Assembly: GCA_020724865.1 (NCBI GenBank)
Contig: DYGA01000002.1
Span: 12,032-76,031 of the forward strand
Origin: Candidatus Paceibacter sp.
GTDB lineage: Bacteria; Patescibacteriota; Patescibacteriia; S139-126
DNA: 64,000 bases
Reading direction: 5' to 3'
Shown: piece after piece, positions 1-64,000 of the stretch
Layout: each line of letters starts with the position of its first letter
Position numbering within the stretch: position 1 is the first letter of the stretch
Notes under the pieces: model-generated
The model's database searches: none
Seen by the model: the letters and a program-made list of their open reading frames with translations, nothing else
What the model was told of the DNA's origin: nothing
Program-made: the position numbers and the translations under genes

Positions 1-2871
1 ATCAAACAAAAAGCTGAGGATCCAACACGATATGGATATCGAACTCCAGAACTGAATTATCTTGTAAGAATGGCGGAAAAAAAACCAAAAGAAGTTGCAG
101 ATATAATGCTTTCAGTGGTTATTTCAAAAGATAATTTTAATCCCGAAGTTATCGACCAATTTTTGAGAATTTGCAGTTCTTTGCCAGCAGAGCAATTAGC
201 GAGAATAGTACCGAAAATTCGCGATGAGGGCTGGGTGCAACTGATGAGTATATTTAATCAATGGGGTTTTGAGTATGAAAAAATATTCCAAACGCTTGCC
301 GTCGCTAAGGACTATGAGAGTATTTTGACTCTCGCCGAAGCGGTGCTTGCCGTAAAGACAAAAGAAGAATATAAGCAAACTTCTCATGGTTATTTATCGG
401 ACAATCCTTTTTATTTCACTGACCTTTCATATACAAAAGTCTTTGAATGTTTAGTGGCTGTAGACGATCAATATCTTGAAAAGGCATTGGAAATTACAAC
501 AAGAGTGATGGCGACAATCGTGCTTTTGGGCGAAGATGCCGAGAAAAATGAAGTGTTTCAGATTCATGAACCTTTTTATCTTTTTGATGTTGATTTCTTT
601 TCTTTGGAATTGGGCGATGAAAAACATCATTCAGACCGAGAAAACGTCAAAGATTTAGCGGCAACCATTAAAGCACTTACTCGAAGATTAATTGGTAACA
701 ATTGCGACAAATCAGAATTGATTAAAGAGGTTTATAAAAAATATATTCAAACTCTACCAGAAAGCAGGTCGATGTGGCGACTGCGTCTTTTCGTTTTGAG
801 TTTGTGCCCAAGCACCTTTCAAATAGAATTGAGACAATCTTTCTCAAGATTATTTGAGGTGATGGATGTTGGTAAGCATTATTACGAAATTGAATCTGGA
901 ACAGAATATAAGAAAGCCCTTAAACAGAGCTTTAGTGTTTTGGATTCTACTTATCAACGTGAATATGTTTCTAATGTCTTTAAGCATTTCGGGCAAAGCC
1001 GTGAAGACAAAAAAGAGGAACAATGGTATAAGCGTGATGGCTGGCAGATTCTTTCCAGTATTTGTGATTCTTTAATTCAAGAAGAAAAAGAAGATTGTGA
1101 AAAAGTATTTGGTAAAAAATGCGATCCTGCTTTTGAACCCGAACCGTCCATTGGGAAAATAGTGAGTGGTTTTGTAAAGCCGAGAGCCGCAATTTCTCAG
1201 GAAGAATTTGGTAAACTTTCCATTGCTGATATTGCCAAAAAATTAAGAGAAGATTGGAAACCAGAAGCTTTAAGGAAAAAGAATACAAGCGATGATTTTT
1301 TGTATCCTCTGAATGCCGAAGGCGTTGGAGAACAATTACGTGCTGATATTGCTAAACGATTACAGGACTATGTTCAAAACGCTAATTTATTCTTTGAGAG
1401 AGATGTTCTTGATGAGCATTATACCTATTCCTTCTTTCGGGGTGTTCAGGAAGCTATACGTTCCGATAAAACAAAGGCAGCAAGTGCCCAGTGGGATAAG
1501 CTGATTGAAACTTTTGTTGCTATTAAGAATTCGGGAACTATAAAAGCCTTTGATCATAAAATCAGAGAGCGAGAAAAATTTGATGCCTGGCTTTCAAGTT
1601 GGACTGGTGTGCACTCTGCGATGACCGATATTTTACAGGAATTATTGAATGAAACTGAAGGGAAAATCATTATAGATTTTCCAAAATATCGCAACCAGCT
1701 TTTTGAGACTATAAGCTATCTTTTAGCGTATCCTGACCCAGAACCGCAAGATGAGGAATTGAAAACAGCAATCATGAAGACCCACGCTCCTGGCAATAAA
1801 GAAGAGTATTTTGTTAGCGATCCATTTACGATGGCAATCAATACAGTACGCGGTCGCGCGTTCCAGGCTTTTGTATTATTTGTTTACCAAGACGGAAAGC
1901 AATTCAAAAAAGAAGATAAAATTAAAATTGCTTCTGATGTAAAAGAGTTATATGAGGAAGTTTTAAGAAAAGAGAACACTCGCGCCTTGATGTTTATGTT
2001 CGGTCACTATCTGCCTTCTTTTTACTTTCGTGATATAGAATGGACTCACAAACTTTTACCTCAAATCTTTCCAGAAGAAACAACTAAAAAACATCTTTAC
2101 CTGGCTGCCTGGGAGGGTTATCTTACTAATAATCTTTACGAGGAGATATTCTTCGATCCAGAATTTCAAAAATTATACGAGAGAGGATTAGTTTTGACTG
2201 GCAGTGAAGATCCAAAACGCAAATATTTCAAAAAACCAGATGAAGGAATCGCTATTCATTTGGCGTTGGCATTTGTTGTCTATCACAAAAAATTTGGATT
2301 TGACCACCCTCTTTTTGAGAGATTCTGGAAACAAAATACTGAACGACAAAGCGAATTCATTAGTTTTATTGGGCGGATGTTTGTCTCTGGTGATAACGCT
2401 CGTGTAAATGAGCAGTTGAAAAAAGACCCAGAAATTAAAAAGAGATTAACTGAATTCTGGGAATGGTTGCTTAAGAATTATAATGACCCGAAACTATTTG
2501 TTGAGTTTGGATTTTGGGTGAATCTTGAGAAAAAAATTTTTGAGCCAGTTTGGCTGGCTAAACAAATAAAGGCGACCTTAGAAAAAACTAAGGGAGTATT
2601 GGAATTGGATTATGCTCTCACCAAGTCTATTAACGAATTGGCTAAAGCCGCGCCCAAAGATACATTGGAAATCGCCCGTTTGTGCTTGTTTGAAGGCGGG
2701 GTACGTGACGGTAAAATGCGCATGCTATTTATGTACTACGAGGAATGGTTTGAGGCAATCAAAATTCTCTATGAAAATATCGAAACAAAAGACGATACTT
2801 ATAAACTTATCAACGATTTGATTCGTGAAGGAGGGAGTACTTTTTGGAAATTAAAAGAGGTTATAAACTAA
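1..2871 (+). CDS. Large uncharacterised protein, 5'-partial. The reading frame is open from nt 1 in the same frame as the ATG at 70, so the gene probably starts upstream of the window. Alpha-helical, with no recognisable catalytic motifs.
   Basis: ORF 70..2871 (933 aa). Frame 1 has no stop between nt 1 and 70. No Walker A or nuclease motifs seen. Only a 6-nt gap to the downstream Mrr-like gene. Confidence 0.55.
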   Translation: MKQKAEDPTRYGYRTPELNYLVRMAEKKPKEVADIMLSVVISKDNFNPEVIDQFLRICSSLPAEQLARIVPKIRDEGWVQLMSIFNQWGFEYEKIFQTLAVAKDYESILTLAEAVLAVKTKEEYKQTSHGYLSDNPFYFTDLSYTKVFECLVAVDDQYLEKALEITTRVMATIVLLGEDAEKNEVFQIHEPFYLFDVDFFSLELGDEKHHSDRENVKDLAATIKALTRRLIGNNCDKSELIKEVYKKYIQTLPESRSMWRLRLFVLSLCPSTFQIELRQSFSRLFEVMDVGKHYYEIESGTEYKKALKQSFSVLDSTYQREYVSNVFKHFGQSREDKKEEQWYKRDGWQILSSICDSLIQEEKEDCEKVFGKKCDPAFEPEPSIGKIVSGFVKPRAAISQEEFGKLSIADIAKKLREDWKPEALRKKNTSDDFLYPLNAEGVGEQLRADIAKRLQDYVQNANLFFERDVLDEHYTYSFFRGVQEAIRSDKTKAASAQWDKLIETFVAIKNSGTIKAFDHKIREREKFDAWLSSWTGVHSAMTDILQELLNETEGKIIIDFPKYRNQLFETISYLLAYPDPEPQDEELKTAIMKTHAPGNKEEYFVSDPFTMAINTVRGRAFQAFVLFVYQDGKQFKKEDKIKIASDVKELYEEVLRKENTRALMFMFGHYLPSFYFRDIEWTHKLLPQIFPEETTKKHLYLAAWEGYLTNNLYEEIFFDPEFQKLYERGLVLTGSEDPKRKYFKKPDEGIAIHLALAFVVYHKKFGFDHPLFERFWKQNTERQSEFISFIGRMFVSGDNARVNEQLKKDPEIKKRLTEFWEWLLKNYNDPKLFVEFGFWVNLEKKIFEPVWLAKQIKATLEKTKGVLELDYALTKSINELAKAAPKDTLEIARLCLFEGGVRDGKMRMLFMYYEEWFEAIKILYENIETKDDTYKLINDLIREGGSTFWKLKEVIN

Positions 2872-2877
2872 AATCAT

Positions 2878-3582
2878 ATGCAAATTAATTTTTGGGAAAT
2901 AATTAAAAGTTCGTTGTCTATCTTGTGGACACTGTGGCCGCTTTGGGCAGTTTTGTTGGCAATTGTTGTTATTAGGTTATTCTTTTATTGGCTTGATTTG
3001 GAGATAGATAATTGGCACATTCGCCGAAAATTCAGAAAAGGAGAAAAATGGCGCTCGGATCGTGATTTGTTGCAATGGCTTCGTGGCATGAAGCCATCGG
3101 AATTTGAAGATTATATCGCTGATTTGTTTTCGCGGCTTGGCTACAAAGCAAAAGCAGTTGGCGGATCGCATGACGGAGGCGTCGACGTTGTTATTGAAAA
3201 AGACGGAGTAAAAAGCTACATCCAATGCAAGAAGTTTATAACATCAGAAGTAACAGTCGGCGATGTCAGAGATTTCTATGGCGCTTTGGCTGACCATATT
3301 GCCAACGGAAAGGCATATTTTATTACCACAAATAAATTTACACTTGAAGCTGAGAAGTTTGCTGAGGATAAGCCAATTGAACTTATAGACGGATACAAAC
3401 TTATTCGGTATATCAAAATGGCTAAAAAGGACAAAGATGAAATAAAGGAAACTCCTCAGGTTTGCCCCCGCTGTGGCGGAAATTTAGTGAAAAGAACTGG
3501 CAAGTTTGGAGTATTTTACGGATGTTCTAACTATCCGAAATGTGATTATACGATTAATCAGAACAAAAAAACATTTTTATGA
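2878..3582 (+). CDS. Membrane-anchored Mrr-family (PD-(D/E)xK) restriction-endonuclease-like protein with a C-terminal topoisomerase-type C4 zinc ribbon
   Basis: N-terminal hydrophobic helices (LSILWTLWPLWAVLLAIVVIRLFFYWL). Mrr_cat-like core GGSHDGGVDVVIEKDGVKSYIQCKKF...GKAYFITTNKFT. C-terminal CPRCGG...GCSNYPKCDY, a zf-C4 topoisomerase-like motif. Confidence 0.75.
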   Translation: MQINFWEIIKSSLSILWTLWPLWAVLLAIVVIRLFFYWLDLEIDNWHIRRKFRKGEKWRSDRDLLQWLRGMKPSEFEDYIADLFSRLGYKAKAVGGSHDGGVDVVIEKDGVKSYIQCKKFITSEVTVGDVRDFYGALADHIANGKAYFITTNKFTLEAEKFAEDKPIELIDGYKLIRYIKMAKKDKDEIKETPQVCPRCGGNLVKRTGKFGVFYGCSNYPKCDYTINQNKKTFL

Positions 3583-3905
3583 AAGAAAGTATCAAGCAAA
3601 AATTAAAGTTAAGGTTAAAAATGGCAGGGTTTATATTATCTTTAGTGGGTTGGTTTTTGCTTGTTGTTGTCCCGCTTGAATTTGCGGGAATCAATCTCTC
3701 TGGCTTAGAAGGTTTTGTTGAAACATCAGCTTTTAAGTGGGGATTAAAAATCTTTGTTATTATTGCCCTTATCTTTTTGATTAAGGGTCAGAGTATTGTT
3801 GAGGGCATCATTGAAAAACATAATTGGCTAAAGTTGACTCTGAAAATAATTTTCTGGGGCGGTGCAATTGGCTGGATTGTTGGACTGGGAAGTTTGTTAA
3901 TCTGA
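3579..3905 (+). CDS. Small integral membrane protein. Its start overlaps the previous stop (ATGA), so it is likely co-translated.
   Basis: 108 aa with 3-4 hydrophobic helices; 4-nt overlap with the upstream gene. Confidence 0.5.
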   Translation: MKESIKQKLKLRLKMAGFILSLVGWFLLVVVPLEFAGINLSGLEGFVETSAFKWGLKIFVIIALIFLIKGQSIVEGIIEKHNWLKLTLKIIFWGGAIGWIVGLGSLLI

Positions 3906-4032
3906 GAAATAGTAAGTAGTATGGCGAAATAGTCTATTTCTCGGCAAAGCCCCTCAAATCTGGAATGTGAATATATTCAGTTTGCCGCTGAATTATCGTT
4001 CTAACGCTGTTCACAATGTTGAGCCATAAAAA

Positions 4033-4066
4033 AATAATGAACTTAGGTTCATTATTTTTTTGTTTG
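4033..4066 (+). terminator. Rho-independent terminator closing the 1..3905 operon
   Basis: aataatgaac-ttag-gttcattatt hairpin followed by tttttgtttgtt. Confidence 0.6.
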
Positions 4067-4113
4067 TTATTGGTAATTTTTTTAAAACTTTTAATTTTTT
4101 TATTTAAAAATGG

Positions 4114-4142
4114 TTGACAAAATCGAAAAAATGTGCTATACT
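4114..4142 (+). promoter_or_regulatory. Sigma70-like promoter with extended -10 (TTGACA-17-TGcTATACT). A 9-bp inverted repeat ATGTGCTAT/ATAGCACAT (4131-4139 / 4163-4171) overlaps it.
   Basis: ttgacaaaatcgaaaaaatgtgctatact. An RBS aaaggag at 4206-4212 precedes the ATG at 4218. Confidence 0.6.
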
Positions 4143-4217
4143 ACTAAGTTATTCAAGTTAAAATAGCACATTGAAAATTAAATAGTTATTAAAAAATAAT
4201 ATAAAAAGGAGCTAGTA

Positions 4218-5342
4218 ATGAACTGGTATCACAAAGTACTTATTATTTTGGTGGTTGGATTATTTATATTTATCCATCAAGATGTATTGGTACAAAATTA
4301 CCGTGATAATTCGCCAGTTCTATCTAGCGAAGAAATCACGAAGCTTGAACAGCAAGTAGCACAGATTAGTGCAACTGCTACTCAAGATATTAAGTCTGGG
4401 ACGTATAGCCCCGCAAAGTGGCAACAGCATGTCTACTTTTTGCAAACACAAGTTTTGCAAAAATTTGGTGGTATCTATAGCCGAGAAAAGTTTTTTGTTG
4501 AAGCTGGTAGAATTCTTGATTATACAATCAAGAATTATTATGAGCCTAGATCGAATGATCCAGTTAAAGGATTATTGTTTCAACAAGAAATAAATAGTGC
4601 TCAAGCCAAAGTTTTGCATGAGAACAACGTGACAGTAGACTGGTCAAAATTTGTTTCCAGCATTTGGAGTTTTTATTTATCATTTTTGCCCTACACCTTA
4701 TTAATCATCTTGATTAGAAGGTCGGTTATTTATAAATTAAAATTCCACTCAGCTGGCGATGTTGCAGTTGTCATACTTAGTACCTTTAGCATTATTGGTA
4801 TTTTTGTTTATAAGCCCAAAAGCTTATTACAAAAAACAATAGATGCTGAACTCAAAGTTTGGCAGGAGAAAATCGGTACAAAAGGCTGGAGATTAGCTCT
4901 GGCTTATACATTGGCAATTATATTTGCCATCGGTACTATACTTCGTCCCGCCAAGGTCTACGCGCAAGAATTTTTCAAGGAAAGGGTAGTAATTACCCAA
5001 ATGGTGGAATTAGATTCGGAAGATGAATCTTTAGAATTTAATTTAGCAATTGTGGCAATATTGCAAAGATATTTTGTGGAAACAATCAGAGCAATTCAGA
5101 AATTTATATTTCTGTTTTTCTCCCCGATGTTCATTCTGTTGAATATCCCGCCGCCACGGAGTTTCATTTTTGTTTCTTGGCAAACGCCAAGAGACAAAAT
5201 AGTATTATCTAAAATGATAGTTGGCTGTAGAACTCCTAGTGTTTTGTTTCAGTTTAACTTAATTAACCGAAACAATAAAAAACACAAAGGAATTTACAGT
5301 GAAAAATATCATTTTAATATTATTAATTTTTTTGGCCGCTAA
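4218..5342 (+). CDS. Hypothetical polytopic membrane protein
   Basis: 374 aa ORF with a strong promoter and RBS and several hydrophobic segments. The 3' end overlaps the next ORF by 44 nt, so the true stop may differ. Confidence 0.5.
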   Translation: MNWYHKVLIILVVGLFIFIHQDVLVQNYRDNSPVLSSEEITKLEQQVAQISATATQDIKSGTYSPAKWQQHVYFLQTQVLQKFGGIYSREKFFVEAGRILDYTIKNYYEPRSNDPVKGLLFQQEINSAQAKVLHENNVTVDWSKFVSSIWSFYLSFLPYTLLIILIRRSVIYKLKFHSAGDVAVVILSTFSIIGIFVYKPKSLLQKTIDAELKVWQEKIGTKGWRLALAYTLAIIFAIGTILRPAKVYAQEFFKERVVITQMVELDSEDESLEFNLAIVAILQRYFVETIRAIQKFIFLFFSPMFILLNIPPPRSFIFVSWQTPRDKIVLSKMIVGCRTPSVLFQFNLINRNNKKHKGIYSEKYHFNIINFFGR

Positions 5343-6111
5343 TGGCCAAATATTTTCTCAGGATTTAACAATTACCCGCAAATATGCCGGTGTAATCTAT
5401 ACCGGAGTAATTGATCAAAAGATAAATATCAACAGCAATGTTGATTATATGTTTGGTTTAGAAACCAAGTATACATTATTTAAGGATAATGATTTATTTT
5501 TTAGATCACGTTACTCAAATCCTGATGAAAGTCTTGGTAGCTTTTGGTACGAGTCAAATTTTTCCGAACTTAAGATTAAGGTCGGTTATATTGCCAGACA
5601 AATCACTCTTACTAGACCTCATCCAATCGGCTCAGGTGGACACTTTGAACCTTTCCCTTACGGAAAAATTCCTGGTGGCGCTCCGGGCGTAGATGTTTCC
5701 TTAAATGGTAAAGAGTGGTCAGTGGGGTTAGGTTATTCCTACAATTCTCAAAAACAAGTCAGTGAAGCAAATTTTGGTGTTGGCTTCAAAGATGAAGATT
5801 TAGAGATAAGAGGTGGACTGGTTTATAGCCAGTTATACCAAGGAGTAGCCGGTCAGGTAATATACCAAAAAGTAAAGCTGATGTGCTTTTTTGAATCAGA
5901 CTCCCTACTAACGAATTTTTTGTTTATCAGTGGCCCTATAAACGGCTACTTAGGATCAAGCTATGATCACAAAGAAAAAGATTGGGAAAGAGTGGAGTTT
6001 GGTCTGACAAAAAATTTATCAGCATCTTACGGTTTAAGTGGGGTAGTAGCTAGTGGATATGATCCCTTAAATAAAAAAATAATAATTTATTTTTGGGTTT
6101 ATATCCAATAA
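5299..6111 (+). CDS. Secreted hypothetical protein, Gly/Tyr-rich and beta-rich, with a signal peptide
   Basis: MKNIILILLIFLAANGQIFSQ signal peptide. No known motif recognised. Confidence 0.5.
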   Translation: MKNIILILLIFLAANGQIFSQDLTITRKYAGVIYTGVIDQKININSNVDYMFGLETKYTLFKDNDLFFRSRYSNPDESLGSFWYESNFSELKIKVGYIARQITLTRPHPIGSGGHFEPFPYGKIPGGAPGVDVSLNGKEWSVGLGYSYNSQKQVSEANFGVGFKDEDLEIRGGLVYSQLYQGVAGQVIYQKVKLMCFFESDSLLTNFLFISGPINGYLGSSYDHKEKDWERVEFGLTKNLSASYGLSGVVASGYDPLNKKIIIYFWVYIQ

Positions 6112-6158
6112 TTAACATATTTTTCCAACTTTCAAATAAGAAAGGAGGTAAAAAATTC

Positions 6159-6187
6159 GAGTCGTCTTAAAAAAGACGACTCTTTTT
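6159..6187 (+). terminator. Rho-independent terminator
   Basis: gagtcgtctt-aaaa-aagacgactc hairpin followed by ttttt. Confidence 0.7.
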
Positions 6188-6261
6188 ATATTTGACAATT
6201 TTTTTTAATTTGTTAATATATCAATATTGATTGATATTTATAATATTAAATTATAGATTAT

Positions 6262-6567
6262 ATGAATTTTAATTGTTGTAAGACTAAAAAATCAAAAGAA
6301 GATTTAGAAAAAATTACAAAATTTTTGCAAGTAATTGCCGAGCCAAATCGGTTAAAAATTTTGTGTATTTTGCGAAAAAAAAGTTTATGTGTTTGTGATA
6401 TCTGGGAATATTTGGATTTACCTCAAAATTTAGTTTCTCATCATTTAAAAGTATTAAAAGATCAAAAATTGGTATTGGCTAAAAGAGAAAGTACTAAAAT
6501 TATTTATACAATTAATCCATCTGTAATAGATGAAAATATTTCATTATTAAACTTATTTATTAAATAA
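6262..6567 (+). CDS. ArsR/SmtB-family metalloregulator
   Basis: Winged-HTH LKILCILRKK...SLCVCDIWEYLDLPQNLVSHHLKVLKDQKLV. It includes the CVCD metal/As(III)-binding motif typical of ArsR. Confidence 0.8.
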   Translation: MNFNCCKTKKSKEDLEKITKFLQVIAEPNRLKILCILRKKSLCVCDIWEYLDLPQNLVSHHLKVLKDQKLVLAKRESTKIIYTINPSVIDENISLLNLFIK

Positions 6568-6573
6568 AAAAAT

Positions 6574-6807
6574 ATGGTAATCAAAATTCTTGGTTCAGGC
6601 TGTCCCAATTGTTTAAAATTGGAAGCCAATGCCAAACAAGCTGTCGCAGAGCTTGGTTTAAAAGATATAAATATAGAACATGTATATGATTTTGAAGAAA
6701 TTTTAGAATATGGCGTTATGGCTACGCCAGCAATTGTGATTGATGAACAAGTAAAAGCAGCCGGAAGAATCGTGCCCGCCGAAGAAATAAAGACTTGGTT
6801 AAAATAA
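6574..6807 (+). CDS. Small thioredoxin-fold protein (redox-active disulfide protein 2 type, CxxC)
   Basis: GSGCPNC motif, 77 aa. Typical companion of ArsP-type permeases. Confidence 0.7.
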   Translation: MVIKILGSGCPNCLKLEANAKQAVAELGLKDINIEHVYDFEEILEYGVMATPAIVIDEQVKAAGRIVPAEEIKTWLK

Positions 6808-7925
6808 AAAATATGAAAAAAGAATTAAAAATCATGGCGTTACTATTGGGTCTATTTTTACTGTTTTATTTTATGCCTCTGAATTCGGTATTATTTACTG
6901 ATGCTGTGTTCTCTGGTTTAGCCTTACTCAATGAATATGCTAGACAACATGTATTAACTTGCTTAGTGCCAGCATTTTTTATTGCCGGTGCAATTTCTGT
7001 ATTTGTTAAAAAAGATTTTGTTTTAAAGTATTTGGGCGGGCAAGCAAAAAAAATCGTTTCGTATTCTTTAGCTTCGGTATCTGGAGCAATTTTGGCGGTG
7101 TGTTCTTGTACTATATTGCCGTTGTTTGCCGGCATTAGGAAAAGGGGAGCAGGACTGGGCCCGGCAATTACTTTTTTATTTTCTGGACCGGCCATCAATA
7201 TCGCAGCTATGTTTCTCACTTTGTCAGTTTTGGGTTTGAATATTGGTTTAGCCAGAATTATTTCAGCTATTTTTCTATCTATCTTAGTTGGTTTGTCCAT
7301 GCAGTTAATATTTAGAGAAAAAACCGAAAACGGTAATCTTTTTATAGAACAAAGCAACCAACCTTCTTATGGTAAAATTACAGTTTTAATTTTTATGTTG
7401 ACTATGGTTGGTATTTTAGTGGTCAATGGTCTGCAGATCGGTGTAACGATTAAATACTTACTCATGGCAGGTTTAACGATAGTAGTGGCGATAATTGCTT
7501 TGACTAAATTCCAAAAACAAACTAACCACGAATGGCTCAAAGAAACTTGGAGTTTTACTAAAATGCTTTTACCAATTTTGTTTATTGGTGTATTTATAGC
7601 CGGGTTTATTATGCCGTTTTTACCAGAAAGTTTAATTGTTAAATTGGTTGGGACAAATTCAGTTTCAGGCAACTTAGTGTCTTCTATTTTTGGCGCTTTT
7701 ATGTATTTTTCTACATTGACAGAAATTCCTATACTACAGGCTTTAATTGCCAAAGGTATGAATCAAGGGCCGGCTCTTGCTTTACTTTTAGCTGGACCAT
7801 CTTTGAGCCTTCCCAATATGTTGGTGGTCAGGCGCATTTTGGGAAATAAAAAAACGGCTGTTTATGTTTTATTGGTTATATTTTACTCAACTATTGCTGG
7901 TCTTATCTTTGGTAGTTTAATATAA
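6795..7925 (+). CDS. DUF318/ArsP-family permease (putative organoarsenical or metal efflux permease)
   Basis: Polytopic membrane protein with the conserved CSC motif (AVCSCTILPLFAG) and Gly-rich LGPAITFLFSGPAIN. Confidence 0.65.
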   Translation: MVKIKNMKKELKIMALLLGLFLLFYFMPLNSVLFTDAVFSGLALLNEYARQHVLTCLVPAFFIAGAISVFVKKDFVLKYLGGQAKKIVSYSLASVSGAILAVCSCTILPLFAGIRKRGAGLGPAITFLFSGPAINIAAMFLTLSVLGLNIGLARIISAIFLSILVGLSMQLIFREKTENGNLFIEQSNQPSYGKITVLIFMLTMVGILVVNGLQIGVTIKYLLMAGLTIVVAIIALTKFQKQTNHEWLKETWSFTKMLLPILFIGVFIAGFIMPFLPESLIVKLVGTNSVSGNLVSSIFGAFMYFSTLTEIPILQALIAKGMNQGPALALLLAGPSLSLPNMLVVRRILGNKKTAVYVLLVIFYSTIAGLIFGSLI

Positions 7926-7937
7926 AATAAAAATAAT

Positions 7938-9137
7938 ATGTATAAAAAAATTTTATTTCTACTATTTTTTGTTTCTTTATTGTTTATTCCTCAGCAAAAT
8001 GTTTTTGCCCAAGATTCATCTCAAACCAATATTTATTTTTTTTGGGGACAGGGTTGCCCTCACTGTGCTAAAGCTGAACCATTTTTGAAAAAACTTGATC
8101 AACAATACAGCGATGTCACTTTATATGATTTTGAGGTGTATTATAATCGTACTAACCAAAAATTATTACAAGAGGTGGGACGAACTTTGGGTATAAATAT
8201 TTCTGGCGTACCAGCAATTATTATTGGCGATCAGGCAATTATTGGTTTTAGTGAAACTATTACTCCCAGTGAAATAGAGCGGCGAGTAGAAATGTGTCAG
8301 CAGTTGGGTTGTCCTGATGAAATCGGTAAAATTTTAGGTATAGAAAAAAAAGAACCAATTGTTGAACCAGTGACAGAAAATATTAAATCTATCAAGATTC
8401 AAGTCCCTTTTTTACATGAGATTGAAACTAAAGATTTTTCTCTGCCAGTCCTGACAATTATATTGGGGGTATTGGACGGTTTTAATCCTTGTGCCATGTG
8501 GGTACTTTTGTTTTTAATCAGTTTACTACTGGGCATGAAAGATAAAAAGCGGATGTGGATTTTGGGCAGTGCTTTTATTATTGCTTCAGCTTTAGTTTAT
8601 TTTATTTTTATGGCCGCTTGGTTGAATTTAATAATTTTTTTAGGTTTTATAGTTTGGATCAGAGTATTGATTGGTTTGATAGCTTTGGCAGGCGGCGGAT
8701 ATAATTTGAAAGAATATTTTACCAACCCCGAAGGTGCCTGTAAAGTTACTAATACGGAAAAACGGCAAAAAGTTTTTACCAAATTGAAAGACATTACTCA
8801 ACAAAAAAGTTTTTATTTGGCTTTAGGCGGAATAATACTTTTGGCTTTTGCTGTCAATTTGGTAGAACTTGTTTGTTCAGCCGGGTTACCAGCTGTATAT
8901 ACTCAAGTTTTGGCTTTAAATGATTTAGCTAAGTGGCAATATTATCTATACATCAGTCTGTATATTTTGGTTTTTATGTTTGATGATTTATTGGTGTTTT
9001 TTGTGGCCATGACTACATTGCAGATAACTGGACTTACTACCAAATATACTCGCTACTCTCATTTAATCGGCGGAATTTTAATGGTAATTATTGGGTTATT
9101 GCTCATTTTTAAACCTGAAGCATTGATGTTTGGGTAG
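7938..9137 (+). CDS. Thioredoxin-like domain fused to a DsbD/CcdA-type thiol:disulfide transporter membrane domain
   Basis: Signal peptide, then WGQGCPHC thioredoxin motif. Membrane part has GFNPCAMWVL and VELVCSAG, the Cys-in-TM pattern of the CcdA/DsbD family. Confidence 0.65.
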   Translation: MYKKILFLLFFVSLLFIPQQNVFAQDSSQTNIYFFWGQGCPHCAKAEPFLKKLDQQYSDVTLYDFEVYYNRTNQKLLQEVGRTLGINISGVPAIIIGDQAIIGFSETITPSEIERRVEMCQQLGCPDEIGKILGIEKKEPIVEPVTENIKSIKIQVPFLHEIETKDFSLPVLTIILGVLDGFNPCAMWVLLFLISLLLGMKDKKRMWILGSAFIIASALVYFIFMAAWLNLIIFLGFIVWIRVLIGLIALAGGGYNLKEYFTNPEGACKVTNTEKRQKVFTKLKDITQQKSFYLALGGIILLAFAVNLVELVCSAGLPAVYTQVLALNDLAKWQYYLYISLYILVFMFDDLLVFFVAMTTLQITGLTTKYTRYSHLIGGILMVIIGLLLIFKPEALMFG

Positions 9138-9354
9138 TTTAAATTGTTTTTTTGATATTAAAAAAATGGTAAATTTATTATATGAGTAGAACAAAATTGT
9201 TTTACCATTATTTAATTTAATGGCGATTTTATTGATAAGAGGAGTAATTTGGTTTTTTGATGGCAATGGGATGATTTCTTGCAATTTATTAACAGAATAT
9301 AAATTTTCTGAAGATTTCTAAAATAGTAGCGTTCCAGTATAATAATTAAAAAAT

Positions 9355-9376
9355 CTCGCTAGCTAGCGAGGTTTTT
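9355..9376 (+). terminator. Perfect 16-nt GC-rich palindrome (ctcgctagctagcgag) plus a T-run; terminator-like hairpin
   Basis: Read directly from the sequence. It sits immediately 5' of the truncated ABC ORF. Confidence 0.55.
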
Positions 9377-9379
9377 CGT

Positions 9380-9811
9380 TTGCGCTATTTAGGATATGTT
9401 TTTCAAGATTATGCTTTATTGCCTGAATTAACTGCTTGGGAAAATGTGGCCGTGCCTTTATTAATGATGGGACAAAGCAAAGCACAAGCTTATGAAAATT
9501 CTGTAGCTGCCTTAGAACAAGTTGACTTAGCTGATAAAATAAACAATTTACCTTCTCAGTTATCTGGGGGACAGCAGCAGAGGGTGAGTATTGCTCGGGC
9601 GATTGCTCATAATCCCAAAATAATTTTTGCTGATGAGCCAACAGCTAATTTGGATAGTATTACTTCAAAAAATATTTTATCAGTTTTTGCAAAATTGCAC
9701 GAAGCTGGACAAACCATTGTAATGGTAACTCACGAGTTAGATTATGCTCGTACAGCCGGTAGAATAATAGAAATATCTGACGGCGTCATCGTATCAGATA
9801 AAAAAGCTTAA
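9380..9811 (+). pseudogene. 5'-truncated ABC-transporter ATP-binding protein (FtsE/LolD/MacB-like). Retains Q-loop, signature LSGGQQQR, Walker B and H-loop. Lacks Walker A.
   Basis: 143 aa ORF starting with TTG right after a hairpin. The first ~80 aa of a normal ABC ATPase are absent. Confidence 0.65.
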
Positions 9812-9830
9812 ATGTTCTGAAACATGTTTC

Positions 9831-9859
9831 TTGACAGATTTTTTTATTTTTCATAAAAT
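9831..9859 (+). promoter_or_regulatory. Promoter of the copper operon (TTGACA-17-TAAAAT). A 12-nt palindrome gaaacatgtttc abuts the -35.
   Basis: ttgacagatttttttatttttcataaaat. Confidence 0.55.
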
Positions 9860-9871
9860 CCCTATATAGGG
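9860..9871 (+). promoter_or_regulatory. Candidate CsoR operator: 12-nt palindrome ccctatataggg immediately downstream of the -10
   Basis: GC-flanked AT palindrome at the expected repressor position, upstream of the csoR-like gene. Confidence 0.45.
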
Positions 9872-9935
9872 GATATATAAAAAATTATAAATTTTAAATT
9901 ATTAATTATAAATTACTAATTATTAAATAATAAAT

Positions 9936-10208
9936 ATGGATCGGCGGAGAAAAACGACAGTTAAGTCCCGAGCTTTGCATCGGATAAAAATTATTCAGGG
10001 GCATTTGCGGTCAGTGGAAAGGATGTTAGACCGTAATTCTTATTGTATAGATATAGTTCATCAGTCACGAGCAATACAAAAAGCTTTAAAGCAATTAGAT
10101 TTGTTGATTATTGAGGATCATCTTAAACATTGCGTTGTCGATCAAGTGCGACATGGTCAAGAACAAAAAACCACTAAAGAATTGTTAAAATTATATGAGT
10201 ATAAATAA
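9936..10208 (+). CDS. csoR: CsoR/RcnR-family metal-sensing transcriptional repressor
   Basis: 90 aa, DUF156-like helix bundle with conserved Cys/His (SYCIDIVHQ...LKHCV). Confidence 0.7.
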   Translation: MDRRRKTTVKSRALHRIKIIQGHLRSVERMLDRNSYCIDIVHQSRAIQKALKQLDLLIIEDHLKHCVVDQVRHGQEQKTTKELLKLYEYK

Positions 10209-11688
10209 AAATATTGAAAAAAAGATTTTTTATGTTGAAGGTATGCATTGCTCATCCTGCGAACTGTTGATTGAAAAAAAATTATTAAAAAAAGAAGGCA
10301 TCAAAGCAGTTGAAGCATCATTAAATAAAGGACAAGTTTGTGTTTATTTTTCAGAAAAGAAAAATTTGGATTTAGACAAAATAAATCAAGAATTTAAATC
10401 TTTAGGTTATAGTTTTTTTACTGAACCACAAATAAAACAAAATAAAAAATTATTTTATCAAACAGAAGGTAAGTGGCAGATAAATAAAGATAAATTGATT
10501 GCTTTTTTAAAAACATCGATTTTAGCTTTTAGTTTTTTATTGGCATTTTATTTTTTAGATAAATGGCAACTAGGCAGATTTATTTCTGTAGATACACGTT
10601 CGTCTTTATCAGCTTTTTTTATTTTAGGAGTTATAGCTAGTGTGTCTAGTTGCGCTGCTTTGGTTGGGGGTGTGCTTTTAGCCATGACAAAAAAATGGCA
10701 TGAGGCTTATATTGATAGTGACAATAATTTTCAGAAAACTTTGCCCCATTGGTTATTTCATTTAGGTAGATTGTTAGCATTTTTTATTTTAGGTGGATTT
10801 TTAGGTTGGCTGGGCAGTGGTTTGTCTTTCAATAATACTTTTGGTTACGCTGTTTTAGTGGGATTGGTATCATTACTAATGATTATTTTAGCTTTGCAAA
10901 TGTTGGAGGTAAGTTGGGCGAAAAAGATTTCTTTGCGCTTGCCAAAATTTATTACTAGAAAAGTAGCTAGTGAAAATAGTTGGCAGGGTAAATATTCACC
11001 TTTTTTACTTGGAGTATTAACTTTTTTTCTGCCTTGTGGTTTTACTTTGATTGCTCAAGGTATTGCCCTGACTACAGGTAGTTTTCTGGCGGGGGCTAGT
11101 ATTATGTTGTTTTTTGCTTTAGGAACTTTGCCAATGTTAGCAAGTATAAGTTATACTGGCTATCGTTTTACTCAAAAACCTCATCTGACTGCTAAATTTT
11201 CCAAGGTTGCCGGCATTATTATAATATTTTTTGCCATTTACAATATCAACGGACAGCTCAATGTTATGGGATTACCCAGCTTACATGATTTAAAAAATTA
11301 TTCTAATGCCAAAATAACCACGCCGTCAGAGCCAATTATTTTATTTGGGCCTGATGCCGGTAAAACTTTATCCGTTAGTAAAAATAATTCTGAAAAAAAG
11401 GTTCAAGTTACAGATGATATTCAACAATTAGAGATTATTGCTCAAGGTTTTGAGTATACAAATTCTGGCAACACAGTTTTGCGAGCAAATGTTCCTACCG
11501 TTATGATCGTTGATAATCAGGGAATTTTAGGTTGCGGTGCTCAAATGGCTGCTCGTGGATTGTTCAGTGGTTTTGTCAATTTAAAACCGGGTATAAATAA
11601 AATTGATTTAGGCAGGCCCAAAGCCGGTAGCTATAAAATTACTTGCTCTATGGGCATGGTTCCGCCAATTACGGTTACTTTTCAATAA
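10195..11688 (+). CDS. Three-part protein: N-terminal heavy-metal-associated (HMA) domain, polytopic membrane domain (DsbD_2/TauE-like, Cys in TM), C-terminal cupredoxin-like domain
   Basis: GMHCSSCELL HMA motif. Membrane segments with SSCAAL and FLPCGF. C-terminal YKITCSMGMVPPITV resembles cupredoxin_1 copper sites. Confidence 0.55.
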   Translation: MSINKNIEKKIFYVEGMHCSSCELLIEKKLLKKEGIKAVEASLNKGQVCVYFSEKKNLDLDKINQEFKSLGYSFFTEPQIKQNKKLFYQTEGKWQINKDKLIAFLKTSILAFSFLLAFYFLDKWQLGRFISVDTRSSLSAFFILGVIASVSSCAALVGGVLLAMTKKWHEAYIDSDNNFQKTLPHWLFHLGRLLAFFILGGFLGWLGSGLSFNNTFGYAVLVGLVSLLMIILALQMLEVSWAKKISLRLPKFITRKVASENSWQGKYSPFLLGVLTFFLPCGFTLIAQGIALTTGSFLAGASIMLFFALGTLPMLASISYTGYRFTQKPHLTAKFSKVAGIIIIFFAIYNINGQLNVMGLPSLHDLKNYSNAKITTPSEPIILFGPDAGKTLSVSKNNSEKKVQVTDDIQQLEIIAQGFEYTNSGNTVLRANVPTVMIVDNQGILGCGAQMAARGLFSGFVNLKPGINKIDLGRPKAGSYKITCSMGMVPPITVTFQ

Positions 11689-11703
11689 TAAATAAAATAA
11701 AAG

Positions 11704-11913
11704 ATGACAAAATTAATAGTCAAAGGCATGCATTGTTCTGCTTGCCAGAGTTTAATAAAAATGGAGCTTGAAGAAAAAGGTTTGCCAGTCCAAGAAGTAA
11801 AATTACTTGCCGGAGATAGGGGCGAGGTTGAATTTGCAGATTTAAATGAAGAACAAATAAATTTAGCTAAAAAAACTATTGAAAAAATGGACAATTATTC
11901 TGTCATTTCTTAA
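11704..11913 (+). CDS. copZ: Copper chaperone, single HMA domain
   Basis: 69 aa with GMHCSACQ. Confidence 0.7.
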
Positions 11914-11924
11914 ATATAAAAAAT

Positions 11925-14396
11925 ATGATTACTAAAATATATCCAATCGTTGGCATGCACTGCGCCTCCTGTAAGAGGTTGATAGAAAAAATGGTAAGTA
12001 AAGTACCCGGAGTAAGTGCTGTGGAGGTAAATTATGCCGCGGAACAAATGAAAGTCGTTTATGATGAAAATAAAGTTAGTACCCAGGATTTAATAGCGGC
12101 CGTTAGCAGCGCTGGAAGTTATCGTTTAATAACTGCTTCTGATTCGGATGAGATTGTTTTAGCAGATCCTAATCAGGCAAAAAAAATTATAGATAAACAT
12201 AAATTATTGTCTGATCATCAGGAACATGCATCAGCTTTGCGGCAACAGGAATACTTGTCTTTGCGCTCAAGAGTTGTGTTGGTTGCCCTGCTGAGCTTGC
12301 CTTTTTTTATTTTGATGATTTACATGATTTTGGCAAAGTTAGGATGGACAAATATGCCGATGTCACCATGGGGTTATTTAAGAATTGATAAATTTAATTA
12401 TCAAATTGATTTGTTTTATTTAGGACAATTTTTATTAGCTACGCCAATAGTATTTATCGGAGGTAAACAATTTTTTCAAAGCGCTTGGTCTGCTTTGCGA
12501 GTAAAATCAGCCAATATGGACAGTTTAATTTCTTTAGGGGTAGCAGTTGCTTGGTTATATTCAACTTTGGTAACATTTTTTTCTTGGCTGTTTAGTGATC
12601 TAAAGGTTGAAGTATTTTTTGAAGCCGCTGTGTTTATTACTTTTTTTATACTTTTAGGGAGATTATTTGAAGCTCGAGCCAAAGGTCAAGCCAGTGACGC
12701 TATTAAGGCGTTATTGCAACTCGGGGCCAAAGAAGCCATAGTTATCAGAGACAATAAAGAAATAAAAATTCCTGTTTCTGAAGTAGTGCAAGGAGATATT
12801 TTAATTGTCCGACCGGGAGAAAAGATTCCTGTAGATGGTGAAATTATTTTTGGCAATAGCACGGTTGATGAAGCAATGATTACTGGCGAATCAATGCCGG
12901 TAGAAAAAAATGTTGGCGATAAGGTAATTGGGGCCACGATAAATAAGATGGGAAGTTTTAAATTTAGGGCAGAAAAAGTTGGCAGTGACACACTCTTATC
13001 TCAAATCATAAAAATGGTTCAAGAAGCGCAAAGTAGTACGCCGCCAATTCAAAAATTGGCTGATAAGATTTCTGCTGTTTTTGTACCGATAGTAATTACC
13101 ATTGCGATTTTGGCTTTTTTGTTTTGGTTATTGTTAGCGCCACGGTTAGGTTTATTGCCACCAGATGTTTCTATTTGGCAGTTAGCAGTTTACATTGCTA
13201 TAACAATTTTAATAATAGCTTGTCCTTGTGCTTTGGGGTTAGCTACGCCGACAGCAGTAATGGTTGGCGCAGGCAAAGCGGCTAAATCAGGGATTTTGAT
13301 CAAAGATGCCACTGCGTTGGAGTGGGCTAATCAGATAAAGAAAATTGTATTTGATAAAACTGGTACTTTGACTAAAGGTGAACCAACGGTTACGGATTGT
13401 CAAATATTAACTGACAAAGATAAAAAAGAAATATTGAGTTTAGCTTACGCTGTTGAACATATTTCTGAACACCCTTTGTCTATGGCTATTACCAATTATG
13501 CCAAACAGTATGATTTGCAATTTGATCTGGAAGTAGAAGATTTCCAGAGTTTAACTGGTTTAGGGGTTAGCGGGGTTGTTGCTGGAAAAAAAATATTATT
13601 GGGCAATGAGAAATTATTAAAAAGTCAAAATATAAATATTAATGCGTTTGATAATTTATCTAAAGCATGGAAAAATAACGGCAAAACTTTGGCTTATATG
13701 GCAATTGACAACGAATTGGTCGCTGTGTTTGCTTTGGCAGACGTAGTCAAAAATGAAGCCAGAGATTCAATAGTTAAATTACACGCTTTAGGAATTACCA
13801 CTATTATGTTAACTGGTGACAATGAAGTTACTGCTCGGGCGATTGCCAAACAGTTAGGAATAGATGAAGTTATTGCTGAAGTGATGCCGCAGGATAAAGC
13901 TGAAATTATCAAAAAAATACAAGCAGAAACTCAAGGCAAAGTGGCTATGGTTGGAGATGGGATCAATGACGCACCGGCTTTGGCTCAAGCGGATATTGGG
14001 ATTGCCATGGGAACCGGCACTGATGTGGCTATTGAAACTGGCAGTGTAGTTTTAGTAAAGGGAAGTTTAGATAAGGTAGTAGAAACAATAGAATTGTCTC
14101 GTTTGACTTTTAGTATTATAAAACAAAATTTATTTTGGGCTTTTGGTTATAATATTATTGCCATTCCAATTGCAGCTGGATTATTGTATCCGAGTATGAA
14201 ATTGTTACTTTCACCGATTATGGCAGCGGCGGCCATGGCTTTTAGTTCTATCTCGGTAGTGCTAAATAGTGTGCGTTTAAAAAGTTTAACCAGCAAAAAC
14301 AAATTAATATCTAATACTTTTTTTTATATTTTTATTTTTACTTTTGTGGTCCTAGTGTTTTATTTTAGTTTTATGCTTAGCATGGAAATGAAATAA
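11925..14396 (+). CDS. copA: Copper-translocating P1B-type ATPase
   Basis: N-terminal HMA (GMHCASC), CPC motif ([10 protein letters not shown]), [15 protein letters not shown]. Confidence 0.9.
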
Positions 14397-14417
14397 AAAA
14401 CAAGTTATTTAGAAAAG

Positions 14418-14450
14418 GACTGTCCTGAGAGTGGGCAGTCTTTATTTTTT
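14418..14450 (+). terminator. Rho-independent terminator after copA
   Basis: gactgtcc-tgagagt-gggcagtc followed by tttattttttt. Confidence 0.6.
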
Positions 14451-14528
14451 TAGATTAAATTTTTTTGGTTTTTTGGGCCAGATGTGAATATAGTACTTGG
14501 CAATGATTGATTTTTTTGTATACAATAA

Positions 14529-14927
14529 TTGAAAATCTTAAAATTAATTATATTATTTATGCGCAAAAGTTTTGTTGTTATTTTAGGGTTGTTACTAGTT
14601 TTTTTTGTAGGTTGTACTACTAAACAAGCTAGTCAAACAGCAGAAACAACATCAGTGAATAGCAATGAAAATGTGACAATTAGTAATTCAACATATACTA
14701 TGTCCGAAGTAGCCAGTCACAATACGCTCAGTGATTGTTGGACGGTTGTAAGAGGGCAGGTATATAATCTAACTGATTGGATTGGTAAGCATCCAGGAGG
14801 TGAGAAAGCTATTACCCAGCTTTGTGGTATTGATGGTACTGATAAATTTGTTGGCAAACATGGTGGTAAAGATTTACCGGAAAATACTTTGGCCGGATAT
14901 AAGATTGGCGATTTAGTTGCTGAGTAG
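14529..14927 (+). CDS. Lipoprotein with a cytochrome b5-like heme-binding domain
   Basis: Lipobox LLVFFVGCTT. HPGG motif (WIGKHPGGEKAI) with the flanking conserved pattern of the Cyt-b5 family. Confidence 0.65.
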   Translation: MKILKLIILFMRKSFVVILGLLLVFFVGCTTKQASQTAETTSVNSNENVTISNSTYTMSEVASHNTLSDCWTVVRGQVYNLTDWIGKHPGGEKAITQLCGIDGTDKFVGKHGGKDLPENTLAGYKIGDLVAE

Positions 14928-14942
14928 ATTTATAAAAATTTT

Positions 14943-14978
14943 AAACCCTTTGTTTTTACAAAGGGTTTTTTTGTTTTT
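14943..14978 (+). terminator. Rho-independent terminator
   Basis: aaaccctttg-tttttaca-aagggttt followed by a T-run. Confidence 0.7.
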
Positions 14979-15039
14979 ATAAACCAGTTTTAGCAGTCAG
15001 GCGAAATATAATATTATTAGTTTATAATTAAGAAGCAAA

Positions 15040-15110
15040 AATATAAATAACTAATTACTAATGATTAATAATTAGTTATTAGTAATTAATAATTAATTTT
15101 AGTATTTCTA
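15040..15110. repeat. Copy of the dispersed AT-rich intergenic repeat family (core attagtaattaataatt / aattactaatgattaat)
   Basis: aactaattactaatgattaataattagttattagtaattaataatt. Related copies at ~9895-9930, 25990-26073 (and its duplicate), 26320-26350, 28570-28600, 30270-30390, 31770-31830. Confidence 0.6.
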
Positions 15111-15187
15111 ATAGTGTAAACAACGGATGTCATGATTCATATTTATTAATATAGTTAATATTTGCTTGAAATATTTGCATTTTACCA

Positions 15188-15219
15188 TTGACAAAATCCA
15201 AAAAATATGCTACCATACT
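15188..15219 (+). promoter_or_regulatory. Promoter and leader nearly identical to the one at 4114 (ttgacaaaatcCaaaaaatAtgcta..atact), followed by RBS aaaggag
   Basis: Direct comparison of the two upstream regions in this window. Confidence 0.5.
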
Positions 15220-15273
15220 ATGTTAGTTCTTAAACAATTTAATATCAAAAACAAAAAATAAAAGGAGTTAGCC

Positions 15274-15729
15274 ATGTTTAAAAGCATGTTTTATTTAGTG
15301 GTCATAATGACCATAGCAGTTTTTTCTTTAATTTATTTTGGAGTTCTGTCAAATTTTTATGATGTATTAGAATATATAATGCATTACATCAATGGCGGAA
15401 CCATGAGCCCGGATTTTGGTTTTTTGTCTTTTTATTTTTATCTGTTTTTCTTATTTGTTATTTTTTTATCGGTTAATTTAGTAAAAACGAATAAATTTGC
15501 CTACAAGGCATTGGATCTTTCTCTGGTATTTTTTATATTTTTTCTAATGTATAACTTAGTTAACAATACTGAATTTATCATTTGGGAACAGTTTTTGTCC
15601 CCAGTAATTACAATATTAGCAATAATGTCAGTTGGATTATTATGGAGATATCGTTTTCCGGAAACATTTAATAAATTAAGTGAATTTTTTAAAAAAGAAA
15701 ATTCATTGGAAGAGAGAACTGATCTATAA
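15274..15729 (+). CDS. Hypothetical polytopic membrane protein
   Basis: 151 aa, 4 hydrophobic helices, good RBS. Confidence 0.5.
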   Translation: MFKSMFYLVVIMTIAVFSLIYFGVLSNFYDVLEYIMHYINGGTMSPDFGFLSFYFYLFFLFVIFLSVNLVKTNKFAYKALDLSLVFFIFFLMYNLVNNTEFIIWEQFLSPVITILAIMSVGLLWRYRFPETFNKLSEFFKKENSLEERTDL

Positions 15730-15739
15730 AAAATATATA

Positions 15740-15772
15740 AACCCGCAACAACGTTTGCGGGTTTTTTATTTT
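15740..15772. terminator. Bidirectional rho-independent terminator between convergent genes
   Basis: aacccgcaaca-acg-tttgcgggtt followed by ttttatttt; an A-run lies on the other side. Confidence 0.7.
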
Positions 15773-15793
15773 GTTTAAATAAATTATTAGTAA

Positions 15794-17485
15794 TCACCAA
15801 CTACCGCCGCCACCACCGCCAAAACCACCACCGCCAAAACCACCGCCACCCGAGCCACTACCCCCACGAGAAGCATGCGAGATGCTGCTAGCTATTTGCG
15901 TATTAAATCCAGATAAGTCACTGGCAAATTGAGTTGCAATAATAGCATTGGTGGTACTACCTTGGTACCAGTCAGGATTTTGAATATAAATATCTTTGAA
16001 TTGTTCTGCCCATTGTTTTTCTACACCCATAGCCACTGCAAACGGCAGATACTGCATAAACTTTTCTGGATTTTTTTCTGGAGCATTGTGAAATTTAAAT
16101 CTTTCTTCGTCAGTCACAGACAAGAATTCTTTGAAGCCAAGTAAGTGATCTTTTATTTCTGCCCCTAGGGTTGTTTTTTTGGGCATCAGCCAACCAAAAA
16201 TCATCACCACACCACCGGTCAGCATTAAAGCTATAAAATAAAGAAAAGCAAAATCACCGATAAAAAATCCCAGCATCATCAGAAAGCCTCCAATTGAGGT
16301 GTATTTAACTTTGATGGTATTGGGGTTTTTATCATACCAACCATTTCTAACCATTTCTTCACTAATATTTTTTTTGAATTCACTTATTCTTTTGGCAATT
16401 GTTTTATCTTTTTTTATCTCTGATAATTTTATGACTCCACCCGATAATTTGTTTTTAGTAAAAAATAGTTCGCTGATAAGTCCATTTATTCCCTCATCTT
16501 TGGTGGGAAGATTTTTAATAATTGTTAGTTCATAATCAACTGTTTTGAAAATACTGGTTTTTTCTATTCTAGTGATTTTTATAAAACCTTGTTGGGCAAG
16601 GTGAATAAGTCCAGCAGTCAGATCACGGTTATCAATTTTTTCATCAATCAAAGCCCCAACCAGAGTGGGAGATACATTTTGTGGGGGCTCATATTCAGCA
16701 ATGACAGTACCACGGCCAACTGGATCTTTACCTTTTCTTTGCCAGATTAAATACATTATCACCAATGCCACAAAAGGCAAGAGTAAAATGAAGTTGTCTT
16801 TAATAATTTTGCCAATTTTTTCCCAGATAGTTGGTGCTTGAAAAAAACCTTTTTCTAACCCCAAAGCAATAGTCAATCCTTCACCCGGATTTAAAGGTTT
16901 GGTAGTTTGATAAGTTATAGTATTGTTTGTCTGTTTTAGTAGACAAGGTGTATTACTACCAGCTGGTCCTTGGTAACAGGTAGTCTGTTTTAGTAGAGCT
17001 CCATTTGGTAAGTTTATTTCGGTTGTCACTTGCAACATGCTAACTCGCCAGTCATTGCCAGTGATATTCCAATATAGTTCATCATAGTCAGTAAAGAAAT
17101 TTATTGCTCCTTCAACTTGATAGGTAATTTGGTATTCTTGCCGGCCAGTAACAGTACTGTCAGCTGAACCAATTTTGATATTTAAATACTTTCCTTGAAT
17201 TTTGTCGGTATAAGGTTCAGTTAGTCCATTGTGTTTTACAGCTAGTACTTTTATGTCGATATTTCTATTAGCTAATTCATTTTGGTATTTAACCGGAATA
17301 TATCGGTAAATACCATGTTGCTGCAAATCGCCAAAATCATAAACAATATTTTCGGTTACTGTAAAATATTTGGGCGACAGTTTTATATCCGCCGTAAAAC
17401 TATTGATAGTTTCAGCTTGAACGGAATTAATACCACTTAGCAAAAAACAAGCCGTAATAAGCAAAATTTTTAAATATTTTTTCAT
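15794..17485 (-). CDS. DUF2207-like membrane protein: signal peptide, extracellular domain, TM helices and a C-terminal Gly-rich tail
   Basis: 563 aa ending GGSGSGGGGFGGGGFGGGGGGSW. This architecture is typical of the DUF2207 family. Confidence 0.5.
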   Translation of the reverse strand: MKKYLKILLITACFLLSGINSVQAETINSFTADIKLSPKYFTVTENIVYDFGDLQQHGIYRYIPVKYQNELANRNIDIKVLAVKHNGLTEPYTDKIQGKYLNIKIGSADSTVTGRQEYQITYQVEGAINFFTDYDELYWNITGNDWRVSMLQVTTEINLPNGALLKQTTCYQGPAGSNTPCLLKQTNNTITYQTTKPLNPGEGLTIALGLEKGFFQAPTIWEKIGKIIKDNFILLLPFVALVIMYLIWQRKGKDPVGRGTVIAEYEPPQNVSPTLVGALIDEKIDNRDLTAGLIHLAQQGFIKITRIEKTSIFKTVDYELTIIKNLPTKDEGINGLISELFFTKNKLSGGVIKLSEIKKDKTIAKRISEFKKNISEEMVRNGWYDKNPNTIKVKYTSIGGFLMMLGFFIGDFAFLYFIALMLTGGVVMIFGWLMPKKTTLGAEIKDHLLGFKEFLSVTDEERFKFHNAPEKNPEKFMQYLPFAVAMGVEKQWAEQFKDIYIQNPDWYQGSTTNAIIATQFASDLSGFNTQIASSISHASRGGSGSGGGGFGGGGFGGGGGGSW

Positions 17486-17536
17486 ATTCTAATTGTAGAA
17501 CTAATTTTATAGTCAATCAAACTATTTTCTTTAAAA

Positions 17537-18067
17537 TTGACGGGGATATATAATAAAGCTATGAAACCAAAAAAGATAACAGTCAATGACAAAATGCAAA
17601 AAGGATATGTTTATTATCTTACTGAACCGGTTGGTAAAAATTTTCATCCTGATTTTAAGCCTGAGTTGACACCTAAAGAGATGTTAGCTTTAGGTGTATT
17701 TGGCGGTAAATATATGAATGATTGTCGGAAGGAATTTCCTAAAAGTTGGTTTAAAAATGCAAAACTAAGTAAGAATAAAAATATTAAATTAAATTATTTT
17801 GGAGTTGATGCTAGTTTGCCGCTAGCTGAATGGCGTCGGAAAGGTTGGATATACCCTGAAGATCCCAGAGGTTGGTTTCAGTGGTATTGCCGGTATTATC
17901 TAGGTAGGCGGATTCCGGAAGAAGACCTAAGGCAAATTAAAAGATGGAAGGCAATGCGTAGGCATTATATGGCCGTAAAGATTCATTGTCTGCGAGGCGA
18001 TTTTGGTTGTCGTCCTAAACAACGACAAGCATTGTTGCATTGGGCGTATGATAGTAGACGAATTTAG
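17537..18067 (+). CDS. Hypothetical basic protein; the start may be the internal Met (MKPKK) at 17561
   Basis: 176 aa ORF, no motif recognised. Confidence 0.4.
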   Translation: MTGIYNKAMKPKKITVNDKMQKGYVYYLTEPVGKNFHPDFKPELTPKEMLALGVFGGKYMNDCRKEFPKSWFKNAKLSKNKNIKLNYFGVDASLPLAEWRRKGWIYPEDPRGWFQWYCRYYLGRRIPEEDLRQIKRWKAMRRHYMAVKIHCLRGDFGCRPKQRQALLHWAYDSRRI

Positions 18068-18098
18068 AAAATTATAAATTTTAAATTATAAATTTTAA

Positions 18099-19100
18099 AT
18101 GGATTTGAGTAAATTAAGTGAAATATTAAAAAGTGAACCAAAGTATCGCCAGCAGCAAGTCAGTCAGGCGGTATTTATTGATTTGGTGACTGATTGGGAT
18201 GAGGTAAAAACTTTACCACAAAAATTGCGGACTGTTTTGAAAAATAGCTGTCCTTTGGAAATTAAAGCTAAGATTTTTCATAGTCAAGACCAGAAAACCA
18301 GCAAAGCTTTGATTACTTTGAACGATGGCAATAAAATTGAAACAGTGTTAATGCGACATGAAGGCGATCGGCATACAGTGTGCGTGTCCAGTCAGGTTGG
18401 TTGTCCTTTGGCTTGTACTTTTTGTGCCACCGGCAGGTTGGGTTTGAAGCGTAATTTAAATGCTGATGAAATTGTTGAACAGGTTTTGTTGTGGAATCGA
18501 GTTTTAAAACAAATCGGGGAAAAGGAGCGAGTAACTAACGTGGTTTATATGGGTATGGGTGAGCCATTTTTAAACTATACCAATGTCTTAAAATCAATCA
18601 GATGGTTGAACGATAAACAAGGTTTCAATATTGGGGCGAGAAAAATTTCCGTTTCAACTTCAGGTATTGTTCCAAAAATAAAAAAATTTGCTGAAGAAAA
18701 AATGCAAGTCAATTTAGCATTGTCATTACATGCGCCTACTGATGAATTGCGTTCTAGCTTGATGCCTATCAATACTCATTTTCCCCTTCAAGAAGTAATG
18801 TCAGCAATTGATTATTATATTAAAAAAACTAATCGCAAAGTAATGTGCGAGTATCTAATGATTGACGGGGTAAATGATTCGTTAGAACAAGCCAAGCAAT
18901 TAGCTAAATTATTAAAAGATAAATTGGTAATGGTAAATTTGATTGCCTATAATCCGACCAATGCTTATCGGCCGGCTAAAGCAAAAAATATTAAAGCTTT
19001 TAAAGATTATCTATCTCAAGCCGGGTTGGAAGTAAGTCAGCGGTTTACTTTTGGCCAAGACATCAAGGCTGCTTGTGGCCAGTTGGCTTTGGATAATTAG
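18099..19100 (+). CDS. rlmN: 23S rRNA (adenine2503-C2)-methyltransferase, radical SAM RlmN/Cfr family
   Basis: CPLACTFCATG radical-SAM cluster motif, GMGEPFLNY, and the C-terminal Cys of the RlmN family. Confidence 0.85.
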   Translation: MDLSKLSEILKSEPKYRQQQVSQAVFIDLVTDWDEVKTLPQKLRTVLKNSCPLEIKAKIFHSQDQKTSKALITLNDGNKIETVLMRHEGDRHTVCVSSQVGCPLACTFCATGRLGLKRNLNADEIVEQVLLWNRVLKQIGEKERVTNVVYMGMGEPFLNYTNVLKSIRWLNDKQGFNIGARKISVSTSGIVPKIKKFAEEKMQVNLALSLHAPTDELRSSLMPINTHFPLQEVMSAIDYYIKKTNRKVMCEYLMIDGVNDSLEQAKQLAKLLKDKLVMVNLIAYNPTNAYRPAKAKNIKAFKDYLSQAGLEVSQRFTFGQDIKAACGQLALDN

Positions 19101-19133
19101 TTTATATTTGATATTCTTATATTGTAATATTTT

Positions 19134-21635
19134 ATGCCAATTACTATAGATGAAAAAAAGATTGTTGGTTTAACTAAAACAGAAGCGGCAGAGAAACTTT
19201 TAGTTTTTGGGCCCAACGAAATTAATGCCAAAAAAAAGTTATCAGCTTGGCTACAGTTTTGGCGCCTTTTCAAAAATCCTCTCATAATTATTTTATTAAT
19301 ATCTGCTTTTTTTTCTGCCATATTGGGTGAATATACCAGTGCTTTGGTTATTTTGGTTATGATTTTGTTTAGCGTTTGTTTGGATTTTTATCAGGAGTAT
19401 AAAACTAGTCGAGAAATAGAAAAATTGCAAGCAAAATTGATGTTAACCGCTACGGTTATTCGTGATAATGTGAAGCAAGAAATTTTTGCCAAGTTTATCG
19501 TACCGGGTGATATTATTTTTCTTTCTGCTGGTGATATCGTGCCAGCCGACGGTTGGTTAATAGATGCTGACGATTTATTTGTTGACGAGTCAGCCTTAAC
19601 AGGTGAAAGTTTGCCGATAGAAAAAATAAGATCTGAAAATAAGGATAAAATTCAAAAGAATAATCAATTATTTGCTGGTACTAATATAATATCTGGAACC
19701 GGTTATTTACAAATAACCGCTACTGGTATAAATACTCAATTTGGCAAGATTGCGCAATCATTGCAACAAACCAAGCAGATTACCGCCTTTGAAAAAGGAG
19801 TGAGATCTTTTGGCAATTTAATTGTTCGGGTAACTGTTTTTATAGTATTAACAATATTTTTGATTATTATTATTAAACCTATTATTTATAATATTCCGTT
19901 TGGCCAATTTGAATTATTGCACGCTTTTATTTTTGCTATTGCCGTTGCTGTTGGATTGACGCCTGAGTTGTTACCAATGATTCTTAGTATCAATATGGCC
20001 AAAGGTTCGATTGCCATGGCTAAAAAGGGAGTGATGGTTAAAAGATTAAATGCCATTCCTGATTTTGGCAGTATTGACGTATTATGTACCGATAAAACAG
20101 GTACTTTAACTGAAGGTAAGATCAATTTAGTTAAATATTTAAATGTCAAAGGTGAGGAGTCAGAACATATTTTATATTTGGCTTATATTAATAGTTTTTT
20201 TCAAACTGGTTTAAAAAATCCTTTAGATTCAGCAATTGTTGATTATAAAAAATTTGATTTGAAAGATTATAAAAAAATAGATGAATTACCCTATGATTTT
20301 AATCGAAAAATGTTATCAATCGTAGTAGAGCAAGCAGGAAAAAGATTTATGTATACAAAAGGTCAGCCCGAAGAGATATTAAAAATTTGCCAATATTATA
20401 ATGATAATAATCAACAGTTTACGATTGATAAATTATTTTTGCAAGAATTTTTGCAAGTTTATCATCAATTGAGTAATGATGGTTTTAAAGTGTTGGCAGT
20501 TTGCGGTCGTGAGGTTGACAATGCCCGGGATGTATACCCTATTAGCGAAGAAAAGGAGATGGTGCTTTATGGTTTAGTAGCTTTTTTTGATCCGCCTAAA
20601 AAAAGTTCCAAGAAAACCTTGCAGCAATTGATAAATTATGGGATAAACATCAAAGTTATAACTGGTGATAATGAATTAGTAACCAAAAAAATATGCAATG
20701 ATTTAGCTATTGAAATTAAAGGTATAATTACCGGCGATGAGATTGAAAAAATAAATGATCAAGCTTTACAAGTTTTGGTATTACAAAACACTATTTTTGC
20801 TAGGTGCTCACCTCAACAGAAAAATCGTATTTTACTTGCCTTGCGTAATCGTGGTCAAGTAGTTGGTTATTTAGGTGATGGTATTAATGATGCTCCGTCT
20901 TTAAAAACGGCTGATGTAGGTATTTCAGTCAACAATGCCGTCGACGTAGCTAAAGAATCTGCTGATATTGTTCTGATGCATAAAAGTTTAGATGAATTGA
21001 CCGCTGGCATTGTCGAAGGTAGAAAAACATTTGGTAATACTATGAAATATATGATGATGGGTATTAGTTCTAATTTTGGTAATATGTTTAGTATGATTTT
21101 TGCTGTGTCTTATTTGCCCTTTTTACCAATGCAGCCGTTTCAGATTTTATTGAATAATTCTTTGTATGATTTGTCGCAAGTTACAATTCCTACTGACAAT
21201 GTTGACGAAGAGTATTTAAAGAAACCGAAGCATTGGAATATAGATTTTTTAAAAAAATTTATGTTTATTTTTGGTGCGATTAGCTCAGTATTTGATATAT
21301 TAACTTTTTTATTATTATTTAATTTTTTTAAATTGACAGCACCAGCTTTCCAAACCGGTTGGTTTATAGAATCTTTAGCGACCCAGACCTTGGTAATTTA
21401 TTTTATTCGTACCCGTCGTTCAATTTTTAAATCAAAACCCAGTAAATATTTATTATTTACAACTTTGGGCGTAGTGTCTTTTGCTGTGTTGTTACCTTAT
21501 ACATTTTTAGGATCATATTTTAGCTTCATTCCTTTACCAATAAATATTTTATTAACATTGTTTATTTTAGTAGCAGTTTATTTGTTGTTAGTTGAGATAA
21601 CAAAAAGATGGTTTTACAGACGTTATGAAATTTGA
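19134..21635 (+). CDS. Cation-transporting P-type ATPase (P2/P3 type, MgtA- or Ca-ATPase-like)
   Basis: [30 protein letters not shown]4 PELLP motif, 10 predicted TM helices. Confidence 0.75.
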   Translation: MPITIDEKKIVGLTKTEAAEKLLVFGPNEINAKKKLSAWLQFWRLFKNPLIIILLISAFFSAILGEYTSALVILVMILFSVCLDFYQEYKTSREIEKLQAKLMLTATVIRDNVKQEIFAKFIVPGDIIFLSAGDIVPADGWLIDADDLFVDESALTGESLPIEKIRSENKDKIQKNNQLFAGTNIISGTGYLQITATGINTQFGKIAQSLQQTKQITAFEKGVRSFGNLIVRVTVFIVLTIFLIIIIKPIIYNIPFGQFELLHAFIFAIAVAVGLTPELLPMILSINMAKGSIAMAKKGVMVKRLNAIPDFGSIDVLCTDKTGTLTEGKINLVKYLNVKGEESEHILYLAYINSFFQTGLKNPLDSAIVDYKKFDLKDYKKIDELPYDFNRKMLSIVVEQAGKRFMYTKGQPEEILKICQYYNDNNQQFTIDKLFLQEFLQVYHQLSNDGFKVLAVCGREVDNARDVYPISEEKEMVLYGLVAFFDPPKKSSKKTLQQLINYGINIKVITGDNELVTKKICNDLAIEIKGIITGDEIEKINDQALQVLVLQNTIFARCSPQQKNRILLALRNRGQVVGYLGDGINDAPSLKTADVGISVNNAVDVAKESADIVLMHKSLDELTAGIVEGRKTFGNTMKYMMMGISSNFGNMFSMIFAVSYLPFLPMQPFQILLNNSLYDLSQVTIPTDNVDEEYLKKPKHWNIDFLKKFMFIFGAISSVFDILTFLLLFNFFKLTAPAFQTGWFIESLATQTLVIYFIRTRRSIFKSKPSKYLLFTTLGVVSFAVLLPYTFLGSYFSFIPLPINILLTLFILVAVYLLLVEITKRWFYRRYEI

Positions 21636-21673
21636 TTAAATATTTTATATTTATTTTTTTGTAATTATTACAG

Positions 21674-22888
21674 TTGATGAAAATTTATAGTAAAAAAATT
21701 TTATTGTTTTTTTTCATTTTAGTGGGCTCAAGTGGCTTGCTTTTTTATATTTTACAAAAACCAACTTTTTCTGAAGAAAAAAAGGTGGAACCTGAAGCGG
21801 TTGTATTTGTGCCGCCTGACAGAATTGTTGAATATGAAATTGTGGCTAACGATACTTATGGGGTGATCATGGCTAATCAAGGCATAAGTTCTATTGATAC
21901 GGCGGCCATATATCAAGCCGCTCAAGAGCAGTACGATTTAGCAAAAATTGGTGTAGGTAAAAAAATAAAATTTTATTTTAAACCGGAAACAGACGAGTTT
22001 TATAAATTGTATTATCAAATTGATAGTGAGGAAGAGTTATGGGTAGAAAAAGGAGATAATGGTGAATGGCAAGCAGCAAGACAAGACATACCTTATGAAA
22101 TAAAAATTGTTACCAGTAGTGGGACAATTGAAAAATTTTTATATGCTGACGCTTTAGCTGCCGGAGTAGACGAGCGGGCAGTAATTGCTTGGGCAGAGAT
22201 GTTGCAGTGGAGTTTGGATTTTGCTATGGATGTACAAGTGGGTGATTCTTATAAGTTTATTTATGAACAAAGGTTTTTAAACGGTGAATATGTTATGCCC
22301 GGTAGGGTATTGGCAGGAAAATTTATTAACGCTGGTAAAGCTTATTATGGTTTTAGCTATACTGATCCCGAAGGCAATAGCGGTTACTATGATGAACAGG
22401 GTAATAATGTGCAAAAAATGTTTCTAAAAGCACCGGTAGCTTTTAAATACATTTCTAGTGGTTTTACTACTGGTGCCAGATATATTCAAGCTTTTAATAT
22501 ATCCACTGGCCATCGGGCAATTGATTATGCGGCTGCGGCTGGAACTCCAGTTCGAAGTGTGGGCGCTGGTACAGTAATTTTTGCTGGCTGGGACGGATCT
22601 TATGGCAATAAAGTAAGCATCAGGCATAATGGTACTTATACCACTAACTATGCCCATTTATCTAAAATTTTAGTAAAACGCGGACAAAAGGTTAGTCAAG
22701 GTGATACTATTGGCTTAGTTGGTTCCACCGGGTTGTCAACCGGACCGCATTTGCATTATGAAATGGTAAAAAATGGCGTAAAAATAAATCCTTTACAGGA
22801 AGTATTGCCCCCCGGAGAACCTTTAAAAACTGAGTATCAGGATGATTATTTTGCTCAGATTGCTGTTTGGCAAGAACAACTTGATTAG
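21674..22888 (+). CDS. M23-family (LytM-like) metallopeptidase with an N-terminal membrane anchor
   Basis: HRAIDYAA...GAGTVIFAGWDGSYGNKVSIRH...GSTGLSTGPHLHYE (HxxxD and HxH motifs). Confidence 0.8.
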   Translation: MMKIYSKKILLFFFILVGSSGLLFYILQKPTFSEEKKVEPEAVVFVPPDRIVEYEIVANDTYGVIMANQGISSIDTAAIYQAAQEQYDLAKIGVGKKIKFYFKPETDEFYKLYYQIDSEEELWVEKGDNGEWQAARQDIPYEIKIVTSSGTIEKFLYADALAAGVDERAVIAWAEMLQWSLDFAMDVQVGDSYKFIYEQRFLNGEYVMPGRVLAGKFINAGKAYYGFSYTDPEGNSGYYDEQGNNVQKMFLKAPVAFKYISSGFTTGARYIQAFNISTGHRAIDYAAAAGTPVRSVGAGTVIFAGWDGSYGNKVSIRHNGTYTTNYAHLSKILVKRGQKVSQGDTIGLVGSTGLSTGPHLHYEMVKNGVKINPLQEVLPPGEPLKTEYQDDYFAQIAVWQEQLD

Positions 22889-22968
22889 AAATAAATTGAC
22901 AACTTGTATTTTTATATCTAAGATATTCTAATTGTTTTGTTTTTTTAAAAATAAATATAGGAGAAAGA

Positions 22969-23163
22969 GTGATGAAAAAGAAAGTAATGTTATTTTTATC
23001 AGTTTTATTTTTATTTTTTGGTTTATCATTTTGTGTGTTGTCTTCGTTTGTTCCTTTGACAATTATCCCAATATCTGGAGATCTTGCTTCCTTGGCTGGT
23101 TTGTTATTTTTGTTTATCTCTTTATGGTTATTGTTTAGGGCTGATCGAGTTAACAGCAATTAA
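22969..23163 (+). CDS. Small hydrophobic protein (two TM helices)
   Basis: 64 aa ORF with an upstream aggag RBS; weak support. Confidence 0.3.
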   Translation: MMKKKVMLFLSVLFLFFGLSFCVLSSFVPLTIIPISGDLASLAGLLFLFISLWLLFRADRVNSN

Positions 23164-23164
23164 T

Positions 23165-24037
23165 TTATGCTTTGCCTTTAGGCAAAGCTTTTTTATTGGT
23201 TTTGATAAATTTTTCAAAGCTAGCTAGATTGTTGAAATATTTTATTAACGGAGAATTAATTTTTTTTTCACTTTCTTTCCAACCATTACCGCCGAAACCA
23301 AGAAAGATATTGTGTTTTTTAGCATAGGTAACTAAATCATTTAAAAATTTTTTATTATTAATTTTAGAATAAGTATTAGTGATACCAATAAAATGTGGTT
23401 GAATTTTTTTTGCGGCTTTAATAATTTCTGTGGCACTGATATTAATACCCAAAATATAATTTTTCCAACCATTGGCTTTTAGTAAGACAGCTATCATTTG
23501 CAATGGAATTTCATGATGATCGCCTTCAGCACAGGCCAGTATAGCTTTGGGTGCTTGGTTGTTAGGTTCTGGTATGATTTGTTCCAATGCGAACAATTGT
23601 AACCGTAAAATAAAACTCATTTGGTGTTCTTCAAAGATAGATATTTTGTTTTGCGCCCAATCGTTCCCAATTTTTACTAGCGTTGGCGTAAAAATATTTT
23701 CCAGTATTTTAATAACAGGATAATTTTTTAAAAATAATTGTTCAATAAATTTTTGGGCGCCAGCAGTATCAGATTTTTTCAAATAATCATAAAATTTAGG
23801 CCATAAAGAATCATTTATTTCTTTGGTTTTTAAGAGCCGAGATAAGGTGTAAGACTGATTAGCTAGTTTTGGATAGTTTTTAATAAATTTTTGTAATTCA
23901 ATTTTACTAATCCGTCGATGGCCGCCAGTTGTTTTTTGAGCTGGCAGCATACCTTTGTCTGCCCATCTTTTAATAGTGGAAACGTTAACGCCAAAGAGGC
24001 GAGCTAATTGGGGTGGTGTAAAATGCACGTTTTGCAT
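23165..24037 (-). CDS. MerR/excisionase-type HTH regulator with a C-terminal cobalamin (B12)-binding domain (CarH/LitR-like architecture)
   Basis: N-terminal HTH (LARLFGVNVSTIKRWADKGML). Middle helical bundle with a conserved Trp. C-terminal DxHxxG motif (AEGDHHEIPLQMIAVLLKANGW) plus ...GFGGNGW. Confidence 0.6.
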   Translation of the reverse strand: MQNVHFTPPQLARLFGVNVSTIKRWADKGMLPAQKTTGGHRRISKIELQKFIKNYPKLANQSYTLSRLLKTKEINDSLWPKFYDYLKKSDTAGAQKFIEQLFLKNYPVIKILENIFTPTLVKIGNDWAQNKISIFEEHQMSFILRLQLFALEQIIPEPNNQAPKAILACAEGDHHEIPLQMIAVLLKANGWKNYILGINISATEIIKAAKKIQPHFIGITNTYSKINNKKFLNDLVTYAKKHNIFLGFGGNGWKESEKKINSPLIKYFNNLASFEKFIKTNKKALPKGKA

Positions 24038-24103
24038 GTTTATAGTTTAACAGCTATATTAAATCTACGCAAATAGTGCGTTTTAATAATTAACCAAAAA
24101 AAT

Positions 24104-24958
24104 ATGAAAAAAATATTGTTTTCTTTAGTTATAGCCGTTTTGGTAGGAGGATTATTTACTCCTAGTGTCAAGGCTTACAGTGATACTAAAGGCAAGGTCC
24201 TTTTGCAAGTTGAGGATAAAGGTCAACTTTGGTATATCGCCAATGACGGCAAATCTAAGTTTTATTTAGGTTCGCCAGTTGATATGTTTCGCCTGATGCG
24301 TTTTCAGGGTGTGGGTATTTCCAATAGCGATTTAGCTAAAATTCCTGAAGCTGGTAAATCGCAGATGGGTGATAAAAATTTTGCCAATCTGCAAAAAGGT
24401 AAAATTTTATTACAGGTAGAGCAAAATGGTGAAGCCTGGTACGTTCATCCGCAAACCGGTGAAAGACATTATTTAGGCACACCTCAAGCAGCGTTTAATC
24501 TGTTTAAATCAATTGCAAGTGGCGCCAGTAATGCTCATTTGAGTAAAATACCTGAAGTTAAAGATATTACCTTGACCGCAATTAATGCCAAATCTTTTAA
24601 TACTTTGGTAGCAGCTCTTAGTGCCGCTGGATTGGCAGATGTTTTGCAAAATAGCGGACCATTTACAGTTTTTGCTCCCACTGATGAAGCTTTTGCTAAA
24701 TTACCAGCTGGTACGGTAGAATCTTTGCTAAATGATATTGATCAATTGACTAAAATATTAACTTACCATGTTGTTCCCGGTAAAGTATTAGCTAAGGATG
24801 TAGTTAAATTAAATTCGGCCCCAACAGTTAATGGTAAAAATATTAGTATTCAAGTTGATAATGGAAAAGTTTTGATTGATAATGCCAAAGTCACAGTAAC
24901 TGATATTATGGCTACCAATGGTGTAATTCATATTATAGATAGCGTTCTTCTACCGTAG
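24104..24958 (+). CDS. Secreted protein with two ~55-aa N-terminal repeats and a C-terminal fasciclin (FAS1) domain
   Basis: Signal peptide. Repeats KGKVLLQVEDKGQLWYI.../KGKILLQVEQNGEAWYV... FAS1 hallmarks TVFAPTDEAF...HVV...VIHIIDSVLLP. Confidence 0.75.
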   Translation: MKKILFSLVIAVLVGGLFTPSVKAYSDTKGKVLLQVEDKGQLWYIANDGKSKFYLGSPVDMFRLMRFQGVGISNSDLAKIPEAGKSQMGDKNFANLQKGKILLQVEQNGEAWYVHPQTGERHYLGTPQAAFNLFKSIASGASNAHLSKIPEVKDITLTAINAKSFNTLVAALSAAGLADVLQNSGPFTVFAPTDEAFAKLPAGTVESLLNDIDQLTKILTYHVVPGKVLAKDVVKLNSAPTVNGKNISIQVDNGKVLIDNAKVTVTDIMATNGVIHIIDSVLLP

Positions 24959-24978
24959 GATTTAGTTCTTTTAGAAAA

Positions 24979-25008
24979 AAAGTCCTAAAATTTAGGACTT
25001 TTTTTTAT
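24979..25008 (+). terminator. Rho-independent terminator
   Basis: aaagtcctaaa-attt-taggacttt followed by tttttt. Confidence 0.7.
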
Positions 25009-25055
25009 AATTAATATATATGTTATACTAGAAATATAAAGATTAATATTTATCT

Positions 25056-25298
25056 ATGATTGATTATCAATTAGCTTTGAACATAATAAAAATTGCCGGT
25101 ATTACCAATATTTTGTTTTTACTACTGACTTTTTTTTCTTGTCGTTGTTTAATGGGTCCCAAATTATCACAAAAGTTAGTACAGTATGAATGGTTTAAAA
25201 AGTTTTATCGCTGGCATTGTTATTTTTGGTGGGGATTTTATATTTCCGTAATTATCCACACTATATTTGCTTGGTATTTGTTTGGCTTTGGTTTTTAG
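25056..25298 (+). CDS. Small membrane protein
   Basis: 80 aa, two hydrophobic helices. Confidence 0.35.
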   Translation: MIDYQLALNIIKIAGITNILFLLLTFFSCRCLMGPKLSQKLVQYEWFKKFYRWHCYFWWGFYISVIIHTIFAWYLFGFGF

Positions 25299-25458
25299 AC
25301 TACGGAATAAAATTTAGTCACTGATATTTAAATGATTAAAATACCTGGAAAAAATAATTAGATAATAAAAATATTTTAAGCAATTTGTCAGGTATTTACG
25401 CGAGAGCGGATTAAATTTTTACCCTACACAAAATTTGTTTCAGTCAAAAATATAATAT

Positions 25459-25950
25459 ATGTATCGGATAATTTTTTATATTTTTTTATTTTTTGTTTTT
25501 ACAGGTTGTGCCACCCAGTCAACATTTACTAATCAGAATATTAATAATAATTATATGCAATTAACTAGTAAAGATTTTTCCGATCATACATATTTATCTT
25601 CTGAATTTACTTGTGATGGCGAAAACAAAAGACCCCAATTAGCTTGGTCACAAGTGCCTACAGCAACCAAGTCGCTGGCTTTGGCCATGTTTGATCCTGA
25701 CGCTCCAGGAGATGGGTTTTTACATTGGTTGGTAGTAAATTTACCGCCGCAGGATTTATCATTGGCTAGCTCTGACAATTTACCTTCACCGGCAATGCAG
25801 ATAAAAAATGATGCAGGAAAATTTGAATATTTTGGACCTTGTCCGCCTCAGGGAGTACATCGTTATCAGTTTACTTTGTATGCTTTAGATGTTCCATCTA
25901 TAAATCCAACAGATTATCAAGATTTTTGCAGCAGATTAATGGACATATAG
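25459..25950 (+). CDS. YbhB/YbcL-family PEBP (Raf-kinase-inhibitor-like) lipoprotein
   Basis: Lipobox FTGCAT. DPDAP and HRY motifs (MFDPDAPGDGFLHW...GVHRYQFTLYALD). Confidence 0.8.
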   Translation: MYRIIFYIFLFFVFTGCATQSTFTNQNINNNYMQLTSKDFSDHTYLSSEFTCDGENKRPQLAWSQVPTATKSLALAMFDPDAPGDGFLHWLVVNLPPQDLSLASSDNLPSPAMQIKNDAGKFEYFGPCPPQGVHRYQFTLYALDVPSINPTDYQDFCSRLMDI

Positions 25951-26327
25951 TTGAACAGGTAAGGCTGACTGGTTTGTATGAGAGAAAGAGATGATTATCA
26001 ATTACTAATTACTAATGATTAATGAATTTTTAATTAGTTAATTAATAAATTAAAACATTGATTAGTAATTAATAATTTGAATATTTTGGACCTTGTCCGC
26101 CTCAGGGAGTACATCGTTATCAGTTTACTTTGTATGCTTTAGATGTTCCATCTATAAATCCAACAGATTATCAAGATTTTTGCAGCAGATTAATGGACAT
26201 ATAGTTGAACAGGTAAGGCTGACTGGTTTGTATGAGAGAAAGAGATGATTATCAATTACTAATTACTAATGATTAATGAATTTTTAATTAGTTAATTAAT
26301 AAATTAAAACATTGATTAGTAATTAAT
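25820..26327. repeat. Perfect tandem duplication, 2 x 254 bp (25820-26073 and 26074-26327). It includes the last ~130 nt of the PEBP gene plus its downstream AT-rich repeat element.
   Basis: Base-by-base comparison of the two copies in the window; no mismatches seen. Confidence 0.85.
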
Positions 26328-26415
26328 AATTAGTTATTAGTAATTTATTAAAACCTTGTTTTATTTTGTTTAAAGTGTTATTATAATTTTGTTTAATTTT
26401 TATATTTAAGATATT

Positions 26416-26563
26416 TATGTCAAAAAAGAAAAAGTCACGATCTAAAAATCCTTCTACCGGAGTGAAATTACCAAAATTTAAAATGAGCCGCCAAAGTAAA
26501 GAATCGATGCATAGTGGTAAGTTGGCTAAAAAAACTTATGGCCGTTTTCGCAATAAAAAATAG
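26416..26563 (+). CDS. Unannotated small, highly basic protein (48 aa, MSKKKKSRSKNPSTGVKLPKFKMSRQSKESMHSGKLAKKTYGRFRNKK) with its own terminator
   Basis: Below the ORF-track size cutoff. A clean rho-independent terminator follows at 26586-26610. No family recognised. Confidence 0.35.
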
Positions 26564-26585
26564 AAAGTAAGTTTTTTATAATATA

Positions 26586-26610
26586 AAACCTGCTTGACGC
26601 AGGTTTTTTT
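26586..26610 (+). terminator. Rho-independent terminator
   Basis: aaacctgc-ttgac-gcaggttt followed by tttt. Confidence 0.7.
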
Positions 26611-26693
26611 GACAAAAAATTTATTTTTATATAAAATATAAAATTGTTTTATTGAACTTTTACAATTAAATAACATAAAAAAGGAGTAAAAAA

Positions 26694-27227
26694 ATGGAAA
26701 AAATTATTAGCGCAGTTATTTGCGGCCAGGCACAATTATTGTTGTATACTAAATTATTAGCCGATGGCAAGAAGAAATATTTTGTAGTGAATGCTAACAA
26801 CTCAGAAACGCCAGGTGGTCATGAAATTTCTTATATAAACTATAAAAAATCAATTGAAAAACATGATCATGTTGTTTTTTTAGTTGATAATGATACAAAA
26901 TATCGCGCTTTAATGATTGAGGGTTTAGATATCCCTTGGGAACCTCTGTTTGATTTATTTTTATTTGAAATGAAAATTGAAAAAATTTTTCAGACACTGG
27001 TTGGTTTAAATGAAAAAATTGATCATTACGAACTATTGGAAGTTGAAAAAGCTTTTTATAGTGATCCTGGGTTGTATGTAAATATAAGAAATAAATTAGA
27101 ATATTGGGCTGAAGATCATTCTCTGCCAATCAATGTTATTGCTAGCGTGGAAAAAATTTGCCAGCAACACGGCTATATTAAATTGGAACAATTATTAAAG
27201 TATTTAACTAATAAAGCTTTAGTTTAA
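26694..27227 (+). CDS. Hypothetical cytoplasmic protein
   Basis: 177 aa; strong RBS aaaaaggag. Confidence 0.5.
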   Translation: MEKIISAVICGQAQLLLYTKLLADGKKKYFVVNANNSETPGGHEISYINYKKSIEKHDHVVFLVDNDTKYRALMIEGLDIPWEPLFDLFLFEMKIEKIFQTLVGLNEKIDHYELLEVEKAFYSDPGLYVNIRNKLEYWAEDHSLPINVIASVEKICQQHGYIKLEQLLKYLTNKALV

Positions 27228-27233
27228 AAAATA

Positions 27234-27262
27234 AAACTGAAAACCATTGGTTTTCAGTTTTT
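27234..27262 (+). terminator. Rho-independent terminator
   Basis: aaaactgaaaacc-attg-gttttcagtttt followed by T. Confidence 0.7.
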
Positions 27263-27297
27263 TATTTGAATTTTGGTGATATGCTAAAATTGAATTT

Positions 27298-27678
27298 ATG
27301 AAAGATTATATTATCAGCGGGCAGGTAATCCATGGTTTTGACAAAGGTAAAAGCATGGGTTTTCCTACTTATAATTTACATTTAAATGCTGATTATCCTC
27401 TGGAAGATTGGCAGGGAGTTTGGTGTAGTTTGACTTATTATCGGGGACAAAAATTGTTTGGAGTTACGCACATAGGTCCAGTGCGGATATTTCAGGAAGA
27501 AAAAATAAGAGTGGAAACCCACTTGTTAGATTGGCAGGGAGATTTGTATGGTGAACAGCTGCAGGTTGAATTATTAGTAAAACTGCGAGATACGATAGAT
27601 TTTACCAACGAAACTGAGCTAATTAGACAAGTAATGGAGGATATCAGACAAGCTCGAGCTTATTTTAAGATTGAATAG
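27298..27678 (+). CDS. Monofunctional riboflavin kinase (flavokinase domain)
   Basis: GKSMGFPTYNL...THLLDWQGDLYGEQLQVELLVKLRDTIDFTNETELIRQVMEDIRQAR matches the conserved flavokinase pattern (GFPTxN; T/EAHLLDF.GDLYG; KLR.E.KF.S...L..Q...D). Confidence 0.75.
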   Translation: MKDYIISGQVIHGFDKGKSMGFPTYNLHLNADYPLEDWQGVWCSLTYYRGQKLFGVTHIGPVRIFQEEKIRVETHLLDWQGDLYGEQLQVELLVKLRDTIDFTNETELIRQVMEDIRQARAYFKIE

Positions 27679-27704
27679 TTTTATCTAAAAAAATTAGTAA
27701 AAGA

Positions 27705-27742
27705 AAAAACCGATTGCCTCGCAATCGGTTGAGATTTTTTTG
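27705..27742 (+). terminator. Rho-independent terminator
   Basis: aaccgattgc-ctc-gcaatcggtt followed by gagattttttt. Confidence 0.65.
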
Positions 27743-27824
27743 GTTTGTATAATGTGCTTATGTTTTTATAATATTGGAATTTTTAAATTGGGTCAAGAGA
27801 AAACTGTGGATAACTATCAAATTA

Positions 27825-27860
27825 AAAGCCGAAACTTTTGGTCTCGGCTTTAGAATTTTT
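27825..27860 (-). terminator. Terminator-like hairpin for the minus-strand gene 27901..28344
   Basis: gccgaaac/gtttcggc-type stem with a T-run on the minus strand. Confidence 0.4.
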
Positions 27861-27900
27861 ACTCTTTTTTAAAATTTATTTCACTAAATAAGCTCTCTCC

Positions 27901-28344
27901 TTATTCGCATATAAAAATTTCTTCATAATCAATTGCCACCAAATCTCCTGGTAAGGTTTGAAATAACCAAATTTCTCTATTTGTTTTGTCAGCAAATTTA
28001 TCAAGGTGGGCGGGAATTTTATTTTTAGCAACCAGGGTTAAGTTATAGAGTATAAACGGATCGCCAAAGCCTAGCGTATAGTTTTTACCAGTAGGTAAGT
28101 CTTTGTGGGGCCTAGTTTGATTGCAAGCGCAGGGTAGAAAGTTGTTTTTTGCGGAAAATTGTTCCAGAGGTATTTCACTTACCAAAGTAATAGTAAAAGG
28201 TGATTCAGCAATATAACCATCACTGGTATAACAAAATGTTTTTTTTCGTAAAGTGTGGTTGATCGGCAAAATTTTTACGGCAGACATTTCTTCTCTCATG
28301 TCTTTTCTCCTATTTAGTGAAGTAATAAGTTGTTTAAGGGACAA
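27901..28344 (-). CDS. Hypothetical protein
   Basis: 147 aa ORF; no motif recognised. Confidence 0.45.
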   Translation of the reverse strand: MSLKQLITSLNRRKDMREEMSAVKILPINHTLRKKTFCYTSDGYIAESPFTITLVSEIPLEQFSAKNNFLPCACNQTRPHKDLPTGKNYTLGFGDPFILYNLTLVAKNKIPAHLDKFADKTNREIWLFQTLPGDLVAIDYEEIFICE

Positions 28345-28670
28345 TTAGAAAATTGTATTTATTTTTTTATAAAAAGTCAAGAAAAATATGGTAGGAGATA
28401 GGATTTAAGATTCAGGATTCAGGAGATAGGATATAGAATAATTAAAATTTATAAATTAAATACTAATTGACAAATACTAAATTCAAAGCACTAAATCCTA
28501 AATAATTTTTAAATTCAAATTATTTAAATTCAAAACAATATAGAAGTCATAAGTTTTGAATATTAGAATTTATTATTTATTTAATTAGTTATTAGTAATT
28601 TTATATAATTTTTACCCTTGAATTTTTATGGTAGCAAAGTTAAACTAAACCCACTTATATTTTTTAAAAA

Positions 28671-29360
28671 ATGACAGAGAAACAATTAAATCATTTAGCA
28701 ATTATTTTGGATGGTAATAGGCGTTGGGCTAAAGCTCGTGGATTACCCAGTTTATTTGGTCATAAAGAAGGAGTTGAGGCAGTCAAACGGACAATAGATG
28801 CTTGTATAAAGTATAAAATTAAATATTTGACGGTGTATGCTTTTTCTACGGAAAATTGGCAACGTTCAGAGGAAGAAGTTGGTTATCTGATGGGACTGGC
28901 TTTAGAGAATATTGGCGGGGGTATAGATTATTTCAACGAACGGGGAGTGAAGTTAAAAATTTTTGGTCGACTTGATAATTTAGAACCAAAATTAGCCAAG
29001 GCCTTCGAAAAAGCAGTTGCTGCTACTGCGACCAATGAGGTATTAAATTTTAATGTTTGTTTCAATTATGGCGGCCGGTCCGAAATTACTCAAGCTATTA
29101 GACAAATAATAAAAACTGGTATTAAAGCAGATGAAGTAACTGAAGAGCTAGTTTCTAATTATTTATATAGTGCTGGCCAACCTGAGCCTGATATGATTGT
29201 TAGAACCAGTGGGGAAGTGAGATTATCCAATTTTTTACCTTGGCAGTCAGTGTATAGTGAATTTTATTTTCCCTCCTATCACTGGCCGGATTTTGATGAG
29301 TCTAAGGTAAAAGAGGTTATTGAAGAATTTAGTCAAAGGCAACGACGGTTTGGAAAATAA
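28671..29360 (+). CDS. uppS: Isoprenyl transferase / undecaprenyl-diphosphate synthase
   Basis: AIILDGNRRWAK...; conserved cis-prenyltransferase core and C-terminal RFG. Confidence 0.9.
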   Translation: MTEKQLNHLAIILDGNRRWAKARGLPSLFGHKEGVEAVKRTIDACIKYKIKYLTVYAFSTENWQRSEEEVGYLMGLALENIGGGIDYFNERGVKLKIFGRLDNLEPKLAKAFEKAVAATATNEVLNFNVCFNYGGRSEITQAIRQIIKTGIKADEVTEELVSNYLYSAGQPEPDMIVRTSGEVRLSNFLPWQSVYSEFYFPSYHWPDFDESKVKEVIEEFSQRQRRFGK

Positions 29361-29460
29361 ATTTTTTAGTTAATAGTGTTAAGTCTATTTCTATTAATAT
29401 AAAAATCTTACTAAAGTTACACTTTTTGGTTTTTTCCCAAATATTCACTATAAATTCATA

Positions 29461-29470
29461 AGTGGTATAA
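29461..29470 (+). promoter_or_regulatory. Extended -10 element (TGgTATAAT) upstream of the secreted-protein gene
   Basis: agtggtataatgg, 30 nt before the ATG at 29500. Confidence 0.45.
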
Positions 29471-29499
29471 TGGAAGTGCTGATTATTAAGTATTAATTT

Positions 29500-30207
29500 A
29501 TGAAAAAAAATAAGTATTTTATTGTAGTAAGTTTGTTTATTTTGGCATTAGTTTTGCTAGCTGGCAATGTTCAAGCCAGAAAAGGAGAAGATGACAACCA
29601 GCCGGTAAATAGTGCCGCTGCCCAAGCACCAGGATTGAAATTGCGCGGTAATGGCAGTGTGGACGATACGCAACCAAATGCTCTTTTATCCACTTCTACA
29701 GGTACTTCAACCGCTACTTCTACAGCAACTACTACGCCGACCACAACTCCACCAGTACAAAATCGCAATCGTGCCTCGATTAATGCTTTGGAACACAGAA
29801 GTGCAGTGGCCAATTTTGTCCAAGGATTATTAAAAGTTGCAGACAGAGAGCCGGGCGGAATTGGTGGACAGGTGAGAGAAGTGGCCAGAGCACAAAGTTC
29901 ATCTACGGAAACAGTAGTGCAGGCCATGGAAAAAGTGCAAACCAGAAGTAAAATAAAAACCTTTTTGTTTGGTTCGGATTATAAAAACTTAGGTAAGTTG
30001 CGCAGTGAAATGGTGCAGACCAGAAACAGATTGGAGCAATTAAATAGATTGCTCAGTGAAGTCACAAATGAAGCAGATAAAACTGAACTGCAAAATCAAA
30101 TCTCAACTTTAGAACAAGAACAGGAAAAGATTCAGACTTTTATTGCCCAAAAAGAACAAGAAGGAAAATATAGTTTGTTTGGCTGGTTGATGAAATTATT
30201 TAATTAG
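29500..30207 (+). CDS. Secreted protein with a Thr/Ala/Pro-rich low-complexity linker and a C-terminal coiled coil
   Basis: Signal peptide. TSTGTSTATSTATTTPTTTPP linker. Heptad-like C-terminus. Confidence 0.55.
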   Translation: MKKNKYFIVVSLFILALVLLAGNVQARKGEDDNQPVNSAAAQAPGLKLRGNGSVDDTQPNALLSTSTGTSTATSTATTTPTTTPPVQNRNRASINALEHRSAVANFVQGLLKVADREPGGIGGQVREVARAQSSSTETVVQAMEKVQTRSKIKTFLFGSDYKNLGKLRSEMVQTRNRLEQLNRLLSEVTNEADKTELQNQISTLEQEQEKIQTFIAQKEQEGKYSLFGWLMKLFN

Positions 30208-30237
30208 GGTTTAGGAACTAGGATACAGGATATAGTA

Positions 30238-30270
30238 AAAACTCCTCGCCTTATGGTTGGGGAGTTTTTT
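30238..30270 (+). terminator. Rho-independent terminator
   Basis: aaaactcc-tcgccttatggttgg-ggagtttttt. Confidence 0.6.
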
Positions 30271-30291
30271 AATTATTAATTATTAATAACT

Positions 30292-30311
30292 CCTGCCTAC
30301 CGGTAGGCAGG
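30292..30311. repeat. Perfect 20-nt GC-rich palindrome cctgcctaccggtaggcagg
   Basis: Read directly. Sister of the palindrome at 32504-32523. Confidence 0.8.
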
Positions 30312-30589
30312 AATGAATTTTAAATTATTTAATTAATAAATTAAGTCATTGATTAGTAATTCGTCATTAGTAATTAGTAATTTATTTTTTTAATAGTTTG
30401 TCAAAAACGCCAGTTTATTTTACTATTAAATCCTGAAATCACCTTGAGTAGGGTACAAGTTTAGAATGATAATAAGATGATAATAATCCTAACTGTCATG
30501 CTGAACTTGTTTCAGCATCTAAAAATAGACCCTGAAACAAGTTCAGGGTGACAAGGGTGAATAAGTTCAGGGTGTCATAATTATATACT

Positions 30590-31213
30590 ATGCAAAAGTG
30601 GTTAGAAAAAATTAGACAAGCTATGGGCAAGCAACCCATGTTTTGGCGTTGGCTGGGAATTTTATTGATATTTTTTGGTTTAGTTATTATTTGGCGGGCA
30701 CAAATGCCAATTAGTAGTCCGACTGATTATGAAAATTATGGAGAACTTAATATTTTACCTTCAGGTGAGGAAATGGATTTAACTCCAGTGGATTTGTCTG
30801 GTATAGATCTGACTAGTAAGAATGGTAATTGGATTGTGATTCCTAAAATGGGAGTGGATAGCGCGATTTTTGAAGGAGGGGAAGAAATGCTCAATCAAGG
30901 TGTGTGGCATTTGCCCAGAACTTCAACACCAGATCAAGGTGGTAATACTGTCTTGTCAGCTCATCGTTGGTTATATAAACCGCCGGATCCCAGGACTTTT
31001 TGGAATATTGACAAAATAGAGGTTGGTGATGAAGTGTATGTTAAATGGCAAGATAAAGAATATACTTATCGGGTAATATCTACTGAAGTGGTGACGCCGG
31101 ATCGGGTGGATATTTTGCGTCCGACTAAAGAACCAATTTTAACTTTTTTTTCTTGCACGCCACTTTATTCAACTTCGCATCGGTTGGTAGTAAAAGCGGA
31201 ACTGGTTGAATAA
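30590..31213 (+). CDS. Sortase-family transpeptidase with an N-terminal TM anchor
   Basis: Catalytic triad context: LSAHR (His), TFFSCTP (the Cys of the TLxTC motif), and a C-terminal Arg (RLVVKAELV). Confidence 0.75.
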   Translation: MQKWLEKIRQAMGKQPMFWRWLGILLIFFGLVIIWRAQMPISSPTDYENYGELNILPSGEEMDLTPVDLSGIDLTSKNGNWIVIPKMGVDSAIFEGGEEMLNQGVWHLPRTSTPDQGGNTVLSAHRWLYKPPDPRTFWNIDKIEVGDEVYVKWQDKEYTYRVISTEVVTPDRVDILRPTKEPILTFFSCTPLYSTSHRLVVKAELVE

Positions 31214-31247
31214 AAAAAAATGTGAAATTAATTTCACATTTTTTTAA
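31212..31247. terminator. Bidirectional terminator (A-run, hairpin, T-run)
   Basis: aaaaaaaaatgtgaaattaatttcacattttttt. Confidence 0.65.
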
Positions 31248-31278
31248 TAAATTTTCTAATTTCTAGTAATTAAACTAA

Positions 31279-31767
31279 TTATTTTAACAGACTCAGGAAC
31301 ATCAAAAAGAAAAAGGCTTGCCAGATTAGTCCGTATTTGAGGGGAATGAGAAAATTTAATTTTCGTTCAAAAAAAGTATGTATGGTTTTGTGAATATTTT
31401 GAAATTTAGCTAGCCAGGGATAGTCTTTGTTGAATTTTCCGTTTAAAACAAAACTTAAGCCAGAAATCAGATCAGGCAAAATCGCTGCTCCTAGACCGAC
31501 AAAAAATAATCCGTAATGAGTAGGAGCAAACATAAGTAGGTAGTAAATAGAAAATAAAAATATTAAAAAACTGTCAATGGTAGCTACCCAAAAAAGTTTT
31601 CGGAATTGAACATTTTTGGGCTGAGTTTTGTCGGTTAGTTTTTCATCGCCATGTGGAATAAAATCAAGTACAAAGTGGGAAAAAAATGACATTAAAAAAA
31701 CGAGCATAGGATTGCCGGTTTGTTGTGATATGACAGTGGCAGCAGCAGTATGCACGATTAAGAACAT
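31279..31767 (-). CDS. Hypothetical membrane protein
   Basis: 162 aa, 4-5 hydrophobic helices. Confidence 0.45.
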   Translation of the reverse strand: MFLIVHTAAATVISQQTGNPMLVFLMSFFSHFVLDFIPHGDEKLTDKTQPKNVQFRKLFWVATIDSFLIFLFSIYYLLMFAPTHYGLFFVGLGAAILPDLISGLSFVLNGKFNKDYPWLAKFQNIHKTIHTFFERKLNFLIPLKYGLIWQAFFFLMFLSLLK

Positions 31768-31854
31768 GGGGAATAATTTATTAATTACTAATTTTTAATT
31801 GCTAATAACTAATTTAATTTTACAATTCTATATCCTAAATTCTAGATTCTACTC

Positions 31855-31931
31855 TGGTGACAGGGGGCGGAGTTGAACCGCCGACCTAGGGGTTATGATT
31901 CCCTCGCTCTAACCAACTGAGCTACCCTGCC
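31855..31931 (-). tRNA. tRNA with anticodon CAU (elongator Met, or Ile if lysidinylated)
   Basis: Manual fold: GGCAGGG acceptor, GCTC/GAGC D-stem, anticodon loop aTCATaa, T-loop TTCAACT, CCA end encoded. Confidence 0.7.
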
Positions 31932-31932
31932 T

Positions 31933-32008
31933 TGGTAGCGGGGGCTGGACTCGAACCAGCGACCTCCAGGTTATGGGCCTGGCGAGCTGCCAACTGCTCT
32001 ACCCCGCG
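31933..32008 (-). tRNA. tRNA-Met (CAU), initiator-like: 5' CGCGGGG...CCCCGCU-A-CCA, very similar to E. coli tRNA-fMet, with an unpaired 1:72 position (C1.U72) and C33
   Basis: Manual fold. 1-nt spacer to the neighbouring tRNA. Confidence 0.65.
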
Positions 32009-32148
32009 TCGATAAATACGCTTAAAGATTATATCTTATTTATCTAAATTTTTCAAGATATTTTTTAATAAACCTTAAAATATTACTTATTTCTTAATAC
32101 TTTATTCTGTTTTACATTAACAGAATTAATCAGGTTAATACAAAAGCA

Positions 32149-32235
32149 TGGTGCCGCGGGAGAGAATCGAACTCTCATGAGCTTGCGCTCACAGGTTTTT
32201 GAGACCTGCGTGTCTACCAATTCCACCACCGCGGC
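32149..32235 (-). tRNA. tRNA-Leu (CAA) with a long variable arm
   Basis: GCCGCGGTGGTGGAATTGGTAGACAC...anticodon loop CTCAAAA...long variable arm...TTCGATT T-loop...CCA. Confidence 0.8.
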
Positions 32236-32242
32236 GTATTTT

Positions 32243-32479
32243 CTATTGTATATTTTTTAAATATTCTTTACCAATTCCTGATTTTAAATATTTCTCTCTT
32301 TTCCGTGCTTGTAACCGTGTGTCATAGGTTTCGTAGATTATCAATTGAAATGGCTTATAAGGCTTTGTCGTTTTATTTAAACCAGTGTTATGTTGATGAA
32401 ACCTTCTTTTTAAATCATTAGTTAATCCTACATATATATAATTTTTGTTTACACTTTTTATGGCGTACACAAAATACAT
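32243..32479 (-). CDS. Stand-alone GIY-YIG nuclease-domain protein (78 aa)
   Basis: YFVYAIKS...YIYVGLTNDLKRRFHQHN... = GIY-YIG core (Y..Y.....YVG...N...R...H) and C-terminal basic helix (RKREKYLK). Confidence 0.75.
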   Translation of the reverse strand: MYFVYAIKSVNKNYIYVGLTNDLKRRFHQHNTGLNKTTKPYKPFQLIIYETYDTRLQARKREKYLKSGIGKEYLKNIQ

Positions 32480-32492
32480 ATTTTTATATTAA

Positions 32493-32538
32493 GTGTCTAC
32501 CAACCTGCCTGCCGGCAGGCAGGTTCCACCACCGCGGC
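32493..32538 (-). other. Duplicated 26-nt 5' segment of tRNA-Leu (acceptor/D-arm) interrupted inside the D-loop by the 20-nt palindrome cctgcctgccggcaggcagg (32504-32523). A decayed second unit lies at ~32584-32615.
   Basis: gtgtctaccaa[cctgcctgccggcaggcagg]ttccaccaccgcggc versus the genuine tRNA gtgtctaccaattccaccaccgcggc at 32210-32235. Confidence 0.7.
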
Positions 32539-32728
32539 ATTTTTATTTTTATTAAAGTAAGTATTAAGTAACCAGTTTGTCAGCAGGTAGGATTCACCAT
32601 TACCGCAAATTTTTATTGCGTATTTATAAAATTAATCAAAAATATTAAATTTGTCAACAAAATCTTTTTGATAAATAAACAAAATATTGTATAATAATAC
32701 TATCTGAATATCATCAGAAAATTATTTT

Positions 32729-33490
32729 ATGGGTAAGATTATAGCACTGGTCAATCAAAAAGGTGGCGTAGGTAAAACCACGACATCAGTAAACCTCGCT
32801 GCTTATTTAGCATTATTTGGTAAAAGAGTTTTGTTGGTTGATATTGATCCTCAAGGCAATGCTTCTTCGGGTTTGGGGATTGTTTTGCGAGAATTTGATG
32901 AACATATTTATCATGCTTTGGTGATACCGGAAAAATTTCCCAAGATTATTAGGAATACCAATATGGATAGTTTGCACGTGGCACCTGCAAACAGCAGCTT
33001 AGCTGGAGCTGCGGTGGAGTTGGTAAATTTTCCCCAACGGGAATATCGATTGCGACAGTTATTAGTTGAAGCTAAAGATAAATACGATTATATAATTATT
33101 GATAGTCCACCTTCACTTGGATTGTTGACCATCAATGGTTTAGTAGCGGCTGATCAAGTGCTGATTCCAGTTCAGGCAGAGTATTATGCTTTAGAAGGAT
33201 TAGGACAACTATTAAAGACTATAAATTTAGTCCAAGCACACTTGCATCCCGAGTTGCAGATTTTGGGAGCAGTTATTACTATGTATGATAGACGCAATCG
33301 TTTATCAGCAGCCGTAATGAATGAGTTGTATCAGTATTTCCCTAAGCGTATTTTTAAATCAGTTATACCACGGAGTGTGAGATTGGCAGAAGCACCATCA
33401 CATGGTATGCCAATTTTACTTTATGATAAAAATTCAACAGGTAGTCGGGCATATCAAGATTTAGCCCAAGAAATATTAAACATCACTTAA
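32729..33490 (+). CDS. parA: ParA/Soj chromosome-partitioning ATPase
   Basis: Deviant Walker A KGGVGKTT; ParA family throughout. Confidence 0.9.
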   Translation: MGKIIALVNQKGGVGKTTTSVNLAAYLALFGKRVLLVDIDPQGNASSGLGIVLREFDEHIYHALVIPEKFPKIIRNTNMDSLHVAPANSSLAGAAVELVNFPQREYRLRQLLVEAKDKYDYIIIDSPPSLGLLTINGLVAADQVLIPVQAEYYALEGLGQLLKTINLVQAHLHPELQILGAVITMYDRRNRLSAAVMNELYQYFPKRIFKSVIPRSVRLAEAPSHGMPILLYDKNSTGSRAYQDLAQEILNIT

Positions 33491-33492
33491 TT

Positions 33493-34407
33493 ATGGCAAA
33501 AAAATTTAGTTTAGGTAGAGGCTTAGGTTCGCTTATTCCTGATGGTAAAAATGAAGAATTTGAGCAACCTATGACTGTTGATGGAATAGATGATTTGGTA
33601 TCAACGCCAATTGAAGTTGATAGTCCTTTAGCTCACCAACAAAAAATTGAATATATTGATCCAAAAAAAATAGTCACTTCACATTATCAACCGCGTCAGT
33701 TATTTGAAAATACTGCTTTGGAAGAATTGGTCAACTCTATCAAAGAGTTTGGTATTTTGGAGCCGTTGATTGTTTCGCCTCTGAGCGGAGGTGCTTATAA
33801 GTTGGTAGCTGGGGAAAGAAGATTACGAGCAGCTAAAATTCTAGGTCTTAAAAGTGTACCGGTTATTATCCGTACTGTTTCCGAACAACAACGATTGGAA
33901 ATATCTTTGATTGAAAATGTACAGAGACGTGATTTAACACCTTTGGAAGAGGCAAACGCATATAAAAAATTGATTGAAGAGTTTAATATTACTCAAGATG
34001 AATTGGCAAAAAAAGTTGGCAAATCCAGATCAAAAATTGCCAACTCTTTACGACTTTTAAATTTACCCGCTGAAGTGCAAGCTTTGCTTGGTAGCGGTCG
34101 TATCACCGAAGGCCATGCAAAAGTTATTTTGGAATTAGCCACGCCGCAGGAACAGATAATTATGGCTAGGCGAGTTGCGGAACAGAATATGTCGGTTAGG
34201 GATGTGGAGAAAAAAGTAGCAATTCGCAAAAGAAAAAACAAACCAGCCGTTGAATTAAATGAAAAGTTGCAAATATTGCAAGACGAATTAAGAAGAATAT
34301 TCAAAACTAAGGTTTACATAAAGCCTAAAAAACAGGGCGGGTTGATTGAGATAGAGTATTATTCTGATGAAGAACTGAACAATTTAATTGACCGATTGGG
34401 GATATAA
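33493..34407 (+). CDS. parB: ParB/Spo0J partition protein
   Basis: ParB box GERRLRAA, HTH, C-terminal dimerisation region. Confidence 0.9.
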   Translation: MAKKFSLGRGLGSLIPDGKNEEFEQPMTVDGIDDLVSTPIEVDSPLAHQQKIEYIDPKKIVTSHYQPRQLFENTALEELVNSIKEFGILEPLIVSPLSGGAYKLVAGERRLRAAKILGLKSVPVIIRTVSEQQRLEISLIENVQRRDLTPLEEANAYKKLIEEFNITQDELAKKVGKSRSKIANSLRLLNLPAEVQALLGSGRITEGHAKVILELATPQEQIIMARRVAEQNMSVRDVEKKVAIRKRKNKPAVELNEKLQILQDELRRIFKTKVYIKPKKQGGLIEIEYYSDEELNNLIDRLGI

Positions 34408-34461
34408 TTGGTTTTAGTATATTAATTGAGTATATAATTTAAATTTAATTTCATTTGTTAG

Positions 34462-35967
34462 CTAAAACGGAGATTTGAGGCGCCAGCGAGATTGTAAATC
34501 TTTATTTAAAGCCTGCCTGATGTGATCTTTTGCGCTTTTGGTTTTGACAATTTTAAGCCAATCTTCATTTGGCTTTTTTCTATTTTTATCAATCATAATT
34601 TCAACCATATCGCCTGAGCGCAATTTGGTGTCCAGAGCTGCTATTTGTTCGTTGATTTTAGCGCCTATACATTTATTACCTAATTCAGAGTGAACATGAT
34701 AAGCAAAATCAATTGGCGTAGCTCCTTCGGGCAATTCTATCACATCTCCTTTGGGGGTAAAAATAAATATACGATCACTAAAAATATCAAGCTTAATTTG
34801 TTGTAAGTATTGTTCAGAGTCTTTGACTTTTTTTTGAATATTTATAAGTTCTTTTATCCATTTTTGTTGTTTTTCAGTTAATTTTATTGCGCCTTTTTCT
34901 TTGTAATGCCAGTGAGCAGCTATACCATACTCGGCTTGATCGTGCATCTCAGGTGTTCTTACTTGAAATTCAACAATTTGTCCTTCAGTGGCAAAAACTG
35001 TGGTGTGAATTGACTGATAACCGTTGGGTTTGGGAGTGGCAATATAATCTTTTATCCTACCTTTAAGTGGGGGCCATATACTATGAATAATTCCAATTGT
35101 GGTGTAGCAGGACTGGATATTGGGAACAATTATACGCAGAGCAATCAGATCATAAATCCGATTGATGTCCCGATCTTTTTGTAAAAGTTTGCGATATAAA
35201 CTGTAAATGCGTTTAGTTCGACCATGTAAGGAGATAAAATTTATACCTTCTTTTTGTAAATTTTCCTCTAAAATTTTTTTTATTTTACTCAAGTTTTTTG
35301 TTTGTCTAGATAAAGGTTCTTGTCGTAGAGACAAAACCCAGTTGTATTCGGCAGGTTGTAAGATAGCAAAAGATAAATCTTCCAGCTGGTGTTTAATTTC
35401 GCCCATACCTAGGCGGTCGGCAATTGGAGCATAGATTTCTAAAGTTTCTAAAGCGATTCTTTTTTGTTTTTCTGCTGGTAAATATTGTATTGTTTGTAAA
35501 TTATGTAAACGATCAGCAAATTTAATAAAAATTACTCTGATATCTTTAGCCATAGCAATAAACATTTTGCGCAGATTTTCTGCATATCTTTCTATGCCTC
35601 GATATTTAAGTCTGCCTAATTTAGTGATGCCATTTACCAGTTTGGCTACTTCTTTGCCAAAATTTTTTTCGATTTCTTGAATGCTAACTGCAGTGTCTTC
35701 TGGTACGTCATGTAAAAGACCGGCTAACAGGGTGGGCATATCAGCTTTCATAGCCGCTAAATTGTAGGTTGTTGCCAAGGGATGACTTATATATGATTCG
35801 CCTGAAAATCTGGTTTGGTCAGCATGAGCTTCAGCCGCAAAATCATAGGCAAGTTTGAGCATAGTAAAATCCTCATCTGGGGGTAGATATTTTTTTGTTT
35901 TTTCTATCAAATCGTCTATGGACATTCTCGTAGTTTGATTTTTTTCTGACGAATTAAAAAAAATCAT
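34462..35967 (-). CDS. rel: Bifunctional (p)ppGpp synthetase/hydrolase, short form (HD + synthetase + TGS; no ACT/RRM C-terminus)
   Basis: HD motif LLHDVPEDT, synthetase RxKD...GYQSIHT, TGS domain; 501 aa. Confidence 0.85.
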   Translation of the reverse strand: MIFFNSSEKNQTTRMSIDDLIEKTKKYLPPDEDFTMLKLAYDFAAEAHADQTRFSGESYISHPLATTYNLAAMKADMPTLLAGLLHDVPEDTAVSIQEIEKNFGKEVAKLVNGITKLGRLKYRGIERYAENLRKMFIAMAKDIRVIFIKFADRLHNLQTIQYLPAEKQKRIALETLEIYAPIADRLGMGEIKHQLEDLSFAILQPAEYNWVLSLRQEPLSRQTKNLSKIKKILEENLQKEGINFISLHGRTKRIYSLYRKLLQKDRDINRIYDLIALRIIVPNIQSCYTTIGIIHSIWPPLKGRIKDYIATPKPNGYQSIHTTVFATEGQIVEFQVRTPEMHDQAEYGIAAHWHYKEKGAIKLTEKQQKWIKELINIQKKVKDSEQYLQQIKLDIFSDRIFIFTPKGDVIELPEGATPIDFAYHVHSELGNKCIGAKINEQIAALDTKLRSGDMVEIMIDKNRKKPNEDWLKIVKTKSAKDHIRQALNKDLQSRWRLKSPF

Positions 35968-36082
35968 AACTTAATTTAGTGGTTATATCATACAATAAAT
36001 TTTAGAAAAAGCAATTATTGACTGGAGATAATTATTTTGTTAAGCTAGCTGGAATTAGTTTATTTACAAAAATGGAGGGAAC

Positions 36083-36682
36083 ATGAAAACTTATTTTGGC
36101 AAACGGTTGTTTGATCTGGTAATGGCATCTGGTTGCTTATTGGTATTATTGCCACTTTTTATAATTATAAGTTGTTTAGTTTTGATATTTGCCGGACGTC
36201 CGATATTTTATCGTCAGGCCCGAAACGGTTTATTTGGGAAAAAATTTTATATTTATAAATTTAGAACAATGTACAACGGAGCTCACGAGCAGATTGAACA
36301 ATTATTAGTTAATACTACCCAACATCGTTATTGTCATCGGTTAAAAGAAGATCCTCGAGTGACCAAAATTGGCAGAATTTTACGTCGATGGAATTTAGAC
36401 GAGTTACCACAATTAGTTAATATCATTCGCGGCGATATGAGTTTCGTTGGTCCAAGACCTGGCGAGGATTATTTTAGTGCAGATTTAAAGTATCGTTATC
36501 AAGTTGATCACTTACGTCCGGGATTGACTGGATATTACCAAATTTTTTCCCATACTACCGATATTAGTGATGTCTCTATTCGTATCAAACTTATAGATAA
36601 ATATTGGCAAGAAATATCATTTTTGACAGATGTTAAAATAATTTTACTAACCTTTAAGGTTATATGGAAACAGAAATTTTAA
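36083..36682 (+). CDS. Polyprenyl-phosphate sugar phosphotransferase (Bac_transf family, WbaP/WcaJ C-terminal-domain type)
   Basis: KFRTM...DELPQL.NI..GDMS.VGPRP signature. Confidence 0.85.
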   Translation: MKTYFGKRLFDLVMASGCLLVLLPLFIIISCLVLIFAGRPIFYRQARNGLFGKKFYIYKFRTMYNGAHEQIEQLLVNTTQHRYCHRLKEDPRVTKIGRILRRWNLDELPQLVNIIRGDMSFVGPRPGEDYFSADLKYRYQVDHLRPGLTGYYQIFSHTTDISDVSIRIKLIDKYWQEISFLTDVKIILLTFKVIWKQKF

Positions 36683-36685
36683 AAA

Positions 36686-36708
36686 GACCCTTGTTGCAGG
36701 GTCTTTTT
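36686..36708. terminator. Bidirectional terminator between the sugar transferase gene and rpmB
   Basis: aaaaagaccc-ttgttgca-gggtctttttt. Confidence 0.65.
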
Positions 36709-36715
36709 TACTAAT

Positions 36716-36949
36716 TTATTTATTAACTAGCTTTCGTAGATCATAAACTTTTCCTTGTTGCCGCCATTTAGCCAGAGTTTTTAGAGCTTGATTTGATAAT
36801 TTAATACGCAGGTATTTGCCCGTGGCTGGATTTAGTAATCTCTTGGTTTGTAAATTGACAGCAAATTTTCTTTTAGTTTTACGGTTGCTGTGAGAAACAT
36901 TGTGGCCGCGTAAATCTCGCTTGCCAGTAATTGCACATTTTTTTGCCAT
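36716..36949 (-). CDS. rpmB: 50S ribosomal protein L28
   Basis: MAKKCAITGKR...NVSHSNRKTKRKF..NLQ. Confidence 0.9.
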   Translation of the reverse strand: MAKKCAITGKRDLRGHNVSHSNRKTKRKFAVNLQTKRLLNPATGKYLRIKLSNQALKTLAKWRQQGKVYDLRKLVNK

Positions 36950-37005
36950 ATAGAATATCTAATTATAAAACAGTTGCTTTAATATACAGTAAAGTTATTT
37001 TATCG

Positions 37006-39285
37006 TCAAGCTGATTTGCTTTTTTTGGGCTTATCTTTTGCTTGGCTGATTAATTCTAAACATTCAGCTAAGGATAATTTTTCCGGATCTTTTTCTTTGG
37101 ACAATCTGATATTGTTTTCTCCATCAGTAATATAAGGACCAAAGCGACCACGTAAGATTTTTATATTATTTTCAGGGAATTCCTTGACAGTTTTCTTTTG
37201 TTTTTTGGCAATGGCTTCAGCGATATATTGCTTAGCAGTCTTTTCATCTATAGTTAGGGGATTTTCATTTTTGATTGAAATATAATCACTGCCAATTTTT
37301 AAATAAGGACCAAAGCGTCCAAAACCGGCAAAGATTTTTTCTCCCTGTTCACTCAAGCCAACTTCTCGGGGTAGTGCCAATAAAGCCAAGGCGTCATTGA
37401 GAGAAATTTCTTCAATCATTTGTCCAGGTAATAAGGAAGCGAATTTTGGTTTTTCTTCGTCATCTTTGGTACCTAGTTGAACATAAGGTCCAAAGCGACC
37501 AACTCTAACACTGACGGGTTTTTTGGTTTTAGGATCAATTCCCAATTCTTTGACGGGCATAATATCTGTTTTAGAAATAGAATTTTCTTTTTCTTCTAAA
37601 ATTTTGGCAAATGGTTTATAAAAATCCATAATAACTGCGGGCCAATCTCGTTTACCTTCGGCAATTTCATCCAATTCATTTTCCATTTGGGCGGTAAAAT
37701 TATAATCCAAAATTTGACTGAAATGTTCAGTCAATAAATCATTGACCACAATGCCAATATTAGTTGGTTTTAATTTACGATCAATTAAATTGACGTAGTT
37801 TCTTTCAATAATAGTAGAAATTGTAGGTGCATAAGTGGAGGGGCGACCAATACCCTTTTCTTCCAAAGCTTTAACTAAACTGGCTTCAGTATAGCGGGCT
37901 GGCGGTTGAGTAAAGTGTTGTTCGGGTTTTATTTCTTGGCATTCAAGCCGATCGCCAACAGTCAAGGTGGGCAAGGTGTTTTCTTGAATTTTGTCAGGAT
38001 AAATTTTTAACCAGCCAGCAAAAGTTATTTCCGAACCATTAGCCCGCCAACTATAATTACCCGTATGAATATCAACAATATTTTGTTTTATTTTTGCTGG
38101 CGCCATTTGACTGGCGATAGCTCTTTCCCAAATCAATTCATACAGTTTGTATTGATTGATATTCAGATATTTTTTAATAGACTGCGGTTGGCGGTGGGCG
38201 CTAGTCGGTCTAATCGCCTCATGAGCCTCTTGAGCTGATTTGTTTCTAGTTTTATATCGGGTGGGATGGCTGTAGTTGGCTCCATAAGAGTCAGTTAAAT
38301 AGCTGGTTGCTTCTTGAATAAATTTTTCTGATAAGTTTAAAGAGTCAGTACGCATATAAGTAATTAGTCCAGTTTGACCGAGGTTGCCCAATTTAATGCC
38401 CTCATACAGTTGTTGTGCTATTACCATTGTTTGTTTGGCAGAAAAACCTAAGCGACTATTAGCAGCCTGTTGTAAGGTTGAGGTAGTAAAAGGCGGATAA
38501 GGGTTTTTGTTTATCTCTTTACTATCAACATTGCTCACGATAAAATTTTCTTTATTGATAGCCTCGACAATTTTTTTAGCCGCAGTTTCTGAGCCAATGG
38601 CAAATTTATCCAGTGTTTTGTTATTGATTTTTATCAGTCGGGCGGGGAAAATATTTGTTTGGTGTTTTAAATCAGCGGTTATTGTCCAATATTCTTCAGG
38701 TTTAAAATTGTTTATTTCTCTTTCTCTTTCTACAATCAATTTTACGGTTACTGATTGTACTCGACCAGCTGAAAGACCGCGGGCTACTTTTTTCCACAAA
38801 AAAGGTGAAAGCTTATAACCTACTAAACGATCAAGAATGCGCCTGGCTTGTTGGGCGTTAACTAATCGTAAGTCAATTGTCCGCGGCTCTATTAAAGCTT
38901 GCTTGATAGCATCTTCAGTTATTTCATGAAAAACAATCCTTTGAGATTTTTCCGGATCGATGCCGATGATATTAGCTAGATGCCAAGCAATTGCTTCGCC
39001 TTCTCGGTCTTCGTCAGTTGCAAAATAGATATTTTTACTGTTAGCTGTTTTCTTTTTAAGTTCGGTAACGGTTTTTTGTTTGTTACGGGGAATGACATAA
39101 GTTGGGGTAAAATTATTTTCAATATCAATGCCTAATTTACCCTTAGGTAAATCACGAATATGACCATAAGAAGATAAAACCAGATAATCTTTACCCAGGA
39201 ATTTATTTATAGTTTTGGCTTTAGTCGGTGATTCGACAATAATTACATTTTTTGACATAAGTTTAACTGTTTTTGAACATAGCAC
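37006..39285 (-). CDS. topA: DNA topoisomerase I
   Basis: Toprim (IIVESPTKAKTI, ATDEDREGEAIAWH), catalytic Tyr region, C-terminal repeats. Confidence 0.9.
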   Translation of the reverse strand: MLCSKTVKLMSKNVIIVESPTKAKTINKFLGKDYLVLSSYGHIRDLPKGKLGIDIENNFTPTYVIPRNKQKTVTELKKKTANSKNIYFATDEDREGEAIAWHLANIIGIDPEKSQRIVFHEITEDAIKQALIEPRTIDLRLVNAQQARRILDRLVGYKLSPFLWKKVARGLSAGRVQSVTVKLIVEREREINNFKPEEYWTITADLKHQTNIFPARLIKINNKTLDKFAIGSETAAKKIVEAINKENFIVSNVDSKEINKNPYPPFTTSTLQQAANSRLGFSAKQTMVIAQQLYEGIKLGNLGQTGLITYMRTDSLNLSEKFIQEATSYLTDSYGANYSHPTRYKTRNKSAQEAHEAIRPTSAHRQPQSIKKYLNINQYKLYELIWERAIASQMAPAKIKQNIVDIHTGNYSWRANGSEITFAGWLKIYPDKIQENTLPTLTVGDRLECQEIKPEQHFTQPPARYTEASLVKALEEKGIGRPSTYAPTISTIIERNYVNLIDRKLKPTNIGIVVNDLLTEHFSQILDYNFTAQMENELDEIAEGKRDWPAVIMDFYKPFAKILEEKENSISKTDIMPVKELGIDPKTKKPVSVRVGRFGPYVQLGTKDDEEKPKFASLLPGQMIEEISLNDALALLALPREVGLSEQGEKIFAGFGRFGPYLKIGSDYISIKNENPLTIDEKTAKQYIAEAIAKKQKKTVKEFPENNIKILRGRFGPYITDGENNIRLSKEKDPEKLSLAECLELISQAKDKPKKSKSA

Positions 39286-39311
39286 AAAATAATTTTATTT
39301 GGCAAGCGCAA

Positions 39312-40481
39312 TCAGTTTTTGGCAATTTTTCCATTGGTCATTTTTCTGATTTTTTTATTTAGTTCCATAATTGAAATTTGGGTATTTACCGTGGCGGCTG
39401 GTAAACCCGTTTGTCGGATAATTTCATCAATTTCCATAGGTTCAGTGGCAAGAATTTGCCAAATTAATTTTTGTTGGGGGTCAGTCGGTTCGCTGGAGTG
39501 ATTAGTTTGAGAAATTTCTTTAAGATCAAAGATTTCAATAATGTCGTGATGATTTCTGATTAGATGGGCACCTCTTTTTATTAGTTCATTGGGTCCGGCT
39601 GAATTTGAGCTGTAAATTGAACCAGGTATAGCCATAACTTCACGATTTTGTTCTAGGGCTGCCGCGGCGGTAATCAGAGAACCTGATTCAATATCCCCCT
39701 CAATTATAAGCACACCTTGAGACAATCCAGAAATAATCCGATTGCGTCTAGGAAAATGTTGTTTCAGTGGCATAGTGCCTGGTGGATATTCAGAGATTAT
39801 TGATCCGCCATTATCTATAATTTTTTTAGCTAAGTAGCGATTGGAAGAAGGATAAAGATTAGCATCATCTAGACCATTGCCCAGCACGGCAATTGTTTTT
39901 CCTCCGACTGCCAAAGTTTCTTGATGTACTAACGCATCGACCCCCAGAGCCAGTCCGGAGACGGTAATAAAATTGTACTGACATAAAGGTGGAATTATAT
40001 CTTTTACCAGTTGTGTCCCGTAAGGAGAAATTTTTCTGGTCCCCACTATAGCTAAGGTAATTCCTTCATTAATAATTTTTCCACGATAATACAAAATTGC
40101 TGGAGGATCATATATTTCTTTCAGTAAAGGCGGATAATTTTTATCGGAAAATAAACAAACGCCAATGTGGTGGCGTTCTAGTTCCATCAGTAATTCATCA
40201 GGATCGATAGATTTTTTTTCCATAATTAAATGATCAACGGTTCGTTGGTCAAGTCCAGCGGCTAAGTATTCTTCGGGCAGAGCTTCCCAGGCAATTTTAA
40301 GATTGGTGAAATATTTTTGTAAACGTATTAATCGGGCGGGACCTATTTGGTTTATCCGGCTGAAGGCCAGCCAATATTTTAAATCATCTTCCATATTTAT
40401 AATATAAGCCAAATATTTTATCGGGTAAATGATAAAATTATCTATAAAATAAATTTTTTTATATTTTTTTGATTGTCGCAA
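39312..40481 (-). CDS. dprA: DNA processing protein DprA/Smf; the true start is probably the internal Met (MEDDLKYWLAF)
   Basis: Rossmann-like DprA core ...GLALGVDALVHQ...GGKTIAVLGNGLD; winged helix C-terminus. Confidence 0.85.
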   Translation of the reverse strand: MRQSKKYKKIYFIDNFIIYPIKYLAYIINMEDDLKYWLAFSRINQIGPARLIRLQKYFTNLKIAWEALPEEYLAAGLDQRTVDHLIMEKKSIDPDELLMELERHHIGVCLFSDKNYPPLLKEIYDPPAILYYRGKIINEGITLAIVGTRKISPYGTQLVKDIIPPLCQYNFITVSGLALGVDALVHQETLAVGGKTIAVLGNGLDDANLYPSSNRYLAKKIIDNGGSIISEYPPGTMPLKQHFPRRNRIISGLSQGVLIIEGDIESGSLITAAAALEQNREVMAIPGSIYSSNSAGPNELIKRGAHLIRNHHDIIEIFDLKEISQTNHSSEPTDPQQKLIWQILATEPMEIDEIIRQTGLPAATVNTQISIMELNKKIRKMTNGKIAKN

Positions 40482-43400
40482 TTAATTCCTCCAGCCAATC
40501 ATTATTTACTGTAGATATTTTAATTTTTAAAGTCTGTTGATTAGTTGTCCAAGGAAAATTTAGTTTTTTTATATTATTAATTATTTCAGAGGTAATTTTT
40601 TTGTTAAAAATTATAGTTATTGTCGCTATGGATTTTTTTATGTTTAATACATTGATGGAATTGATTCCTTTTTGTTGACAAATAATTTTCAAGTGTAACA
40701 CTCGCAGAAGATTTTGGTATTCCATCGGCAGGGTTTTATTGGAAAAAAAATTTTTACTAAGCGTCAATAATTCCTCGTTGGTTTTACAGTTGCTTAGTTT
40801 TTGGTAAAAATCGAAACGTTCATCAGGTGCAGATATTAAAGATTCAGGGATATAGTAGGTGAGAGGCAATTGAATTTGTATGTCGTTTTCTTCAGGTTCA
40901 GTGTTACCGGTTTTTATTTCTTGAACCGCTTGATCTAAGAGTCTTAAATATAAATTTAATCCCACCGCTTTGATGTGGCCGTGTTGTTTTTTGCCCAATA
41001 AATTTCCAATTCCTCTTATTTCCATATCTCGTCTGGCTAATTCTAAACCGCTACCCAGTGCTTGAGCCGATTGTAGAGCTGATAGTCTTTTAGCTGCTAA
41101 ACCACTTAATTTTTGGGAGGAATAAAAAAAGTAAGCATAGGCTTGCCTGTTACCTCGGCCAATCCGACCTCTTAATTGATAAAGTTGGGCCAGGCCAAAA
41201 TTGGCAGCTTGTTCCACAATTAGCGTATTGACATTGGGTAAGTCAAGGCCGTTTTCAATAATTGTTGAACAAACCAAGATGTCAATTTTTCCTTCATCAA
41301 ATTGGTGCATGATTTGACTTAATTCTTTGCCCGGCATTTGCCCGTGAGCAAAAGCAATTTTTGCTTCTGGTACCAGTTTTGCCAACTGTTTAACTTTGCT
41401 GGCCATAGTTTCAACTTTATTGTAGAGATAATAAGTTTGCCCTTGACGGTTAAATTCTGTTTGTAAAGCATGTTTTATTTTGTTTTCATCATAAGGCTCT
41501 ATGGAACTAATAATTGGCAGTCGACCTGGCGGCGGTGTTTGAATAAGACTGACTGGTTTAATACCGGCCACTGAAAAATATAGTGTGCGGGGAATTGGAG
41601 TAGCTGACAAAGTTAACACATGACTTAGTTGGCGATGTTTTTTTAATTTTTCTTTATGAATCACACCGAATTTTTGCTCTTCATCAATTATTAAAAGTTG
41701 CAAATTTTTAAAATTTATATCATCAGATAAAATTCGATGAGTGCCAATGACAATATCAGTTCTGCCCAATTTTATATTTTCAATTATTTCCGTTTGTTTT
41801 TTCTTTTCCTGCCAACGGGTTAATAGATCTATTTGGATGCCAAATTTTTGCAAGCGATTATTGAAGGTATCAAAATGTTGTTGAGCTAAGATAGTAGTCG
41901 GACAAAGTAACGCCACTTGGCCGCCATGAAAGATAATCCGAGCAGCAGTTCGAATGGCTAATTCAGTTTTTCCAAAACCAACATCGCCACAGATTAAACG
42001 ATCCATTGGTTTGGTATTTTTTAAATCATTCACAATATCGGCCCAAGCTTTTTTTTGATCAATGGTATCTTGATAAGGAAAATCAGCTATAATAGATTTT
42101 TCTTCCGGAAAATTATTGAGTAAAGGTTCAGTGTAACCAGTTTCTCTTTGGGCTTGGGTTTGGATAATTTCTCGGGCTGAACTAAGTAAATCGGTTTTTA
42201 TCTTATTTTTTAACTGTTGCCAGCTACTACTGGAAAGTCGGTTGATAGTGGGGCGGGTGAGCCCAATATATTTTTCCAATCTATCGGCTTTTTCTACTGG
42301 AACATATAAACGGTCGCGGTCAGCATAACTAATAACAAAAAAATCTCTGGTGGTACCGTCAAAATTTTGTTTTATTATTCCGGTCATTTTCCCTACTCCG
42401 TGATCGATATGAACAACATAATCATCAATTTTGAAATTTTGTTTTAACTTATTTAGACTAGCAGTTAAAGTTTGATTGTTAGCTGGCAATTCACGTTCTG
42501 TCAGAATTGCCAATTTTAACTGTTGGCTAACTAAACTTTGGACAAGCGGTTGTTCGATGATTTTTAAGTTAGATATTTTTTGCTGAAAATAATTTTCAGT
42601 TTTATTGGTTAAGATAAAAAACCAATCAGTTTTATTTTTTAACCAGTTGTCAAGTTCATTTGGAGTATAACGAAAAGACGGCGCTTCAGTGAAGTCAGTA
42701 TCTATGCCATCTTGACTGGCCAGGTTAAGAAATAATATTTTCCAAGTAGATTGAATTGGAATTGATGATGTTTGGCTAGATAAAAATAGGGAATTGGTAG
42801 GCAAGTATTCATTAATGTCCGCTGTACCGGGAGGTAGGCTTTTCGGAACAATGTTTATATCTGTTAAATTAGCTAAATGTTTTTGTGATAAAATAGCAAA
42901 GGAAAAAATTTCTTCAATTTTGTTTTGTTTCCAGATTATGCGCACCGGGTCAGTAAAATTTATAGGAAAAATATCTATAATTTCTCCGCGCTTAGCATAC
43001 TCCCCTTTAGCAAAAACTCTAGTCTGCCGTTCATAACCTAGTTGAGCAATTTGGTTTAAAAAATTTTTTTGTAAGTAATTTTTATTTATTTTAACGTTTG
43101 TAATCAGCTCATTTTGCCAAATTGATTTATTGGGCAGATTGATCGGAAGGTTTTGTAAAGAAAAAATTATTAACTGCGGCGTAGCCGATATTAAATTGTT
43201 TAAAATTGTGCTTGCTTGAGTCGGCCAAATGTTGATTGAAATATTGGCCGGATAAATTTTTTGCCAAAACAATAAATTTTGTTGATAAGAAAGTTGCTGT
43301 TTATCATCAATAGCCATTAGTAAAACGGCTGATGGATTAATCAGAGGGGTGATAATCATTTGCCAGGTTAACCAAGTAGCAGCCGTATCATTGGGAATTT

Positions 43401-43500
43401 TACCGACACTGACAGTGGTAGTGGGCAATAGTTTTTTGATTATAGATTCAATAACTGTCATTAGCATAATTACCTTAACTAAAAAAATAAAAAAAAGCAA
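40459..43500 (-). CDS. mfd: Transcription-repair coupling factor
   Basis: CarD/RNAP-interacting domain, DEAD-box helicase motifs (GDVGFGKTE, DEEQKFG), TRCF C-terminal domain. Confidence 0.9.
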   Translation of the reverse strand: MLFFIFLVKVIMLMTVIESIIKKLLPTTTVSVGKIPNDTAATWLTWQMIITPLINPSAVLLMAIDDKQQLSYQQNLLFWQKIYPANISINIWPTQASTILNNLISATPQLIIFSLQNLPINLPNKSIWQNELITNVKINKNYLQKNFLNQIAQLGYERQTRVFAKGEYAKRGEIIDIFPINFTDPVRIIWKQNKIEEIFSFAILSQKHLANLTDINIVPKSLPPGTADINEYLPTNSLFLSSQTSSIPIQSTWKILFLNLASQDGIDTDFTEAPSFRYTPNELDNWLKNKTDWFFILTNKTENYFQQKISNLKIIEQPLVQSLVSQQLKLAILTERELPANNQTLTASLNKLKQNFKIDDYVVHIDHGVGKMTGIIKQNFDGTTRDFFVISYADRDRLYVPVEKADRLEKYIGLTRPTINRLSSSSWQQLKNKIKTDLLSSAREIIQTQAQRETGYTEPLLNNFPEEKSIIADFPYQDTIDQKKAWADIVNDLKNTKPMDRLICGDVGFGKTELAIRTAARIIFHGGQVALLCPTTILAQQHFDTFNNRLQKFGIQIDLLTRWQEKKKQTEIIENIKLGRTDIVIGTHRILSDDINFKNLQLLIIDEEQKFGVIHKEKLKKHRQLSHVLTLSATPIPRTLYFSVAGIKPVSLIQTPPPGRLPIISSIEPYDENKIKHALQTEFNRQGQTYYLYNKVETMASKVKQLAKLVPEAKIAFAHGQMPGKELSQIMHQFDEGKIDILVCSTIIENGLDLPNVNTLIVEQAANFGLAQLYQLRGRIGRGNRQAYAYFFYSSQKLSGLAAKRLSALQSAQALGSGLELARRDMEIRGIGNLLGKKQHGHIKAVGLNLYLRLLDQAVQEIKTGNTEPEENDIQIQLPLTYYIPESLISAPDERFDFYQKLSNCKTNEELLTLSKNFFSNKTLPMEYQNLLRVLHLKIICQQKGINSINVLNIKKSIATITIIFNKKITSEIINNIKKLNFPWTTNQQTLKIKISTVNNDWLEELIATIKKI

Positions 43501-43505
43501 AGTTT

Positions 43506-44210
43506 TTAAACTTTGCTTTGAGAAAAATAATATCTGATAGTATTGATTATTTCTTTTTTTAAATTAATTTTATTTTTCAGACAGACCAGTAGAGGAATTT
43601 CCGTAAAATTAATTTGTTTGAATGTCTTTATAACTGAACTAGTAGGTGGTTGAAAAAACGCCCATGGATAAGTAGCGGTTGAAGTATCGATTATTAATTT
43701 AAAACGATTTTGTTTTAAATGATCAATAAGTTCATCTTCGGTGTAATTGTTTATCAATACACCGGGATATTTATTTTTAATATTTTTTTCTTCTTGGCCG
43801 CTAAAAGTAGTTATTTGTTCAGCGTAGGACTTAAAATAGATTAAAATTTCCCCATCCTTTTTGATGGCTGCTTGTGAATTGACGGTACCATTTAGGGTTG
43901 GTAGTTCCCACTGATTGATAATAAAGGCATCAAAGCCTTCAATAATCGATTTTAAATTTTGACTGTATTTTTTTTCGGCGTAGACTATTTTTTTGGTGGG
44001 AAATAGCCTAGTTTCTTCAAGAATTTGAAAATTTTTGTAGTAGTTTTGCGAACCTAAACTGATAATTAGCCAGTCAAAGTTTTCGTTTTTTGTTCTTTGA
44101 ATCAGTTCACTTTGGCTTTTGGTTTGTTCCATATATTCCCATGGTAGTAAAGGGGAAATTTTTTTGTTGATTTTCGGTAAGTGGCAAATAATCTTTTTTT
44201 GCTTTTTCAT
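43506..44210 (-). CDS. Hypothetical protein, first gene of the mfd operon
   Basis: 234 aa ORF; no motif recognised. Confidence 0.45.
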   Translation of the reverse strand: MKKQKKIICHLPKINKKISPLLPWEYMEQTKSQSELIQRTKNENFDWLIISLGSQNYYKNFQILEETRLFPTKKIVYAEKKYSQNLKSIIEGFDAFIINQWELPTLNGTVNSQAAIKKDGEILIYFKSYAEQITTFSGQEEKNIKNKYPGVLINNYTEDELIDHLKQNRFKLIIDTSTATYPWAFFQPPTSSVIKTFKQINFTEIPLLVCLKNKINLKKEIINTIRYYFSQSKV

Positions 44211-44477
44211 TTTTTATACTCCTGATTGTTAAATTGCGAATTAAAATATTTTTTCATATTATTATCAGTAAGTCAAATCATTAAATATTATTAAGTAAAT
44301 TATTATTTTTATTCAAGATAATTTATATTTTAATCTGGAATCATGATTATGATTAAACATAATGTTTAGTTTTAAATATTATTGTTTTTTTATGATGATG
44401 ACAGTGATTTTTTATTTTTTTGCCCAGTGATATAATTAGTTTAGCTGATAAATATTAAATAATTAATAAACAATTTT

Positions 44478-45245
44478 ATGGTGGAAACAAATGGTAAAAA
44501 GTGTTTATGGCGAGAGCCAAAATACATTTTAATTTTGCTGGGAATATTATTGTTAGCGGGTATAGTTATTGTGGCAATCTTACGTGATCGTATTGTAAAT
44601 CAACCAAATTGGCAGGTCAGTGTAACGGGCAGAGGAACAGTTAGCTATGAACCTGATGTGGCTATTATCACCATGGGTGTACAGGTTGATAAAGTGAATA
44701 AAGCTGACCAAGCTTTGACGCAATTAAATGAAAAAATAAATAATGTTATTAAAGCTGTCGAAGAAGTTGGAGTGACCAAAGAAAATATTAAAACCCAAAA
44801 CTATTCTTTGTATCCTCAGTATGATTGGATAAACAACGTGCAAACTCCAGGTGGTTATACTGCCAGTCAATTATTAATGGTTAAAGTAACAAATTTATCT
44901 GTCAACAAGGATTTGGTTTCCCAAGTAATTGCCGCAGCAACCAAAGCCGGGGTAAATCAAATTCAGGGTGTCAGTTTTGACAGTTCAAATATTGAAGATC
45001 TAAAACAGGAGGCCAGACTTAAGGCAATTGCTGATGCTAAAAAGAAAGCCGGTAGTATTGCTAGTAATTTAGGCGTTCGTTTAGGTAAAGTGATAGGTTG
45101 GTGGGAAAATCCGGTAACTTTACCAGGAATGCCTTATTATAATGAGATGGGCGGTTATGGTGGTGGAGGTAATTCTACTCCCAGTGTTCCCAGTGGCAAT
45201 CAGGAAATCATTATGGATGTTAGTATTAATTATGAAGTCAAATAA
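44478..45245 (+). CDS. SIMPL/DUF541 (YggE-like) periplasmic/secreted protein
   Basis: VSVTGRGTVSYEPDVAII...QNYSLYPQYDW...GVRLGKVIGWWE matches the conserved DUF541 pattern. Confidence 0.7.
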   Translation: MVETNGKKCLWREPKYILILLGILLLAGIVIVAILRDRIVNQPNWQVSVTGRGTVSYEPDVAIITMGVQVDKVNKADQALTQLNEKINNVIKAVEEVGVTKENIKTQNYSLYPQYDWINNVQTPGGYTASQLLMVKVTNLSVNKDLVSQVIAAATKAGVNQIQGVSFDSSNIEDLKQEARLKAIADAKKKAGSIASNLGVRLGKVIGWWENPVTLPGMPYYNEMGGYGGGGNSTPSVPSGNQEIIMDVSINYEVK

Positions 45246-45260
45246 AGGTCAATTAATTTA

Positions 45261-45292
45261 AACTCCCTAAAATTTTATTTTTAGGGAGTTTA
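45261..45292 (+). terminator. Hairpin terminator after the SIMPL gene
   Basis: aactccctaaaa/ttttagggagtt stem. Confidence 0.5.
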
Positions 45293-45297
45293 AAGTC

Positions 45298-45325
45298 TTG
45301 ACAAATTTTTTTTATTTGTTAAAAT
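45298..45325 (+). promoter_or_regulatory. Promoter TTGACA-16-TAAAAT driving the candidate sRNA
   Basis: cttgacaaattttttttatttgttaaaatg. Confidence 0.5.
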
Positions 45326-45332
45326 GTTTAAA

Positions 45333-45505
45333 CATTAAAAAATTAATACTCATTAGGTTCCTAGCACAGTGGTGAAAGCAAAAGCATCCCTCCTTGCTTT
45401 TGACGAGTAACTCTAAGTCAAGGGTTCTAGATTTTTCTAGTTACCTTTGCACTGACTAGGAGCCTAATGAGTATTAAAAATCCCGCTTAGAGGCGGGTTT
45501 TTTTT
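45333..45505 (+). ncRNA. Candidate structured small RNA (~170 nt), class unknown. A long imperfect closing helix (ctcattaggttcctagcacagtg / cactgactaggagcctaatgag) encloses two internal hairpins. It ends in a rho-independent terminator (cccgcttagaggcggg + T8).
   Basis: Own promoter and terminator; no coding potential; GC-enriched relative to its surroundings. Strand assignment rests on the promoter. Confidence 0.45.
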
Positions 45506-46079
45506 ATTGATTATTAAAAAGACTTTGGGCTTTAGGTATTCCTTCATTTAGAGCTGTATCCAGAGCAGTGAAAATTTTTTCTTGGGCTTGGCGGATACTA
45601 TTTTGTTCAGCGGCAGTTGGTGGTTTTAAGACATAATTACTGATTTTACCAAAAAATTTAGGCCTACCAATCCCGATACGAAATCGCACAAAATGTTTGT
45701 CACCCAATGCATCTATTATGGAAGCTACCCCATTATGTCCGCCAGCCGAAGTATTGTATGATATTTTTATTTTTCCTGGTGTTAGATCAAGGTCATCATG
45801 AATTACCCAAATATTTTCATTAGCCAATTGATAAAATGATTTTATTTTTTCAACTGCTTGTCCAGATAGATTCATGAAGGTGAGAGGTCTAACTAATAAT
45901 ATTTTTTTATCATCCCAAGTGCCAGAGGTAATTTGTGAAGAAAATTTTTCTTGGGGAGTAAAATCAGGAAAAATATCGGCATGTTTTTTTTGCCAAGCGG
46001 CGATAACCTGCCAACCTAAGTTATGTCTAGTGAGTTCATATTTTTTTTCTGGATTGCCCAGACCAAAAATCGCAATCAT
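45504..46079 (-). CDS. pth: Peptidyl-tRNA hydrolase
   Basis: MIAIFGLGNPEKKYELTRHNLGW...HNG. Confidence 0.9.
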   Translation of the reverse strand: MIAIFGLGNPEKKYELTRHNLGWQVIAAWQKKHADIFPDFTPQEKFSSQITSGTWDDKKILLVRPLTFMNLSGQAVEKIKSFYQLANENIWVIHDDLDLTPGKIKISYNTSAGGHNGVASIIDALGDKHFVRFRIGIGRPKFFGKISNYVLKPPTAAEQNSIRQAQEKIFTALDTALNEGIPKAQSLFNNQ

Positions 46080-46122
46080 TTTATAATTTAAAATTTATAA
46101 TTTTGTTTACTATTTTCTAGTT

Positions 46123-47487
46123 TTATTTTACTGAAGTAATAAAAAGCCGCAATGGTGTTCCCTGAAAATCAAATTCTTTGCGCAAATTATTTTCGATAAA
46201 ACGTAAATAAGAACCGTGTAATGATTTTTTATATTTGATAGTGATTTGAAAGGTCGGGGGATTAACGCCAACCTGTTTAAGATGATAAATGTAGGGGTGT
46301 CCTGCTCCTTTGCCTCGAGCCGGCGGATGTTTGCTGATTATTTTTTTTAAGAATTTTTGTAAAGCACTGTCAGAAATTTTTGTAAACCTTTTATTGTAAA
46401 TTTCAATTGCTTGGTCTAGCATCGTATGAGTGCGTTGTTTGGTAAGGGCAGAAGTAAAAATTATCGGTGCCCAGGTTAGATGAGGGAAAGTATTATAAAT
46501 ATATTTTGTATAAGTATTAATAGTAGTTTCATCCTTATCAGGCACAAGATCCCATTTATTAGCTACAATCAGAATGCTGTTGCCACTTTTGACTGCATGT
46601 TCAGTTAAGTGTCTATCTTGAAAAGTTAGAGGCTCTGATATGTCTAAAATTAACAAAGTTATATCTGAATTTGCTATTTTGTGTAAAGTTTGGTCAATAC
46701 TAAATTTTTCTAAGCGGTCACTTTTTTGCGCTTGGCGTCTGATGCCGGCTGTATCGGTTAAAATCAAATTATGCTCTTTGTATTGAACAGCAATATCTTG
46801 AGCGCCTCTGGTTGTATGAGCTTGGCTGGAAACAATTTGTTTTTCAAAACCTAAAATTGAGTTGATTAATGAGGATTTGCCCACATTAGGTTTGCCAATA
46901 ATAGCTAGACGAATAGTTGATTCTTTTTTTATATTTTGATCTTTGATATTTTTACCGGTCGGTAAAAATTCAACAATCGCATCAAGTAAATTGCCTGTCC
47001 CTATGCCATTGACTCCAGAAACTGGAAAAATTTTATCAATGCCGAGTTCTGACCAATCAAGTATAGCTGAATGCCATTTTTTGGCATTATCAAGTTTTGT
47101 TATTACCAAAAAACAAGGTCGGCCAATTTTTTTAATTATTTTAAAAACATCATAATCTTCAGCTACTAAACCAGTTTTACCATCTACTACCATTAGTATT
47201 AGTTTAGCGTTCTTGGCAGCGACTAATGTTTTTTCATAGATTTGTTTGCTAAAGACTTGTTGTTTGTCAGTACTAATACCGCCAGTGTCAATTAAGGTAA
47301 ATTTTTTACCGTTCCATTCGATATCATTTTCTTGAGAATCTCTGGTAGTTCCAGCAAGCGGTGAAATTAAAGCCGCGGGAGTTTCGGTTAAACGGTTAAA
47401 AAGAGTGGATTTGCCAACGTTAGTTCTACCCAACATAACCACTTTGGGCAGTTGTTTTTTTCTAGGTGATGAAGTTATTTTATCCAT
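46123..47487 (-). CDS. der: GTPase Der/EngA (tandem GTPase domains + KH-like domain)
   Basis: Two G1 motifs GRTNVGKSTLFN and GKPNVGKSSLIN; DTAG G3 motifs. Confidence 0.9.
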   Translation of the reverse strand: MDKITSSPRKKQLPKVVMLGRTNVGKSTLFNRLTETPAALISPLAGTTRDSQENDIEWNGKKFTLIDTGGISTDKQQVFSKQIYEKTLVAAKNAKLILMVVDGKTGLVAEDYDVFKIIKKIGRPCFLVITKLDNAKKWHSAILDWSELGIDKIFPVSGVNGIGTGNLLDAIVEFLPTGKNIKDQNIKKESTIRLAIIGKPNVGKSSLINSILGFEKQIVSSQAHTTRGAQDIAVQYKEHNLILTDTAGIRRQAQKSDRLEKFSIDQTLHKIANSDITLLILDISEPLTFQDRHLTEHAVKSGNSILIVANKWDLVPDKDETTINTYTKYIYNTFPHLTWAPIIFTSALTKQRTHTMLDQAIEIYNKRFTKISDSALQKFLKKIISKHPPARGKGAGHPYIYHLKQVGVNPPTFQITIKYKKSLHGSYLRFIENNLRKEFDFQGTPLRLFITSVK

Positions 47488-47489
47488 AT

Positions 47490-48935
47490 TTAGGGGGTAT
47501 TTTGATTGCCAATAACTATTACAAAATCAACTGGTTGCTTGTTCATTTGTAAATTTGGTTCTTGGTTTAATTTTTCTTGAAGTTCAAAAGGCAGCTCATC
47601 TTGAATAATTGCGCCTAATGATGATATTAAATAATCTCGCGAACTATTTTTATTTTTTTCAGTTAAATCATAAGCAATAGTTCGTTTCCAATCTCTAGTT
47701 GGGGCATTACCGGTAGCTAAAACTATATAACCGGCTTGGGTAAGAGTTTGCGAGGTTTCCGCTGCCAAGCCGGTGATATTGGTGCCATTGTAAATTATTA
47801 CTGTGCTAGCTTCATCTTGGATATTAGTTGTTGCGAAAATGTTATTGAAAAATTCATGAATTTTGGTCCAATCATTTCCGCGCGGACTTAAAACGTAAGC
47901 TCCAGTATCAGATATATAAGAATAGAGTAAACCGTCAGGGCTACTGTCTAATACTTTGTGAATTATATCTTCTGGTTTAATATTCCTACCCAATTGAGCC
48001 AAGCGTAAGGCTTCAAAAGCGTTTAAATTGGTATCAATATTGTCGGTGAGATTATTATATAGATCGTTGATTTTAATTGGGTTTAGCAGGGTACCGGCTG
48101 ACATAATTTTATTTTTTACAGCTATAAGTAAATTCATTTGTCGTCGCGAGCGAGAAAAATCTGAACCCTGACCATTGTTACCGTGTCGTGAACGTGCGTA
48201 TTGTAAAGCCCGTTCTCCATTCATATGTTCTATCCCTTTATTAAAAGATATAGTTTGGTAACCGTATTCATAGTCAGGATATTGATTGTCTGTAAAACTG
48301 TTTTCAATATTGACATCAACACCACCTAAATCATCAATAAGTTTTTTGAAACCATTGAAGTCAACTCTAATAAAATAGTCAATCGGTTGACCAATAACCT
48401 GACTAACCATTTGCGAACTAAAGGCTGCGCCACCGCCGGGATAGTTGTTACTTTCACCTAAAGCATTGGCACTATTTATTTTCCGCCAACCGTAACTACC
48501 CATATCTACATATAAGTCTCTGGGAATGGAAACCATCGCTAGTTGTTTGGTGGTAGTTTTAAAACTAACAACAATCATTGTATCAGTTAAATAGGCGCCG
48601 TCATGACCTTCACCGCCCATGCCTAACAGTAAAATATTAACCCGATCTCTTTGTTCGGCAGAGCTTAGTTTGTCGGCATTGGTAAACAGATGTTTAAAAC
48701 CAGCTAGCCAAGAAAAGTCATTTAAAGTGGCTCCCAGTGGGGTGGCAGAAATACGAATGTAGACGAACAGTGAACCTAAAAAAATCATTAAAGCCATAAC
48801 AAAAATAACACCTTTTATCAAACCGCGCCTAGAGTTAGATGGTTTAGTGATTAAATCACTTGTTTGATTAGCGTCGGAATTTTCGGTGTCAGATTTTAAA
48901 AAATCCAATTGTATGTCATTGTTTTGTTTAGACAT
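47490..48935 (-). CDS. LytR-CpsA-Psr (LCP) family cell-envelope phosphotransferase
   Basis: N-terminal TM; LCP core NILLLGMGGEG...DTMIVVSF...AMVSIPRDLYV; C-terminal LytR_C-like region. Confidence 0.8.
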   Translation of the reverse strand: MSKQNNDIQLDFLKSDTENSDANQTSDLITKPSNSRRGLIKGVIFVMALMIFLGSLFVYIRISATPLGATLNDFSWLAGFKHLFTNADKLSSAEQRDRVNILLLGMGGEGHDGAYLTDTMIVVSFKTTTKQLAMVSIPRDLYVDMGSYGWRKINSANALGESNNYPGGGAAFSSQMVSQVIGQPIDYFIRVDFNGFKKLIDDLGGVDVNIENSFTDNQYPDYEYGYQTISFNKGIEHMNGERALQYARSRHGNNGQGSDFSRSRRQMNLLIAVKNKIMSAGTLLNPIKINDLYNNLTDNIDTNLNAFEALRLAQLGRNIKPEDIIHKVLDSSPDGLLYSYISDTGAYVLSPRGNDWTKIHEFFNNIFATTNIQDEASTVIIYNGTNITGLAAETSQTLTQAGYIVLATGNAPTRDWKRTIAYDLTEKNKNSSRDYLISSLGAIIQDELPFELQEKLNQEPNLQMNKQPVDFVIVIGNQNTP

Positions 48936-49182
48936 AATTGTTGTTCGTATAGATAAGTCTATATAATAATACCTAAGAAACAGATATTAGGTCAATATAA
49001 ACATTTGCTTTTTTGTGATATTTTAAGTATTATAGCAACGACTTGAAAAGAGACCGTTTTTATTTTACACTTAGAACACTTTATGTAGCACACTTTATGT
49101 TTGTTTTTTGGAAATTTATTTAAGCATGGGTCAGTGGTATTTATTTAACAAATTTTCTTATTTTGCAGATTAAGTTTATTTT

Positions 49183-49259
<77 letters not shown>

Positions 49260-49349
49260 GTATTAAATTTAAATAAGAACAATTTTGACCATAATTTATT
49301 TAGCCAGTTAACAAAAATTATCAATATTATTGATAAAATATTAAAATTT

Positions 49350-49946
49350 ATGATAAACGACAAAGAGTTAAACAACGTTGCAAATAAACAGAAAGTCAAA
49401 GAATTTATTTTGGAAATAATTAGAATTATTGTTATTTCTGTAGCTATTATCGTGCCAGTTCGTTATTATTTGATTCAACCCTTTTATGTTAAAGGAGCCA
49501 GTATGGAGCCGAATTTTCATGATCATGAGTATTTATTGATTGATGAAATCTCGTATCGTTTTCGAGAGCCAATGCGGGGGGAAATAGTAGTTTTTAAATT
49601 TCCTTTAAATACCAAGGAATTTTTTATTAAAAGGATAATTGGCTTACCTGGAGAGACGGTTGCTTTGCGAGACGGCAAGGTTTATATATATAATAATGAA
49701 AATCCAGAAGGATTTTTGTTGGATGAATCAAAATATTTGCCACCAGATGTTAAAACTCTGCCTATGGGTGAAAGTACATTTACTTTAGGGCGTGATGAAT
49801 ATTTTTTAATGGGTGATAATCGTGCCCGGAGTATGGATTCGCGCCAATTTGGCAGTGTTAAATCTGATTTAATTGTCGGTCGGACAATAATTCGTGGTTA
49901 TCCTTTTGATCGTTGGCAGACTTTTTTTACCACTTCTTTATATTAA
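49350..49946 (+). CDS. lepB: Signal peptidase I. The ORF-track start at 49224 overlaps tRNA-Val, so the start is more likely the Met at 49350.
   Basis: Catalytic Ser motif GASMEPNF; GDNRARSMDSR box. Confidence 0.8.
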   Translation: MINDKELNNVANKQKVKEFILEIIRIIVISVAIIVPVRYYLIQPFYVKGASMEPNFHDHEYLLIDEISYRFREPMRGEIVVFKFPLNTKEFFIKRIIGLPGETVALRDGKVYIYNNENPEGFLLDESKYLPPDVKTLPMGESTFTLGRDEYFLMGDNRARSMDSRQFGSVKSDLIVGRTIIRGYPFDRWQTFFTTSLY

Positions 49947-49952
49947 AAAAAT

Positions 49953-51320
49953 ATGATTAAAAAAAATACTAAAGAAGAAAATACAGAAAGAGTTGAAAAA
50001 TCAAAAAATCCTACGTTTCAGTTGGTAAGGGGCACTAAAGATATTTTACCTGATGAACAAAGTTACTTTCTCTGGATATTTGATCAGGTTAGGGCGGTGG
50101 CGAACAGTTATGGTTTTAGCTTGATTGAAACACCAATTATTGAAAAAACAAATTTATTTGTCAGAGGAGTAGGTAAACAAACCGATATAGTTGAAAAGGA
50201 GATGTTTTCTTTTACTGATCAGGGTAATGAAAATTTAACTTTACGTCCCGAGGGCACTGCCCCCGTAGCCAGAGCATATATTGAACACGGCATGGTTACT
50301 TGGCCGCAGCCAGTCAAGTTATGGTATTTTGGCAAAATGTTGCGCCACGAAAGACCTCAAGCCGGAAGGTTGCGCGAATTTCATCAGTTTGGTTTTGAGT
50401 CTTTGGGTAGTGATGATCCTATGATTGATGCGCAAATTATTTTCCTTAGTTATAAAATTATGAAACAGTTAGGTTTAGATGTATCAGTGGCTATCAATAG
50501 TATTGGCACAGAAGAATGTCGCAATCAATACAAAAAGGTTTTAGTGGATTATTTCCGTACTAAACGCAGTGAATTATCTGATGAAGCCAAAAAGTTACTC
50601 ACCAAAAATCCTTTGCGTATTTTAGATTCCAAAGATGAAAATTTATTACCAATTATTGAACAGGCTCCGCAAATTTTTGATTATTTAAGCAATGCCAGCC
50701 GTGAACATTTTTTAAAAGTCATGGATTATTTGGATGAACTTGATGTGCCTGTAATTTTGAAACCAACCTTGGTAAGGGGTTTGGATTACTATACTAAAAC
50801 TGTATTTGAAATTTGGTCTGGCGAAGAAGAAACATCCCGTCAATCAGCATTGGGCGGTGGTGGGCGTTATGATGATTTAGTTGAGTTGCTAGGTGGTAGA
50901 CCAACGCCAGCCGCGGGGGTTGCCGTAGGTGTCGAGCGAGTAATTAGTTTATTAAAAGAGAAAAACATTACTCCTCCAAGTGACTATCAGCCAGATATTT
51001 TTGTGGCGCAATTAGGCGAGGAGGCAAAGAGAAAAAGTTTGCTACTTTTTGAAGAATTACGTAGCGCCGGTATAAAAGTGGCAGAGAGCTTATCTAAAGA
51101 AGGCCTTAAATCACAGTTAGAAAAAGCTGATAAGTTGAAAGTAAAATATGCAATAATCTTAGGTCAAAAAGAAATTTTGGATGGAACAGTAATGTTACGT
51201 GACATGGAAAATGGCATACAAGAAGTAATAGATATGAAAAAAGTTGTAGTAGAAGTTAAAAAAAGGTTAGAAAAACAGATTCGTGTGCAAGCTGAACAAA
51301 TAAAAGAGGAAAAAGTATAA
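49953..51320 (+). CDS. hisS: Histidine--tRNA ligase
   Basis: Class II motifs (LRPEGTAP, RHERPQAGRLREFHQ, GGGRYD), C-terminal anticodon-binding domain. Confidence 0.9.
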   Translation: MIKKNTKEENTERVEKSKNPTFQLVRGTKDILPDEQSYFLWIFDQVRAVANSYGFSLIETPIIEKTNLFVRGVGKQTDIVEKEMFSFTDQGNENLTLRPEGTAPVARAYIEHGMVTWPQPVKLWYFGKMLRHERPQAGRLREFHQFGFESLGSDDPMIDAQIIFLSYKIMKQLGLDVSVAINSIGTEECRNQYKKVLVDYFRTKRSELSDEAKKLLTKNPLRILDSKDENLLPIIEQAPQIFDYLSNASREHFLKVMDYLDELDVPVILKPTLVRGLDYYTKTVFEIWSGEEETSRQSALGGGGRYDDLVELLGGRPTPAAGVAVGVERVISLLKEKNITPPSDYQPDIFVAQLGEEAKRKSLLLFEELRSAGIKVAESLSKEGLKSQLEKADKLKVKYAIILGQKEILDGTVMLRDMENGIQEVIDMKKVVVEVKKRLEKQIRVQAEQIKEEKV

Positions 51321-51414
51321 TGATTTTAGTTTGACAAATACCGGTAAAAAGTGTTATACTTAAAATAATTAATTAATTTAAAAAATAATTCTTTAGAAAG
51401 GAAGGTGTATTTAT

Positions 51415-51672
51415 CTGGTAGAGGTAAAAAGAAAAGAAAATGAATCTTTTGATCAATTTTTACGAAGGTTTACCAAGAAAAATAGAGATTCAGGCGTCTT
51501 GCTAGAAGCAAAAAAATTACGCTGGCACGAAAGAAAAAAAAATAAGCGGCAAAAAAAAGAATCTGCTTTACGCAAGATGAAAATTAATGAAAAAAAAGAA
51601 TGGCTTAAACGAATTGGTAAATTAGACGATTATACTGACAGCTTTGGTCGTGTAAAAATTAAAATAAAATAA
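51415..51672 (+). CDS. rpsU: 30S ribosomal protein S21, absent from the ORF track. No in-frame ATG/GTG/TTG start; the most plausible start is CTG at 51415 (9 nt after RBS aaaggaagg), or ATT at 51409.
   Basis: Translation ...VEVKRKENESFDQFLRRFTKKNRDSGVLLEAKKLRWHERKKNKRQKKESALRK... matches the S21 consensus (MPxIKVRENESFD.ALRRFKR...G). Confidence 0.6.
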   Translation: MVEVKRKENESFDQFLRRFTKKNRDSGVLLEAKKLRWHERKKNKRQKKESALRKMKINEKKEWLKRIGKLDDYTDSFGRVKIKIK

Positions 51673-51674
51673 AA

Positions 51675-52127
51675 ATGAATTTATCAAGCCAGTTGGAGCA
51701 AGATTTAAAAGACGCTTTAAAACAAGGTGATAAAGAAAAAGCGTTGACTTTGCGTATGTTGAAAGCTGGTTTGGTTAATGAACAGATAGCACAAAAAAAA
51801 GATAAAAATAGTTCTATTGCAGATGATGTATTCCTAGCAGTTTTAAAAAGAGAAGTAAAAAAAAGAAAAGAAGCTTTAGTCAGTTATGAGCAGGCAGGAA
51901 GAAAGGATTTGGCTGATAAAGAAAAAGCCGAACTTGATATCTTATTAAAATATTTACCAGCTCAGCTATCGGTTGAAGAGATTGCCAAGATAGTTGATGA
52001 TGTATTAGCTAATCTATCTGCGGGTGAAAAAAATATTGGTCAGGTAATGAAGCAAGTTTTAGCCAAAGTTGGTTCGCAAGCTGATGGTAAAACTGTTTCC
52101 GATATAGTTAAAAAGAAATTAGTTTAA
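51675..52127 (+). CDS. yqeY: GatB/YqeY-domain protein
   Basis: 150 aa; YqeY-like helical protein with a conserved N-terminus (L..DLK.A.K..D). Confidence 0.7.
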   Translation: MNLSSQLEQDLKDALKQGDKEKALTLRMLKAGLVNEQIAQKKDKNSSIADDVFLAVLKREVKKRKEALVSYEQAGRKDLADKEKAELDILLKYLPAQLSVEEIAKIVDDVLANLSAGEKNIGQVMKQVLAKVGSQADGKTVSDIVKKKLV

Positions 52128-52136
52128 ATAATTTCC

Positions 52137-55100
52137 ATGCAATTATTTTCTTTTCCGCAAAGCAGAATTTCGGAAAAACATTGTGCTTTTCCTGTTTTTG
52201 GTTCTCATTTTTTTAAATCATTTATAAATAATTTTCTAGCTACAATTATTTTGGGAGCTATTTTTTTTGTTCCTACTTTGGTTTCAGCGCAGGGTGTTGA
52301 TTTCGGATTGGGTTATGGCAGCGCAATTGGTTTGGGTACACAGGATATTAGGGAAACTGTAGCCAGAATTATCAAGATTGCTTTGGGGATTTTGGGCATT
52401 ATTGTTACTTTGATAATTATTTATGGTGGTTATGTTTGGATGACCGCGGGTGGTAGTGAACAAAAAGTTAGCTTAGCCAAAAAAATATTAATCAATGGGG
52501 TAATCGGTTTGGTTATTATTATTTTAGCTTACGCTTTGACAGTTTGGATTTTTAGAATAATTATTGGTGGTACGACTGGTGGCGGGAGTGGCAGTTGTGT
52601 TGAAGGTCAAATTAGCGGCTGTACCCGCTGTGTGGGCGGCACCTGGATATATGATGGGAGTATTCCTGGTTGTGTCTTGCCCGGAGCAGATTTTCGGGTG
52701 AAAAATATTCAAACAACTCACGGAGGAAATAACCCCGCTCAAGATGTTTATTTGTGTTCCCGGATACAATCAAATTTTAGCAATCGTATTGCTGCTCAAT
52801 CAGTAGCCGATGCTTTAAATGCTAATCAATTGAGAATTGATACCTTTGCTGGTAATTGGCAGGTGACCAGTAATGTTTTAACTTTCAAACATGATGATAA
52901 TTTATTTTCCATAAATACTGCCTATAGATTATTACTGCCTCGACAAGGTAATACCACACCATTGTTTGATCAAAACAACTTAAATTTAACCCAATGTGAT
53001 CCAATTGTGGGTTGTGCCAGTACTTTGGAGCATTTTACTTGGGATTTTGTTACTGGAGAAGATAATGATGATGTTGCTCCTGAAATAACCAATACTTATC
53101 CAGTATCTGATATAACCAGTCCAACTTATCCTGATCGTAATGTATCTCGTTCGCCAATAATGGAGGTAAATTTTTCGGAAAGTATTGATGCTACTTCAGT
53201 GGCTGATAGTAACGGTAATCCATTGGCTGGAGTAATAACTTTGGAGCGATTAAGCGATCGGGGAGGTAGCGTTGATTTAACTATACCTAACAATCAATTG
53301 GAAGTATATTTTACTAGCAATGGTTTTCGTTTTAATTTAATTGAACCAAATTTACTCGATAGTTTCCGTTGGTATCGAATTACTGTCCAAGGCGTAGAAG
53401 ATTTATGTGGTAATCAAATGGCTGCGCCCAGAGTCTGGGAGTTTCAAACCAATGACAGTTCCCCAGGGGTAAGAACTTGGTATCCTACCGGGACCAATCA
53501 GTGTTTGGATGTTGATGTAATTGTTGGTTTTAATAGTTCAATGTTTGATCAACAAGTTACTTTTGTTATTTCTGGCAGTGACGGCAGTGTTTATAGCGCC
53601 ACAATGAGACCATCCTTATTGGAACCAGGACCTTATCAGGTAGCTGGCAGCGGTGGTAGCTTATCCGTAGCTGATCCGGGGCAACCTTATAGTAACAATT
53701 TTAAATCTTTTGTTTTTAGAGCAAATAATGGTTGGCGCGCTAATACCACTTATTCTGTGACAATAACTACTGATTTAGTGATTAATACCAATGGTGATAC
53801 TTTGTCACATAATTGGAATTTTAGCACCTCGGATGCTGCTAGTTGTGTTTGTTCACCTTATATAATGTCGATTAATCCTAATCAGGGAATGGCCGGTCAG
53901 TGTGTGACGGTTCAAGGTAGATGTTTTACTGGTACTTCAGCTAAACCAGCTGAAATTACGAATGTATCAATTAATGGTCAAACTGTAACCGTTGGTGGTT
54001 CTGATAGTAATTATTTTACTACCAGCATTCCTGACAATTTACCAGTCGGCACGCAAGCGCCGGTGGTTGCCACTATTACTTATCAAGATCCAGAATTGGG
54101 GAGTATTACCAGTAATAACAATGTTAATTATTATGTTAATCAACCGGGTATATATAATGGTCCTTGCTTATGGTCAATAGTGCCATCACTTGGTTGCGCT
54201 GATACTAGTGTTACTTTAAATGGTATTAGATTTGGTACTGATCCGGGTAATTATCAAACTGATCAAAATAATGTAACTTTCAATTTAAACCGCAGAGCTA
54301 GGCAGTCAGATTTTAGTTTGTGGTCAGACACTTCAATTCGTACCCGGGTGCCTCAGGCAACAGTAGATGGTAATGTTTATGTAACTGCCAATAGTTTAGT
54401 AACCAATGGCGTGCCTTTTGATATGTCTTGTGGATCAGGAGGTGCCTGTTCGGCCGATCCTAATATTTGTAGTCCTAACCCCACCAGTTGCGCTGTTGGT
54501 TACGAATGTAATACTAGTTGTATTTGCCAAGCAGTAGGTGGGAGCGTAGGCGACCCTTGTTCTTCAGATCCCAATAGTTGTGTGCCAGACGATACTTTAT
54601 GTTCGAGTTCTTTGTTTTGTGATCCTAATAGTTGTACTTGTCAATCAAATGGTGAAACCACAACTCGATTTAACGTGATTGCTAATTGGCCGACTTGTGA
54701 AGGTGTGTGTGTAAATTCTGAAGTGGGTTTAAGATTTTCTACCAGCGTTGATCCGACTACTGTTACCAATGCCAATATTGCCATATTTGATTATCGGGAT
54801 AGTGGTTACACCCAAATGGTAGGCGAAGAACAAATTACTGTTTTCCTTAATTCTAGCACTAATGAAGTTTATATTTATCCCAACGGTGGTTTGTCTCGTG
54901 GTTATTATATGAGAGTGGTAGTTAGAAATGGAATTTTAAGTAGTAGCGGACAAACAATCCAGAATTTAAATTTTGATGAAGACGGTAACGGGGTAAATGA
55001 TAGTTATGCTTGGACCTTTAGTGCCGGTAACGAGACTTGTACTTTGACGGCAATAGAAAATAGTCCTGTCCTGATGACTTTCAATAACATCAACCAAAAT

Positions 55101-58100
55101 CAAACTATTTATGGCAGGGCTATATCCAGTCAGCAGTGCGGACCAAATCAATATGTCAATCCTTGGGATCATGATTGGAAATGGGAAGATACAAATAATG
55201 GCAATATTGCCAAAGTTACCAATCGAGATATAAATAATGATAATAAATATGATCCCGCTCAAACTGTTACTTCAATTGCAGCAGGCACTACGCAAATAAG
55301 AAGTGAAGTTGATAGTAATTTAACAGCTTTAAGTGATGTTATTGTTGGCAGTGGTAGTAGTGGTGTGGGGACAGTTTGCGATGCCGATCCAAATACTCCA
55401 CAGTGTGATCTAAATAATAACATCTGTGGCAATTTTGGTTTAGTCTGTGATCCTAATGCTAATTGTACCTGTCAGCAAGCAGGTTACACGCCTTTGACTC
55501 CCGGTGTGGTTAGTGTAATTCCTATTAATAATCAGACTGATGTTTGTCGTAATAGTATAGTTCAAGTCACTTTTAATCAAAAAATGGATACCGGTTCTAT
55601 TGTTTGGCAGTCCACATTCAAGATCAATGACAATGACCGTGATGATGTGAGAGGAAATTTGAATTTTATTACGGTCAACAATGGTGTCTATGGCTGTAAC
55701 AATCCTCAAGGTTGTACAGTGGTTAGATTTTATCCATCGCGAGCTTATGTTCAAAACAGTCTACACACGATAACACTGACTACTGGGATTAAAAATTTAT
55801 CCGGATTGTCACTACCTGCCAATTTTGTATCTAGTTTTACGACTGGTAGTCAGATTTGCAAAGTCAATACTGTTGACCTGCAGCCAAATTATCATTTATT
55901 TACCACTTTAAATGAGAGTGTAGTATATATGGCTACCGCTAAAGATTTACGCGGTGGTTTAGTAGCGCCAATCCCCGGTTTTTATGATTGGAATTGGCAG
56001 TGGGTCAAAGCTGATGATGATAATGTGGTCAATATGGAGGATGTTGGTAATCCTGACCGGAGAAATATTGTTGCCCAATCTAGTAATGGCCTAGCCAGAA
56101 TTAAAGCCACAGCAGAAATTACTACGGCTGATGTTTCAATTGGTGATAGTGTTGGCAGAAAAATTAGCGATAGTAGCGAGGCGGAAGTATTTATTTGCAT
56201 ATATCCTTGGCCAGCCACACCACCGATGCAGGATTCACAGTATGGTTTTCAAATGAAATATTGTCGCGGCAATGATAGCGCTAATTTGTTGGGTATGTTG
56301 TCAGATCCGACTAATTCTATTATTTCTCTTACCACTTCTGATCCAGATTTAGAAAGAGAATATTTATTTAATTATCTGGTTTCTTCTTTGCCCGTGGGCG
56401 GACAAACAGAACCATTTATTATCAGTAAATTACAAAGGTTTAAAATTGGTCAGTTATTAGTTTTATGGTGGAAAAACTTATTAGCTATGTTCAATAAACA
56501 GTCAGTTTGGGCACAGGTACCCCAAGATGTGATTGGATTGCGGATTTATAATAATCCTAATCGCTTGGGTCCGAGAGCTTGGTATGAACAAAAATCATTC
56601 CCCAAGGGTAATCCGCAAGATATTACTGTTGATGGATTTCCCGCCATAAAGGATGGTACTTCAGTTTATATACTTGGCCCTCGACGCGCGGGTTCAATTG
56701 AAACTTATATTTATGTTTTGTCTTACAATGATTTATCCAGTCAGAATAATATTGCCATTTTTAATCAGTTAATAAAAAATTTCCGTTTTTATACTTTAAC
56801 GCCGGAAGAAAAACCAGCCGTTGCAAGGGATTTAAAAAGATTGGCTGATGCCAGTTTTATAGCGACGCAATTAGAACGTTATAAAAATCGAACTGGAAAT
56901 TATCCAGCTTTGTCCGCGGGAAGTTATATTGCCGGCATGTCAACCAGTAAATGGCCTTCTTGGCAGGCTACTTTAGGAAACCAATTAGGTGTAAGTATTC
57001 CCAATGATCCAATTAATAAATTTGCCAGTTATTGCTCTAATAATCCCAATCAAAGTTGTTGGCAAAATAGTGATTGTGGCACTGGACAGTGTTTATCAGG
57101 TTGTGGCGAAGAGGCAAATCCTGATACCTGTTGGAACGAAGTGACTCAAGAATATTCTTGTCCGGCTGGTTCAGCAGTTTATCAGTACCGACGTTATGGG
57201 ACTAATGATTTTCGTATTGGTGTATTATTGGAAGTAAATGATTATGAAGCTTTGCCAACTTATTTAGATGTAAATGAAGCTTATTGTAATGGTACTATTT
57301 ATACTGGCGATGGTTTTTGCGGTGATGGCATAGTTCAAGCATCTTTAGGGGAGCAGTGTGAAGTAGGGCAACAAATTTTAGCCTGCAATCCTACTTGGCC
57401 CAATTATTACAATCCTATTTATCAGCAATGTGAATCAGATTGTAGTTGGCCTGATGCTCAAGTATCTACTTGTGGCGGTTATTGTGGTGATGGTGTATTA
57501 CAGTCAAGTAATGAAATTTGTGATGGCACTGCCGGTCTGGGAGGAGTAGGGCCAGCCACTTGTTATACTGATTGCAGTGGTTTTTATTGTAATCCCGGTT
57601 ATGTTTTAGTAGGCGGTGTTTGTCAGCTTGATTGGTGCAATCCTGCTACTCAGGATTGTTCTAGTCAAATACCCAATGGCAATGGTCAATATCAATCTTG
57701 TAATTATGTCAGTGGTAATTGGCAGTGGTCAGATTGTCAGGTAACCAGTTGTAACCCCGGTTATGTGATTAGTGGAAATAGTTGTGTTTTACCTCAACCC
57801 ACAGTAACTATAACTAGCCCAGCTAACAATACTAACGGCGGCAGTAGTGTTACTATGACTTTTGTAGTAAATCAAGGTGGGGTATACAACGTGCTGCGTG
57901 ACGGAGTGATTGTTTATACCACCGGTGTCAATGCCGGAACTTATACTTACAATTTTACTGGACTAACTGCTGGACCTCATGTTTTAGGAGTATCTATTAC
58001 CAATGCCAATGGCACTGGTAATGCGCAAATAAACTATACTGTTAATCCACCACCTCAACCCACAGTAACTATAACTAGCCCAGCTAACAATACTAACGGC

Positions 58101-60164
58101 GGCAGTAGTGTTACTATGACTTTTGTAGTAAATCAAGGTGGGGTATACAACGTGCTGCGTGACGGAGTGATTGTTTATACCACCGGTGTCAATGCCGGAA
58201 CTTATACTTACAATTTTACTGGACTAACTGCTGGACCTCATGTTTTAGGAGTATCTATTACCAATGCCAATGGCACTGGTAATGCGCAAATAAACTATAC
58301 TGTTAATCCACCACCTCAACCCACAGTTACTATTACTAACCCTACTAATGGTAGTACTGGCACTAGCACTGTTTTTCTAACCTTTAATATTAGTCAAAGT
58401 GGAGTATATACCATTTCGCGCAACGGCTCACTTGTTTATACTAGTGGCAACGTAGCAACTGGTAGTCATACTTATGTTTTGGGGGGATTGTCACCCGGAC
58501 CACATATTTTAGGTGTATCTATTACCAATGCCAATGGTACGGGTAATGCTCAAGTTATTTACAATGTTAATCCACCCCCGCCAGATCCGCCGACCGTTAC
58601 TATAAACAGTCCTGCCAATAATACCACGGGTGGTAGTAGCGTGACTATGAATTTTACGATTAGTCAAAATGGTACTTATAATATTTTACGTAATGGGGTG
58701 GGTATTGCCACCAGCACTGTATCAGCCGGAACCTATACTTATACTTTCAACAATTTAACTAATGGTAATTATATTTTAGGAGTATCTATTACCAATGCCA
58801 ATGGCACTGGTAATGCGCAAATAAACTATACTGCCAATACACCTCCCCCTACCGTCACTATCAATAGTCCTGCTGATGGCGGCACTAGTAATTCTAGTAT
58901 TGTTGTTATGCAATATACAGTTAGTGCCGCAGTAACAGCTTCATTTTTTGTTGATGGTTCTTTGGTAGGTGGAACCAGTCATAGTAGTAGTGGCACATAC
59001 AGCTTTGATTTTACTGGTCTTACTAATGGTACTCATATATTACAGGTCAATGTTAGTAATTCTTATGGGAATGCTAGTGCTCAAATTACTTACAATATAA
59101 GTGTGCCGCCGGTTGTTACTATTTTAAGTCCGGTTAACAATAGTAGTGGTGGTAGTAGCGTGGTAATGCAATTTAATATTAGCCAGGCTGGAACTTATAG
59201 ATTATTTTTGGATGCCACACCAGTATTTACTACCACTGCTAACGCTGGAACTTATACGTATAATTATACTGGTTTAACCACCGGTAGTCATGTCTTGCGA
59301 GTAGAATTATCAAACAGTTATGGTAATGATAGTGATCAAGTAACATATAATAAGATAGCAGAAATACCAGCTGCTCCGTCGGGATTAACTGCTGTTGCCA
59401 GTGGTAATAATATAACTTTAAATTGGACAGATAATTCTAACAATGAAACAAATTTTGTAATTGATCGGGCAGTTGGTAGTCCAACATCTTGGACGATTGG
59501 GTATACTATGGTTGGTGCCAATGTTACCACCTTCCAAGATACTGGTTTATCAGATGATACATATTATTATCGAATTCGAGCAGAAAATGTTGATGGTTTT
59601 AGTGCTTACTCCAATACAGCTAGTGCCGTAGTGTTATCACAAGCTACCATTTTTGTTTCCAGTCTTTCAACGCAGGGCAATGTGGGTGCTGGTTATATAG
59701 AAAATGTTGATCAATTTTGCCAAAACTTAGCTAATGCTTCAAGTTTAGTCAGACCTGGACAATGGCGGGCTTGGATTTCAGGTTTGTCAATGTCAGGGAT
59801 CAATATAAACGCAAAAGGACATTTTACTGGCTATCAATCTGTCCCATTATATAATAAAAGTAGTTCAAATATGTTTTTAGTCGCTAGTAATGTGTCAGCA
59901 TTATGGACCACTGGAATTCAAGCAAATGTTTTGTATGATGAAAATGGGATTAGTAGGCCGACTGATATCTATACTGGTACTTATAGTGATGGCTCAGCTT
60001 CTGGTATAAATTGTAATAATTGGTCAAATAATACTTGGTATTATGGTGGAGGAGTTGGCGTAAATGATTATTATCCTATTGCAGGTCTTCCTCTTTGGAC
60101 TAATTCTCATCAACTTAGTTGTAATATGAACGCAAATATTTATTGTATTTGGTATAGACCATAA
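52137..60164 (+). CDS. Giant (2675 aa) cell-surface protein. Layout: N-terminal signal-like segment plus two hydrophobic helices (membrane hairpin), long Cys/Asn/Thr/Gly-rich region with clustered Cys knots, six ~87-aa Ig-like tandem repeats, an FN3 domain, and a C-terminal Cys-containing globular (lectin-like?) domain.
   Basis: Continuous ORF. Repeats QPTVTITSPANNTNGGSSVTM...GVSITNANGTGNAQINYTVNPPP x6 (two identical at the DNA level). FN3-like APSGLTAVASGNNITLNWTDNSNNETNFVIDRA...YYYRIRAENVDGFS. Confidence 0.7.
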   Translation: MQLFSFPQSRISEKHCAFPVFGSHFFKSFINNFLATIILGAIFFVPTLVSAQGVDFGLGYGSAIGLGTQDIRETVARIIKIALGILGIIVTLIIIYGGYVWMTAGGSEQKVSLAKKILINGVIGLVIIILAYALTVWIFRIIIGGTTGGGSGSCVEGQISGCTRCVGGTWIYDGSIPGCVLPGADFRVKNIQTTHGGNNPAQDVYLCSRIQSNFSNRIAAQSVADALNANQLRIDTFAGNWQVTSNVLTFKHDDNLFSINTAYRLLLPRQGNTTPLFDQNNLNLTQCDPIVGCASTLEHFTWDFVTGEDNDDVAPEITNTYPVSDITSPTYPDRNVSRSPIMEVNFSESIDATSVADSNGNPLAGVITLERLSDRGGSVDLTIPNNQLEVYFTSNGFRFNLIEPNLLDSFRWYRITVQGVEDLCGNQMAAPRVWEFQTNDSSPGVRTWYPTGTNQCLDVDVIVGFNSSMFDQQVTFVISGSDGSVYSATMRPSLLEPGPYQVAGSGGSLSVADPGQPYSNNFKSFVFRANNGWRANTTYSVTITTDLVINTNGDTLSHNWNFSTSDAASCVCSPYIMSINPNQGMAGQCVTVQGRCFTGTSAKPAEITNVSINGQTVTVGGSDSNYFTTSIPDNLPVGTQAPVVATITYQDPELGSITSNNNVNYYVNQPGIYNGPCLWSIVPSLGCADTSVTLNGIRFGTDPGNYQTDQNNVTFNLNRRARQSDFSLWSDTSIRTRVPQATVDGNVYVTANSLVTNGVPFDMSCGSGGACSADPNICSPNPTSCAVGYECNTSCICQAVGGSVGDPCSSDPNSCVPDDTLCSSSLFCDPNSCTCQSNGETTTRFNVIANWPTCEGVCVNSEVGLRFSTSVDPTTVTNANIAIFDYRDSGYTQMVGEEQITVFLNSSTNEVYIYPNGGLSRGYYMRVVVRNGILSSSGQTIQNLNFDEDGNGVNDSYAWTFSAGNETCTLTAIENSPVLMTFNNINQNQTIYGRAISSQQCGPNQYVNPWDHDWKWEDTNNGNIAKVTNRDINNDNKYDPAQTVTSIAAGTTQIRSEVDSNLTALSDVIVGSGSSGVGTVCDADPNTPQCDLNNNICGNFGLVCDPNANCTCQQAGYTPLTPGVVSVIPINNQTDVCRNSIVQVTFNQKMDTGSIVWQSTFKINDNDRDDVRGNLNFITVNNGVYGCNNPQGCTVVRFYPSRAYVQNSLHTITLTTGIKNLSGLSLPANFVSSFTTGSQICKVNTVDLQPNYHLFTTLNESVVYMATAKDLRGGLVAPIPGFYDWNWQWVKADDDNVVNMEDVGNPDRRNIVAQSSNGLARIKATAEITTADVSIGDSVGRKISDSSEAEVFICIYPWPATPPMQDSQYGFQMKYCRGNDSANLLGMLSDPTNSIISLTTSDPDLEREYLFNYLVSSLPVGGQTEPFIISKLQRFKIGQLLVLWWKNLLAMFNKQSVWAQVPQDVIGLRIYNNPNRLGPRAWYEQKSFPKGNPQDITVDGFPAIKDGTSVYILGPRRAGSIETYIYVLSYNDLSSQNNIAIFNQLIKNFRFYTLTPEEKPAVARDLKRLADASFIATQLERYKNRTGNYPALSAGSYIAGMSTSKWPSWQATLGNQLGVSIPNDPINKFASYCSNNPNQSCWQNSDCGTGQCLSGCGEEANPDTCWNEVTQEYSCPAGSAVYQYRRYGTNDFRIGVLLEVNDYEALPTYLDVNEAYCNGTIYTGDGFCGDGIVQASLGEQCEVGQQILACNPTWPNYYNPIYQQCESDCSWPDAQVSTCGGYCGDGVLQSSNEICDGTAGLGGVGPATCYTDCSGFYCNPGYVLVGGVCQLDWCNPATQDCSSQIPNGNGQYQSCNYVSGNWQWSDCQVTSCNPGYVISGNSCVLPQPTVTITSPANNTNGGSSVTMTFVVNQGGVYNVLRDGVIVYTTGVNAGTYTYNFTGLTAGPHVLGVSITNANGTGNAQINYTVNPPPQPTVTITSPANNTNGGSSVTMTFVVNQGGVYNVLRDGVIVYTTGVNAGTYTYNFTGLTAGPHVLGVSITNANGTGNAQINYTVNPPPQPTVTITNPTNGSTGTSTVFLTFNISQSGVYTISRNGSLVYTSGNVATGSHTYVLGGLSPGPHILGVSITNANGTGNAQVIYNVNPPPPDPPTVTINSPANNTTGGSSVTMNFTISQNGTYNILRNGVGIATSTVSAGTYTYTFNNLTNGNYILGVSITNANGTGNAQINYTANTPPPTVTINSPADGGTSNSSIVVMQYTVSAAVTASFFVDGSLVGGTSHSSSGTYSFDFTGLTNGTHILQVNVSNSYGNASAQITYNISVPPVVTILSPVNNSSGGSSVVMQFNISQAGTYRLFLDATPVFTTTANAGTYTYNYTGLTTGSHVLRVELSNSYGNDSDQVTYNKIAEIPAAPSGLTAVASGNNITLNWTDNSNNETNFVIDRAVGSPTSWTIGYTMVGANVTTFQDTGLSDDTYYYRIRAENVDGFSAYSNTASAVVLSQATIFVSSLSTQGNVGAGYIENVDQFCQNLANASSLVRPGQWRAWISGLSMSGININAKGHFTGYQSVPLYNKSSSNMFLVASNVSALWTTGIQANVLYDENGISRPTDIYTGTYSDGSASGINCNNWSNNTWYYGGGVGVNDYYPIAGLPLWTNSHQLSCNMNANIYCIWYRP
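57792..58313. repeat. Perfect in-frame tandem duplication, 2 x 261 bp (57792-58052 and 58053-58313), encoding two identical 87-aa Ig-like repeats inside the giant gene
   Basis: Base-by-base comparison; identity continues ~14 nt into the third, diverged repeat. Confidence 0.85.
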
Positions 60165-60169
60165 AATAT

Positions 60170-60661
60170 ATGGAAGAAATTAATCAAAAAGTAAAAGAAT
60201 TTAAAGAAAAAAGAAAAATTAAATTTCTAATTATTTTATTGTTAGTTTTAATTGTTGTAACCGCTGGAATAATATATTTTTTTTGGAACAATGAAATAAA
60301 GTTGGCGATGCGTGGTCGGGATGGCAAACAAGTAGATTTAACCATTGGTAATAAAGAGGTTATAGATGCCACGCTTGATTCTGATGGCGACGGGTTGACT
60401 GATGTTATAGAAAATCGTCTAGGCACTGATAAAAATAAGACTGACTCTGATAATGATGGTATTATTGATGGCGAAGAATTGATGGGTTGGGGGACTAATC
60501 CTCTCAAATTAGATAGTGATAATGATGGGTTGTCTGATTATAATGAAGTTAAAGCTTATGGTACTGATCCGCTAAAACCAGATAGTGATGAGGATGGTTT
60601 TGCTGACGGTTGGGAAGTTTTTAATAATTTTAACCCCAAAGGAAAAGGAAAGTTAGAATAA
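60170..60661 (+). CDS. Membrane-anchored protein with thrombospondin type-3-like Ca-binding repeats (DxDxDGxxDxxE)
   Basis: N-terminal TM; DSDGDGLTDVIE, DSDNDGIIDGEE, DSDNDGLSDYNE, DSDEDGFADGWE. Confidence 0.65.
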   Translation: MEEINQKVKEFKEKRKIKFLIILLLVLIVVTAGIIYFFWNNEIKLAMRGRDGKQVDLTIGNKEVIDATLDSDGDGLTDVIENRLGTDKNKTDSDNDGIIDGEELMGWGTNPLKLDSDNDGLSDYNEVKAYGTDPLKPDSDEDGFADGWEVFNNFNPKGKGKLE

Positions 60662-60712
60662 TTATAATTTTTTTTGTATAATAATATTATAATAAAATAT
60701 TATTGATATCTT

Positions 60713-61354
60713 ATGTTTGATGATATAAAAAATAATAGCCAAATTATGAATGATAATAGTTCTGATAAAAATGTTTCTAAGCCAGTGGAAGATATTTTTT
60801 CCGAAACAGAAAAAAACAATCCCACTCCTCAACTGCAGGAAATTTTAGATACAAATACTATGCCCGCTGCTTATCAGCCAACTAATAATATGTATGAATC
60901 GGGTAAGAATAAAAAAAATGTATTAAAGTTATTGTTACTAATTATTTTTGTTGCCATTGTGGGAATAGGTGGTTATATTGCTTATGGTATGTATCAAGAT
61001 AGTCAGGTTAAAAAAGTTTTAAATGAACCAGAAACATCTTCAGTTAACAACGATGAAAATTCTTCTAATACTAACTCCGATGTTACTATTATCTCAGGAA
61101 ATGTAGTTGATACTGACAATGACGGTTTATCAGATCAAGAAGAGTCTACCTTTGGTACTGATATAAATTTGCCCGATACAGATAGTGACAATTTATTTGA
61201 TCGGGAGGAAATAAAAATTTATGGAACCGATCCTTTGAATTCCGATACTGACGGTGATGGTTATCTTGATGGTGATGAGGTTAAAGCAGGTTATAATCCA
61301 TTGGGACCAGGCAGGTTATGGCCGGAAAATCCCAATCCAAATATTGAAGAATAA
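60713..61354 (+). CDS. Paralogous membrane-anchored TSP3-repeat protein
   Basis: TM helix; DTDNDGLSDQEE, DTDSDNLFDREE, DTDGDGYLDGDE. Confidence 0.65.
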   Translation: MFDDIKNNSQIMNDNSSDKNVSKPVEDIFSETEKNNPTPQLQEILDTNTMPAAYQPTNNMYESGKNKKNVLKLLLLIIFVAIVGIGGYIAYGMYQDSQVKKVLNEPETSSVNNDENSSNTNSDVTIISGNVVDTDNDGLSDQEESTFGTDINLPDTDSDNLFDREEIKIYGTDPLNSDTDGDGYLDGDEVKAGYNPLGPGRLWPENPNPNIEE

Positions 61355-61362
61355 ATATATTT

Positions 61363-62703
61363 ATGGTTTCAGAACAGAGTAATTTTGATCAATTCAATAG
61401 TTATGACCAAGCCCCGGCTATTTATACCATGCCAGAAAAATTTTTGCCTAAGCAAAAGAAACAAAAAAATAAATCTGGTAAAGGTATAATAATTTTTTTG
61501 TATTTTTTGATCGCTGTAGTTTTGATTGGAGCTGGTTTTGCTGTGTGGTTTTTATTTTTAAGACAGGAACCAGAAGTTATTGAACAGCCAAAAGTTATAC
61601 CCCAGGTAAATATAACCAATCCGACTAGTACACCAGCGGTGCAAGAGGAAATTACTCCGGTTGAAGTTAAATTTGTTGCGCGTGATGCACAGGGTAATGA
61701 GTTCTCCCACGTTTTGATCAAATTAACTGATGTTGATACTGAATTAGCAGAAAAAATCAAAGTAACATCATTATTGCCTGAACAAATGACTGGAAGAGCT
61801 AGTCGTGCCATTGGGGCTATTTATTTATTTACCATAGAAGACAGTAAAAATTTATCTCGCCCCACCACTTTTATTTTTTCTTATACAGAACCTGATGATT
61901 TAACAAGTAAAAAGGAGAACAGCTTGCAATTAGCAGAAGAAATATCACCCGGTACTTGGAAGTATTTGACCGGTAGTAAACTTGATATAGTAGCCAATAC
62001 TATAAGCATAGAACTATCGTCTTTCCCTCAAGGACAAGTAACTATTTTGTCGAATTTAGAAGAAGAAGAAAATTTTGATTTTTACAACCCTCTGTCCGAT
62101 GAACAACCACAAGATAATGACATTTTAGTAACAACTCCTTTAAGTTCAACTTTAGATTCTGACAACGATGGTTTAACTGATGTTGAAGAACAGCTTTATA
62201 AATCTAACCCATCTTTACCCGATACTGATGGAGATGGATTTTTAGATGGGCAGGAGGTAATTAATAAATATAGTCCAATTAGCGCTGATAGTTTATTAGC
62301 TGCTGGTTTAGTTAATGAATATAAAAATGATGATATGAAAATAAGTTTATTTTATCCATCTAGCTGGACAGTAAGAATTGGTAATGCGGAAACACAATCG
62401 GTTTCTTTCGAATCAAGTGGTGATGATTTTATTCAGATTTCTATTCAAGATAATCCTGATAATTTAGATGTTTATGCTTGGTATAGTAAATTGGCTCCCA
62501 ATATTGATCAAACCTTACTTGCTAAAACTACAATTGCTGGTTTAGACGCTATTTATTCTCCAGATATGGCCAACTTATATGTAGCGCAAAATAACAAAAT
62601 ATATATTTTGACCTATAGTGCTGGGTTAAAAACTCAAGTAGATTATTTGACTACTTTTGCAATGATGCAGGCCAGTTTAAACTTTTTAACAAATGGCAAT
62701 TAA
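61363..62703 (+). CDS. Larger paralogous membrane-anchored protein with TSP3-type repeats and N- and C-terminal globular domains
   Basis: TM helix; DSDNDGLTDVEE...DTDGDGFLDGQE. Confidence 0.6.
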   Translation: MVSEQSNFDQFNSYDQAPAIYTMPEKFLPKQKKQKNKSGKGIIIFLYFLIAVVLIGAGFAVWFLFLRQEPEVIEQPKVIPQVNITNPTSTPAVQEEITPVEVKFVARDAQGNEFSHVLIKLTDVDTELAEKIKVTSLLPEQMTGRASRAIGAIYLFTIEDSKNLSRPTTFIFSYTEPDDLTSKKENSLQLAEEISPGTWKYLTGSKLDIVANTISIELSSFPQGQVTILSNLEEEENFDFYNPLSDEQPQDNDILVTTPLSSTLDSDNDGLTDVEEQLYKSNPSLPDTDGDGFLDGQEVINKYSPISADSLLAAGLVNEYKNDDMKISLFYPSSWTVRIGNAETQSVSFESSGDDFIQISIQDNPDNLDVYAWYSKLAPNIDQTLLAKTTIAGLDAIYSPDMANLYVAQNNKIYILTYSAGLKTQVDYLTTFAMMQASLNFLTNGN

Positions 62704-63139
62704 AGTTTTTTTTTATTCTGCTAAGCCAAGCAGTATAAATAAAAAAATAGTAGATTTAGTAGTTAAGCAAACTATTAGTTTGGCTGTTGGCAAAAATTTA
62801 TCTTCAGAATTGTCAGTGGTTTTATTGCCGGATAGTTCGGTTAAAGTATTAAATAAAAAATATCGCCATATAGACAAACCTACAGATGTATTGTCTTTTC
62901 CGGGTAAAAGTGAAAAAATGCCCAATTTTGATAATTTTTTAGGGGAAATTGTAATTGCCAGAGGTGTTTGTCAAAAACAAGCCAAGATACATAAGCACAG
63001 TTTTAAAAAAGAGTTTATTATTCTCTTGATTCATGGCCTGCTTCATTTATTGGGTTACGATCACAAGAAAAATAAAGAAGCGATAATTATGGAAAGTTTA
63101 GAAGCAAAAATATTAAAAAAGGTGTATGAAGTTGTTTAG
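62693..63139 (+). CDS. ybeY: rRNA maturation endoribonuclease YbeY
   Basis: H..LHLLGYDH metal-binding motif (HGLLHLLGYDH). Confidence 0.85.
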   Translation: MAIKVFFYSAKPSSINKKIVDLVVKQTISLAVGKNLSSELSVVLLPDSSVKVLNKKYRHIDKPTDVLSFPGKSEKMPNFDNFLGEIVIARGVCQKQAKIHKHSFKKEFIILLIHGLLHLLGYDHKKNKEAIIMESLEAKILKKVYEVV

Positions 63140-63497
63140 TAATTTTTTGAGTAGTTTGCGCAATGCTTTAAGTGGCTGGCGTTATTTATTTGTCAGCCAA
63201 CAAAATTTTCGTATTCAAGTTTTTTTTGGTTTGATGGTTTTCATCACAGCTTGGCTACTAAAAGTCAAAAGACAGGATTGGTTAGTTTTATTATTATTAG
63301 TTACTATGGTTTTGGTGTTAGAAACTCTAAATACAGTTTTTGAATTTTTTTTAGATATGGTGAAGCCAAAAATAAATAGCTATGTAAAAATGTTTAAAGA
63401 TATGTTGGCAGCAATGGTTTTATTGGCTTCATTGGCAGCCGGAATTATTGGTATCATTATATTCTATCCTTACTTGAGAAATATATTTGTTCAATAA
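63126..63497 (+). CDS. dgkA: Diacylglycerol/undecaprenol kinase DgkA family
   Basis: Three TM helices; conserved E..N...E region (LETLNTVFEF). Confidence 0.75.
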   Translation: MKLFSNFLSSLRNALSGWRYLFVSQQNFRIQVFFGLMVFITAWLLKVKRQDWLVLLLLVTMVLVLETLNTVFEFFLDMVKPKINSYVKMFKDMLAAMVLLASLAAGIIGIIIFYPYLRNIFVQ

Positions 63498-63579
63498 GAT
63501 TTAGAATTTTAATTTTATTTTTTTAAAAAATATTGTATAATACAGAGGTAATTATCAGGTAATATTAAATATTGTCAGC

Positions 63580-64000
63580 ATGGGGAAAAGTAATATTATT
63601 AGCGGTTTGGATATTGGGACTACTCATATTAGAGTGGTAGTTGGTCAGTCTGCAGGTGAACAATTAAATATTATGGCTGCAGCGGAAGTGCCTGCTGAAG
63701 GGGTGAGTAAAGGAGTAATTAACAGCATAGAAGATGCTGTTTCTTCTGTATCTTTAGCTTTAGAAAAGGCAGAAAGACTATCTGGATTGCCGATTGAAAG
63801 TACTTTTGTAGCTATTTCTGGTTCCCATATAATTTCTGAGGATAGTCACGGTGTGGTAGCGGTAGGAAAAGCTGATGGCGAGATAAGAGATGATGATGTT
63901 GAGCGCGTAATTGAGGCAGCTCAAGCTGTAGCTAGCCCACCTAATTATGAGATTTTGCATGTTATACCAAGATCTTTTAGTGTGGATAATCAAACTGGAA
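63580..64000 (+). CDS. ftsA: Cell-division protein FtsA, 3'-partial (runs off the window end)
   Basis: GLDIGTTHIRVVVGQ...INSIEDAVSSVSLALEKAERL...LHVIPRSFSVDNQ matches the FtsA N-terminal actin-like domain. Confidence 0.75.
   Translation, partial: MGKSNIISGLDIGTTHIRVVVGQSAGEQLNIMAAAEVPAEGVSKGVINSIEDAVSSVSLALEKAERLSGLPIESTFVAISGSHIISEDSHGVVAVGKADGEIRDDDVERVIEAAQAVASPPNYEILHVIPRSFSVDNQTG

What the first reader, a model, noticed from the sequence alone, without database searches (positions are those of the whole stretch)
1..4066. Candidate novel nuclease-containing module (possible defence system)
Three genes in one transcription unit: a >950 aa alpha-helical protein of unknown function that continues off the window edge, a membrane-anchored Mrr-family PD-(D/E)xK nuclease with a topoisomerase-type zinc ribbon, and a small membrane protein whose start overlaps the previous stop. 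A terminator closes the unit at 4033-4066. Mrr_cat + zf-C4_Topoisom is a known but functionally uncharacterised architecture. The tight coupling to a huge partner protein with no recognisable ATPase, methylase or helicase motifs is not a described restriction or defence layout. Established knowledge: Mrr-type modules are type IV restriction-like effectors. What is new here is the partner and the membrane anchoring.
Basis: partly seen in the sequence, partly recalled or inferred. Interest (0 to 1): 0.7.

Follow-up and report, generated by a model that had tools for sequence, protein, structure and literature searches.

The report
Dsr1-like phage sensor beside Mrr nuclease
The three genes are real, but they are the tail of a seven-gene defence operon in a Patescibacteria genome: the large helical protein is related to the Dsr1/Avs7 phage-sensing domain and its conserved partner is a small predicted nuclease encoded just off the window, while the membrane-anchored Mrr nuclease is a widespread stand-alone gene that only sometimes sits next to it.

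Summary
The ORFs, the Mrr_cat + topoisomerase zinc-ribbon architecture, the N-terminal membrane anchor, the ATGA start/stop overlap and the closing hairpin are all present. The proposed three-gene module is not a conserved unit.

The parent contig was recovered (L001, 346 kb). The large protein is 1003 aa, so only 47 aa are missing from the window.

It matches the post-SIR2 sensor region of PADLOC's Dsr1 model. 17 of 24 family members match, best E 1e-27.

Its conserved partner is a 188-aa protein immediately upstream and off the window. This partner is fused to the N-terminus in about a quarter of homologues and belongs to Pfam pP_pnuc_1, a predicted nuclease family.

A Mrr-type gene follows the large protein in 1 of 80 species-level loci (a different, zinc-ribbon-less Mrr_cat). 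The Mrr-ZnR family itself follows it only in the window's close relatives and a few metagenome loci.

Conversely, about 90% of Mrr-ZnR genes have no large protein nearby. The 108-aa membrane ORF is reduced to a remnant in the closest relatives.

A 2026 Nature paper shows the Dsr1/Avs7 sensor occurs with many effectors and detects phage major capsid protein.

Best reading: a defence island made of a DpnII-type RM system, a split Dsr1-like sensor with a predicted nuclease, and a solitary membrane-tethered Mrr nuclease. Interest is moderate.

The parts
1..2871 (+). C-terminal 956 codons plus stop of the 1003-aa all-alpha solenoid protein ('BIG'), the candidate phage-protein sensor. The start codon lies 141 nt upstream of the window.
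   Evidence: Frame is open from base 1. Full gene is L001:6983-9994. More than 2,200 representatives at 50% identity. AF2 model of the fused homologue P0002 has pLDDT 88 and is all helical.
328..2814 (+). Region of BIG that aligns to the post-SIR2 sensor part of the PADLOC Dsr1 profile (profile positions 460-1207 of 1227).
   Evidence: PDLC04166 Dsr1, E 2.3e-19, window-protein aa 110-938. 17 of 24 family members match, best E 1e-27, and no other PADLOC family recurs.
2878..3582 (+). Membrane-anchored Mrr-family PD-(D/E)xK nuclease with a C-terminal topoisomerase-type C4 zinc ribbon (234 aa). It is an independent stand-alone module.
   Evidence: Pfam Mrr_cat and Zn_ribbon_Top1. PADLOC mREase_IV, E 6.5e-19. 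928 homologues at E <= 1e-10, listed hits 55-95% identical over most of the length including the TM helix. No conserved neighbour.
2908..3009 (+). N-terminal hydrophobic anchor of the Mrr protein (aa 11-44). It is followed by a K/R-rich stretch, so the nuclease domain is predicted to face the cytoplasm (inference from the positive-inside rule).
   Evidence: Kyte-Doolittle scan. The segment is conserved in the family alignment A7.
3079..3411 (+). Mrr_cat catalytic core. E77, D99, D103 and Q116-C117-K118 are invariant.
3460..3567 (+). Topoisomerase I-type Cys4 zinc ribbon.
   Evidence: Pfam E 1.4e-16. Aligns to E. coli TopA ribbons.
3579..3905 (+). 108-aa ORF with about 3 hydrophobic segments whose start overlaps the Mrr stop (ATGA). 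It is an orphan, dispensable or possibly non-functional.
   Evidence: No family hit. Only a 27-aa remnant survives in the closest relatives L087 and L099. A small TM gene follows Mrr in 1 of 63 other loci.
4027..4066 (+). AT-rich hairpin plus U-run, the likely intrinsic terminator that closes the operon.
   Evidence: -17.6 kcal/mol, z -5.9, no shuffle folds as well.
4114..4142 (+). Promoter-like site (TTGACA-17-TATACT with TG) for the next gene. It marks the boundary of the unit.

Best explanation
The window holds the 3' end of a defence-island operon in a Patescibacteria (Parcubacteria-type) genome. The operon stacks three separate immune modules.

(1) Off the window lies a DpnII-type type II RM pair under an HTH_17 regulator.

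(2) Next is a two-gene Dsr1-like system. A 188-aa pP_pnuc_1-family predicted nuclease (off the window) acts as effector. The 1003-aa alpha-solenoid (window 1-2871) acts as sensor, and is homologous to the sensor region shared by Dsr1 and Avs7.

By analogy with EcDsr1 and SeAvs7, the solenoid would bind a conserved phage structural protein, there the HK97-fold major capsid protein. Binding would release or activate the N-terminal effector, which would degrade nucleic acid and stop the infection.

(3) Last is a solitary membrane-tethered Mrr-type nuclease with a DNA-binding zinc ribbon (window 2878-3582). Its catalytic domain is predicted to be cytoplasmic. It probably acts as a type IV-like or non-specific nuclease on DNA near the membrane. 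The orphan 108-aa membrane ORF follows it.

Shown: homology of the solenoid to the Dsr1 sensor; fusion and adjacency of the 188-aa protein; non-conservation of the Mrr and 108-aa neighbours; intact Mrr catalytic residues.

Inferred: the trigger, the nuclease activity of the 188-aa protein, the Mrr topology, and defence function itself.
For: Sensor homology:
- The Dsr1 HMM matches 17 of 24 family members over about 750 profile positions, and no other PADLOC family recurs.

The 188-aa partner:
- It lies directly upstream, or is fused as the N-terminus, in most of the 81 loci. 42 are split and about 20 are fused.
- It has invariant S, R, H and H residues.
- It matches Pfam pP_pnuc_1 in 18 of 48 members, and above the gathering score in P0261.

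Effector swapping:
- In 8 loci an unrelated TM-anchored 205-239-aa protein takes the partner's place.
- Caldilineaceae versions add an FRG domain.

Literature:
- The Avs7/Dsr1 sensor is shared by non-STAND proteins with NADase, nuclease, kinase, HEPN-like, TM and unknown effectors.
- Major capsid protein triggers both SeAvs7 and EcDsr1 (PMC13581612 and PMC12803255).

Defence context:
- RM genes lie co-directionally upstream in at least 20 of 63 loci.
- The family is patchily distributed across phyla at 40-55% identity.

Mrr independence:
- BIG-centred census and Mrr-centred census.
- L098 has dnaG-rpoD...Mrr with no island.
Against: - No experiment exists for this family, and the window genome's own 188-aa protein has no Pfam hit.
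- The canonical HEPN Rx4-6H motif is absent.
- I could not confirm that this family is in the paper's 9,097-protein list, because the supplement is not held.
- BIG followed by a membrane-anchored Mrr_cat gene recurs in at least 7 distinct loci. These span BIG identities of 38-83% and include an unrelated TM-Mrr_cat in L018. That is more than random adjacency.
Confidence: 0.55

Rival explanations
1. The Mrr-ZnR nuclease is an optional extra effector of the sensor system, and the reader's module is real in a sub-clade. The sensor would activate or recruit a membrane-tethered nuclease in addition to, or instead of, the small N-terminal protein.
For: - The order BIG then Mrr, on the same strand with gaps of 4-15 nt in most cases, recurs in L001, L087, L109, L119, L095/L120, L099 and L089.
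- BIG is the single most frequent neighbour family of Mrr-ZnR.
- A distantly related two-TM Mrr_cat protein without a zinc ribbon follows a fused BIG after a 4-nt gap in L018.
- In L089 the partner is the TM protein rather than the predicted nuclease.
Against: - More than 90% of BIG loci have no Mrr-type gene. Downstream genes are heterogeneous and often housekeeping.
- About 90% of Mrr-ZnR loci have no BIG.
- In L098 the Mrr gene sits near dnaG-rpoD without the island. Adjacency in close relatives can therefore come from island insertion next to a resident gene.
- Both genes favour the 3' ends of RM operons, which would bring them together without any functional link.
Confidence: 0.17
2. The small protein plus BIG is an RM-coupled back-up or guard module. 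It is co-transcribed behind an RM system and fires when restriction fails or is inhibited, in the manner of PrrC with EcoprrI.
For: - At least 20 of 63 loci have RM genes directly upstream and co-directional. Four RM types occur: DpnII type II, Eco57I-like type IIG, MTase+ResIII type III, and PLD-SNF2+Eco57I.
- An HTH_17 gene heads the array in several loci.
- One promoter and one terminator bracket the seven genes in L001.
- RM linkage is about 2-3 times higher than around Mrr-ZnR genes in similar genomes.
Against: - The RM types are unrelated, so a specific protein-protein guard is unlikely.
- Two thirds of loci have no RM gene adjacent.
- Clustering in defence islands explains the linkage without functional coupling.
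- EcDsr1 works as a single gene (PMC13581612).
Confidence: 0.13
3. The membrane-anchored Mrr-ZnR is not an immune nuclease. It would be a DNA-uptake or nucleotide-salvage nuclease of Patescibacteria, which depend on scavenged nucleotides.
For: - The family is very conserved, with listed hits 55-95% identical among 928 homologues at E <= 1e-10.
- It is often flanked by housekeeping genes such as PCMT, NUDIX, MgsA, DNA polymerase III delta' and RadC.
- It is syntenic with dnaG-rpoD in L098.
Against: - The positive-inside pattern and the Cys4 zinc ribbon predict a cytoplasmic catalytic domain (inference).
- It matches PADLOC mREase_IV.
- It recurs next to ResIII, GmrSD, SLFN-helicase and MTase genes.
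Confidence: 0.1
4. The large solenoid is a housekeeping scaffold with no immune role.
For: - There is no enzymatic domain.
- Conservation is unusually high for a defence sensor, at about 55% identity across phyla.
- Structural neighbours are generic HEAT/ARM proteins.
Against: - It matches the Dsr1 HMM.
- Its phyletic distribution is patchy, which indicates horizontal transfer.
- Its N-terminal partners are swapped between loci.
- Its neighbourhoods contain RM genes, integrases, SocA/Panacea and Cap15.
- It is not syntenic with core genes.
Confidence: 0.04

Closest known systems
Dsr1 (defence-associated sirtuin 1; e.g. EcDsr1 WP_029488749.1)
   Same: The large C-terminal helical-repeat sensor is homologous (PADLOC Dsr1 profile positions 460-1207). 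The effector sits N-terminal to the sensor, as one polypeptide in the fused homologues. No NTPase is present.
   Different: There is no SIR2 NADase. The effector is a pP_pnuc_1-type predicted nuclease, or a TM protein in some loci. In this genome the effector and sensor are two genes. Hosts are mostly Patescibacteria and Caldilineaceae. The genes often form the last cistrons of RM operons.
Avs7 and other 'Avs7-sensor' defence proteins (Nature 2026, PMC13581612)
   Same: The paper reports that the Dsr1 sensor is homologous to the Avs7 sensor and is combined with many effectors (NADase, nuclease, kinase, HEPN-like RNase, TM, unknown). The logic of modular effector swapping is the same as seen here. 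The trigger for SeAvs7 and EcDsr1 is the HK97-fold major capsid protein.
   Different: No STAND NTPase domain is present (no Pfam hit). Homology to Avs7 itself was not tested here and rests only on the Dsr1 link. Split-gene versions, Patescibacteria and RM linkage are not mentioned in the paper's main text.
DSR2
   Same: The architecture is an N-terminal effector plus an alpha-solenoid C-terminal sensor that binds a phage structural protein (tail tube).
   Different: No detectable sequence match was found: PADLOC returned only Dsr1 and a PDB sequence search returned nothing. DSR2 was not among the top structural hits. The effector differs.
pP_pnuc_1 (Pfam PF18165, 'predicted pPIWI-associating nuclease')
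   Same: The N-terminal or upstream 170-220-aa helical domain matches this model in 18 of 48 members, and above the gathering score in P0261. It pairs with a defence sensor.
   Different: Here it is attached to a Dsr1-type solenoid rather than a prokaryotic Argonaute. The window genome's own copy scores below the reporting threshold. The family has no biochemical characterisation that I could find.
Mrr / type IV methyl-directed restriction enzymes (PADLOC mREase_IV)
   Same: It has the Mrr_cat PD-(D/E)xK core with the D...QxK signature and is a single-gene nuclease.
   Different: No Mrr_N-type DNA-recognition domain was detected. Instead it has an N-terminal membrane anchor and a C-terminal topoisomerase-type zinc ribbon. 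Modification dependence is unknown. It must tolerate the host's own methylation, presumed to be at GATC (the DpnII site is from my own knowledge).
PrrC-EcoprrI / RloC (RM-embedded back-up nucleases)
   Same: A latent nuclease module is co-encoded with an RM system.
   Different: There is no ABC-ATPase and no anticodon-nuclease domain. The linked RM systems are of four unrelated types. The resemblance is positional only.

Membership tests
Dsr1 | N-terminal SIR2 NADase domain | tested here: not met
   No SIR2 hit in the 188-aa protein, in BIG, or in 12 fused or extended homologues. The PADLOC match starts at profile position 460, after the SIR2 part.
Dsr1 | Large C-terminal sensor region homologous to that of Dsr1 | tested here: met
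   PDLC04166 matches 17 of 24 members, best E 1e-27, over about 750 profile positions in one stretch.
Dsr1 | Single polypeptide carrying effector and sensor | tested here: not met
   The genes are split in the window genome, with a 5-nt gap. They are fused in about 20 of 81 loci.
Dsr1 / Avs7-sensor proteins | Activated by phage major capsid protein | not testable with these tools
   Known for EcDsr1 and SeAvs7 only (PMC13581612).
Avs7 (STAND) | Central STAND NTPase (NACHT/AAA-type) domain | tested here: not met
   No NTPase family in the Pfam or NCBIfam scans of BIG or the fused homologues.
Avs7-sensor fold | Bilobed, sharply bent helical-repeat sensor | tested here: inconclusive
pP_pnuc_1 (PF18165) | Match to the Pfam model at or above the gathering score | tested here: inconclusive
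   The window genome's copy has no hit. 18 of 48 relatives match at E <= 0.1, best 1.4e-5. P0261 scores 26.6 bits against a cutoff of 26.3.
HEPN RNases | Rx4-6H catalytic motif in a four-helix bundle | tested here: not met
Mrr-type (type IV) restriction endonuclease | Mrr_cat PD-(D/E)xK core with intact catalytic residues | tested here: met
   Mrr_cat E 5.4e-29. E77, D99, D103 and Q116-x-K118 are invariant in 25 sequences.
Mrr-type (type IV) restriction endonuclease | N-terminal winged-helix (Mrr_N) domain that reads modified DNA, and modification-dependent cleavage | tested here: not met
   No Mrr_N hit. The N-terminus is a hydrophobic anchor and the DNA-binding candidate is a C-terminal zinc ribbon. 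Modification dependence itself is not testable here.
   BIG-centred census: a Mrr-type gene in 1 of 80 species loci plus a few close relatives. Mrr-centred census: BIG in 5-6 of 76 loci. The 108-aa ORF is intact only in this organism.

The most novel reading that the evidence does not exclude
In candidate-phyla-radiation bacteria, a Dsr1-type capsid sensor with a pP_pnuc_1 nuclease is wired as the last cistrons of restriction-modification operons. In a sub-clade it is further joined to a membrane-tethered Mrr nuclease. This would form a co-transcribed, layered operon (restriction, then structural-protein sensing, then a membrane-proximal nuclease) whose parts cooperate functionally rather than merely co-locating.
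Probability: 0.12. Interest if true: 0.6.

Novelty: new variant of a known kind. Interest (0 to 1): 0.35.

Why it matters
If the assignment holds, the Dsr1/Avs7 phage-protein sensor extends to a large family, mostly in uncultivated lineages. The family has more than 2,200 representatives at 50% identity, in Patescibacteria, Caldilineaceae and Nitrospirales among others.

In this family the NADase is replaced by an uncharacterised predicted nuclease (pP_pnuc_1) or by a membrane protein. The effector can also be a separate gene.

This gives a concrete handle on the function of pP_pnuc_1, which also accompanies prokaryotic Argonautes. It also gives a natural split system for studying how this sensor controls its effector.

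The tight placement behind four types of RM system is a testable hint of coordinated first-line and second-line defence.

The Mrr part is ordinary on its own. It documents a widespread membrane-anchored Mrr-zinc-ribbon family whose role, immunity or DNA processing at the membrane, is untested.

Tried and rejected
- Island boundaries: I looked for an att-type direct repeat of the tRNA-Asn 3' end. Only short AT-rich chance matches appeared.
- PDB sequence searches with BIG and the 188-aa protein gave nothing meaningful.
- The afdb50 fold library was unavailable.
- I tried to bridge BIG to SIR2-bearing Dsr1 proteins through a distant Legionella plasmid homologue. That gene is IS-truncated and its relatives carry no annotated domains.
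- I tried to check the Nature 2026 supplementary list for this family's accessions (OQB44548.1, KKR54385.1 and others). The supplement is not held.
- No paper mentions pP_pnuc_1 or PF18165 in the searchable library.
- Canonical HEPN for the small protein was rejected on the motif.
- Divergent homology between the alternative TM partner (cluster 3) and the 188-aa family was rejected: hhalign probability 3.6%.
- The 553-aa protein downstream of Mrr in L097 was tested as a BIG relative. There is no similarity.
- A phage-borne origin is unlikely: only 2 of 2.9 million viral contigs carry a BIG relative.

Full report
**Observation**

The three ORFs are present at the stated coordinates.
- Frame 1 is open from base 1 to the stop at 2869-2871.
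- A 234-aa ORF at 2878-3582 matches Mrr_cat (E 5.4e-29) and Zn_ribbon_Top1 (E 1.4e-16).
- It carries a hydrophobic segment at aa 11-44.
- A 108-aa ORF at 3579-3905 with about three hydrophobic segments starts in an ATGA overlap with the Mrr stop.
- The hairpin plus U-run at about 4027-4066 folds at -17.6 kcal/mol, z -5.9.
- A strong promoter-like site for the next gene follows at 4114-4142.
- The large protein has no Pfam or NCBIfam family.

**Recovering the missing sequence**

An exact look-up of the Mrr protein found the parent contig (L001, JGI 3300029893, 346 kb).
- The large protein ('BIG') is 1003 aa, so only 47 aa lie off the window.
- Upstream, tightly packed on the same strand, are HTH_17, an N6_N4 DNA methyltransferase, a DpnII endonuclease and a 188-aa protein with no Pfam hit.
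- This array is preceded by tRNA-Asn, a terminator, and a perfect TTGACA-16-TATAAT promoter-like site at L001:4391-4418.
- The transcription unit is therefore most likely seven genes, not three.

**What the large protein is**

PADLOC's Dsr1 model matches BIG at E 2.3e-19 in one stretch, covering profile positions 460-1207 of 1227, which is the part after the SIR2 domain.
- The match is reproducible: 17 of 24 diverse family members hit Dsr1, best E 1e-27, and no other PADLOC family recurs.
- The family is large. There are 582 hits in the word-indexed search. There are 2,263 representatives at 50% identity with E <= 1e-3, of which 418 have E <= 1e-30.
- It is patchily distributed. Most loci come from Patescibacteria lineages. 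Others come from Caldilineaceae, Nitrospirales, Omnitrophota, Elusimicrobia, some Gammaproteobacteria-labelled MAGs and one archaeal MAG, at 40-55% identity.
- An AF2 model of a fused homologue is confident (pLDDT 88) and all-alpha.

**The true partner**

Homologues fall into two length classes, about 1000 aa and about 1165-1216 aa.
- The longer ones carry the 188-aa protein as an N-terminal domain.
- Among 81 loci, a homologue of the 188-aa protein lies directly upstream in 42 and is fused in about 20.
- The domain has invariant S, R, H and H residues in SLRE and AHH motifs.
- It matches Pfam pP_pnuc_1 ('predicted pPIWI-associating nuclease') in 18 of 48 members. One member scores above the gathering cutoff (P0261, 26.6 against 26.3 bits).
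- The canonical Rx4-6H motif is not conserved, so I do not call it HEPN.
- In 8 loci an unrelated 205-239-aa protein with an N-terminal TM helix takes the same position.
- Caldilineaceae copies add an FRG domain.
- This is the sensor-plus-exchangeable-effector pattern.

**Literature**

A paper in Nature (2026; PMC13581612, preprint PMC12803255) makes three relevant points.
- The Avs7 sensor is homologous to the Dsr1 sensor.
- It is shared by non-STAND proteins with NADase, nuclease, kinase, HEPN-like, TM and unknown effectors.
- The phage major capsid protein triggers both SeAvs7 and EcDsr1.

Its main text does not mention split genes, Patescibacteria or RM linkage. Its supplementary list is not held.

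**Is the Mrr gene part of it?**

BIG-centred census:
- In 80 species-representative loci only L018 has a Mrr-type gene downstream. That protein is a two-TM Mrr_cat with no zinc ribbon.
- Downstream genes are otherwise heterogeneous.
- Among the closest relatives, L087/L088 and L089 do have the same Mrr-ZnR (90% and 85% identical), and L090 does not.

Mrr-centred census:
- The family has 928 homologues at E <= 1e-10. The anchor, catalytic residues and ribbon are conserved.
- Of 76 non-duplicate loci, 5-6 have BIG upstream, including a 38%-identical fused BIG in L095.
- No other neighbour family occurs in more than 4 loci. Contexts mix RM and defence genes with housekeeping genes.
- In L098 the Mrr gene lies near dnaG-rpoD with no island.

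The 108-aa ORF:
- It is reduced to a 27-aa remnant in L087 and L099, even though 6.1 kb of the island is 82.7% identical at the nucleotide level.
- Small TM genes follow Mrr in only 1 of 63 other loci.

The three-gene unit is therefore not conserved. The repeated order BIG then membrane-anchored Mrr_cat is more than chance, so I keep an optional-accessory reading as a rival at 0.17.

**RM linkage**

- At least 20 of 63 loci with enough upstream sequence have RM genes directly upstream and co-directional.
- Four different RM types occur.
- This may be ordinary defence-island clustering or real coupling. I rate coupling at 0.13.

**Verdict**

The finding is real as sequence and is defence-related, but it is mis-assembled.
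- It is best read as a split Dsr1-like sensor-effector pair, with half of it off the window, followed by an independent membrane-tethered Mrr nuclease and an orphan ORF.
- The sensor kind is already known, so this is a new variant: a different effector, a split gene, new hosts and RM linkage.
- No component has experimental support.
- Interest 0.35.

Noticed in passing
L001:4237-4418 (about 2.7 kb upstream of window base 1): tRNA-Asn is followed by a terminator-like hairpin (4321-4344) and a perfect 12/12 sigma-70-type promoter TTGACA-16-TATAAT (4391-4418). This promoter heads the seven-gene array HTH_17/MTase/DpnII/188-aa/1003-aa/Mrr/108-aa. No att-like repeat of the tRNA end was found downstream.
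   Followed up: partly
L013, L016, L024, L025, L045, L048, L056, L058-L060, L063, L064, L070, L072, L085, L089, L095 (upstream of the BIG gene): The small-protein/BIG pair is very often the last cistrons behind an RM system. Four unrelated RM types occur: DpnII type II, Eco57I-like type IIG, MTase+ResIII type III, and PLD-SNF2 helicase + Eco57I-like. At least 20 of 63 loci show this.
   Followed up: partly
L007:6315-6932, L016:6321-6935, L024:6216-6935, L028:6319-6960, L057:6240-6926, L058:6239-6910, L082:6225-6935, L089:5387-6004: An alternative upstream partner of BIG: a 205-239-aa protein with an N-terminal TM helix, a low-complexity linker and a helical C-terminal domain. It has no Pfam hit and is unrelated to the 188-aa family (hhalign probability 3.6%). 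It may be a membrane effector.
   Followed up: partly
L030:5819-6940 and similar Caldilineaceae loci (L034, L035, L052, L061): The pP_pnuc_1-like partner is extended to about 370 aa by an N-terminal FRG domain (E 4.6e-16).
   Followed up: no
L018:9963-10826: A 287-aa protein with two N-terminal TM helices and a Mrr_cat core, but no zinc ribbon, follows a fused BIG after a 4-nt gap in a Falkowbacteria MAG. It is only distantly related to the window's Mrr-ZnR (E 7e-9), so this is a second, independent membrane-anchored Mrr next to BIG.
   Followed up: partly
L097:67-7338: In another Patescibacteria contig the Mrr-ZnR gene sits inside a type III-like RM operon. The order is HTH_17, N6_N4 MTase, ResIII, a HARE-HTH/PDDEXK_5 protein (overlapping start), Mrr-ZnR, then an uncharacterised 553-aa protein unrelated to BIG.
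   Followed up: partly
window 4218-6111: Two overlapping-end ORFs with no Pfam family: a 374-aa protein with several hydrophobic segments (4218-5342), and a 270-aa protein with a signal-peptide-like start (5299-6111). Both are called as genes on the parent contig.
   Followed up: no
window 6262-9137 and downstream to about 13,600: A metal/thiol homeostasis cluster. It contains ArsR-type HTH_5, Thioredoxin_3, an ArsP-type permease and a 399-aa thioredoxin-like membrane protein. These are followed by a CsoR-like repressor, an HMA/DsbD_2 protein and a P-type ATPase (precomputed Pfam on L001).
   Followed up: no
window 31855-32235 (-) and 49183-49259 (+): A tRNA cluster (two tRNA-Met with CAT anticodons and tRNA-Leu-CAA) and a separate tRNA-Val-CAC. 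No other Rfam family reaches its gathering score in the window.
   Followed up: no
L179, L180 (IMG/VR contigs): Only two of 2.9 million viral contigs encode a BIG relative (45-51% identity), so the family is essentially cellular.
   Followed up: no

What the first reader, a model, noticed from the sequence alone, without database searches (positions are those of the whole stretch)
23165..24037. CarH/LitR-like B12-binding MerR-type regulator
HTH + helical bundle + DxHxxG...GG cobalamin-binding domain is the architecture of light-responsive AdoCbl photoreceptor repressors. If the assignment holds, it implies light- or B12-responsive gene control in an organism that almost certainly cannot make cobalamin itself. 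The gene is divergent from the secreted fasciclin-repeat protein gene, a plausible target.
Basis: partly seen in the sequence, partly recalled or inferred. Interest (0 to 1): 0.5.

Follow-up and report, generated by a model that had tools for sequence, protein, structure and literature searches.

The report
B12-based light-switch regulator in Patescibacteria
This gene encodes a CarH-type repressor that most likely uses coenzyme B12 (adenosylcobalamin) as a light-breakable cofactor; it belongs to a previously undiscussed clade common in tiny-genome Patescibacteria, where it sits back-to-back with a fasciclin-domain gene rather than with the usual carotenoid genes.

Summary
The ORF at 23165-24037 (-) is real. 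Its best solved relatives, by sequence and by fold, are all adenosylcobalamin (AdoCbl) photoreceptors: CtMerR (8JBS), TtCarH and photocobilins. The residues that cap the adenosyl group (W127-x9-E137-H138) and the lower-ligand His175 are present and nearly invariant in about 100 homologues. Almost all of the homologues that carry a taxon label are Patescibacteria MAGs.

Three details depart from the signature: DxHxxG reads DxHxxP, GxxxP reads GxxxS, and the CarH His132 position is Ala.

The divergent fasciclin gene is a conserved partner. Of 34 non-redundant loci, 18 have a fasciclin gene at -1 and 16 have a DUF378 gene at -1 or -2 (22 of 34 in all); one has DUF378 plus heliorhodopsin. Non-CPR sister homologues flank crtI/crtB/lycopene cyclase and carry a clear 9-bp direct-repeat operator. 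That operator is absent here, and no operator could be defined in the window.

Some relatives appear to come from dark aquifers, so B12 sensing without light remains a live rival.

Verdict: interpretation supported; a new member of a known kind; moderate interest.

The parts
23165..24037 (-). Regulator gene, 290 aa: CtMerR-type member of the CarH/LitR family
   Evidence: ORF; Pfam domains; PDB sequence hits CtMerR and TtCarH; fold search; about 100 homologues, 35-50% identical over 86-99% of the length.
23876..24022 (-). N-terminal winged helix-turn-helix (aa 6-54), of the excisionase/BldC-like branch of the MerR superfamily
   Evidence: HTH_17 E 9.7e-11 and MerR E 1.7e-8. BldC subfamily E 5.5e-12, below its cut-off. 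BldC structures 6ama/6amk E ~1e-6. T21, K23, R24, W25, G38 and H40 are invariant in alignment A1.
23603..23794 (-). Four-helix-bundle cap (B12-binding_2, aa 82-145). It carries G124-x-x-W127 and E137-H138, the Wx9EH motif that contacts the 5'-deoxyadenosyl group in CarH and CtMerR. Codons: W127 = 23657-23659; E137-H138 = 23624-23629.
   Evidence: Pfam; residue-by-residue alignment to TtCarH and CtMerR. Conservation in 102 close homologues: W 88 (Y 12), E 99, H 102. Role of the residues from PMC11796333.
23288..23548 (-). Rossmann-type cobalamin-binding domain (aa 164-250). Holds D173-x-H175 (lower axial His, codon 23513-23515), G197-x-x-x-S201 and G249-G250.
   Evidence: Pfam B12-binding E 3.4e-12. 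H175 aligns with TtCarH H177 and CtMerR H204. H175 is conserved in 97/102 and G197 in 102/102; position 201 is S in 49 and P in 35.
24044..24072 (-). Predicted promoter of the regulator: -35 TTGCGT (24067-24072), 17-nt spacer, TG (24051-24052), -10 TAAACT (24044-24049). The -10 ends 7 nt before the ATG, which implies a leaderless mRNA.
   Evidence: An ungapped alignment of 33 CPR-clade loci anchored on the ATG gives cTTGCgtA...atA..ATAc.TGaTA.aaTaAAAAC-ATG at a fixed distance. This is an inference from conservation; no transcript data.
24067..24081 (.). Inverted repeat ACGCA-N5-TGCGT overlapping the regulator's -35. It could be an operator, or back-to-back -35 boxes of the two divergent promoters.
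   Evidence: It occurs once in the window, but 46 of 100 shuffles give at least one such site somewhere. Ten of the 31 loci with 100 nt of upstream sequence show an inverted repeat whose right arm overlaps the regulator's -35, with variable arm sequences. It is broken by a G>A change in the 96%-identical relative L001. Weak.
24104..24958 (+). Divergent gene for a secreted protein: signal peptide, two unassigned ~55-aa repeats, one FAS1 (fasciclin) domain. This is the most likely regulated target.
   Evidence: Pfam Fasciclin E 8.9e-43. A Fasciclin gene sits at the divergent -1 position in 18 of 34 non-redundant CPR-clade loci, and all 19 such proteins hit PF02469. Nearest solved bacterial FAS1 proteins: Fdp 1w7d and CupS; AstaP is also matched.
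25056..25950 (+). Same-strand genes downstream of the fasciclin gene: an 80-aa membrane ORF (25056-25298) and a PEBP-family protein (25459-25950). They may be co-regulated, but nothing shows it.
   Evidence: Pfam PBP E 5.6e-34; the 80-aa ORF has no family. The arrangement is seen only in near-identical relatives. A separate promoter-like site lies at 25001-25029.
23169..23188 (+). Terminator-like hairpin plus T-run on the + strand. It lies inside the last codons of the regulator and probably terminates the convergent upstream genes.
   Evidence: scan_promoters_terminators.

Best explanation
The gene encodes a CarH-family transcriptional repressor of the CtMerR subtype.

Shown by sequence and fold:
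- An excisionase/BldC-like winged HTH is fused to a helical-bundle plus Rossmann cobalamin-binding module.
- That module keeps the lower-ligand His (H175) and the Wx9EH cap (W127, E137, H138), which is specific for the adenosyl upper ligand.

Inferred by analogy with CtMerR and TtCarH:
- In the dark the protein binds adenosylcobalamin and assembles into an oligomer, probably a tetramer.
- The oligomer occupies the 66-bp region between its own leaderless promoter and the divergent fasciclin gene, and represses one or both.
- Green, blue or UV light breaks the Co-C bond, the oligomer falls apart, and the genes are expressed.

Inferred from synteny:
- The conserved output in Patescibacteria is a FAS1 (fasciclin) protein, usually together with a small DUF378 membrane protein. 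It is not carotenoid synthesis.

The cofactor must be scavenged. Without AdoCbl the repressor would be inactive, so the same switch also reports B12 supply.
For: Architecture and signature residues.

Fold: pLDDT 90.4. The top 48 PDB fold hits are all AdoCbl photoreceptors, and the first non-photoreceptor (methionine synthase) appears at rank 49.

Closest characterised relative: CtMerR. It binds AdoCbl, photolyses under 530-nm light, and goes from tetramer to monomer although it lacks the CarH His132 (PMC11796333).

Family-level link to light: in 53 sister-clade loci the regulator is flanked by crtI (29), lycopene cyclase (23), crtB (18), pyrimidine-dimer glycosylase (7) and YbgA/DUF1722 (6). 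61 of 95 loci carry the tandem direct repeat CGCTCA-N3-CGCTCA next to the promoter, against 1.55 in shuffles, as expected for head-to-tail CarH/BldC-like binding.

CPR clade: a divergent Fasciclin and/or DUF378 gene in 22 of 34 loci. One locus has DUF378 plus heliorhodopsin divergent from the regulator.

The regulator's promoter is packed against the target gene within 43-96 bp in most loci, the same divergent layout as T. thermophilus carH-crtB (my own knowledge).
Against: - No operator could be defined in the window or the CPR clade. There is no direct repeat. The sister-clade repeat is absent. The only palindrome is statistically weak and is not conserved in the nearest relative.
- The signature is incomplete: GxxxP reads GxxxS, DxHxxG reads DxHxxP, and the bis-His residue is Ala128.
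- Nothing else related to light or B12 lies in the 64-kb window, and there is no cobalamin riboswitch.
- Only 1 of 39 CPR-clade loci has a rhodopsin nearby.
- Several homologues come from MAGs whose names fit a landfill aquifer and leachate wells, which are aphotic.
- No adenosyltransferase-like signature was seen in 616 kb of held CPR-type loci. This was a crude regex test.
- Cofactor binding, photolysis, oligomerisation and DNA binding are all untested for this protein.
Confidence: 0.6

Rival explanations
1. This is a vitamin-B12 status sensor rather than a light sensor. It works by the same AdoCbl-dependent oligomerisation and DNA binding. In permanently dark habitats, however, the physiological variable is whether scavenged AdoCbl is available. 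The FAS1/DUF378 genes are ON when B12 is scarce and OFF when it is plentiful, in place of the cobalamin riboswitches that other bacteria use.
For: MAGs carrying close homologues are named SO_2016_GW1, SO_2017_GW1 and SO_2017_LW4. These names fit the groundwater and leachate wells of a Southern Ontario landfill, where Patescibacteria reach 79% of the community (PMC9723747). The match is by name only. No cobalamin riboswitch is present in the window. The organism is presumed to be a B12 auxotroph. In the CarH mechanism the apo-protein does not repress, so B12 dependence is built in.
Against: The Wx9EH/GxxH signature that is conserved here is the one that separates photoreceptor CBDs from light-independent ones (PMC11796333). 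The sister clade is tied to carotenoid and UV-repair genes. One CPR locus is tied to heliorhodopsin. Other homologues come from glacier-fed-stream and apparently lake MAGs. FAS1 and DUF378 have no known link to B12 uptake.
Confidence: 0.25
2. The regulator is as described, but the fasciclin gene is not its target. The regulator would control only itself, or distant genes, and the divergent arrangement would be coincidental in this genome.
For: No operator was identified between the genes. 12 of 34 loci have other genes upstream, including ZIP, YibE_F, CorA and ABC exporters. The window lacks the DUF378 partner.
Against: A Fasciclin gene sits at the divergent -1 position in 18 of 34 non-redundant loci that share only 35-50% regulator identity. 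This is far beyond chance for a domain family that I assume (not measured here) occurs only once or twice per genome. Intergenic distances of 43-96 bp force the promoters to overlap.
Confidence: 0.1
3. The domain has degenerated or been repurposed. It no longer binds AdoCbl, like B12-independent CarA or class III LitR proteins, or it binds another corrinoid form, and the protein is a constitutive or differently gated regulator.
For: Pro is replaced by Ser in GxxxP, Gly by Pro in DxHxxG, and the His132 position is Ala. A few family members have lost the lower-ligand His (5 of 102) or have Tyr instead of Trp (12 of 102).
Against: The window protein keeps W127, E137, H138, H175, G124, G172 and G197, and these are under strong conservation across the clade. 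CtMerR has Ala at the Gly position of the motif and Arg at the His132 position, yet it works as a photoreceptor.
Confidence: 0.05

Closest known systems
CtMerR (Chloracidobacterium thermophilum, WP_157850694; PDB 8JBS/8JBT; Yu et al., FEBS J 2024, PMC11796333)
   Same: Best sequence hit among solved structures (E 2.5e-24, two stretches covering the HTH and the CBD). It has the same HTH type (…S.VKRW…GGHRR), the same bundle-plus-Rossmann module (TM 0.82, rmsd 2.4 A), and the GxxW, EH and GxxH signature. It also lacks the CarH His132. CtMerR was shown to bind AdoCbl, to photolyse in green light, and to go from tetramer to monomer.
   Different: The aligned stretches are only weakly similar (Foldseek gives 22% identity over the CBD). 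The window protein has Ser where CtMerR has the signature Pro (GxxxP). The phylum differs. The DNA site and regulon of CtMerR are unknown, so no functional comparison of outputs is possible.
CarH / LitR of Thermus thermophilus, Myxococcus xanthus and Bacillus megaterium (PDB 5C8D/5C8E/5C8F, 3WHP)
   Same: Overall architecture and length. Full-length alignment at E 7e-13. Top fold hits. W131/E141/H142/H177 are equivalent to W127/E137/H138/H175. The regulator and its target are divergently arranged.
   Different: The NCBIfam CarH equivalog scores 54.9 bits against a 400-bit cut-off. The DNA-binding domain belongs to the HTH_17/BldC branch. His132 is replaced by Ala. No 11-bp direct-repeat operator is present. 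The neighbours are FAS1/DUF378 genes, not carotenoid genes.
Uncharacterised sister clade in Marinimicrobia, Calditrichia, Ignavibacteria and Bacteroidota (loci L029-L084 and L108-L164)
   Same: Same domain order and the same recognition helix (VN[VE]STIKRW). 26-34% identity over the full length.
   Different: The sister clade sits next to crtI/crtB/lycopene cyclase and often a TonB-dependent receptor. It has the CGCTCA-N3-CGCTCA operator. The window clade has neither.
BldC (Streptomyces; PDB 6AMA/6AMK)
   Same: The DNA-binding domain resembles BldC (NCBIfam BldC E 5.5e-12; PDB E ~1e-6). BldC binds direct repeats head-to-tail (my own knowledge).
   Different: BldC is a ~70-aa stand-alone DNA-binding domain with no sensor domain. 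The score is below the family cut-off of 77 bits.
Corrinoid proteins and methionine synthase B12 domains (MtaC, MtbC, MetH)
   Same: They share the B12-binding_2 plus B12-binding module and the lower-ligand His.
   Different: They have no HTH. They score weaker (E 1e-5 to 1e-8). They carry methyl- rather than adenosyl-cobalamin chemistry, and they lack the Wx9EH photoreceptor cap according to PMC11796333.

Membership tests
CarH/LitR-family AdoCbl photoreceptor regulators (including the CtMerR subtype) | N-terminal MerR-superfamily winged HTH | tested here: met
   HTH_17 E 9.7e-11, MerR E 1.7e-8, MerR_1 E 1.5e-6, all above their cut-offs.
CarH/LitR-family AdoCbl photoreceptor regulators (including the CtMerR subtype) | Four-helix bundle plus Rossmann cobalamin-binding module | tested here: met
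   B12-binding_2 E 2.5e-8 and B12-binding E 3.4e-12. AF2 model pLDDT 90.4; the top fold hits are CarH, CtMerR and photocobilin.
CarH/LitR-family AdoCbl photoreceptor regulators (including the CtMerR subtype) | Lower axial His in a (D/E)xHxxG motif (GxxH of the SignatureFinder signature) | tested here: met
   G172-D173-H174-H175 aligns with TtCarH GERH177 and CtMerR GDLH204. The His is conserved in 97 of 102. The trailing Gly is Pro here; it is Ala in CtMerR.
CarH/LitR-family AdoCbl photoreceptor regulators (including the CtMerR subtype) | GxxW and Wx9EH cap over the 5'-deoxyadenosyl group | tested here: met
   G124-N-D-W127 …(9)… E137-H138. H138 is invariant and E137 nearly invariant in A1.
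CarH/LitR-family AdoCbl photoreceptor regulators (including the CtMerR subtype) | GxxxP loop at the dimer interface (fourth signature element of PMC11796333) | tested here: not met
   G197-I-N-I-S201. The Gly is invariant, but the Pro is Ser here; across the clade the position is S in 49 and P in 35.
CarH/LitR-family AdoCbl photoreceptor regulators (including the CtMerR subtype) | His132 of TtCarH, which forms the bis-His light state | tested here: not met
   Ala128. This feature does not define the wider family: CtMerR has Arg at this position and still monomerises in light.
CarH/LitR-family AdoCbl photoreceptor regulators (including the CtMerR subtype) | AdoCbl binding, photolysis, and a light-dependent change of oligomeric state | not testable with these tools
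   Needs purified protein, UV-vis spectroscopy and SEC-MALS.
CarH/LitR-family AdoCbl photoreceptor regulators (including the CtMerR subtype) | Operator of tandem direct repeats overlapping a target promoter | tested here: inconclusive
   The window shows no direct repeats and no sister-type repeat. The sister clade has a strong 9-bp direct repeat. The CPR clade shows only promoter elements conserved at fixed positions.
CarH/LitR-family AdoCbl photoreceptor regulators (including the CtMerR subtype) | Genomic association with light-response genes (carotenoid synthesis, photolyase and similar) | tested here: inconclusive
   Met in the sister clade. In the CPR clade the partners are Fasciclin and DUF378, whose relation to light is unknown; one locus has heliorhodopsin.
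CarH equivalog (NCBIfam NF052513) | Whole-protein score at or above 400 bits | tested here: not met
   54.9 bits. It is a distant paralogous clade, not an orthologue of CarH.
Classical MerR activators (MerR, CueR, SoxR, TipA) | C-terminal coiled-coil dimerisation helix with an effector site; operator palindrome in an over-long 19-20-bp spacer | tested here: not met
   MerR, SoxR and CadR equivalogs score 12-18 bits. The HTH is followed by a B12 module. The predicted promoter spacer is 17 bp.
BldC family | Small stand-alone HTH protein (~70 aa); score at or above 77 bits | tested here: not met
   45.3 bits, and the protein is 290 aa with a sensor module.

The most novel reading that the evidence does not exclude
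In Patescibacteria this AdoCbl-gated repressor is the master switch of a conserved, uncharacterised FAS1 + DUF378 module. FAS1 domains can carry carotenoids (AstaP, PMC10147662). One locus couples DUF378 to heliorhodopsin. Eight of the 18 loci's -1 FAS1 partners are cytoplasmic. The module could therefore capture a host-derived lipophilic chromophore (carotenoid or retinal), or time host attachment to light. In aphotic aquifers the same switch would act as a protein-based vitamin-B12 sensor standing in for riboswitches. Either reading would make a scavenged vitamin the signal that couples an ultra-small symbiont to its environment or host.
Probability: 0.15. Interest if true: 0.7.

Novelty: new member of a known kind. 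Interest (0 to 1): 0.45.

Why it matters
B12-based photoreceptors have been studied in free-living carotenoid producers such as Thermus, Myxococcus, Bacillus and Streptomyces. This gene shows that a CtMerR-type version forms a widespread clade in Patescibacteria. The clade comprises about 100 clusters at 90% identity and about 40 at 50% identity. Patescibacteria have ~1-Mb genomes and must obtain the cofactor from other organisms. In the open-access literature I could search, work on light perception in this group covered only rhodopsins.

The conserved output, a fasciclin-domain protein plus DUF378, gives two families of unknown bacterial function a testable regulatory context: light and/or B12. 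The protein is small, its model is confident, and it could be tested in vitro directly.

The sister-clade operator found in passing (CGCTCA-N3-CGCTCA) gives a DNA site for the CtMerR-type DNA-binding domain. The 2024 structural paper left that site open.

Tried and rejected
- **Direct-repeat operator in 24038-24103.** The repeat finder with seed 6 found none. A single CarH-like ANNTNNACA occurs by eye at 24044-24052, but only once.
- **Sister-clade operator CGCTCA-N3-CGCTCA.** It is not enriched in the window (14 matches against 14.7 expected, none intergenic here) or in CPR-clade upstream regions (same mismatch distribution as shuffles).
- **Palindrome ACGCA-N5-TGCGT.** It is unique in the window, but 46% of shuffles give one somewhere. 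Similar palindromes overlapping the -35 occur in 10 of 31 loci, with different arm sequences and spacings. They look at least partly like back-to-back -35 boxes. The palindrome is broken in the 96%-identical relative.
- **Conserved ATA at -20..-18, also read as a 7-bp 'GATA' repeat.** The same ATA-N3-G-N-TA pattern occurs at three other promoter-like sites in the window. It may be a general promoter feature rather than an operator.
- **Cobalamin riboswitch or other Rfam family in the window.** Only four tRNAs were found.
- **B12 metabolism or uptake genes.** None among 20 Pfam-scanned proteins from 0-32 kb. The rest of the window looks like housekeeping genes by eye. A PduO-type N-terminal regex found nothing in the window or in 616 kb of CPR-type loci. 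This was a crude test.
- **Rhodopsins near other CPR-clade regulators.** Only L003 has one.
- **SQS_PSY and DUF4430 seen near the Kerfeldbacteria regulator.** Not repeated in other CPR loci.
- **Literature.** No paper in the library combines CarH with Patescibacteria, CPR with cobalamin photoreceptor, or heliorhodopsin with DUF378. DUF378 has no described function.
Full report
**1. The observation**

Pfam finds three domains above their curated cut-offs:
- HTH_17 at aa 6-54, E 9.7e-11 (also MerR, E 1.7e-8).
- B12-binding_2 at aa 82-145, E 2.5e-8.
- B12-binding at aa 164-250, E 3.4e-12.

The gene is divergent from a fasciclin-domain gene (24104-24958, Pfam Fasciclin E 8.9e-43) across 66 bp.

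Two details need correcting. The cobalamin motif reads G-D-H-H-E-I-P, which is DxHxxP rather than DxHxxG. The neighbour has a single FAS1 domain preceded by two unassigned ~55-aa repeats.

**2. What the protein is**

NCBIfam's best model is the CarH equivalog (E 7.8e-15). At 54.9 bits it falls far below the 400-bit cut-off, so the protein is a relative of CarH and not an orthologue.

Against all PDB sequences the best hit is 8JBS (E 2.5e-24), followed by T. thermophilus CarH/LitR at E ~7e-13 over the full length. Photocobilins come next, and methionine synthase and corrinoid proteins score more weakly.

8JBS is CtMerR from Chloracidobacterium thermophilum. Yu et al. (PMC11796333) showed that it binds AdoCbl, photolyses under 530-nm light, and goes from tetramer to monomer.

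Their four-element signature for light-responsive cobalamin domains maps onto the window protein as follows:

| Signature element | Window protein | Status |
|---|---|---|
| GxxW | G124-N-D-W127 | present |
| EH | E137-H138, nine residues after the Trp | present |
| GxxH | G172-D-H-H175 | present |
| GxxxP | G197-I-N-I-S201 | Pro replaced by Ser |

The residue equivalent to TtCarH His132 is Ala128 (bis-His light state). CtMerR has Arg at that position and still monomerises.

An AlphaFold2 model built on a 30-sequence alignment is confident (pLDDT 90.4). Its top 48 PDB fold matches are all CarH, CtMerR or photocobilin chains. The CtMerR cobalamin-binding domain matches at TM 0.82 and rmsd 2.4 A, and the first methionine synthase appears at rank 49.

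**3. The family**

The 5.8-billion-protein search returned 114 relatives.
- 102 of them are 35-50% identical over 86-99% of the length.
- Almost all of those that carry a taxon label are Patescibacteria MAGs (Kerfeldbacteria, Paceibacteria, Doudnabacteria, Saccharibacteria and unclassified).
- Sources name them 'cobalamin-dependent protein', 'excisionase family DNA binding protein' or 'light-induced transcriptional regulator'.

Conservation of the key residues in these 102:
- Trp in 88, with Tyr in 12.
- Glu in 99.
- The cap His in 102.
- The ligand His in 97.
- The loop Gly in 102.
- The GxxxP position is Ser in 49 and Pro in 35.

A profile-free scan of 1.84 billion cluster representatives gives 40 clusters at E<=1e-30 and 1312 at E<=1e-10.

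The window is identical over this gene to JGI contig Ga0246236_1000010 (346 kb). The same protein recurs in five other sequencing runs.

The window has ~33% G+C and typical small-genome content: ParAB, RelA, TopA, DprA, Der, HisRS, sortase and metal-efflux genes. This fits a Patescibacteria origin. I found no paper that links CarH-type photoreceptors with this group. Published work on light perception in CPR concerns rhodopsins and heliorhodopsins.

**4. Genomic context, CPR clade**

I fetched 160 related loci from genomes and metagenomes. I called ORFs, located the regulator with an HMM, and removed regulators more than 90% identical to each other. That left 39 CPR-type loci, 34 of which have an upstream ORF.
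- The gene immediately upstream and divergent is a Fasciclin protein in 18 loci.
- A DUF378 protein (68-79 aa, two predicted TM helices, GGLNWGLVG motif) is at -1 or -2 in 16 loci.
- The union is 22 of 34 loci, and 12 loci have both in the order regulator <-> FAS1 - DUF378.
- All 19 FAS1 candidates hit PF02469 and all 17 small proteins hit PF04070.
- One locus (L003) has the regulator divergent from DUF378 followed by heliorhodopsin. No other locus has a rhodopsin.
- The -1 FAS1 partner in eight of the 18 loci is 134-138 aa with no signal peptide, so it is cytoplasmic. The window's version has a signal peptide.
- The window has no DUF378 gene.

The nearest solved FAS1 proteins are TGFBIp and periostin, R. 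sphaeroides Fdp (E 2e-34), the cyanobacterial NDH-1 subunit CupS (E 7e-30) and the carotenoid-binding AstaP (E 2.8e-15) (AstaP: PMC10147662).

The remaining loci carry ZIP, CorA, YibE_F, DUF1858 or ABC-exporter genes upstream.

**5. Genomic context, sister clade**

Homologues of 26-34% identity occur in Marinimicrobia, Calditrichia, Ignavibacteria and Bacteroidota. They share the same recognition helix. Their neighbours in 53 loci are:
- phytoene desaturase, 29 loci
- lycopene cyclase, 23
- phytoene synthase, 18
- a TonB-dependent receptor, 16, mostly directly downstream
- pyrimidine-dimer glycosylase, 7
- YbgA/DUF1722, 6

This is the classical light-protection regulon of CarH-type regulators.

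Upstream of the regulator, 61 of 95 non-identical loci carry the tandem direct repeat CGCTCA-N3-CGCTCA. Shuffles give 1.55 on average and the opposite strand gives 14. Only the 9-bp period is enriched. The repeat usually lies a few bases upstream of a TTGACA -35, and some loci carry it twice.

This is strong comparative evidence that the CtMerR-type DNA-binding domain reads head-to-tail repeats, as CarH and BldC do.

**6. Promoter and operator in the window**

Anchoring 33 CPR-clade upstream regions on the ATG, without gaps, gives this consensus:

cTTGCgtA...atA..ATAc.TGaTA.aaTaAAAAC-ATG

It contains a -35, a 17-nt spacer, an extended -10, and a -10 hexamer that ends 7 nt before the start codon. 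There is no Shine-Dalgarno sequence. The fixed spacing across proteins that are only 35-50% identical argues for a leaderless mRNA.

In the window the elements are:
- -35 TTGCGT at 24067-24072
- TG at 24051-24052
- -10 TAAACT at 24044-24049

I could not define an operator.
- There are no direct repeats.
- The sister-clade repeat is absent from the window and from the clade.
- The inverted repeat ACGCA-N5-TGCGT (24067-24081) overlaps the -35, but it is statistically weak.
- Comparable inverted repeats occur in 10 of 31 loci with varying sequences. They look in part like back-to-back -35 boxes of the two divergent promoters.
- The repeat is broken in the 96%-identical relative L001.
- The conserved ATA in the spacer recurs at other promoter-like sites in the window.

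What can be said is that the two start codons are only 43-96 bp apart in most loci. A protein bound at the regulator's -35 would therefore also occlude the divergent promoter.

**7. Mechanism**

Shown:
- The architecture, fold and cofactor-contacting residues of an AdoCbl photoreceptor.
- Membership in the CtMerR branch.
- Conserved divergent FAS1/DUF378 partners.
- A conserved, probably leaderless promoter.

Inferred:
- AdoCbl-dependent oligomerisation and DNA binding in the dark.
- Photolysis and release in light.
- Repression of the fasciclin gene and probably of the regulator itself.
- Dependence on scavenged cofactor.

**8. The main rival**

The main rival is that in aphotic habitats the protein reports AdoCbl supply rather than light. 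MAG names SO_2016/2017_GW1 and LW4 fit the groundwater and leachate wells of a landfill where Patescibacteria dominate (PMC9723747). This is a name match, not a verified link.

No cobalamin riboswitch, cob/cbi gene, B12 transporter or adenosyltransferase was seen in the window. Sixty-four kilobases cannot settle the organism's B12 economy.

**9. Comparison with known systems and novelty**

The protein works like CarH and is closest to CtMerR. It is not a CarH orthologue, not a classical MerR activator and not a BldC.

What is new:
- The clade: Patescibacteria.
- Its output: FAS1 and DUF378 instead of carotenoid synthesis.
- Two deviations at signature positions: Ser201 and Ala128.

This makes it a new member of a known kind.

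Interest is moderate (0.45). The mechanism is expected. The setting is what raises questions: a vitamin-dependent light switch in an ultra-reduced, probably host-dependent bacterium, wired to two families of unknown function and present even in apparently dark habitats. Those questions are directly testable.

Noticed in passing
L029-L084 and L108-L164 (e.g. L054, L160, L141): Sister-clade homologues in Marinimicrobia, Calditrichia, Ignavibacteria and Bacteroidota carry the tandem direct repeat CGCTCA-N3-CGCTCA (9-bp period) just upstream of the regulator's TTGACA -35. It occurs in 61 of 95 loci against 1.55 in shuffles, and sometimes as two pairs. It is a candidate operator for the CtMerR-type DNA-binding domain, whose DNA site the 2024 structural paper left open.
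   Followed up: partly
window 24038-24072, and 33 related loci: The regulator genes of the CPR clade have -35, extended -10 and -10 elements at a fixed distance from the ATG. The -10 ends 7 nt upstream, followed by AAAAC-ATG with no Shine-Dalgarno sequence. This implies a conserved leaderless mRNA and an invariant MQNVHF N-terminus.
   Followed up: partly
L003:6798-7904: In one Patescibacteria genome (JGI 3300037046, 1.18-Mb contig) the regulator is divergent from a DUF378 gene followed by a heliorhodopsin gene. This places two light-related proteins in one small locus.
   Followed up: partly
L011, L012, L024, L025, L027, L087, L093, L103 (gene at -1): Eight of the 18 loci's -1 fasciclin partners are 134-138 aa with no signal peptide, so they are cytoplasmic single-FAS1 proteins. 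This is hard to reconcile with an adhesion role and recalls CupS or ligand-carrying FAS1 proteins such as AstaP.
   Followed up: no
window 24191-24556 (aa 30-83 and 99-151 of the fasciclin protein): Two tandem ~55-aa repeats (KGK[VI]LLQVE..G..WY......YLG.P...F.L......G.SN..L.KIPE) precede the FAS1 domain. They match no Pfam family.
   Followed up: no
window 6262-14927: Metal/redox island: ArsR-type regulator, Thioredoxin_3, ArsP permease, a CsoR-like metal-sensitive repressor, an HMA-DsbD_2 fusion protein, an HMA-containing P-type ATPase and a secreted cytochrome-b5-domain protein.
   Followed up: partly
window 52137-60164: A 2675-aa ORF with internal sequence repeats. An identical 23-mer occurs at 57978-58000 and 58239-58261. 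It is probably a giant surface protein and was not analysed.
   Followed up: no
window 2878-3582: A 234-aa protein combining an Mrr-type restriction-endonuclease domain with a topoisomerase-I-type C4 zinc ribbon.
   Followed up: no
sister-clade loci, gene +1 (e.g. L082): A TonB-dependent receptor with a CarboxypepD_reg N-domain lies directly downstream of the regulator in many sister-clade loci (16 of 53). It could be a corrinoid importer that supplies the chromophore.
   Followed up: no
L004:481-2210 (= L009): In the Kerfeldbacteria chromosome CP181398.1 an SQS_PSY (phytoene/squalene synthase) gene and a DUF4430 gene lie 6-7 kb from the regulator. From memory, DUF4430 is a transcobalamin-like C-terminal domain. 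The pair is not repeated in other CPR loci.
   Followed up: partly
window 22707-23159 (-) versus 22969-23163 (+): Public gene calls place a 150-aa low-complexity ORF directly downstream of the regulator on the same strand. The opposite strand holds a 64-aa two-TM ORF followed by a hairpin terminator (23169-23188), which seems the more plausible gene.
   Followed up: no
window 31855-32479: Two adjacent tRNA-Met genes and a tRNA-Leu gene lie next to a 78-aa ORF that looks by eye like a GIY-YIG nuclease.
   Followed up: no

What the first reader, a model, noticed from the sequence alone, without database searches (positions are those of the whole stretch)
25820..26327. Perfect 254-bp tandem duplication spanning a gene 3' end and an intergenic repeat element
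Two identical 254-bp copies with no mismatches, so very recent. Each copy contains the last ~130 nt of the PEBP gene plus a copy of the dispersed AT-rich repeat (attgattagtaattaataatt). The junction falls inside the AT-rich repeat, suggesting the repeat family mediates slippage or recombination. Possible assembly artefact versus genuine duplication needs reads.
Basis: seen in the sequence. Interest (0 to 1): 0.5.

Follow-up and report, generated by a model that had tools for sequence, protein, structure and literature searches.

The report
Young microhomology-flanked 254-bp tandem duplication
A 254-base stretch covering the tail of an already broken PEBP gene and part of an AT-rich hairpin-forming spacer sits twice, head to tail, in this uncultivated Patescibacteria genome; the join is probably real rather than an assembly error, but it is an ordinary, probably neutral slippage-type duplication that another assembly collapses to one copy.

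Summary
Window 25820-26073 and 26074-26327 are identical (254 bp, 0 mismatches), and a 4-nt microhomology (AATT) marks both borders.

Each unit holds three parts:
- the last 131 nt of a PEBP/YbhB-type ORF, which is itself frameshifted at a T5 run (sister strains have T6);
- 44 nt of the ancestral reading frame;
- 79 nt of an AT-rich quasi-palindromic spacer.

An independent JGI contig (346 kb) is 100% identical on both flanks but carries one copy. However, k=31 Logan contigs from at least four independent sequencing projects stop exactly at 25849 and restart exactly at 26302. My de Bruijn simulation puts branch nodes at those positions only if the copy-to-copy junction is present. The junction is therefore very probably in real reads, and the single-copy contig is most likely a collapsed loop.

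A second perfect tandem duplication (261 bp, 57791-58312) behaves the same way.

The left end lies in coding sequence with no AT-rich repeat. Recombination between repeat copies is therefore not supported. Microhomology-mediated slippage fits, perhaps aided by the hairpin.

No function is indicated. This is a new instance of a well-known mutation class. Copy number and fixation cannot be settled without reads.

The parts
25459..25950 (+). PEBP / YbhB-YbcL-type lipoprotein ORF (163 aa as it stands), truncated by a frameshift
   Evidence: Pfam PF01161, E 5.6e-34, but only profile positions 2-107 of 135. Adding one T restores 2-135/135, E 1e-37. The restored C-terminus FLQQINGHIVEQVRLTGLYERKR is conserved in homologues.
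25923..25927 (+). T5 run, the site of the 1-nt deletion that shifts the PEBP frame. The same T5 is in copy 2 at 26177-26181.
   Evidence: CAAGATTTTTGCAGCAG in the window (both copies) and in the JGI contig. CAAGATTTTTTGCAGCAG (T6) in sister-strain contigs L017, L037 and L038.
25951..25994 (+). Remainder of the ancestral PEBP reading frame (now out of frame), ending at the original TGA stop
   Evidence: Translation of the shifted frame and alignment to homologues. L017 has TAA at the same position.
25820..26073 (.). Tandem duplication, copy 1 (254 bp)
26074..26327 (.). Tandem duplication, copy 2 (254 bp, identical to copy 1)
26328..26331 (.). AATT microhomology, also at 25820-25823 and 26074-26077. 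It flanks the single-copy segment in the ancestral arrangement.
   Evidence: Sequence. The TRF array runs to 26331. Chance of 4 nt or more is 0.027.
25997..26079 (.). Copy of the AT-rich quasi-palindromic spacer element, cut off within its right arm by the junction
   Evidence: nhmmer E 5.8e-11 to the complete element. It still folds using the inner arms 26000-26016 / 26061-26077, z = -4.4.
26251..26348 (.). Complete AT-rich quasi-palindromic spacer element. The outer arms are 26251-26297 / 26302-26348. The inner arms are 26254-26270 / 26315-26331, and the inner right arm ends at the duplication border.
   Evidence: the repeat finder I2 (47 nt, 77%) and I20 (17 nt, 94%). DNA fold -14.7 kcal/mol, z = -3.4. 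No Rfam family.
26417..26563 (+). Downstream gene for a 48-aa Lys/Arg-rich protein. Its upstream region 26332-26416 is untouched by the duplication.
   Evidence: ORF. It is conserved, with the same position after PEBP, in L021 and L022. No Pfam match.
30293..30385 (.). Second long copy of the same AT-rich element family elsewhere in the window (about 89% identical over 75 nt)
   Evidence: family D5; E 6.3e-08

Best explanation
This is a genuine, very recent microhomology-mediated tandem duplication (1x to 2x) in the chromosome of an uncultivated Patescibacteria (CPR) bacterium. In the ancestral arrangement, a 254-bp segment was flanked by AATT at both ends. The segment held the 3' part of a PEBP gene, plus the first 79 nt of an AT-rich quasi-palindromic spacer. 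I infer that a nascent strand ending in AATT at the end of the hairpin's inner right arm came loose during replication. It re-annealed to the AATT 254 nt upstream, and the segment was copied a second time. Because the PEBP gene was already inactivated by a frameshift and the promoter-proximal DNA of the downstream gene is untouched, the duplication is most likely neutral. Assemblers treat it as a loop: one public contig shows the loop skipped (one copy), and this window shows it traversed once (two copies). Shown: the repeat, the microhomology, the single-copy allele and the graph break points. Inferred: slippage as the mechanism, the role of the hairpin, and neutrality. Unknown: the true copy number (2 or more) and whether the duplication is fixed or polymorphic.
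For: (1) Two perfect 254-bp copies with 4-nt AATT border microhomology. Chance of 4 nt or more is 0.027. (2) A single-copy counterpart exists. JGI contig Ga0246236_1000010 is 100% identical to window 22440-31227 except for one unit. Sister strains L017 and L059 (96% identity) are also single-copy. (3) Logan contigs cannot contain a repeated 31-mer, and k-mers seen only once are dropped (PMC12424806). My k=31 graph of the window has branch nodes at 25820-25849 (in-degree 2) and 26302-26331 (out-degree 2). The version collapsed to one copy has no branch node anywhere in 25000-27000. (4) The observed contig ends match. Contigs 99.96-100% identical to the window end at exactly 25849 in SRR24079451, SRR5011273, SRR23332758 and SRR18669184. 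They start at exactly 26302 in SRR5011275, SRR18669185 and SRR5011273. A deletion or replacement variant would put the breaks at 25823 and 26328 instead. (5) The second perfect tandem duplication (57791-58312) gives the same signature. It is absent from the JGI contig (2588 aa versus 2675 aa). Logan contigs end at 57820 and start at 58804, both predicted nodes, and 57820 is not a node in the JGI-like version. (6) The window is independent of the JGI contig in the sense that its versions are not on record. (7) The right border coincides with the end of the 17-nt, 94%-complementary inner arm of the spacer hairpin. (8) GC skew is positive throughout, consistent with the + strand being the leading strand. 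(9) Microhomology-mediated tandem duplication (MTD) is reported as the dominant route to tandem duplications in bacteria and other organisms.
Against: No independent assembly containing the junction was found. Two metagenome scans returned nothing, and look-ups of window-specific products returned nothing. The only long contig of the same strain has one copy. Both perfect duplications differ between the two assemblies in the same direction, which could also reflect an assembler habit. One run (DRR859893, L063) gives a 100%-identical contig that passes 25849 without breaking, so the junction is missing or too rare there. Two contigs end or start a few bases off (25838, 26305). The evidence for junction reads is indirect, resting on contig ends rather than on the reads themselves. 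A 4-nt microhomology in 70% A+T DNA is only modestly unlikely (p about 0.03).
Confidence: 0.78

Rival explanations
1. Assembly artefact in the window's source. The genome has one copy, and the second was created by an assembler or curator, either by going round a spurious loop or by joining two contigs end to end without trimming a 254-bp overlap.
For: The JGI contig is identical on both flanks with one copy. The same holds for the other perfect tandem duplication. No other record holds the junction or the window-specific 2675-aa protein. One Logan contig passes the left border unbroken.
Against: Contigs from at least four unrelated sequencing projects break at exactly 25849 and 26302. These positions exist as k=31 branch nodes only if the junction k-mers occur at least twice in those reads. 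A length of 254 bp is not a usual k-mer overlap. A second locus shows the same exact signature.
Confidence: 0.1
2. The duplication is real but subclonal or polymorphic. Single-copy and duplicated genomes coexist, so both assemblies are correct for part of the population, as expected for a reversible microhomology-mediated tandem duplication.
For: A single-copy contig and a two-copy contig exist with otherwise identical flanks. A back-edge present in only two or more reads is enough to break Logan contigs. DRR859893 shows no break. MTDs are described as frequently subclonal and rapidly reverting (PMC8639346).
Against: Short-read assemblers collapse such loops regardless of copy number, so the single-copy contig does not show that a single-copy genome exists. 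The break recurs in nearly every run that holds this strain. DRR859893 looks like a low-coverage sample (929-bp contig).
Confidence: 0.35
3. One reading: homologous or unequal recombination between two copies of the dispersed AT-rich repeat family produced the duplication.
For: The right border lies inside an AT-rich element that has relatives elsewhere.
Against: The left border (25820) is in unique PEBP coding sequence. No copy of the element lies upstream of or at 25820 in the window, the JGI contig or the sister strains. The borders share only 4 nt.
Confidence: 0.03
4. Selected, functional amplification. Doubling the palindromic spacer (a terminator, a protein-binding site or an upstream element of the 48-aa protein gene) changes expression and is maintained by selection.
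For: The type A spacer is identical in all 87 aligned positions between the window and the species-level relative L021, although the neighbouring PEBP proteins are only 68% identical. This suggests constraint or homogenisation. The hairpin folds better than shuffles.
Against: The extra copy of the element is truncated. The DNA from 26332 to the start codon of the downstream gene is unchanged. Most of the unit is a dead gene fragment. No promoter or terminator enrichment was found, and no RNA family. Close relatives manage with one copy.
Confidence: 0.04

Closest known systems
[quoted passage not shown]
   Same: A single-copy segment flanked by a short perfect match becomes a perfect head-to-tail 2x repeat that keeps one copy of the microhomology at each border. 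A single-copy allele exists in close relatives. The event is young and possibly subclonal.
   Different: At 254 bp the unit may be longer than most reported MTDs, which I recall as mostly shorter (my recollection, not checked). Formation and reversion rates were not measured here. One border sits at the end of a hairpin arm, which is not part of the MTD definition.
RecA-independent slipped-strand misalignment or template switching at short repeats and quasi-palindromes, from the E. coli and Salmonella literature on short-junction duplications
   Same: Very short junction homology, with a nearby structure-forming inverted repeat that could stall or displace the nascent strand.
   Different: There is no genetic evidence on RecA dependence in this organism. 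This is a direct tandem duplication, not a tandem inversion duplication.
Collapsed tandem repeats in short-read de Bruijn assemblies
   Same: A perfect repeat longer than k forms a loop. Contigs either stop at the loop (Logan) or go through it a fixed number of times (JGI contig one copy, window two).
   Different: This describes how the locus is represented, not its biology. Here the loop's back-edge appears to be supported by reads from several projects.
REP/BIME-type and other dispersed intergenic palindromic elements of bacteria
   Same: The AT-rich spacer is an imperfect palindrome, strictly intergenic, with related copies at other intergenic sites and in a related species.
   Different: It is extremely A+T-rich and built from 7-nt-periodic TTAGTAA-like motifs. 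Only two long copies occur in 64 kb. No associated transposase was looked for, and membership was not established.

Membership tests
Microhomology-mediated tandem duplication (MTD) | Head-to-tail 1x to 2x duplication with no intervening or lost bases | tested here: met
   254-bp copies at 25820-26073 and 26074-26327, 100% identical, 0 indels
Microhomology-mediated tandem duplication (MTD) | Perfect microhomology of at least 1 bp at the breakpoints (the definition used in 10.64898/2026.02.28.708716) | tested here: met
   AATT at 25820-25823, 26074-26077 and 26328-31. P(4 nt or more) = 0.027 for random segments.
Microhomology-mediated tandem duplication (MTD) | A single-copy allele exists in which the segment is flanked by the microhomology pair | tested here: met
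   JGI contig L001 (100% identical flanks, one unit) and sister strains L017 and L059
Microhomology-mediated tandem duplication (MTD) | The junction is present in sequencing reads (not an assembly product); frequent reversion | tested here: inconclusive
   Indirect support only: Logan contig ends at 25849 and 26302 match the simulated k=31 branch nodes. Reads were not available, and reversion cannot be tested.
Assembly artefact (spurious duplication) | Junction k-mers absent from independent read sets, so that contigs of the same strain run through the site unbroken | tested here: not met
   Four runs break at exactly 25849 and three start at exactly 26302. Only DRR859893 runs through 25849.
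Unequal homologous recombination between dispersed repeats | Homologous repeat copies at both end-points of the duplicated segment | tested here: not met
   The left end-point is unique PEBP coding DNA. Only 4 nt are shared between the borders.
PEBP / YbhB-YbcL family (Pfam PF01161), for the gene whose 3' end is duplicated | Significant match to the PBP domain | tested here: met
   E 5.6e-34, 117.8 bits against a cut-off of 24. Homologues up to 84% identical.
PEBP / YbhB-YbcL family (Pfam PF01161), for the gene whose 3' end is duplicated | Intact full-length domain in one reading frame | tested here: not met
   Only profile positions 2-107 of 135 are in frame. The last 28 positions lie in another frame after the T5 run. 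Sister strains have T6.
REP/BIME- or MITE-like dispersed palindromic element, for the AT-rich spacer | Imperfect palindrome able to form a hairpin | tested here: met
   47-nt arms at 77% and 17-nt arms at 94% complementarity. DNA fold z = -3.4 and -4.4.
REP/BIME- or MITE-like dispersed palindromic element, for the AT-rich spacer | Many dispersed copies per genome | tested here: inconclusive
   Two long copies (26251-26348, 30293-30385) plus short motif clusters at about five other intergenic sites in 64 kb. TTAGTAATTA with 1 mismatch or fewer occurs 64 times against 20 expected. The whole genome was not available.
REP/BIME- or MITE-like dispersed palindromic element, for the AT-rich spacer | Associated transposase (RAYT), or terminal inverted repeats with target-site duplications | not tested
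   Not searched for. Nothing of the kind was noticed next to the copies.

The most novel reading that the evidence does not exclude
The AT-rich quasi-palindromic spacers of this Patescibacteria lineage might be a conserved, exchangeable element family. It exists in two sequence types (A: TTAGTAA-based; B: TTTATAA-based) that do not follow strain or species relationships. The type A spacers of the window and of L021, a different species, are identical at all 87 aligned positions. Their hairpins might act as hotspots where replication slips, which would make them drivers of structural variation such as this duplication.
Probability: 0.1. Interest if true: 0.45.

Novelty: new member of a known kind. 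Interest (0 to 1): 0.15.

Why it matters
Biologically this matters little. The duplication is a young and probably neutral structural variant in a decaying gene and its spacer, produced by a mechanism already regarded as the main source of tandem duplications.

Its practical value is methodological. It shows that perfect tandem duplications of about 250 bp are silently collapsed in a 346-kb public metagenome contig. It also shows that the exact end coordinates of k=31 Logan contigs can serve as a read-free test for whether such a junction exists in raw data. The same window contains a second case, one that adds an 87-aa repeat to a giant surface protein. That case could matter for surface-protein length variation in CPR bacteria.

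Tried and rejected
- **Metagenome scans.** A 30-mer from the unit start and the 29-mer junction both gave 0 hits. That collection evidently lacks these samples, so nothing can be concluded from it.
- **Exact-protein look-ups.** Products a Logan loop contig or the window's own source might carry were not on record: the 42-aa PEBP tail, the 51-aa shifted-frame ORF and the 2675-aa giant protein. The 163-aa ORF is on record only on the JGI contig. A further contig of 50-200 kb carrying the neighbouring proteins was hidden by the tool's de-duplication and could not be inspected.
- **Literature search.** A search for the sample and run accessions found no papers.
- **GTDB genome scan.** No genome of the same species holds this PEBP. 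The nearest are 68-71% identical.
- **Rfam.** Nothing lies inside the duplication. Three sub-threshold hits lie at 26529-26630.
- **Promoter and terminator scan.** There are fewer promoter-like sites than in shuffles and no terminator in the spacer.
- **Alternative genetic code (TGA = Trp or Gly).** I considered this for the TGG-to-TGA change in L017 and rejected it. TGA in the window aligns with TAA in L017 at the PEBP stop, and long ORFs are intact under table 11.
- **Programmed -1 frameshifting or transcriptional slippage at the T5 run.** I considered this and set it aside. T5 is short, relatives simply have T6, and a sister strain carries other inactivating changes.
- **Target-site duplication of a mobile element.** Rejected: 254 bp is far too long, and nothing is inserted between the copies.
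- **Planted or edited sequence.** The exact agreement with break points in independent runs argues against it.

Full report
**1. The observation**

The window contains one tandem array in 24000-28000. It spans 25820-26331, with period 254, 2.0 copies, 100% matches and no indels. The copies are 25820-26073 and 26074-26327, and a string comparison confirms they are identical.

The match continues 4 nt beyond copy 2, so AATT occurs at 25820-25823, 26074-26077 and 26328-26331. It does not continue to the left, where A at 25819 faces T at 26073. The ancestral single-copy segment was therefore flanked by a 4-nt microhomology. For random 254-bp segments of this window, microhomology of 4 nt or more occurs in 2.7% of cases.

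**2. What is inside the unit**

The ORF at 25459-25950 (163 aa) is a PEBP/YbhB-YbcL-type protein with a lipoprotein-like N-terminus. It matches Pfam PF01161 at E 5.6e-34, but only over profile positions 2-107 of 135.

Adding one T to the T5 run at 25923-25927 joins it to the frame that ends at 25994. That restores positions 2-135 (E 1e-37). It also restores a C-terminus, FLQQINGHIVEQVRLTGLYERKR, that is conserved in homologues. Three sister-strain contigs have T6, while the window (both copies) and the JGI contig have T5. The gene is therefore frameshifted.

A 96%-identical sister strain (L017, and NCBI GCA_037440425.1 L059) keeps T6. It has instead lost the start codon (ATG to ATA) and gained a stop at the conserved HW tryptophan (TGG to TGA). 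The gene is decaying independently in two lineages.

Each unit is thus made of three parts:
- 131 nt of the ORF's 3' end;
- 44 nt of the old reading frame;
- 79 nt of the spacer.

**3. The spacer element**

The complete spacer (26251-26348) is an A+T-rich imperfect palindrome. It has 47-nt arms at 77% complementarity and inner 17-nt arms at 94% (26254-26270 / 26315-26331). The DNA fold gives z = -3.4.

The inner right arm ends at 26331, which is exactly the right limit of the repeat. Copy 1 keeps a truncated element that still folds (z = -4.4).

A second long copy lies at 30293-30385. Short clusters of the TTAGTAATTA motif lie at about five other intergenic sites, with 64 matches against 20 expected. 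There is no Rfam match and no excess of promoter or terminator patterns.

**4. Artefact or genuine?**

*Evidence that could point to an artefact.* Exact-protein look-ups retrieved a 346-kb JGI contig (sample 3300029893). It is 100% identical to window 22440-31227, except that it has one unit. The window also holds a second perfect tandem duplication (261 bp, 57791-58312, inside a 2675-aa surface-protein gene). This too is single in the JGI contig, which encodes 2588 aa. The JGI sequence equals the window minus 58078-58338, with no mismatch. Taken alone, this could mean that either assembly is wrong.

*The test that decides it.* Logan contigs are built at k = 31, never contain the same 31-mer twice, and discard k-mers seen only once (PMC12424806). 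I built the k = 31 graph of the window. With the duplications present, it has branch nodes at four relevant positions:
- 25820-25849 (two predecessors);
- 26302-26331 (two successors);
- 57791-57820;
- 58804-58833.

With the PEBP duplication collapsed, there is no branch node anywhere in 25000-27000. In the JGI-like version, 57791-57820 is not a node.

*What the Logan contigs show.* All contigs listed here are 99.96-100% identical to the window.

| Position | Behaviour | Runs (locus) |
|---|---|---|
| 25849 | contig ends | SRR24079451 (L007/L061), SRR5011273 (L008), SRR23332758 (L012), SRR18669184 (L060) |
| 26302 | contig starts | SRR5011275 (L002), SRR18669185 (L004), SRR5011273 (L019) |
| 57820 | contig ends | SRR5011275, SRR32929652, SRR24079451 (L050-L052) |
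| 58804 | contig starts | SRR5011275, SRR6488387, SRR23332757 (L040, L044, L046) |

A deletion or replacement variant would instead place the breaks at 25823 and 26328. The topology seen is a back-edge from the end of the unit to its start, which means a tandem junction is present at least twice in the reads of each run.

*Exceptions.* One contig ends at 25838 and one starts at 26305. One 929-bp contig from DRR859893 runs through 25849 to 25916, which means either low coverage or a single-copy population.

*Conclusion.* The junction is very probably real, and the JGI contig most likely shows a collapsed loop. Whether the duplication is fixed, polymorphic or present in more than two copies cannot be decided without reads.

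**5. Mechanism**

The two borders share only AATT, and the left one lies in unique coding DNA. Recombination between copies of the AT-rich family is therefore excluded.

The anatomy meets the published definition of a microhomology-mediated tandem duplication. It has a perfect 1x to 2x repeat, a microhomology arm of at least 1 bp, and a single-copy allele flanked by the pair.

I infer replication slippage. GC skew is positive across the whole window, so the + strand is probably the leading strand. A nascent 3' end at ...AATT (26331 in ancestral coordinates), just past the hairpin's inner arm, could re-pair with the AATT 254 nt behind and be extended again. The role of the hairpin is suggested only by the coincidence of coordinates.

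Nothing indicates a function. The duplicated gene part is dead, copy 2 has no start, the shifted-frame 51-aa ORFs are not on record as genes anywhere, and the DNA between 26332 and the downstream 48-aa gene is unchanged.

**6. Organism and context**

The window carries ordinary chromosomal genes: copA-type ATPase, relA/spoT, topA, mfd, der and hisS. It also has sortase, fasciclin, LytR and T4SS-pilin-type surface proteins.

The nearest named HisS relatives (57-60% identity) are all Patescibacteria, namely Kerfeldbacteria, Komeilibacteria and Buchananbacteria. The two nearest GTDB genomes are titled "uncultured Gammaproteobacteria", which is probably a mislabel.

**7. Comparison and verdict**

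This is a new instance of a well-known mutation class, sitting in a pseudogene tail and a spacer. It is not surprising to a specialist and opens no long-standing question.

Two side observations are mildly interesting. First, short-read contigs silently collapse such duplications, and Logan contig ends reveal them. Second, the spacer occurs in two sequence types whose distribution does not follow relatedness. Type A is in the window and in L021 (PEBP 68% identical), with all 87 aligned positions identical apart from a 28-nt indel. Type B is in the 96%-identical sister strain and in L022.

Noticed in passing
window 57791-58312 (repeat run to 58327), inside ORF 52137-60164: A second perfect tandem duplication: 261 bp, which is 87 codons in frame. 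It adds one repeat to a 2675-aa Big_5/T4SS-pilin-type surface protein. The JGI contig lacks it (2588 aa) and equals the window minus 58078-58338. Logan contigs end at 57820 and start at 58804, as the k=31 graph predicts.
   Followed up: yes
window 25923-25927 (and 26177-26181); L017 2767; L059: The PEBP gene is frameshifted at a T5 run, where sister strains have T6. The 96%-identical sister strain instead has ATG to ATA at the start and TGG to TGA at the conserved HW motif. This is independent decay of the same gene.
   Followed up: yes
window 25995-26350; L021 4540-4625; L022 4440-4535; L017 2845-2940: The spacer after PEBP comes in two sequence types that do not follow relatedness. Type A is in the window and L021: all 87 aligned positions are identical apart from a 28-nt indel, although the PEBP proteins are only 68% identical. 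Type B is in the 96%-identical sister strain, in L018/L038 and in L022. This suggests exchange, homogenisation or strong constraint.
   Followed up: partly
window 9899-9926, 15052-15095, 28585-28601, 30270-30385, 31778-31812; also 18069-18093 and 46080-46103: Intergenic clusters of 7-nt-periodic A+T-rich motifs, often as inverted pairs. The TTAGTAATTA type has 64 matches against 20 expected. A TTTATAATTT type also occurs. L021 has another copy at 7962-8049.
   Followed up: partly
L063 (DRR859893), = window 24988-25916: A 100%-identical Logan contig runs through the left duplication border without breaking, unlike four other runs. This is a hint that some populations are single-copy, or simply that coverage is low.
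   Followed up: partly
window 26417-26563; L021 4684-4830; L022 4604-4750: A conserved 48-aa Lys/Arg-rich protein gene always follows PEBP. It has no Pfam family, and its upstream region CCTTGTTTTATTTT...TATAAT is conserved across species.
   Followed up: no
L021, L022 (GTDB genomes CAZBLW01, CAZUKA01): The record titles say "uncultured Gammaproteobacteria bacterium". Gene content and the nearest named HisS relatives point to Patescibacteria/CPR instead, so this is a probable taxonomic mislabel.
   Followed up: partly
L037/L038 (ERR15113708, SRR32929652) versus window 22900-25050: A related strain with an intact PEBP (P0001) lacks the MerR/B12-binding regulator and fasciclin genes between the M23 peptidase and the 80-aa gene. 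The 3' part of its PEBP (about 78 codons) encodes a protein identical to the corrected window sequence, while the 5' half is divergent. This points to mosaic recombination.
   Followed up: no
window 31214-31245: The only other k=31 branch nodes in the window outside the two duplications. They lie just downstream of the ORF at 30590-31213. I did not check whether Logan contigs end there, because the loci I hold were cut at 31227 by the flank limit.
   Followed up: no
window 1-64000: GC skew is positive in every 2-kb bin (cumulative skew rises monotonically to 4.5). The whole window therefore lies on one replichore, with the + strand presumably the leading strand.
   Followed up: no
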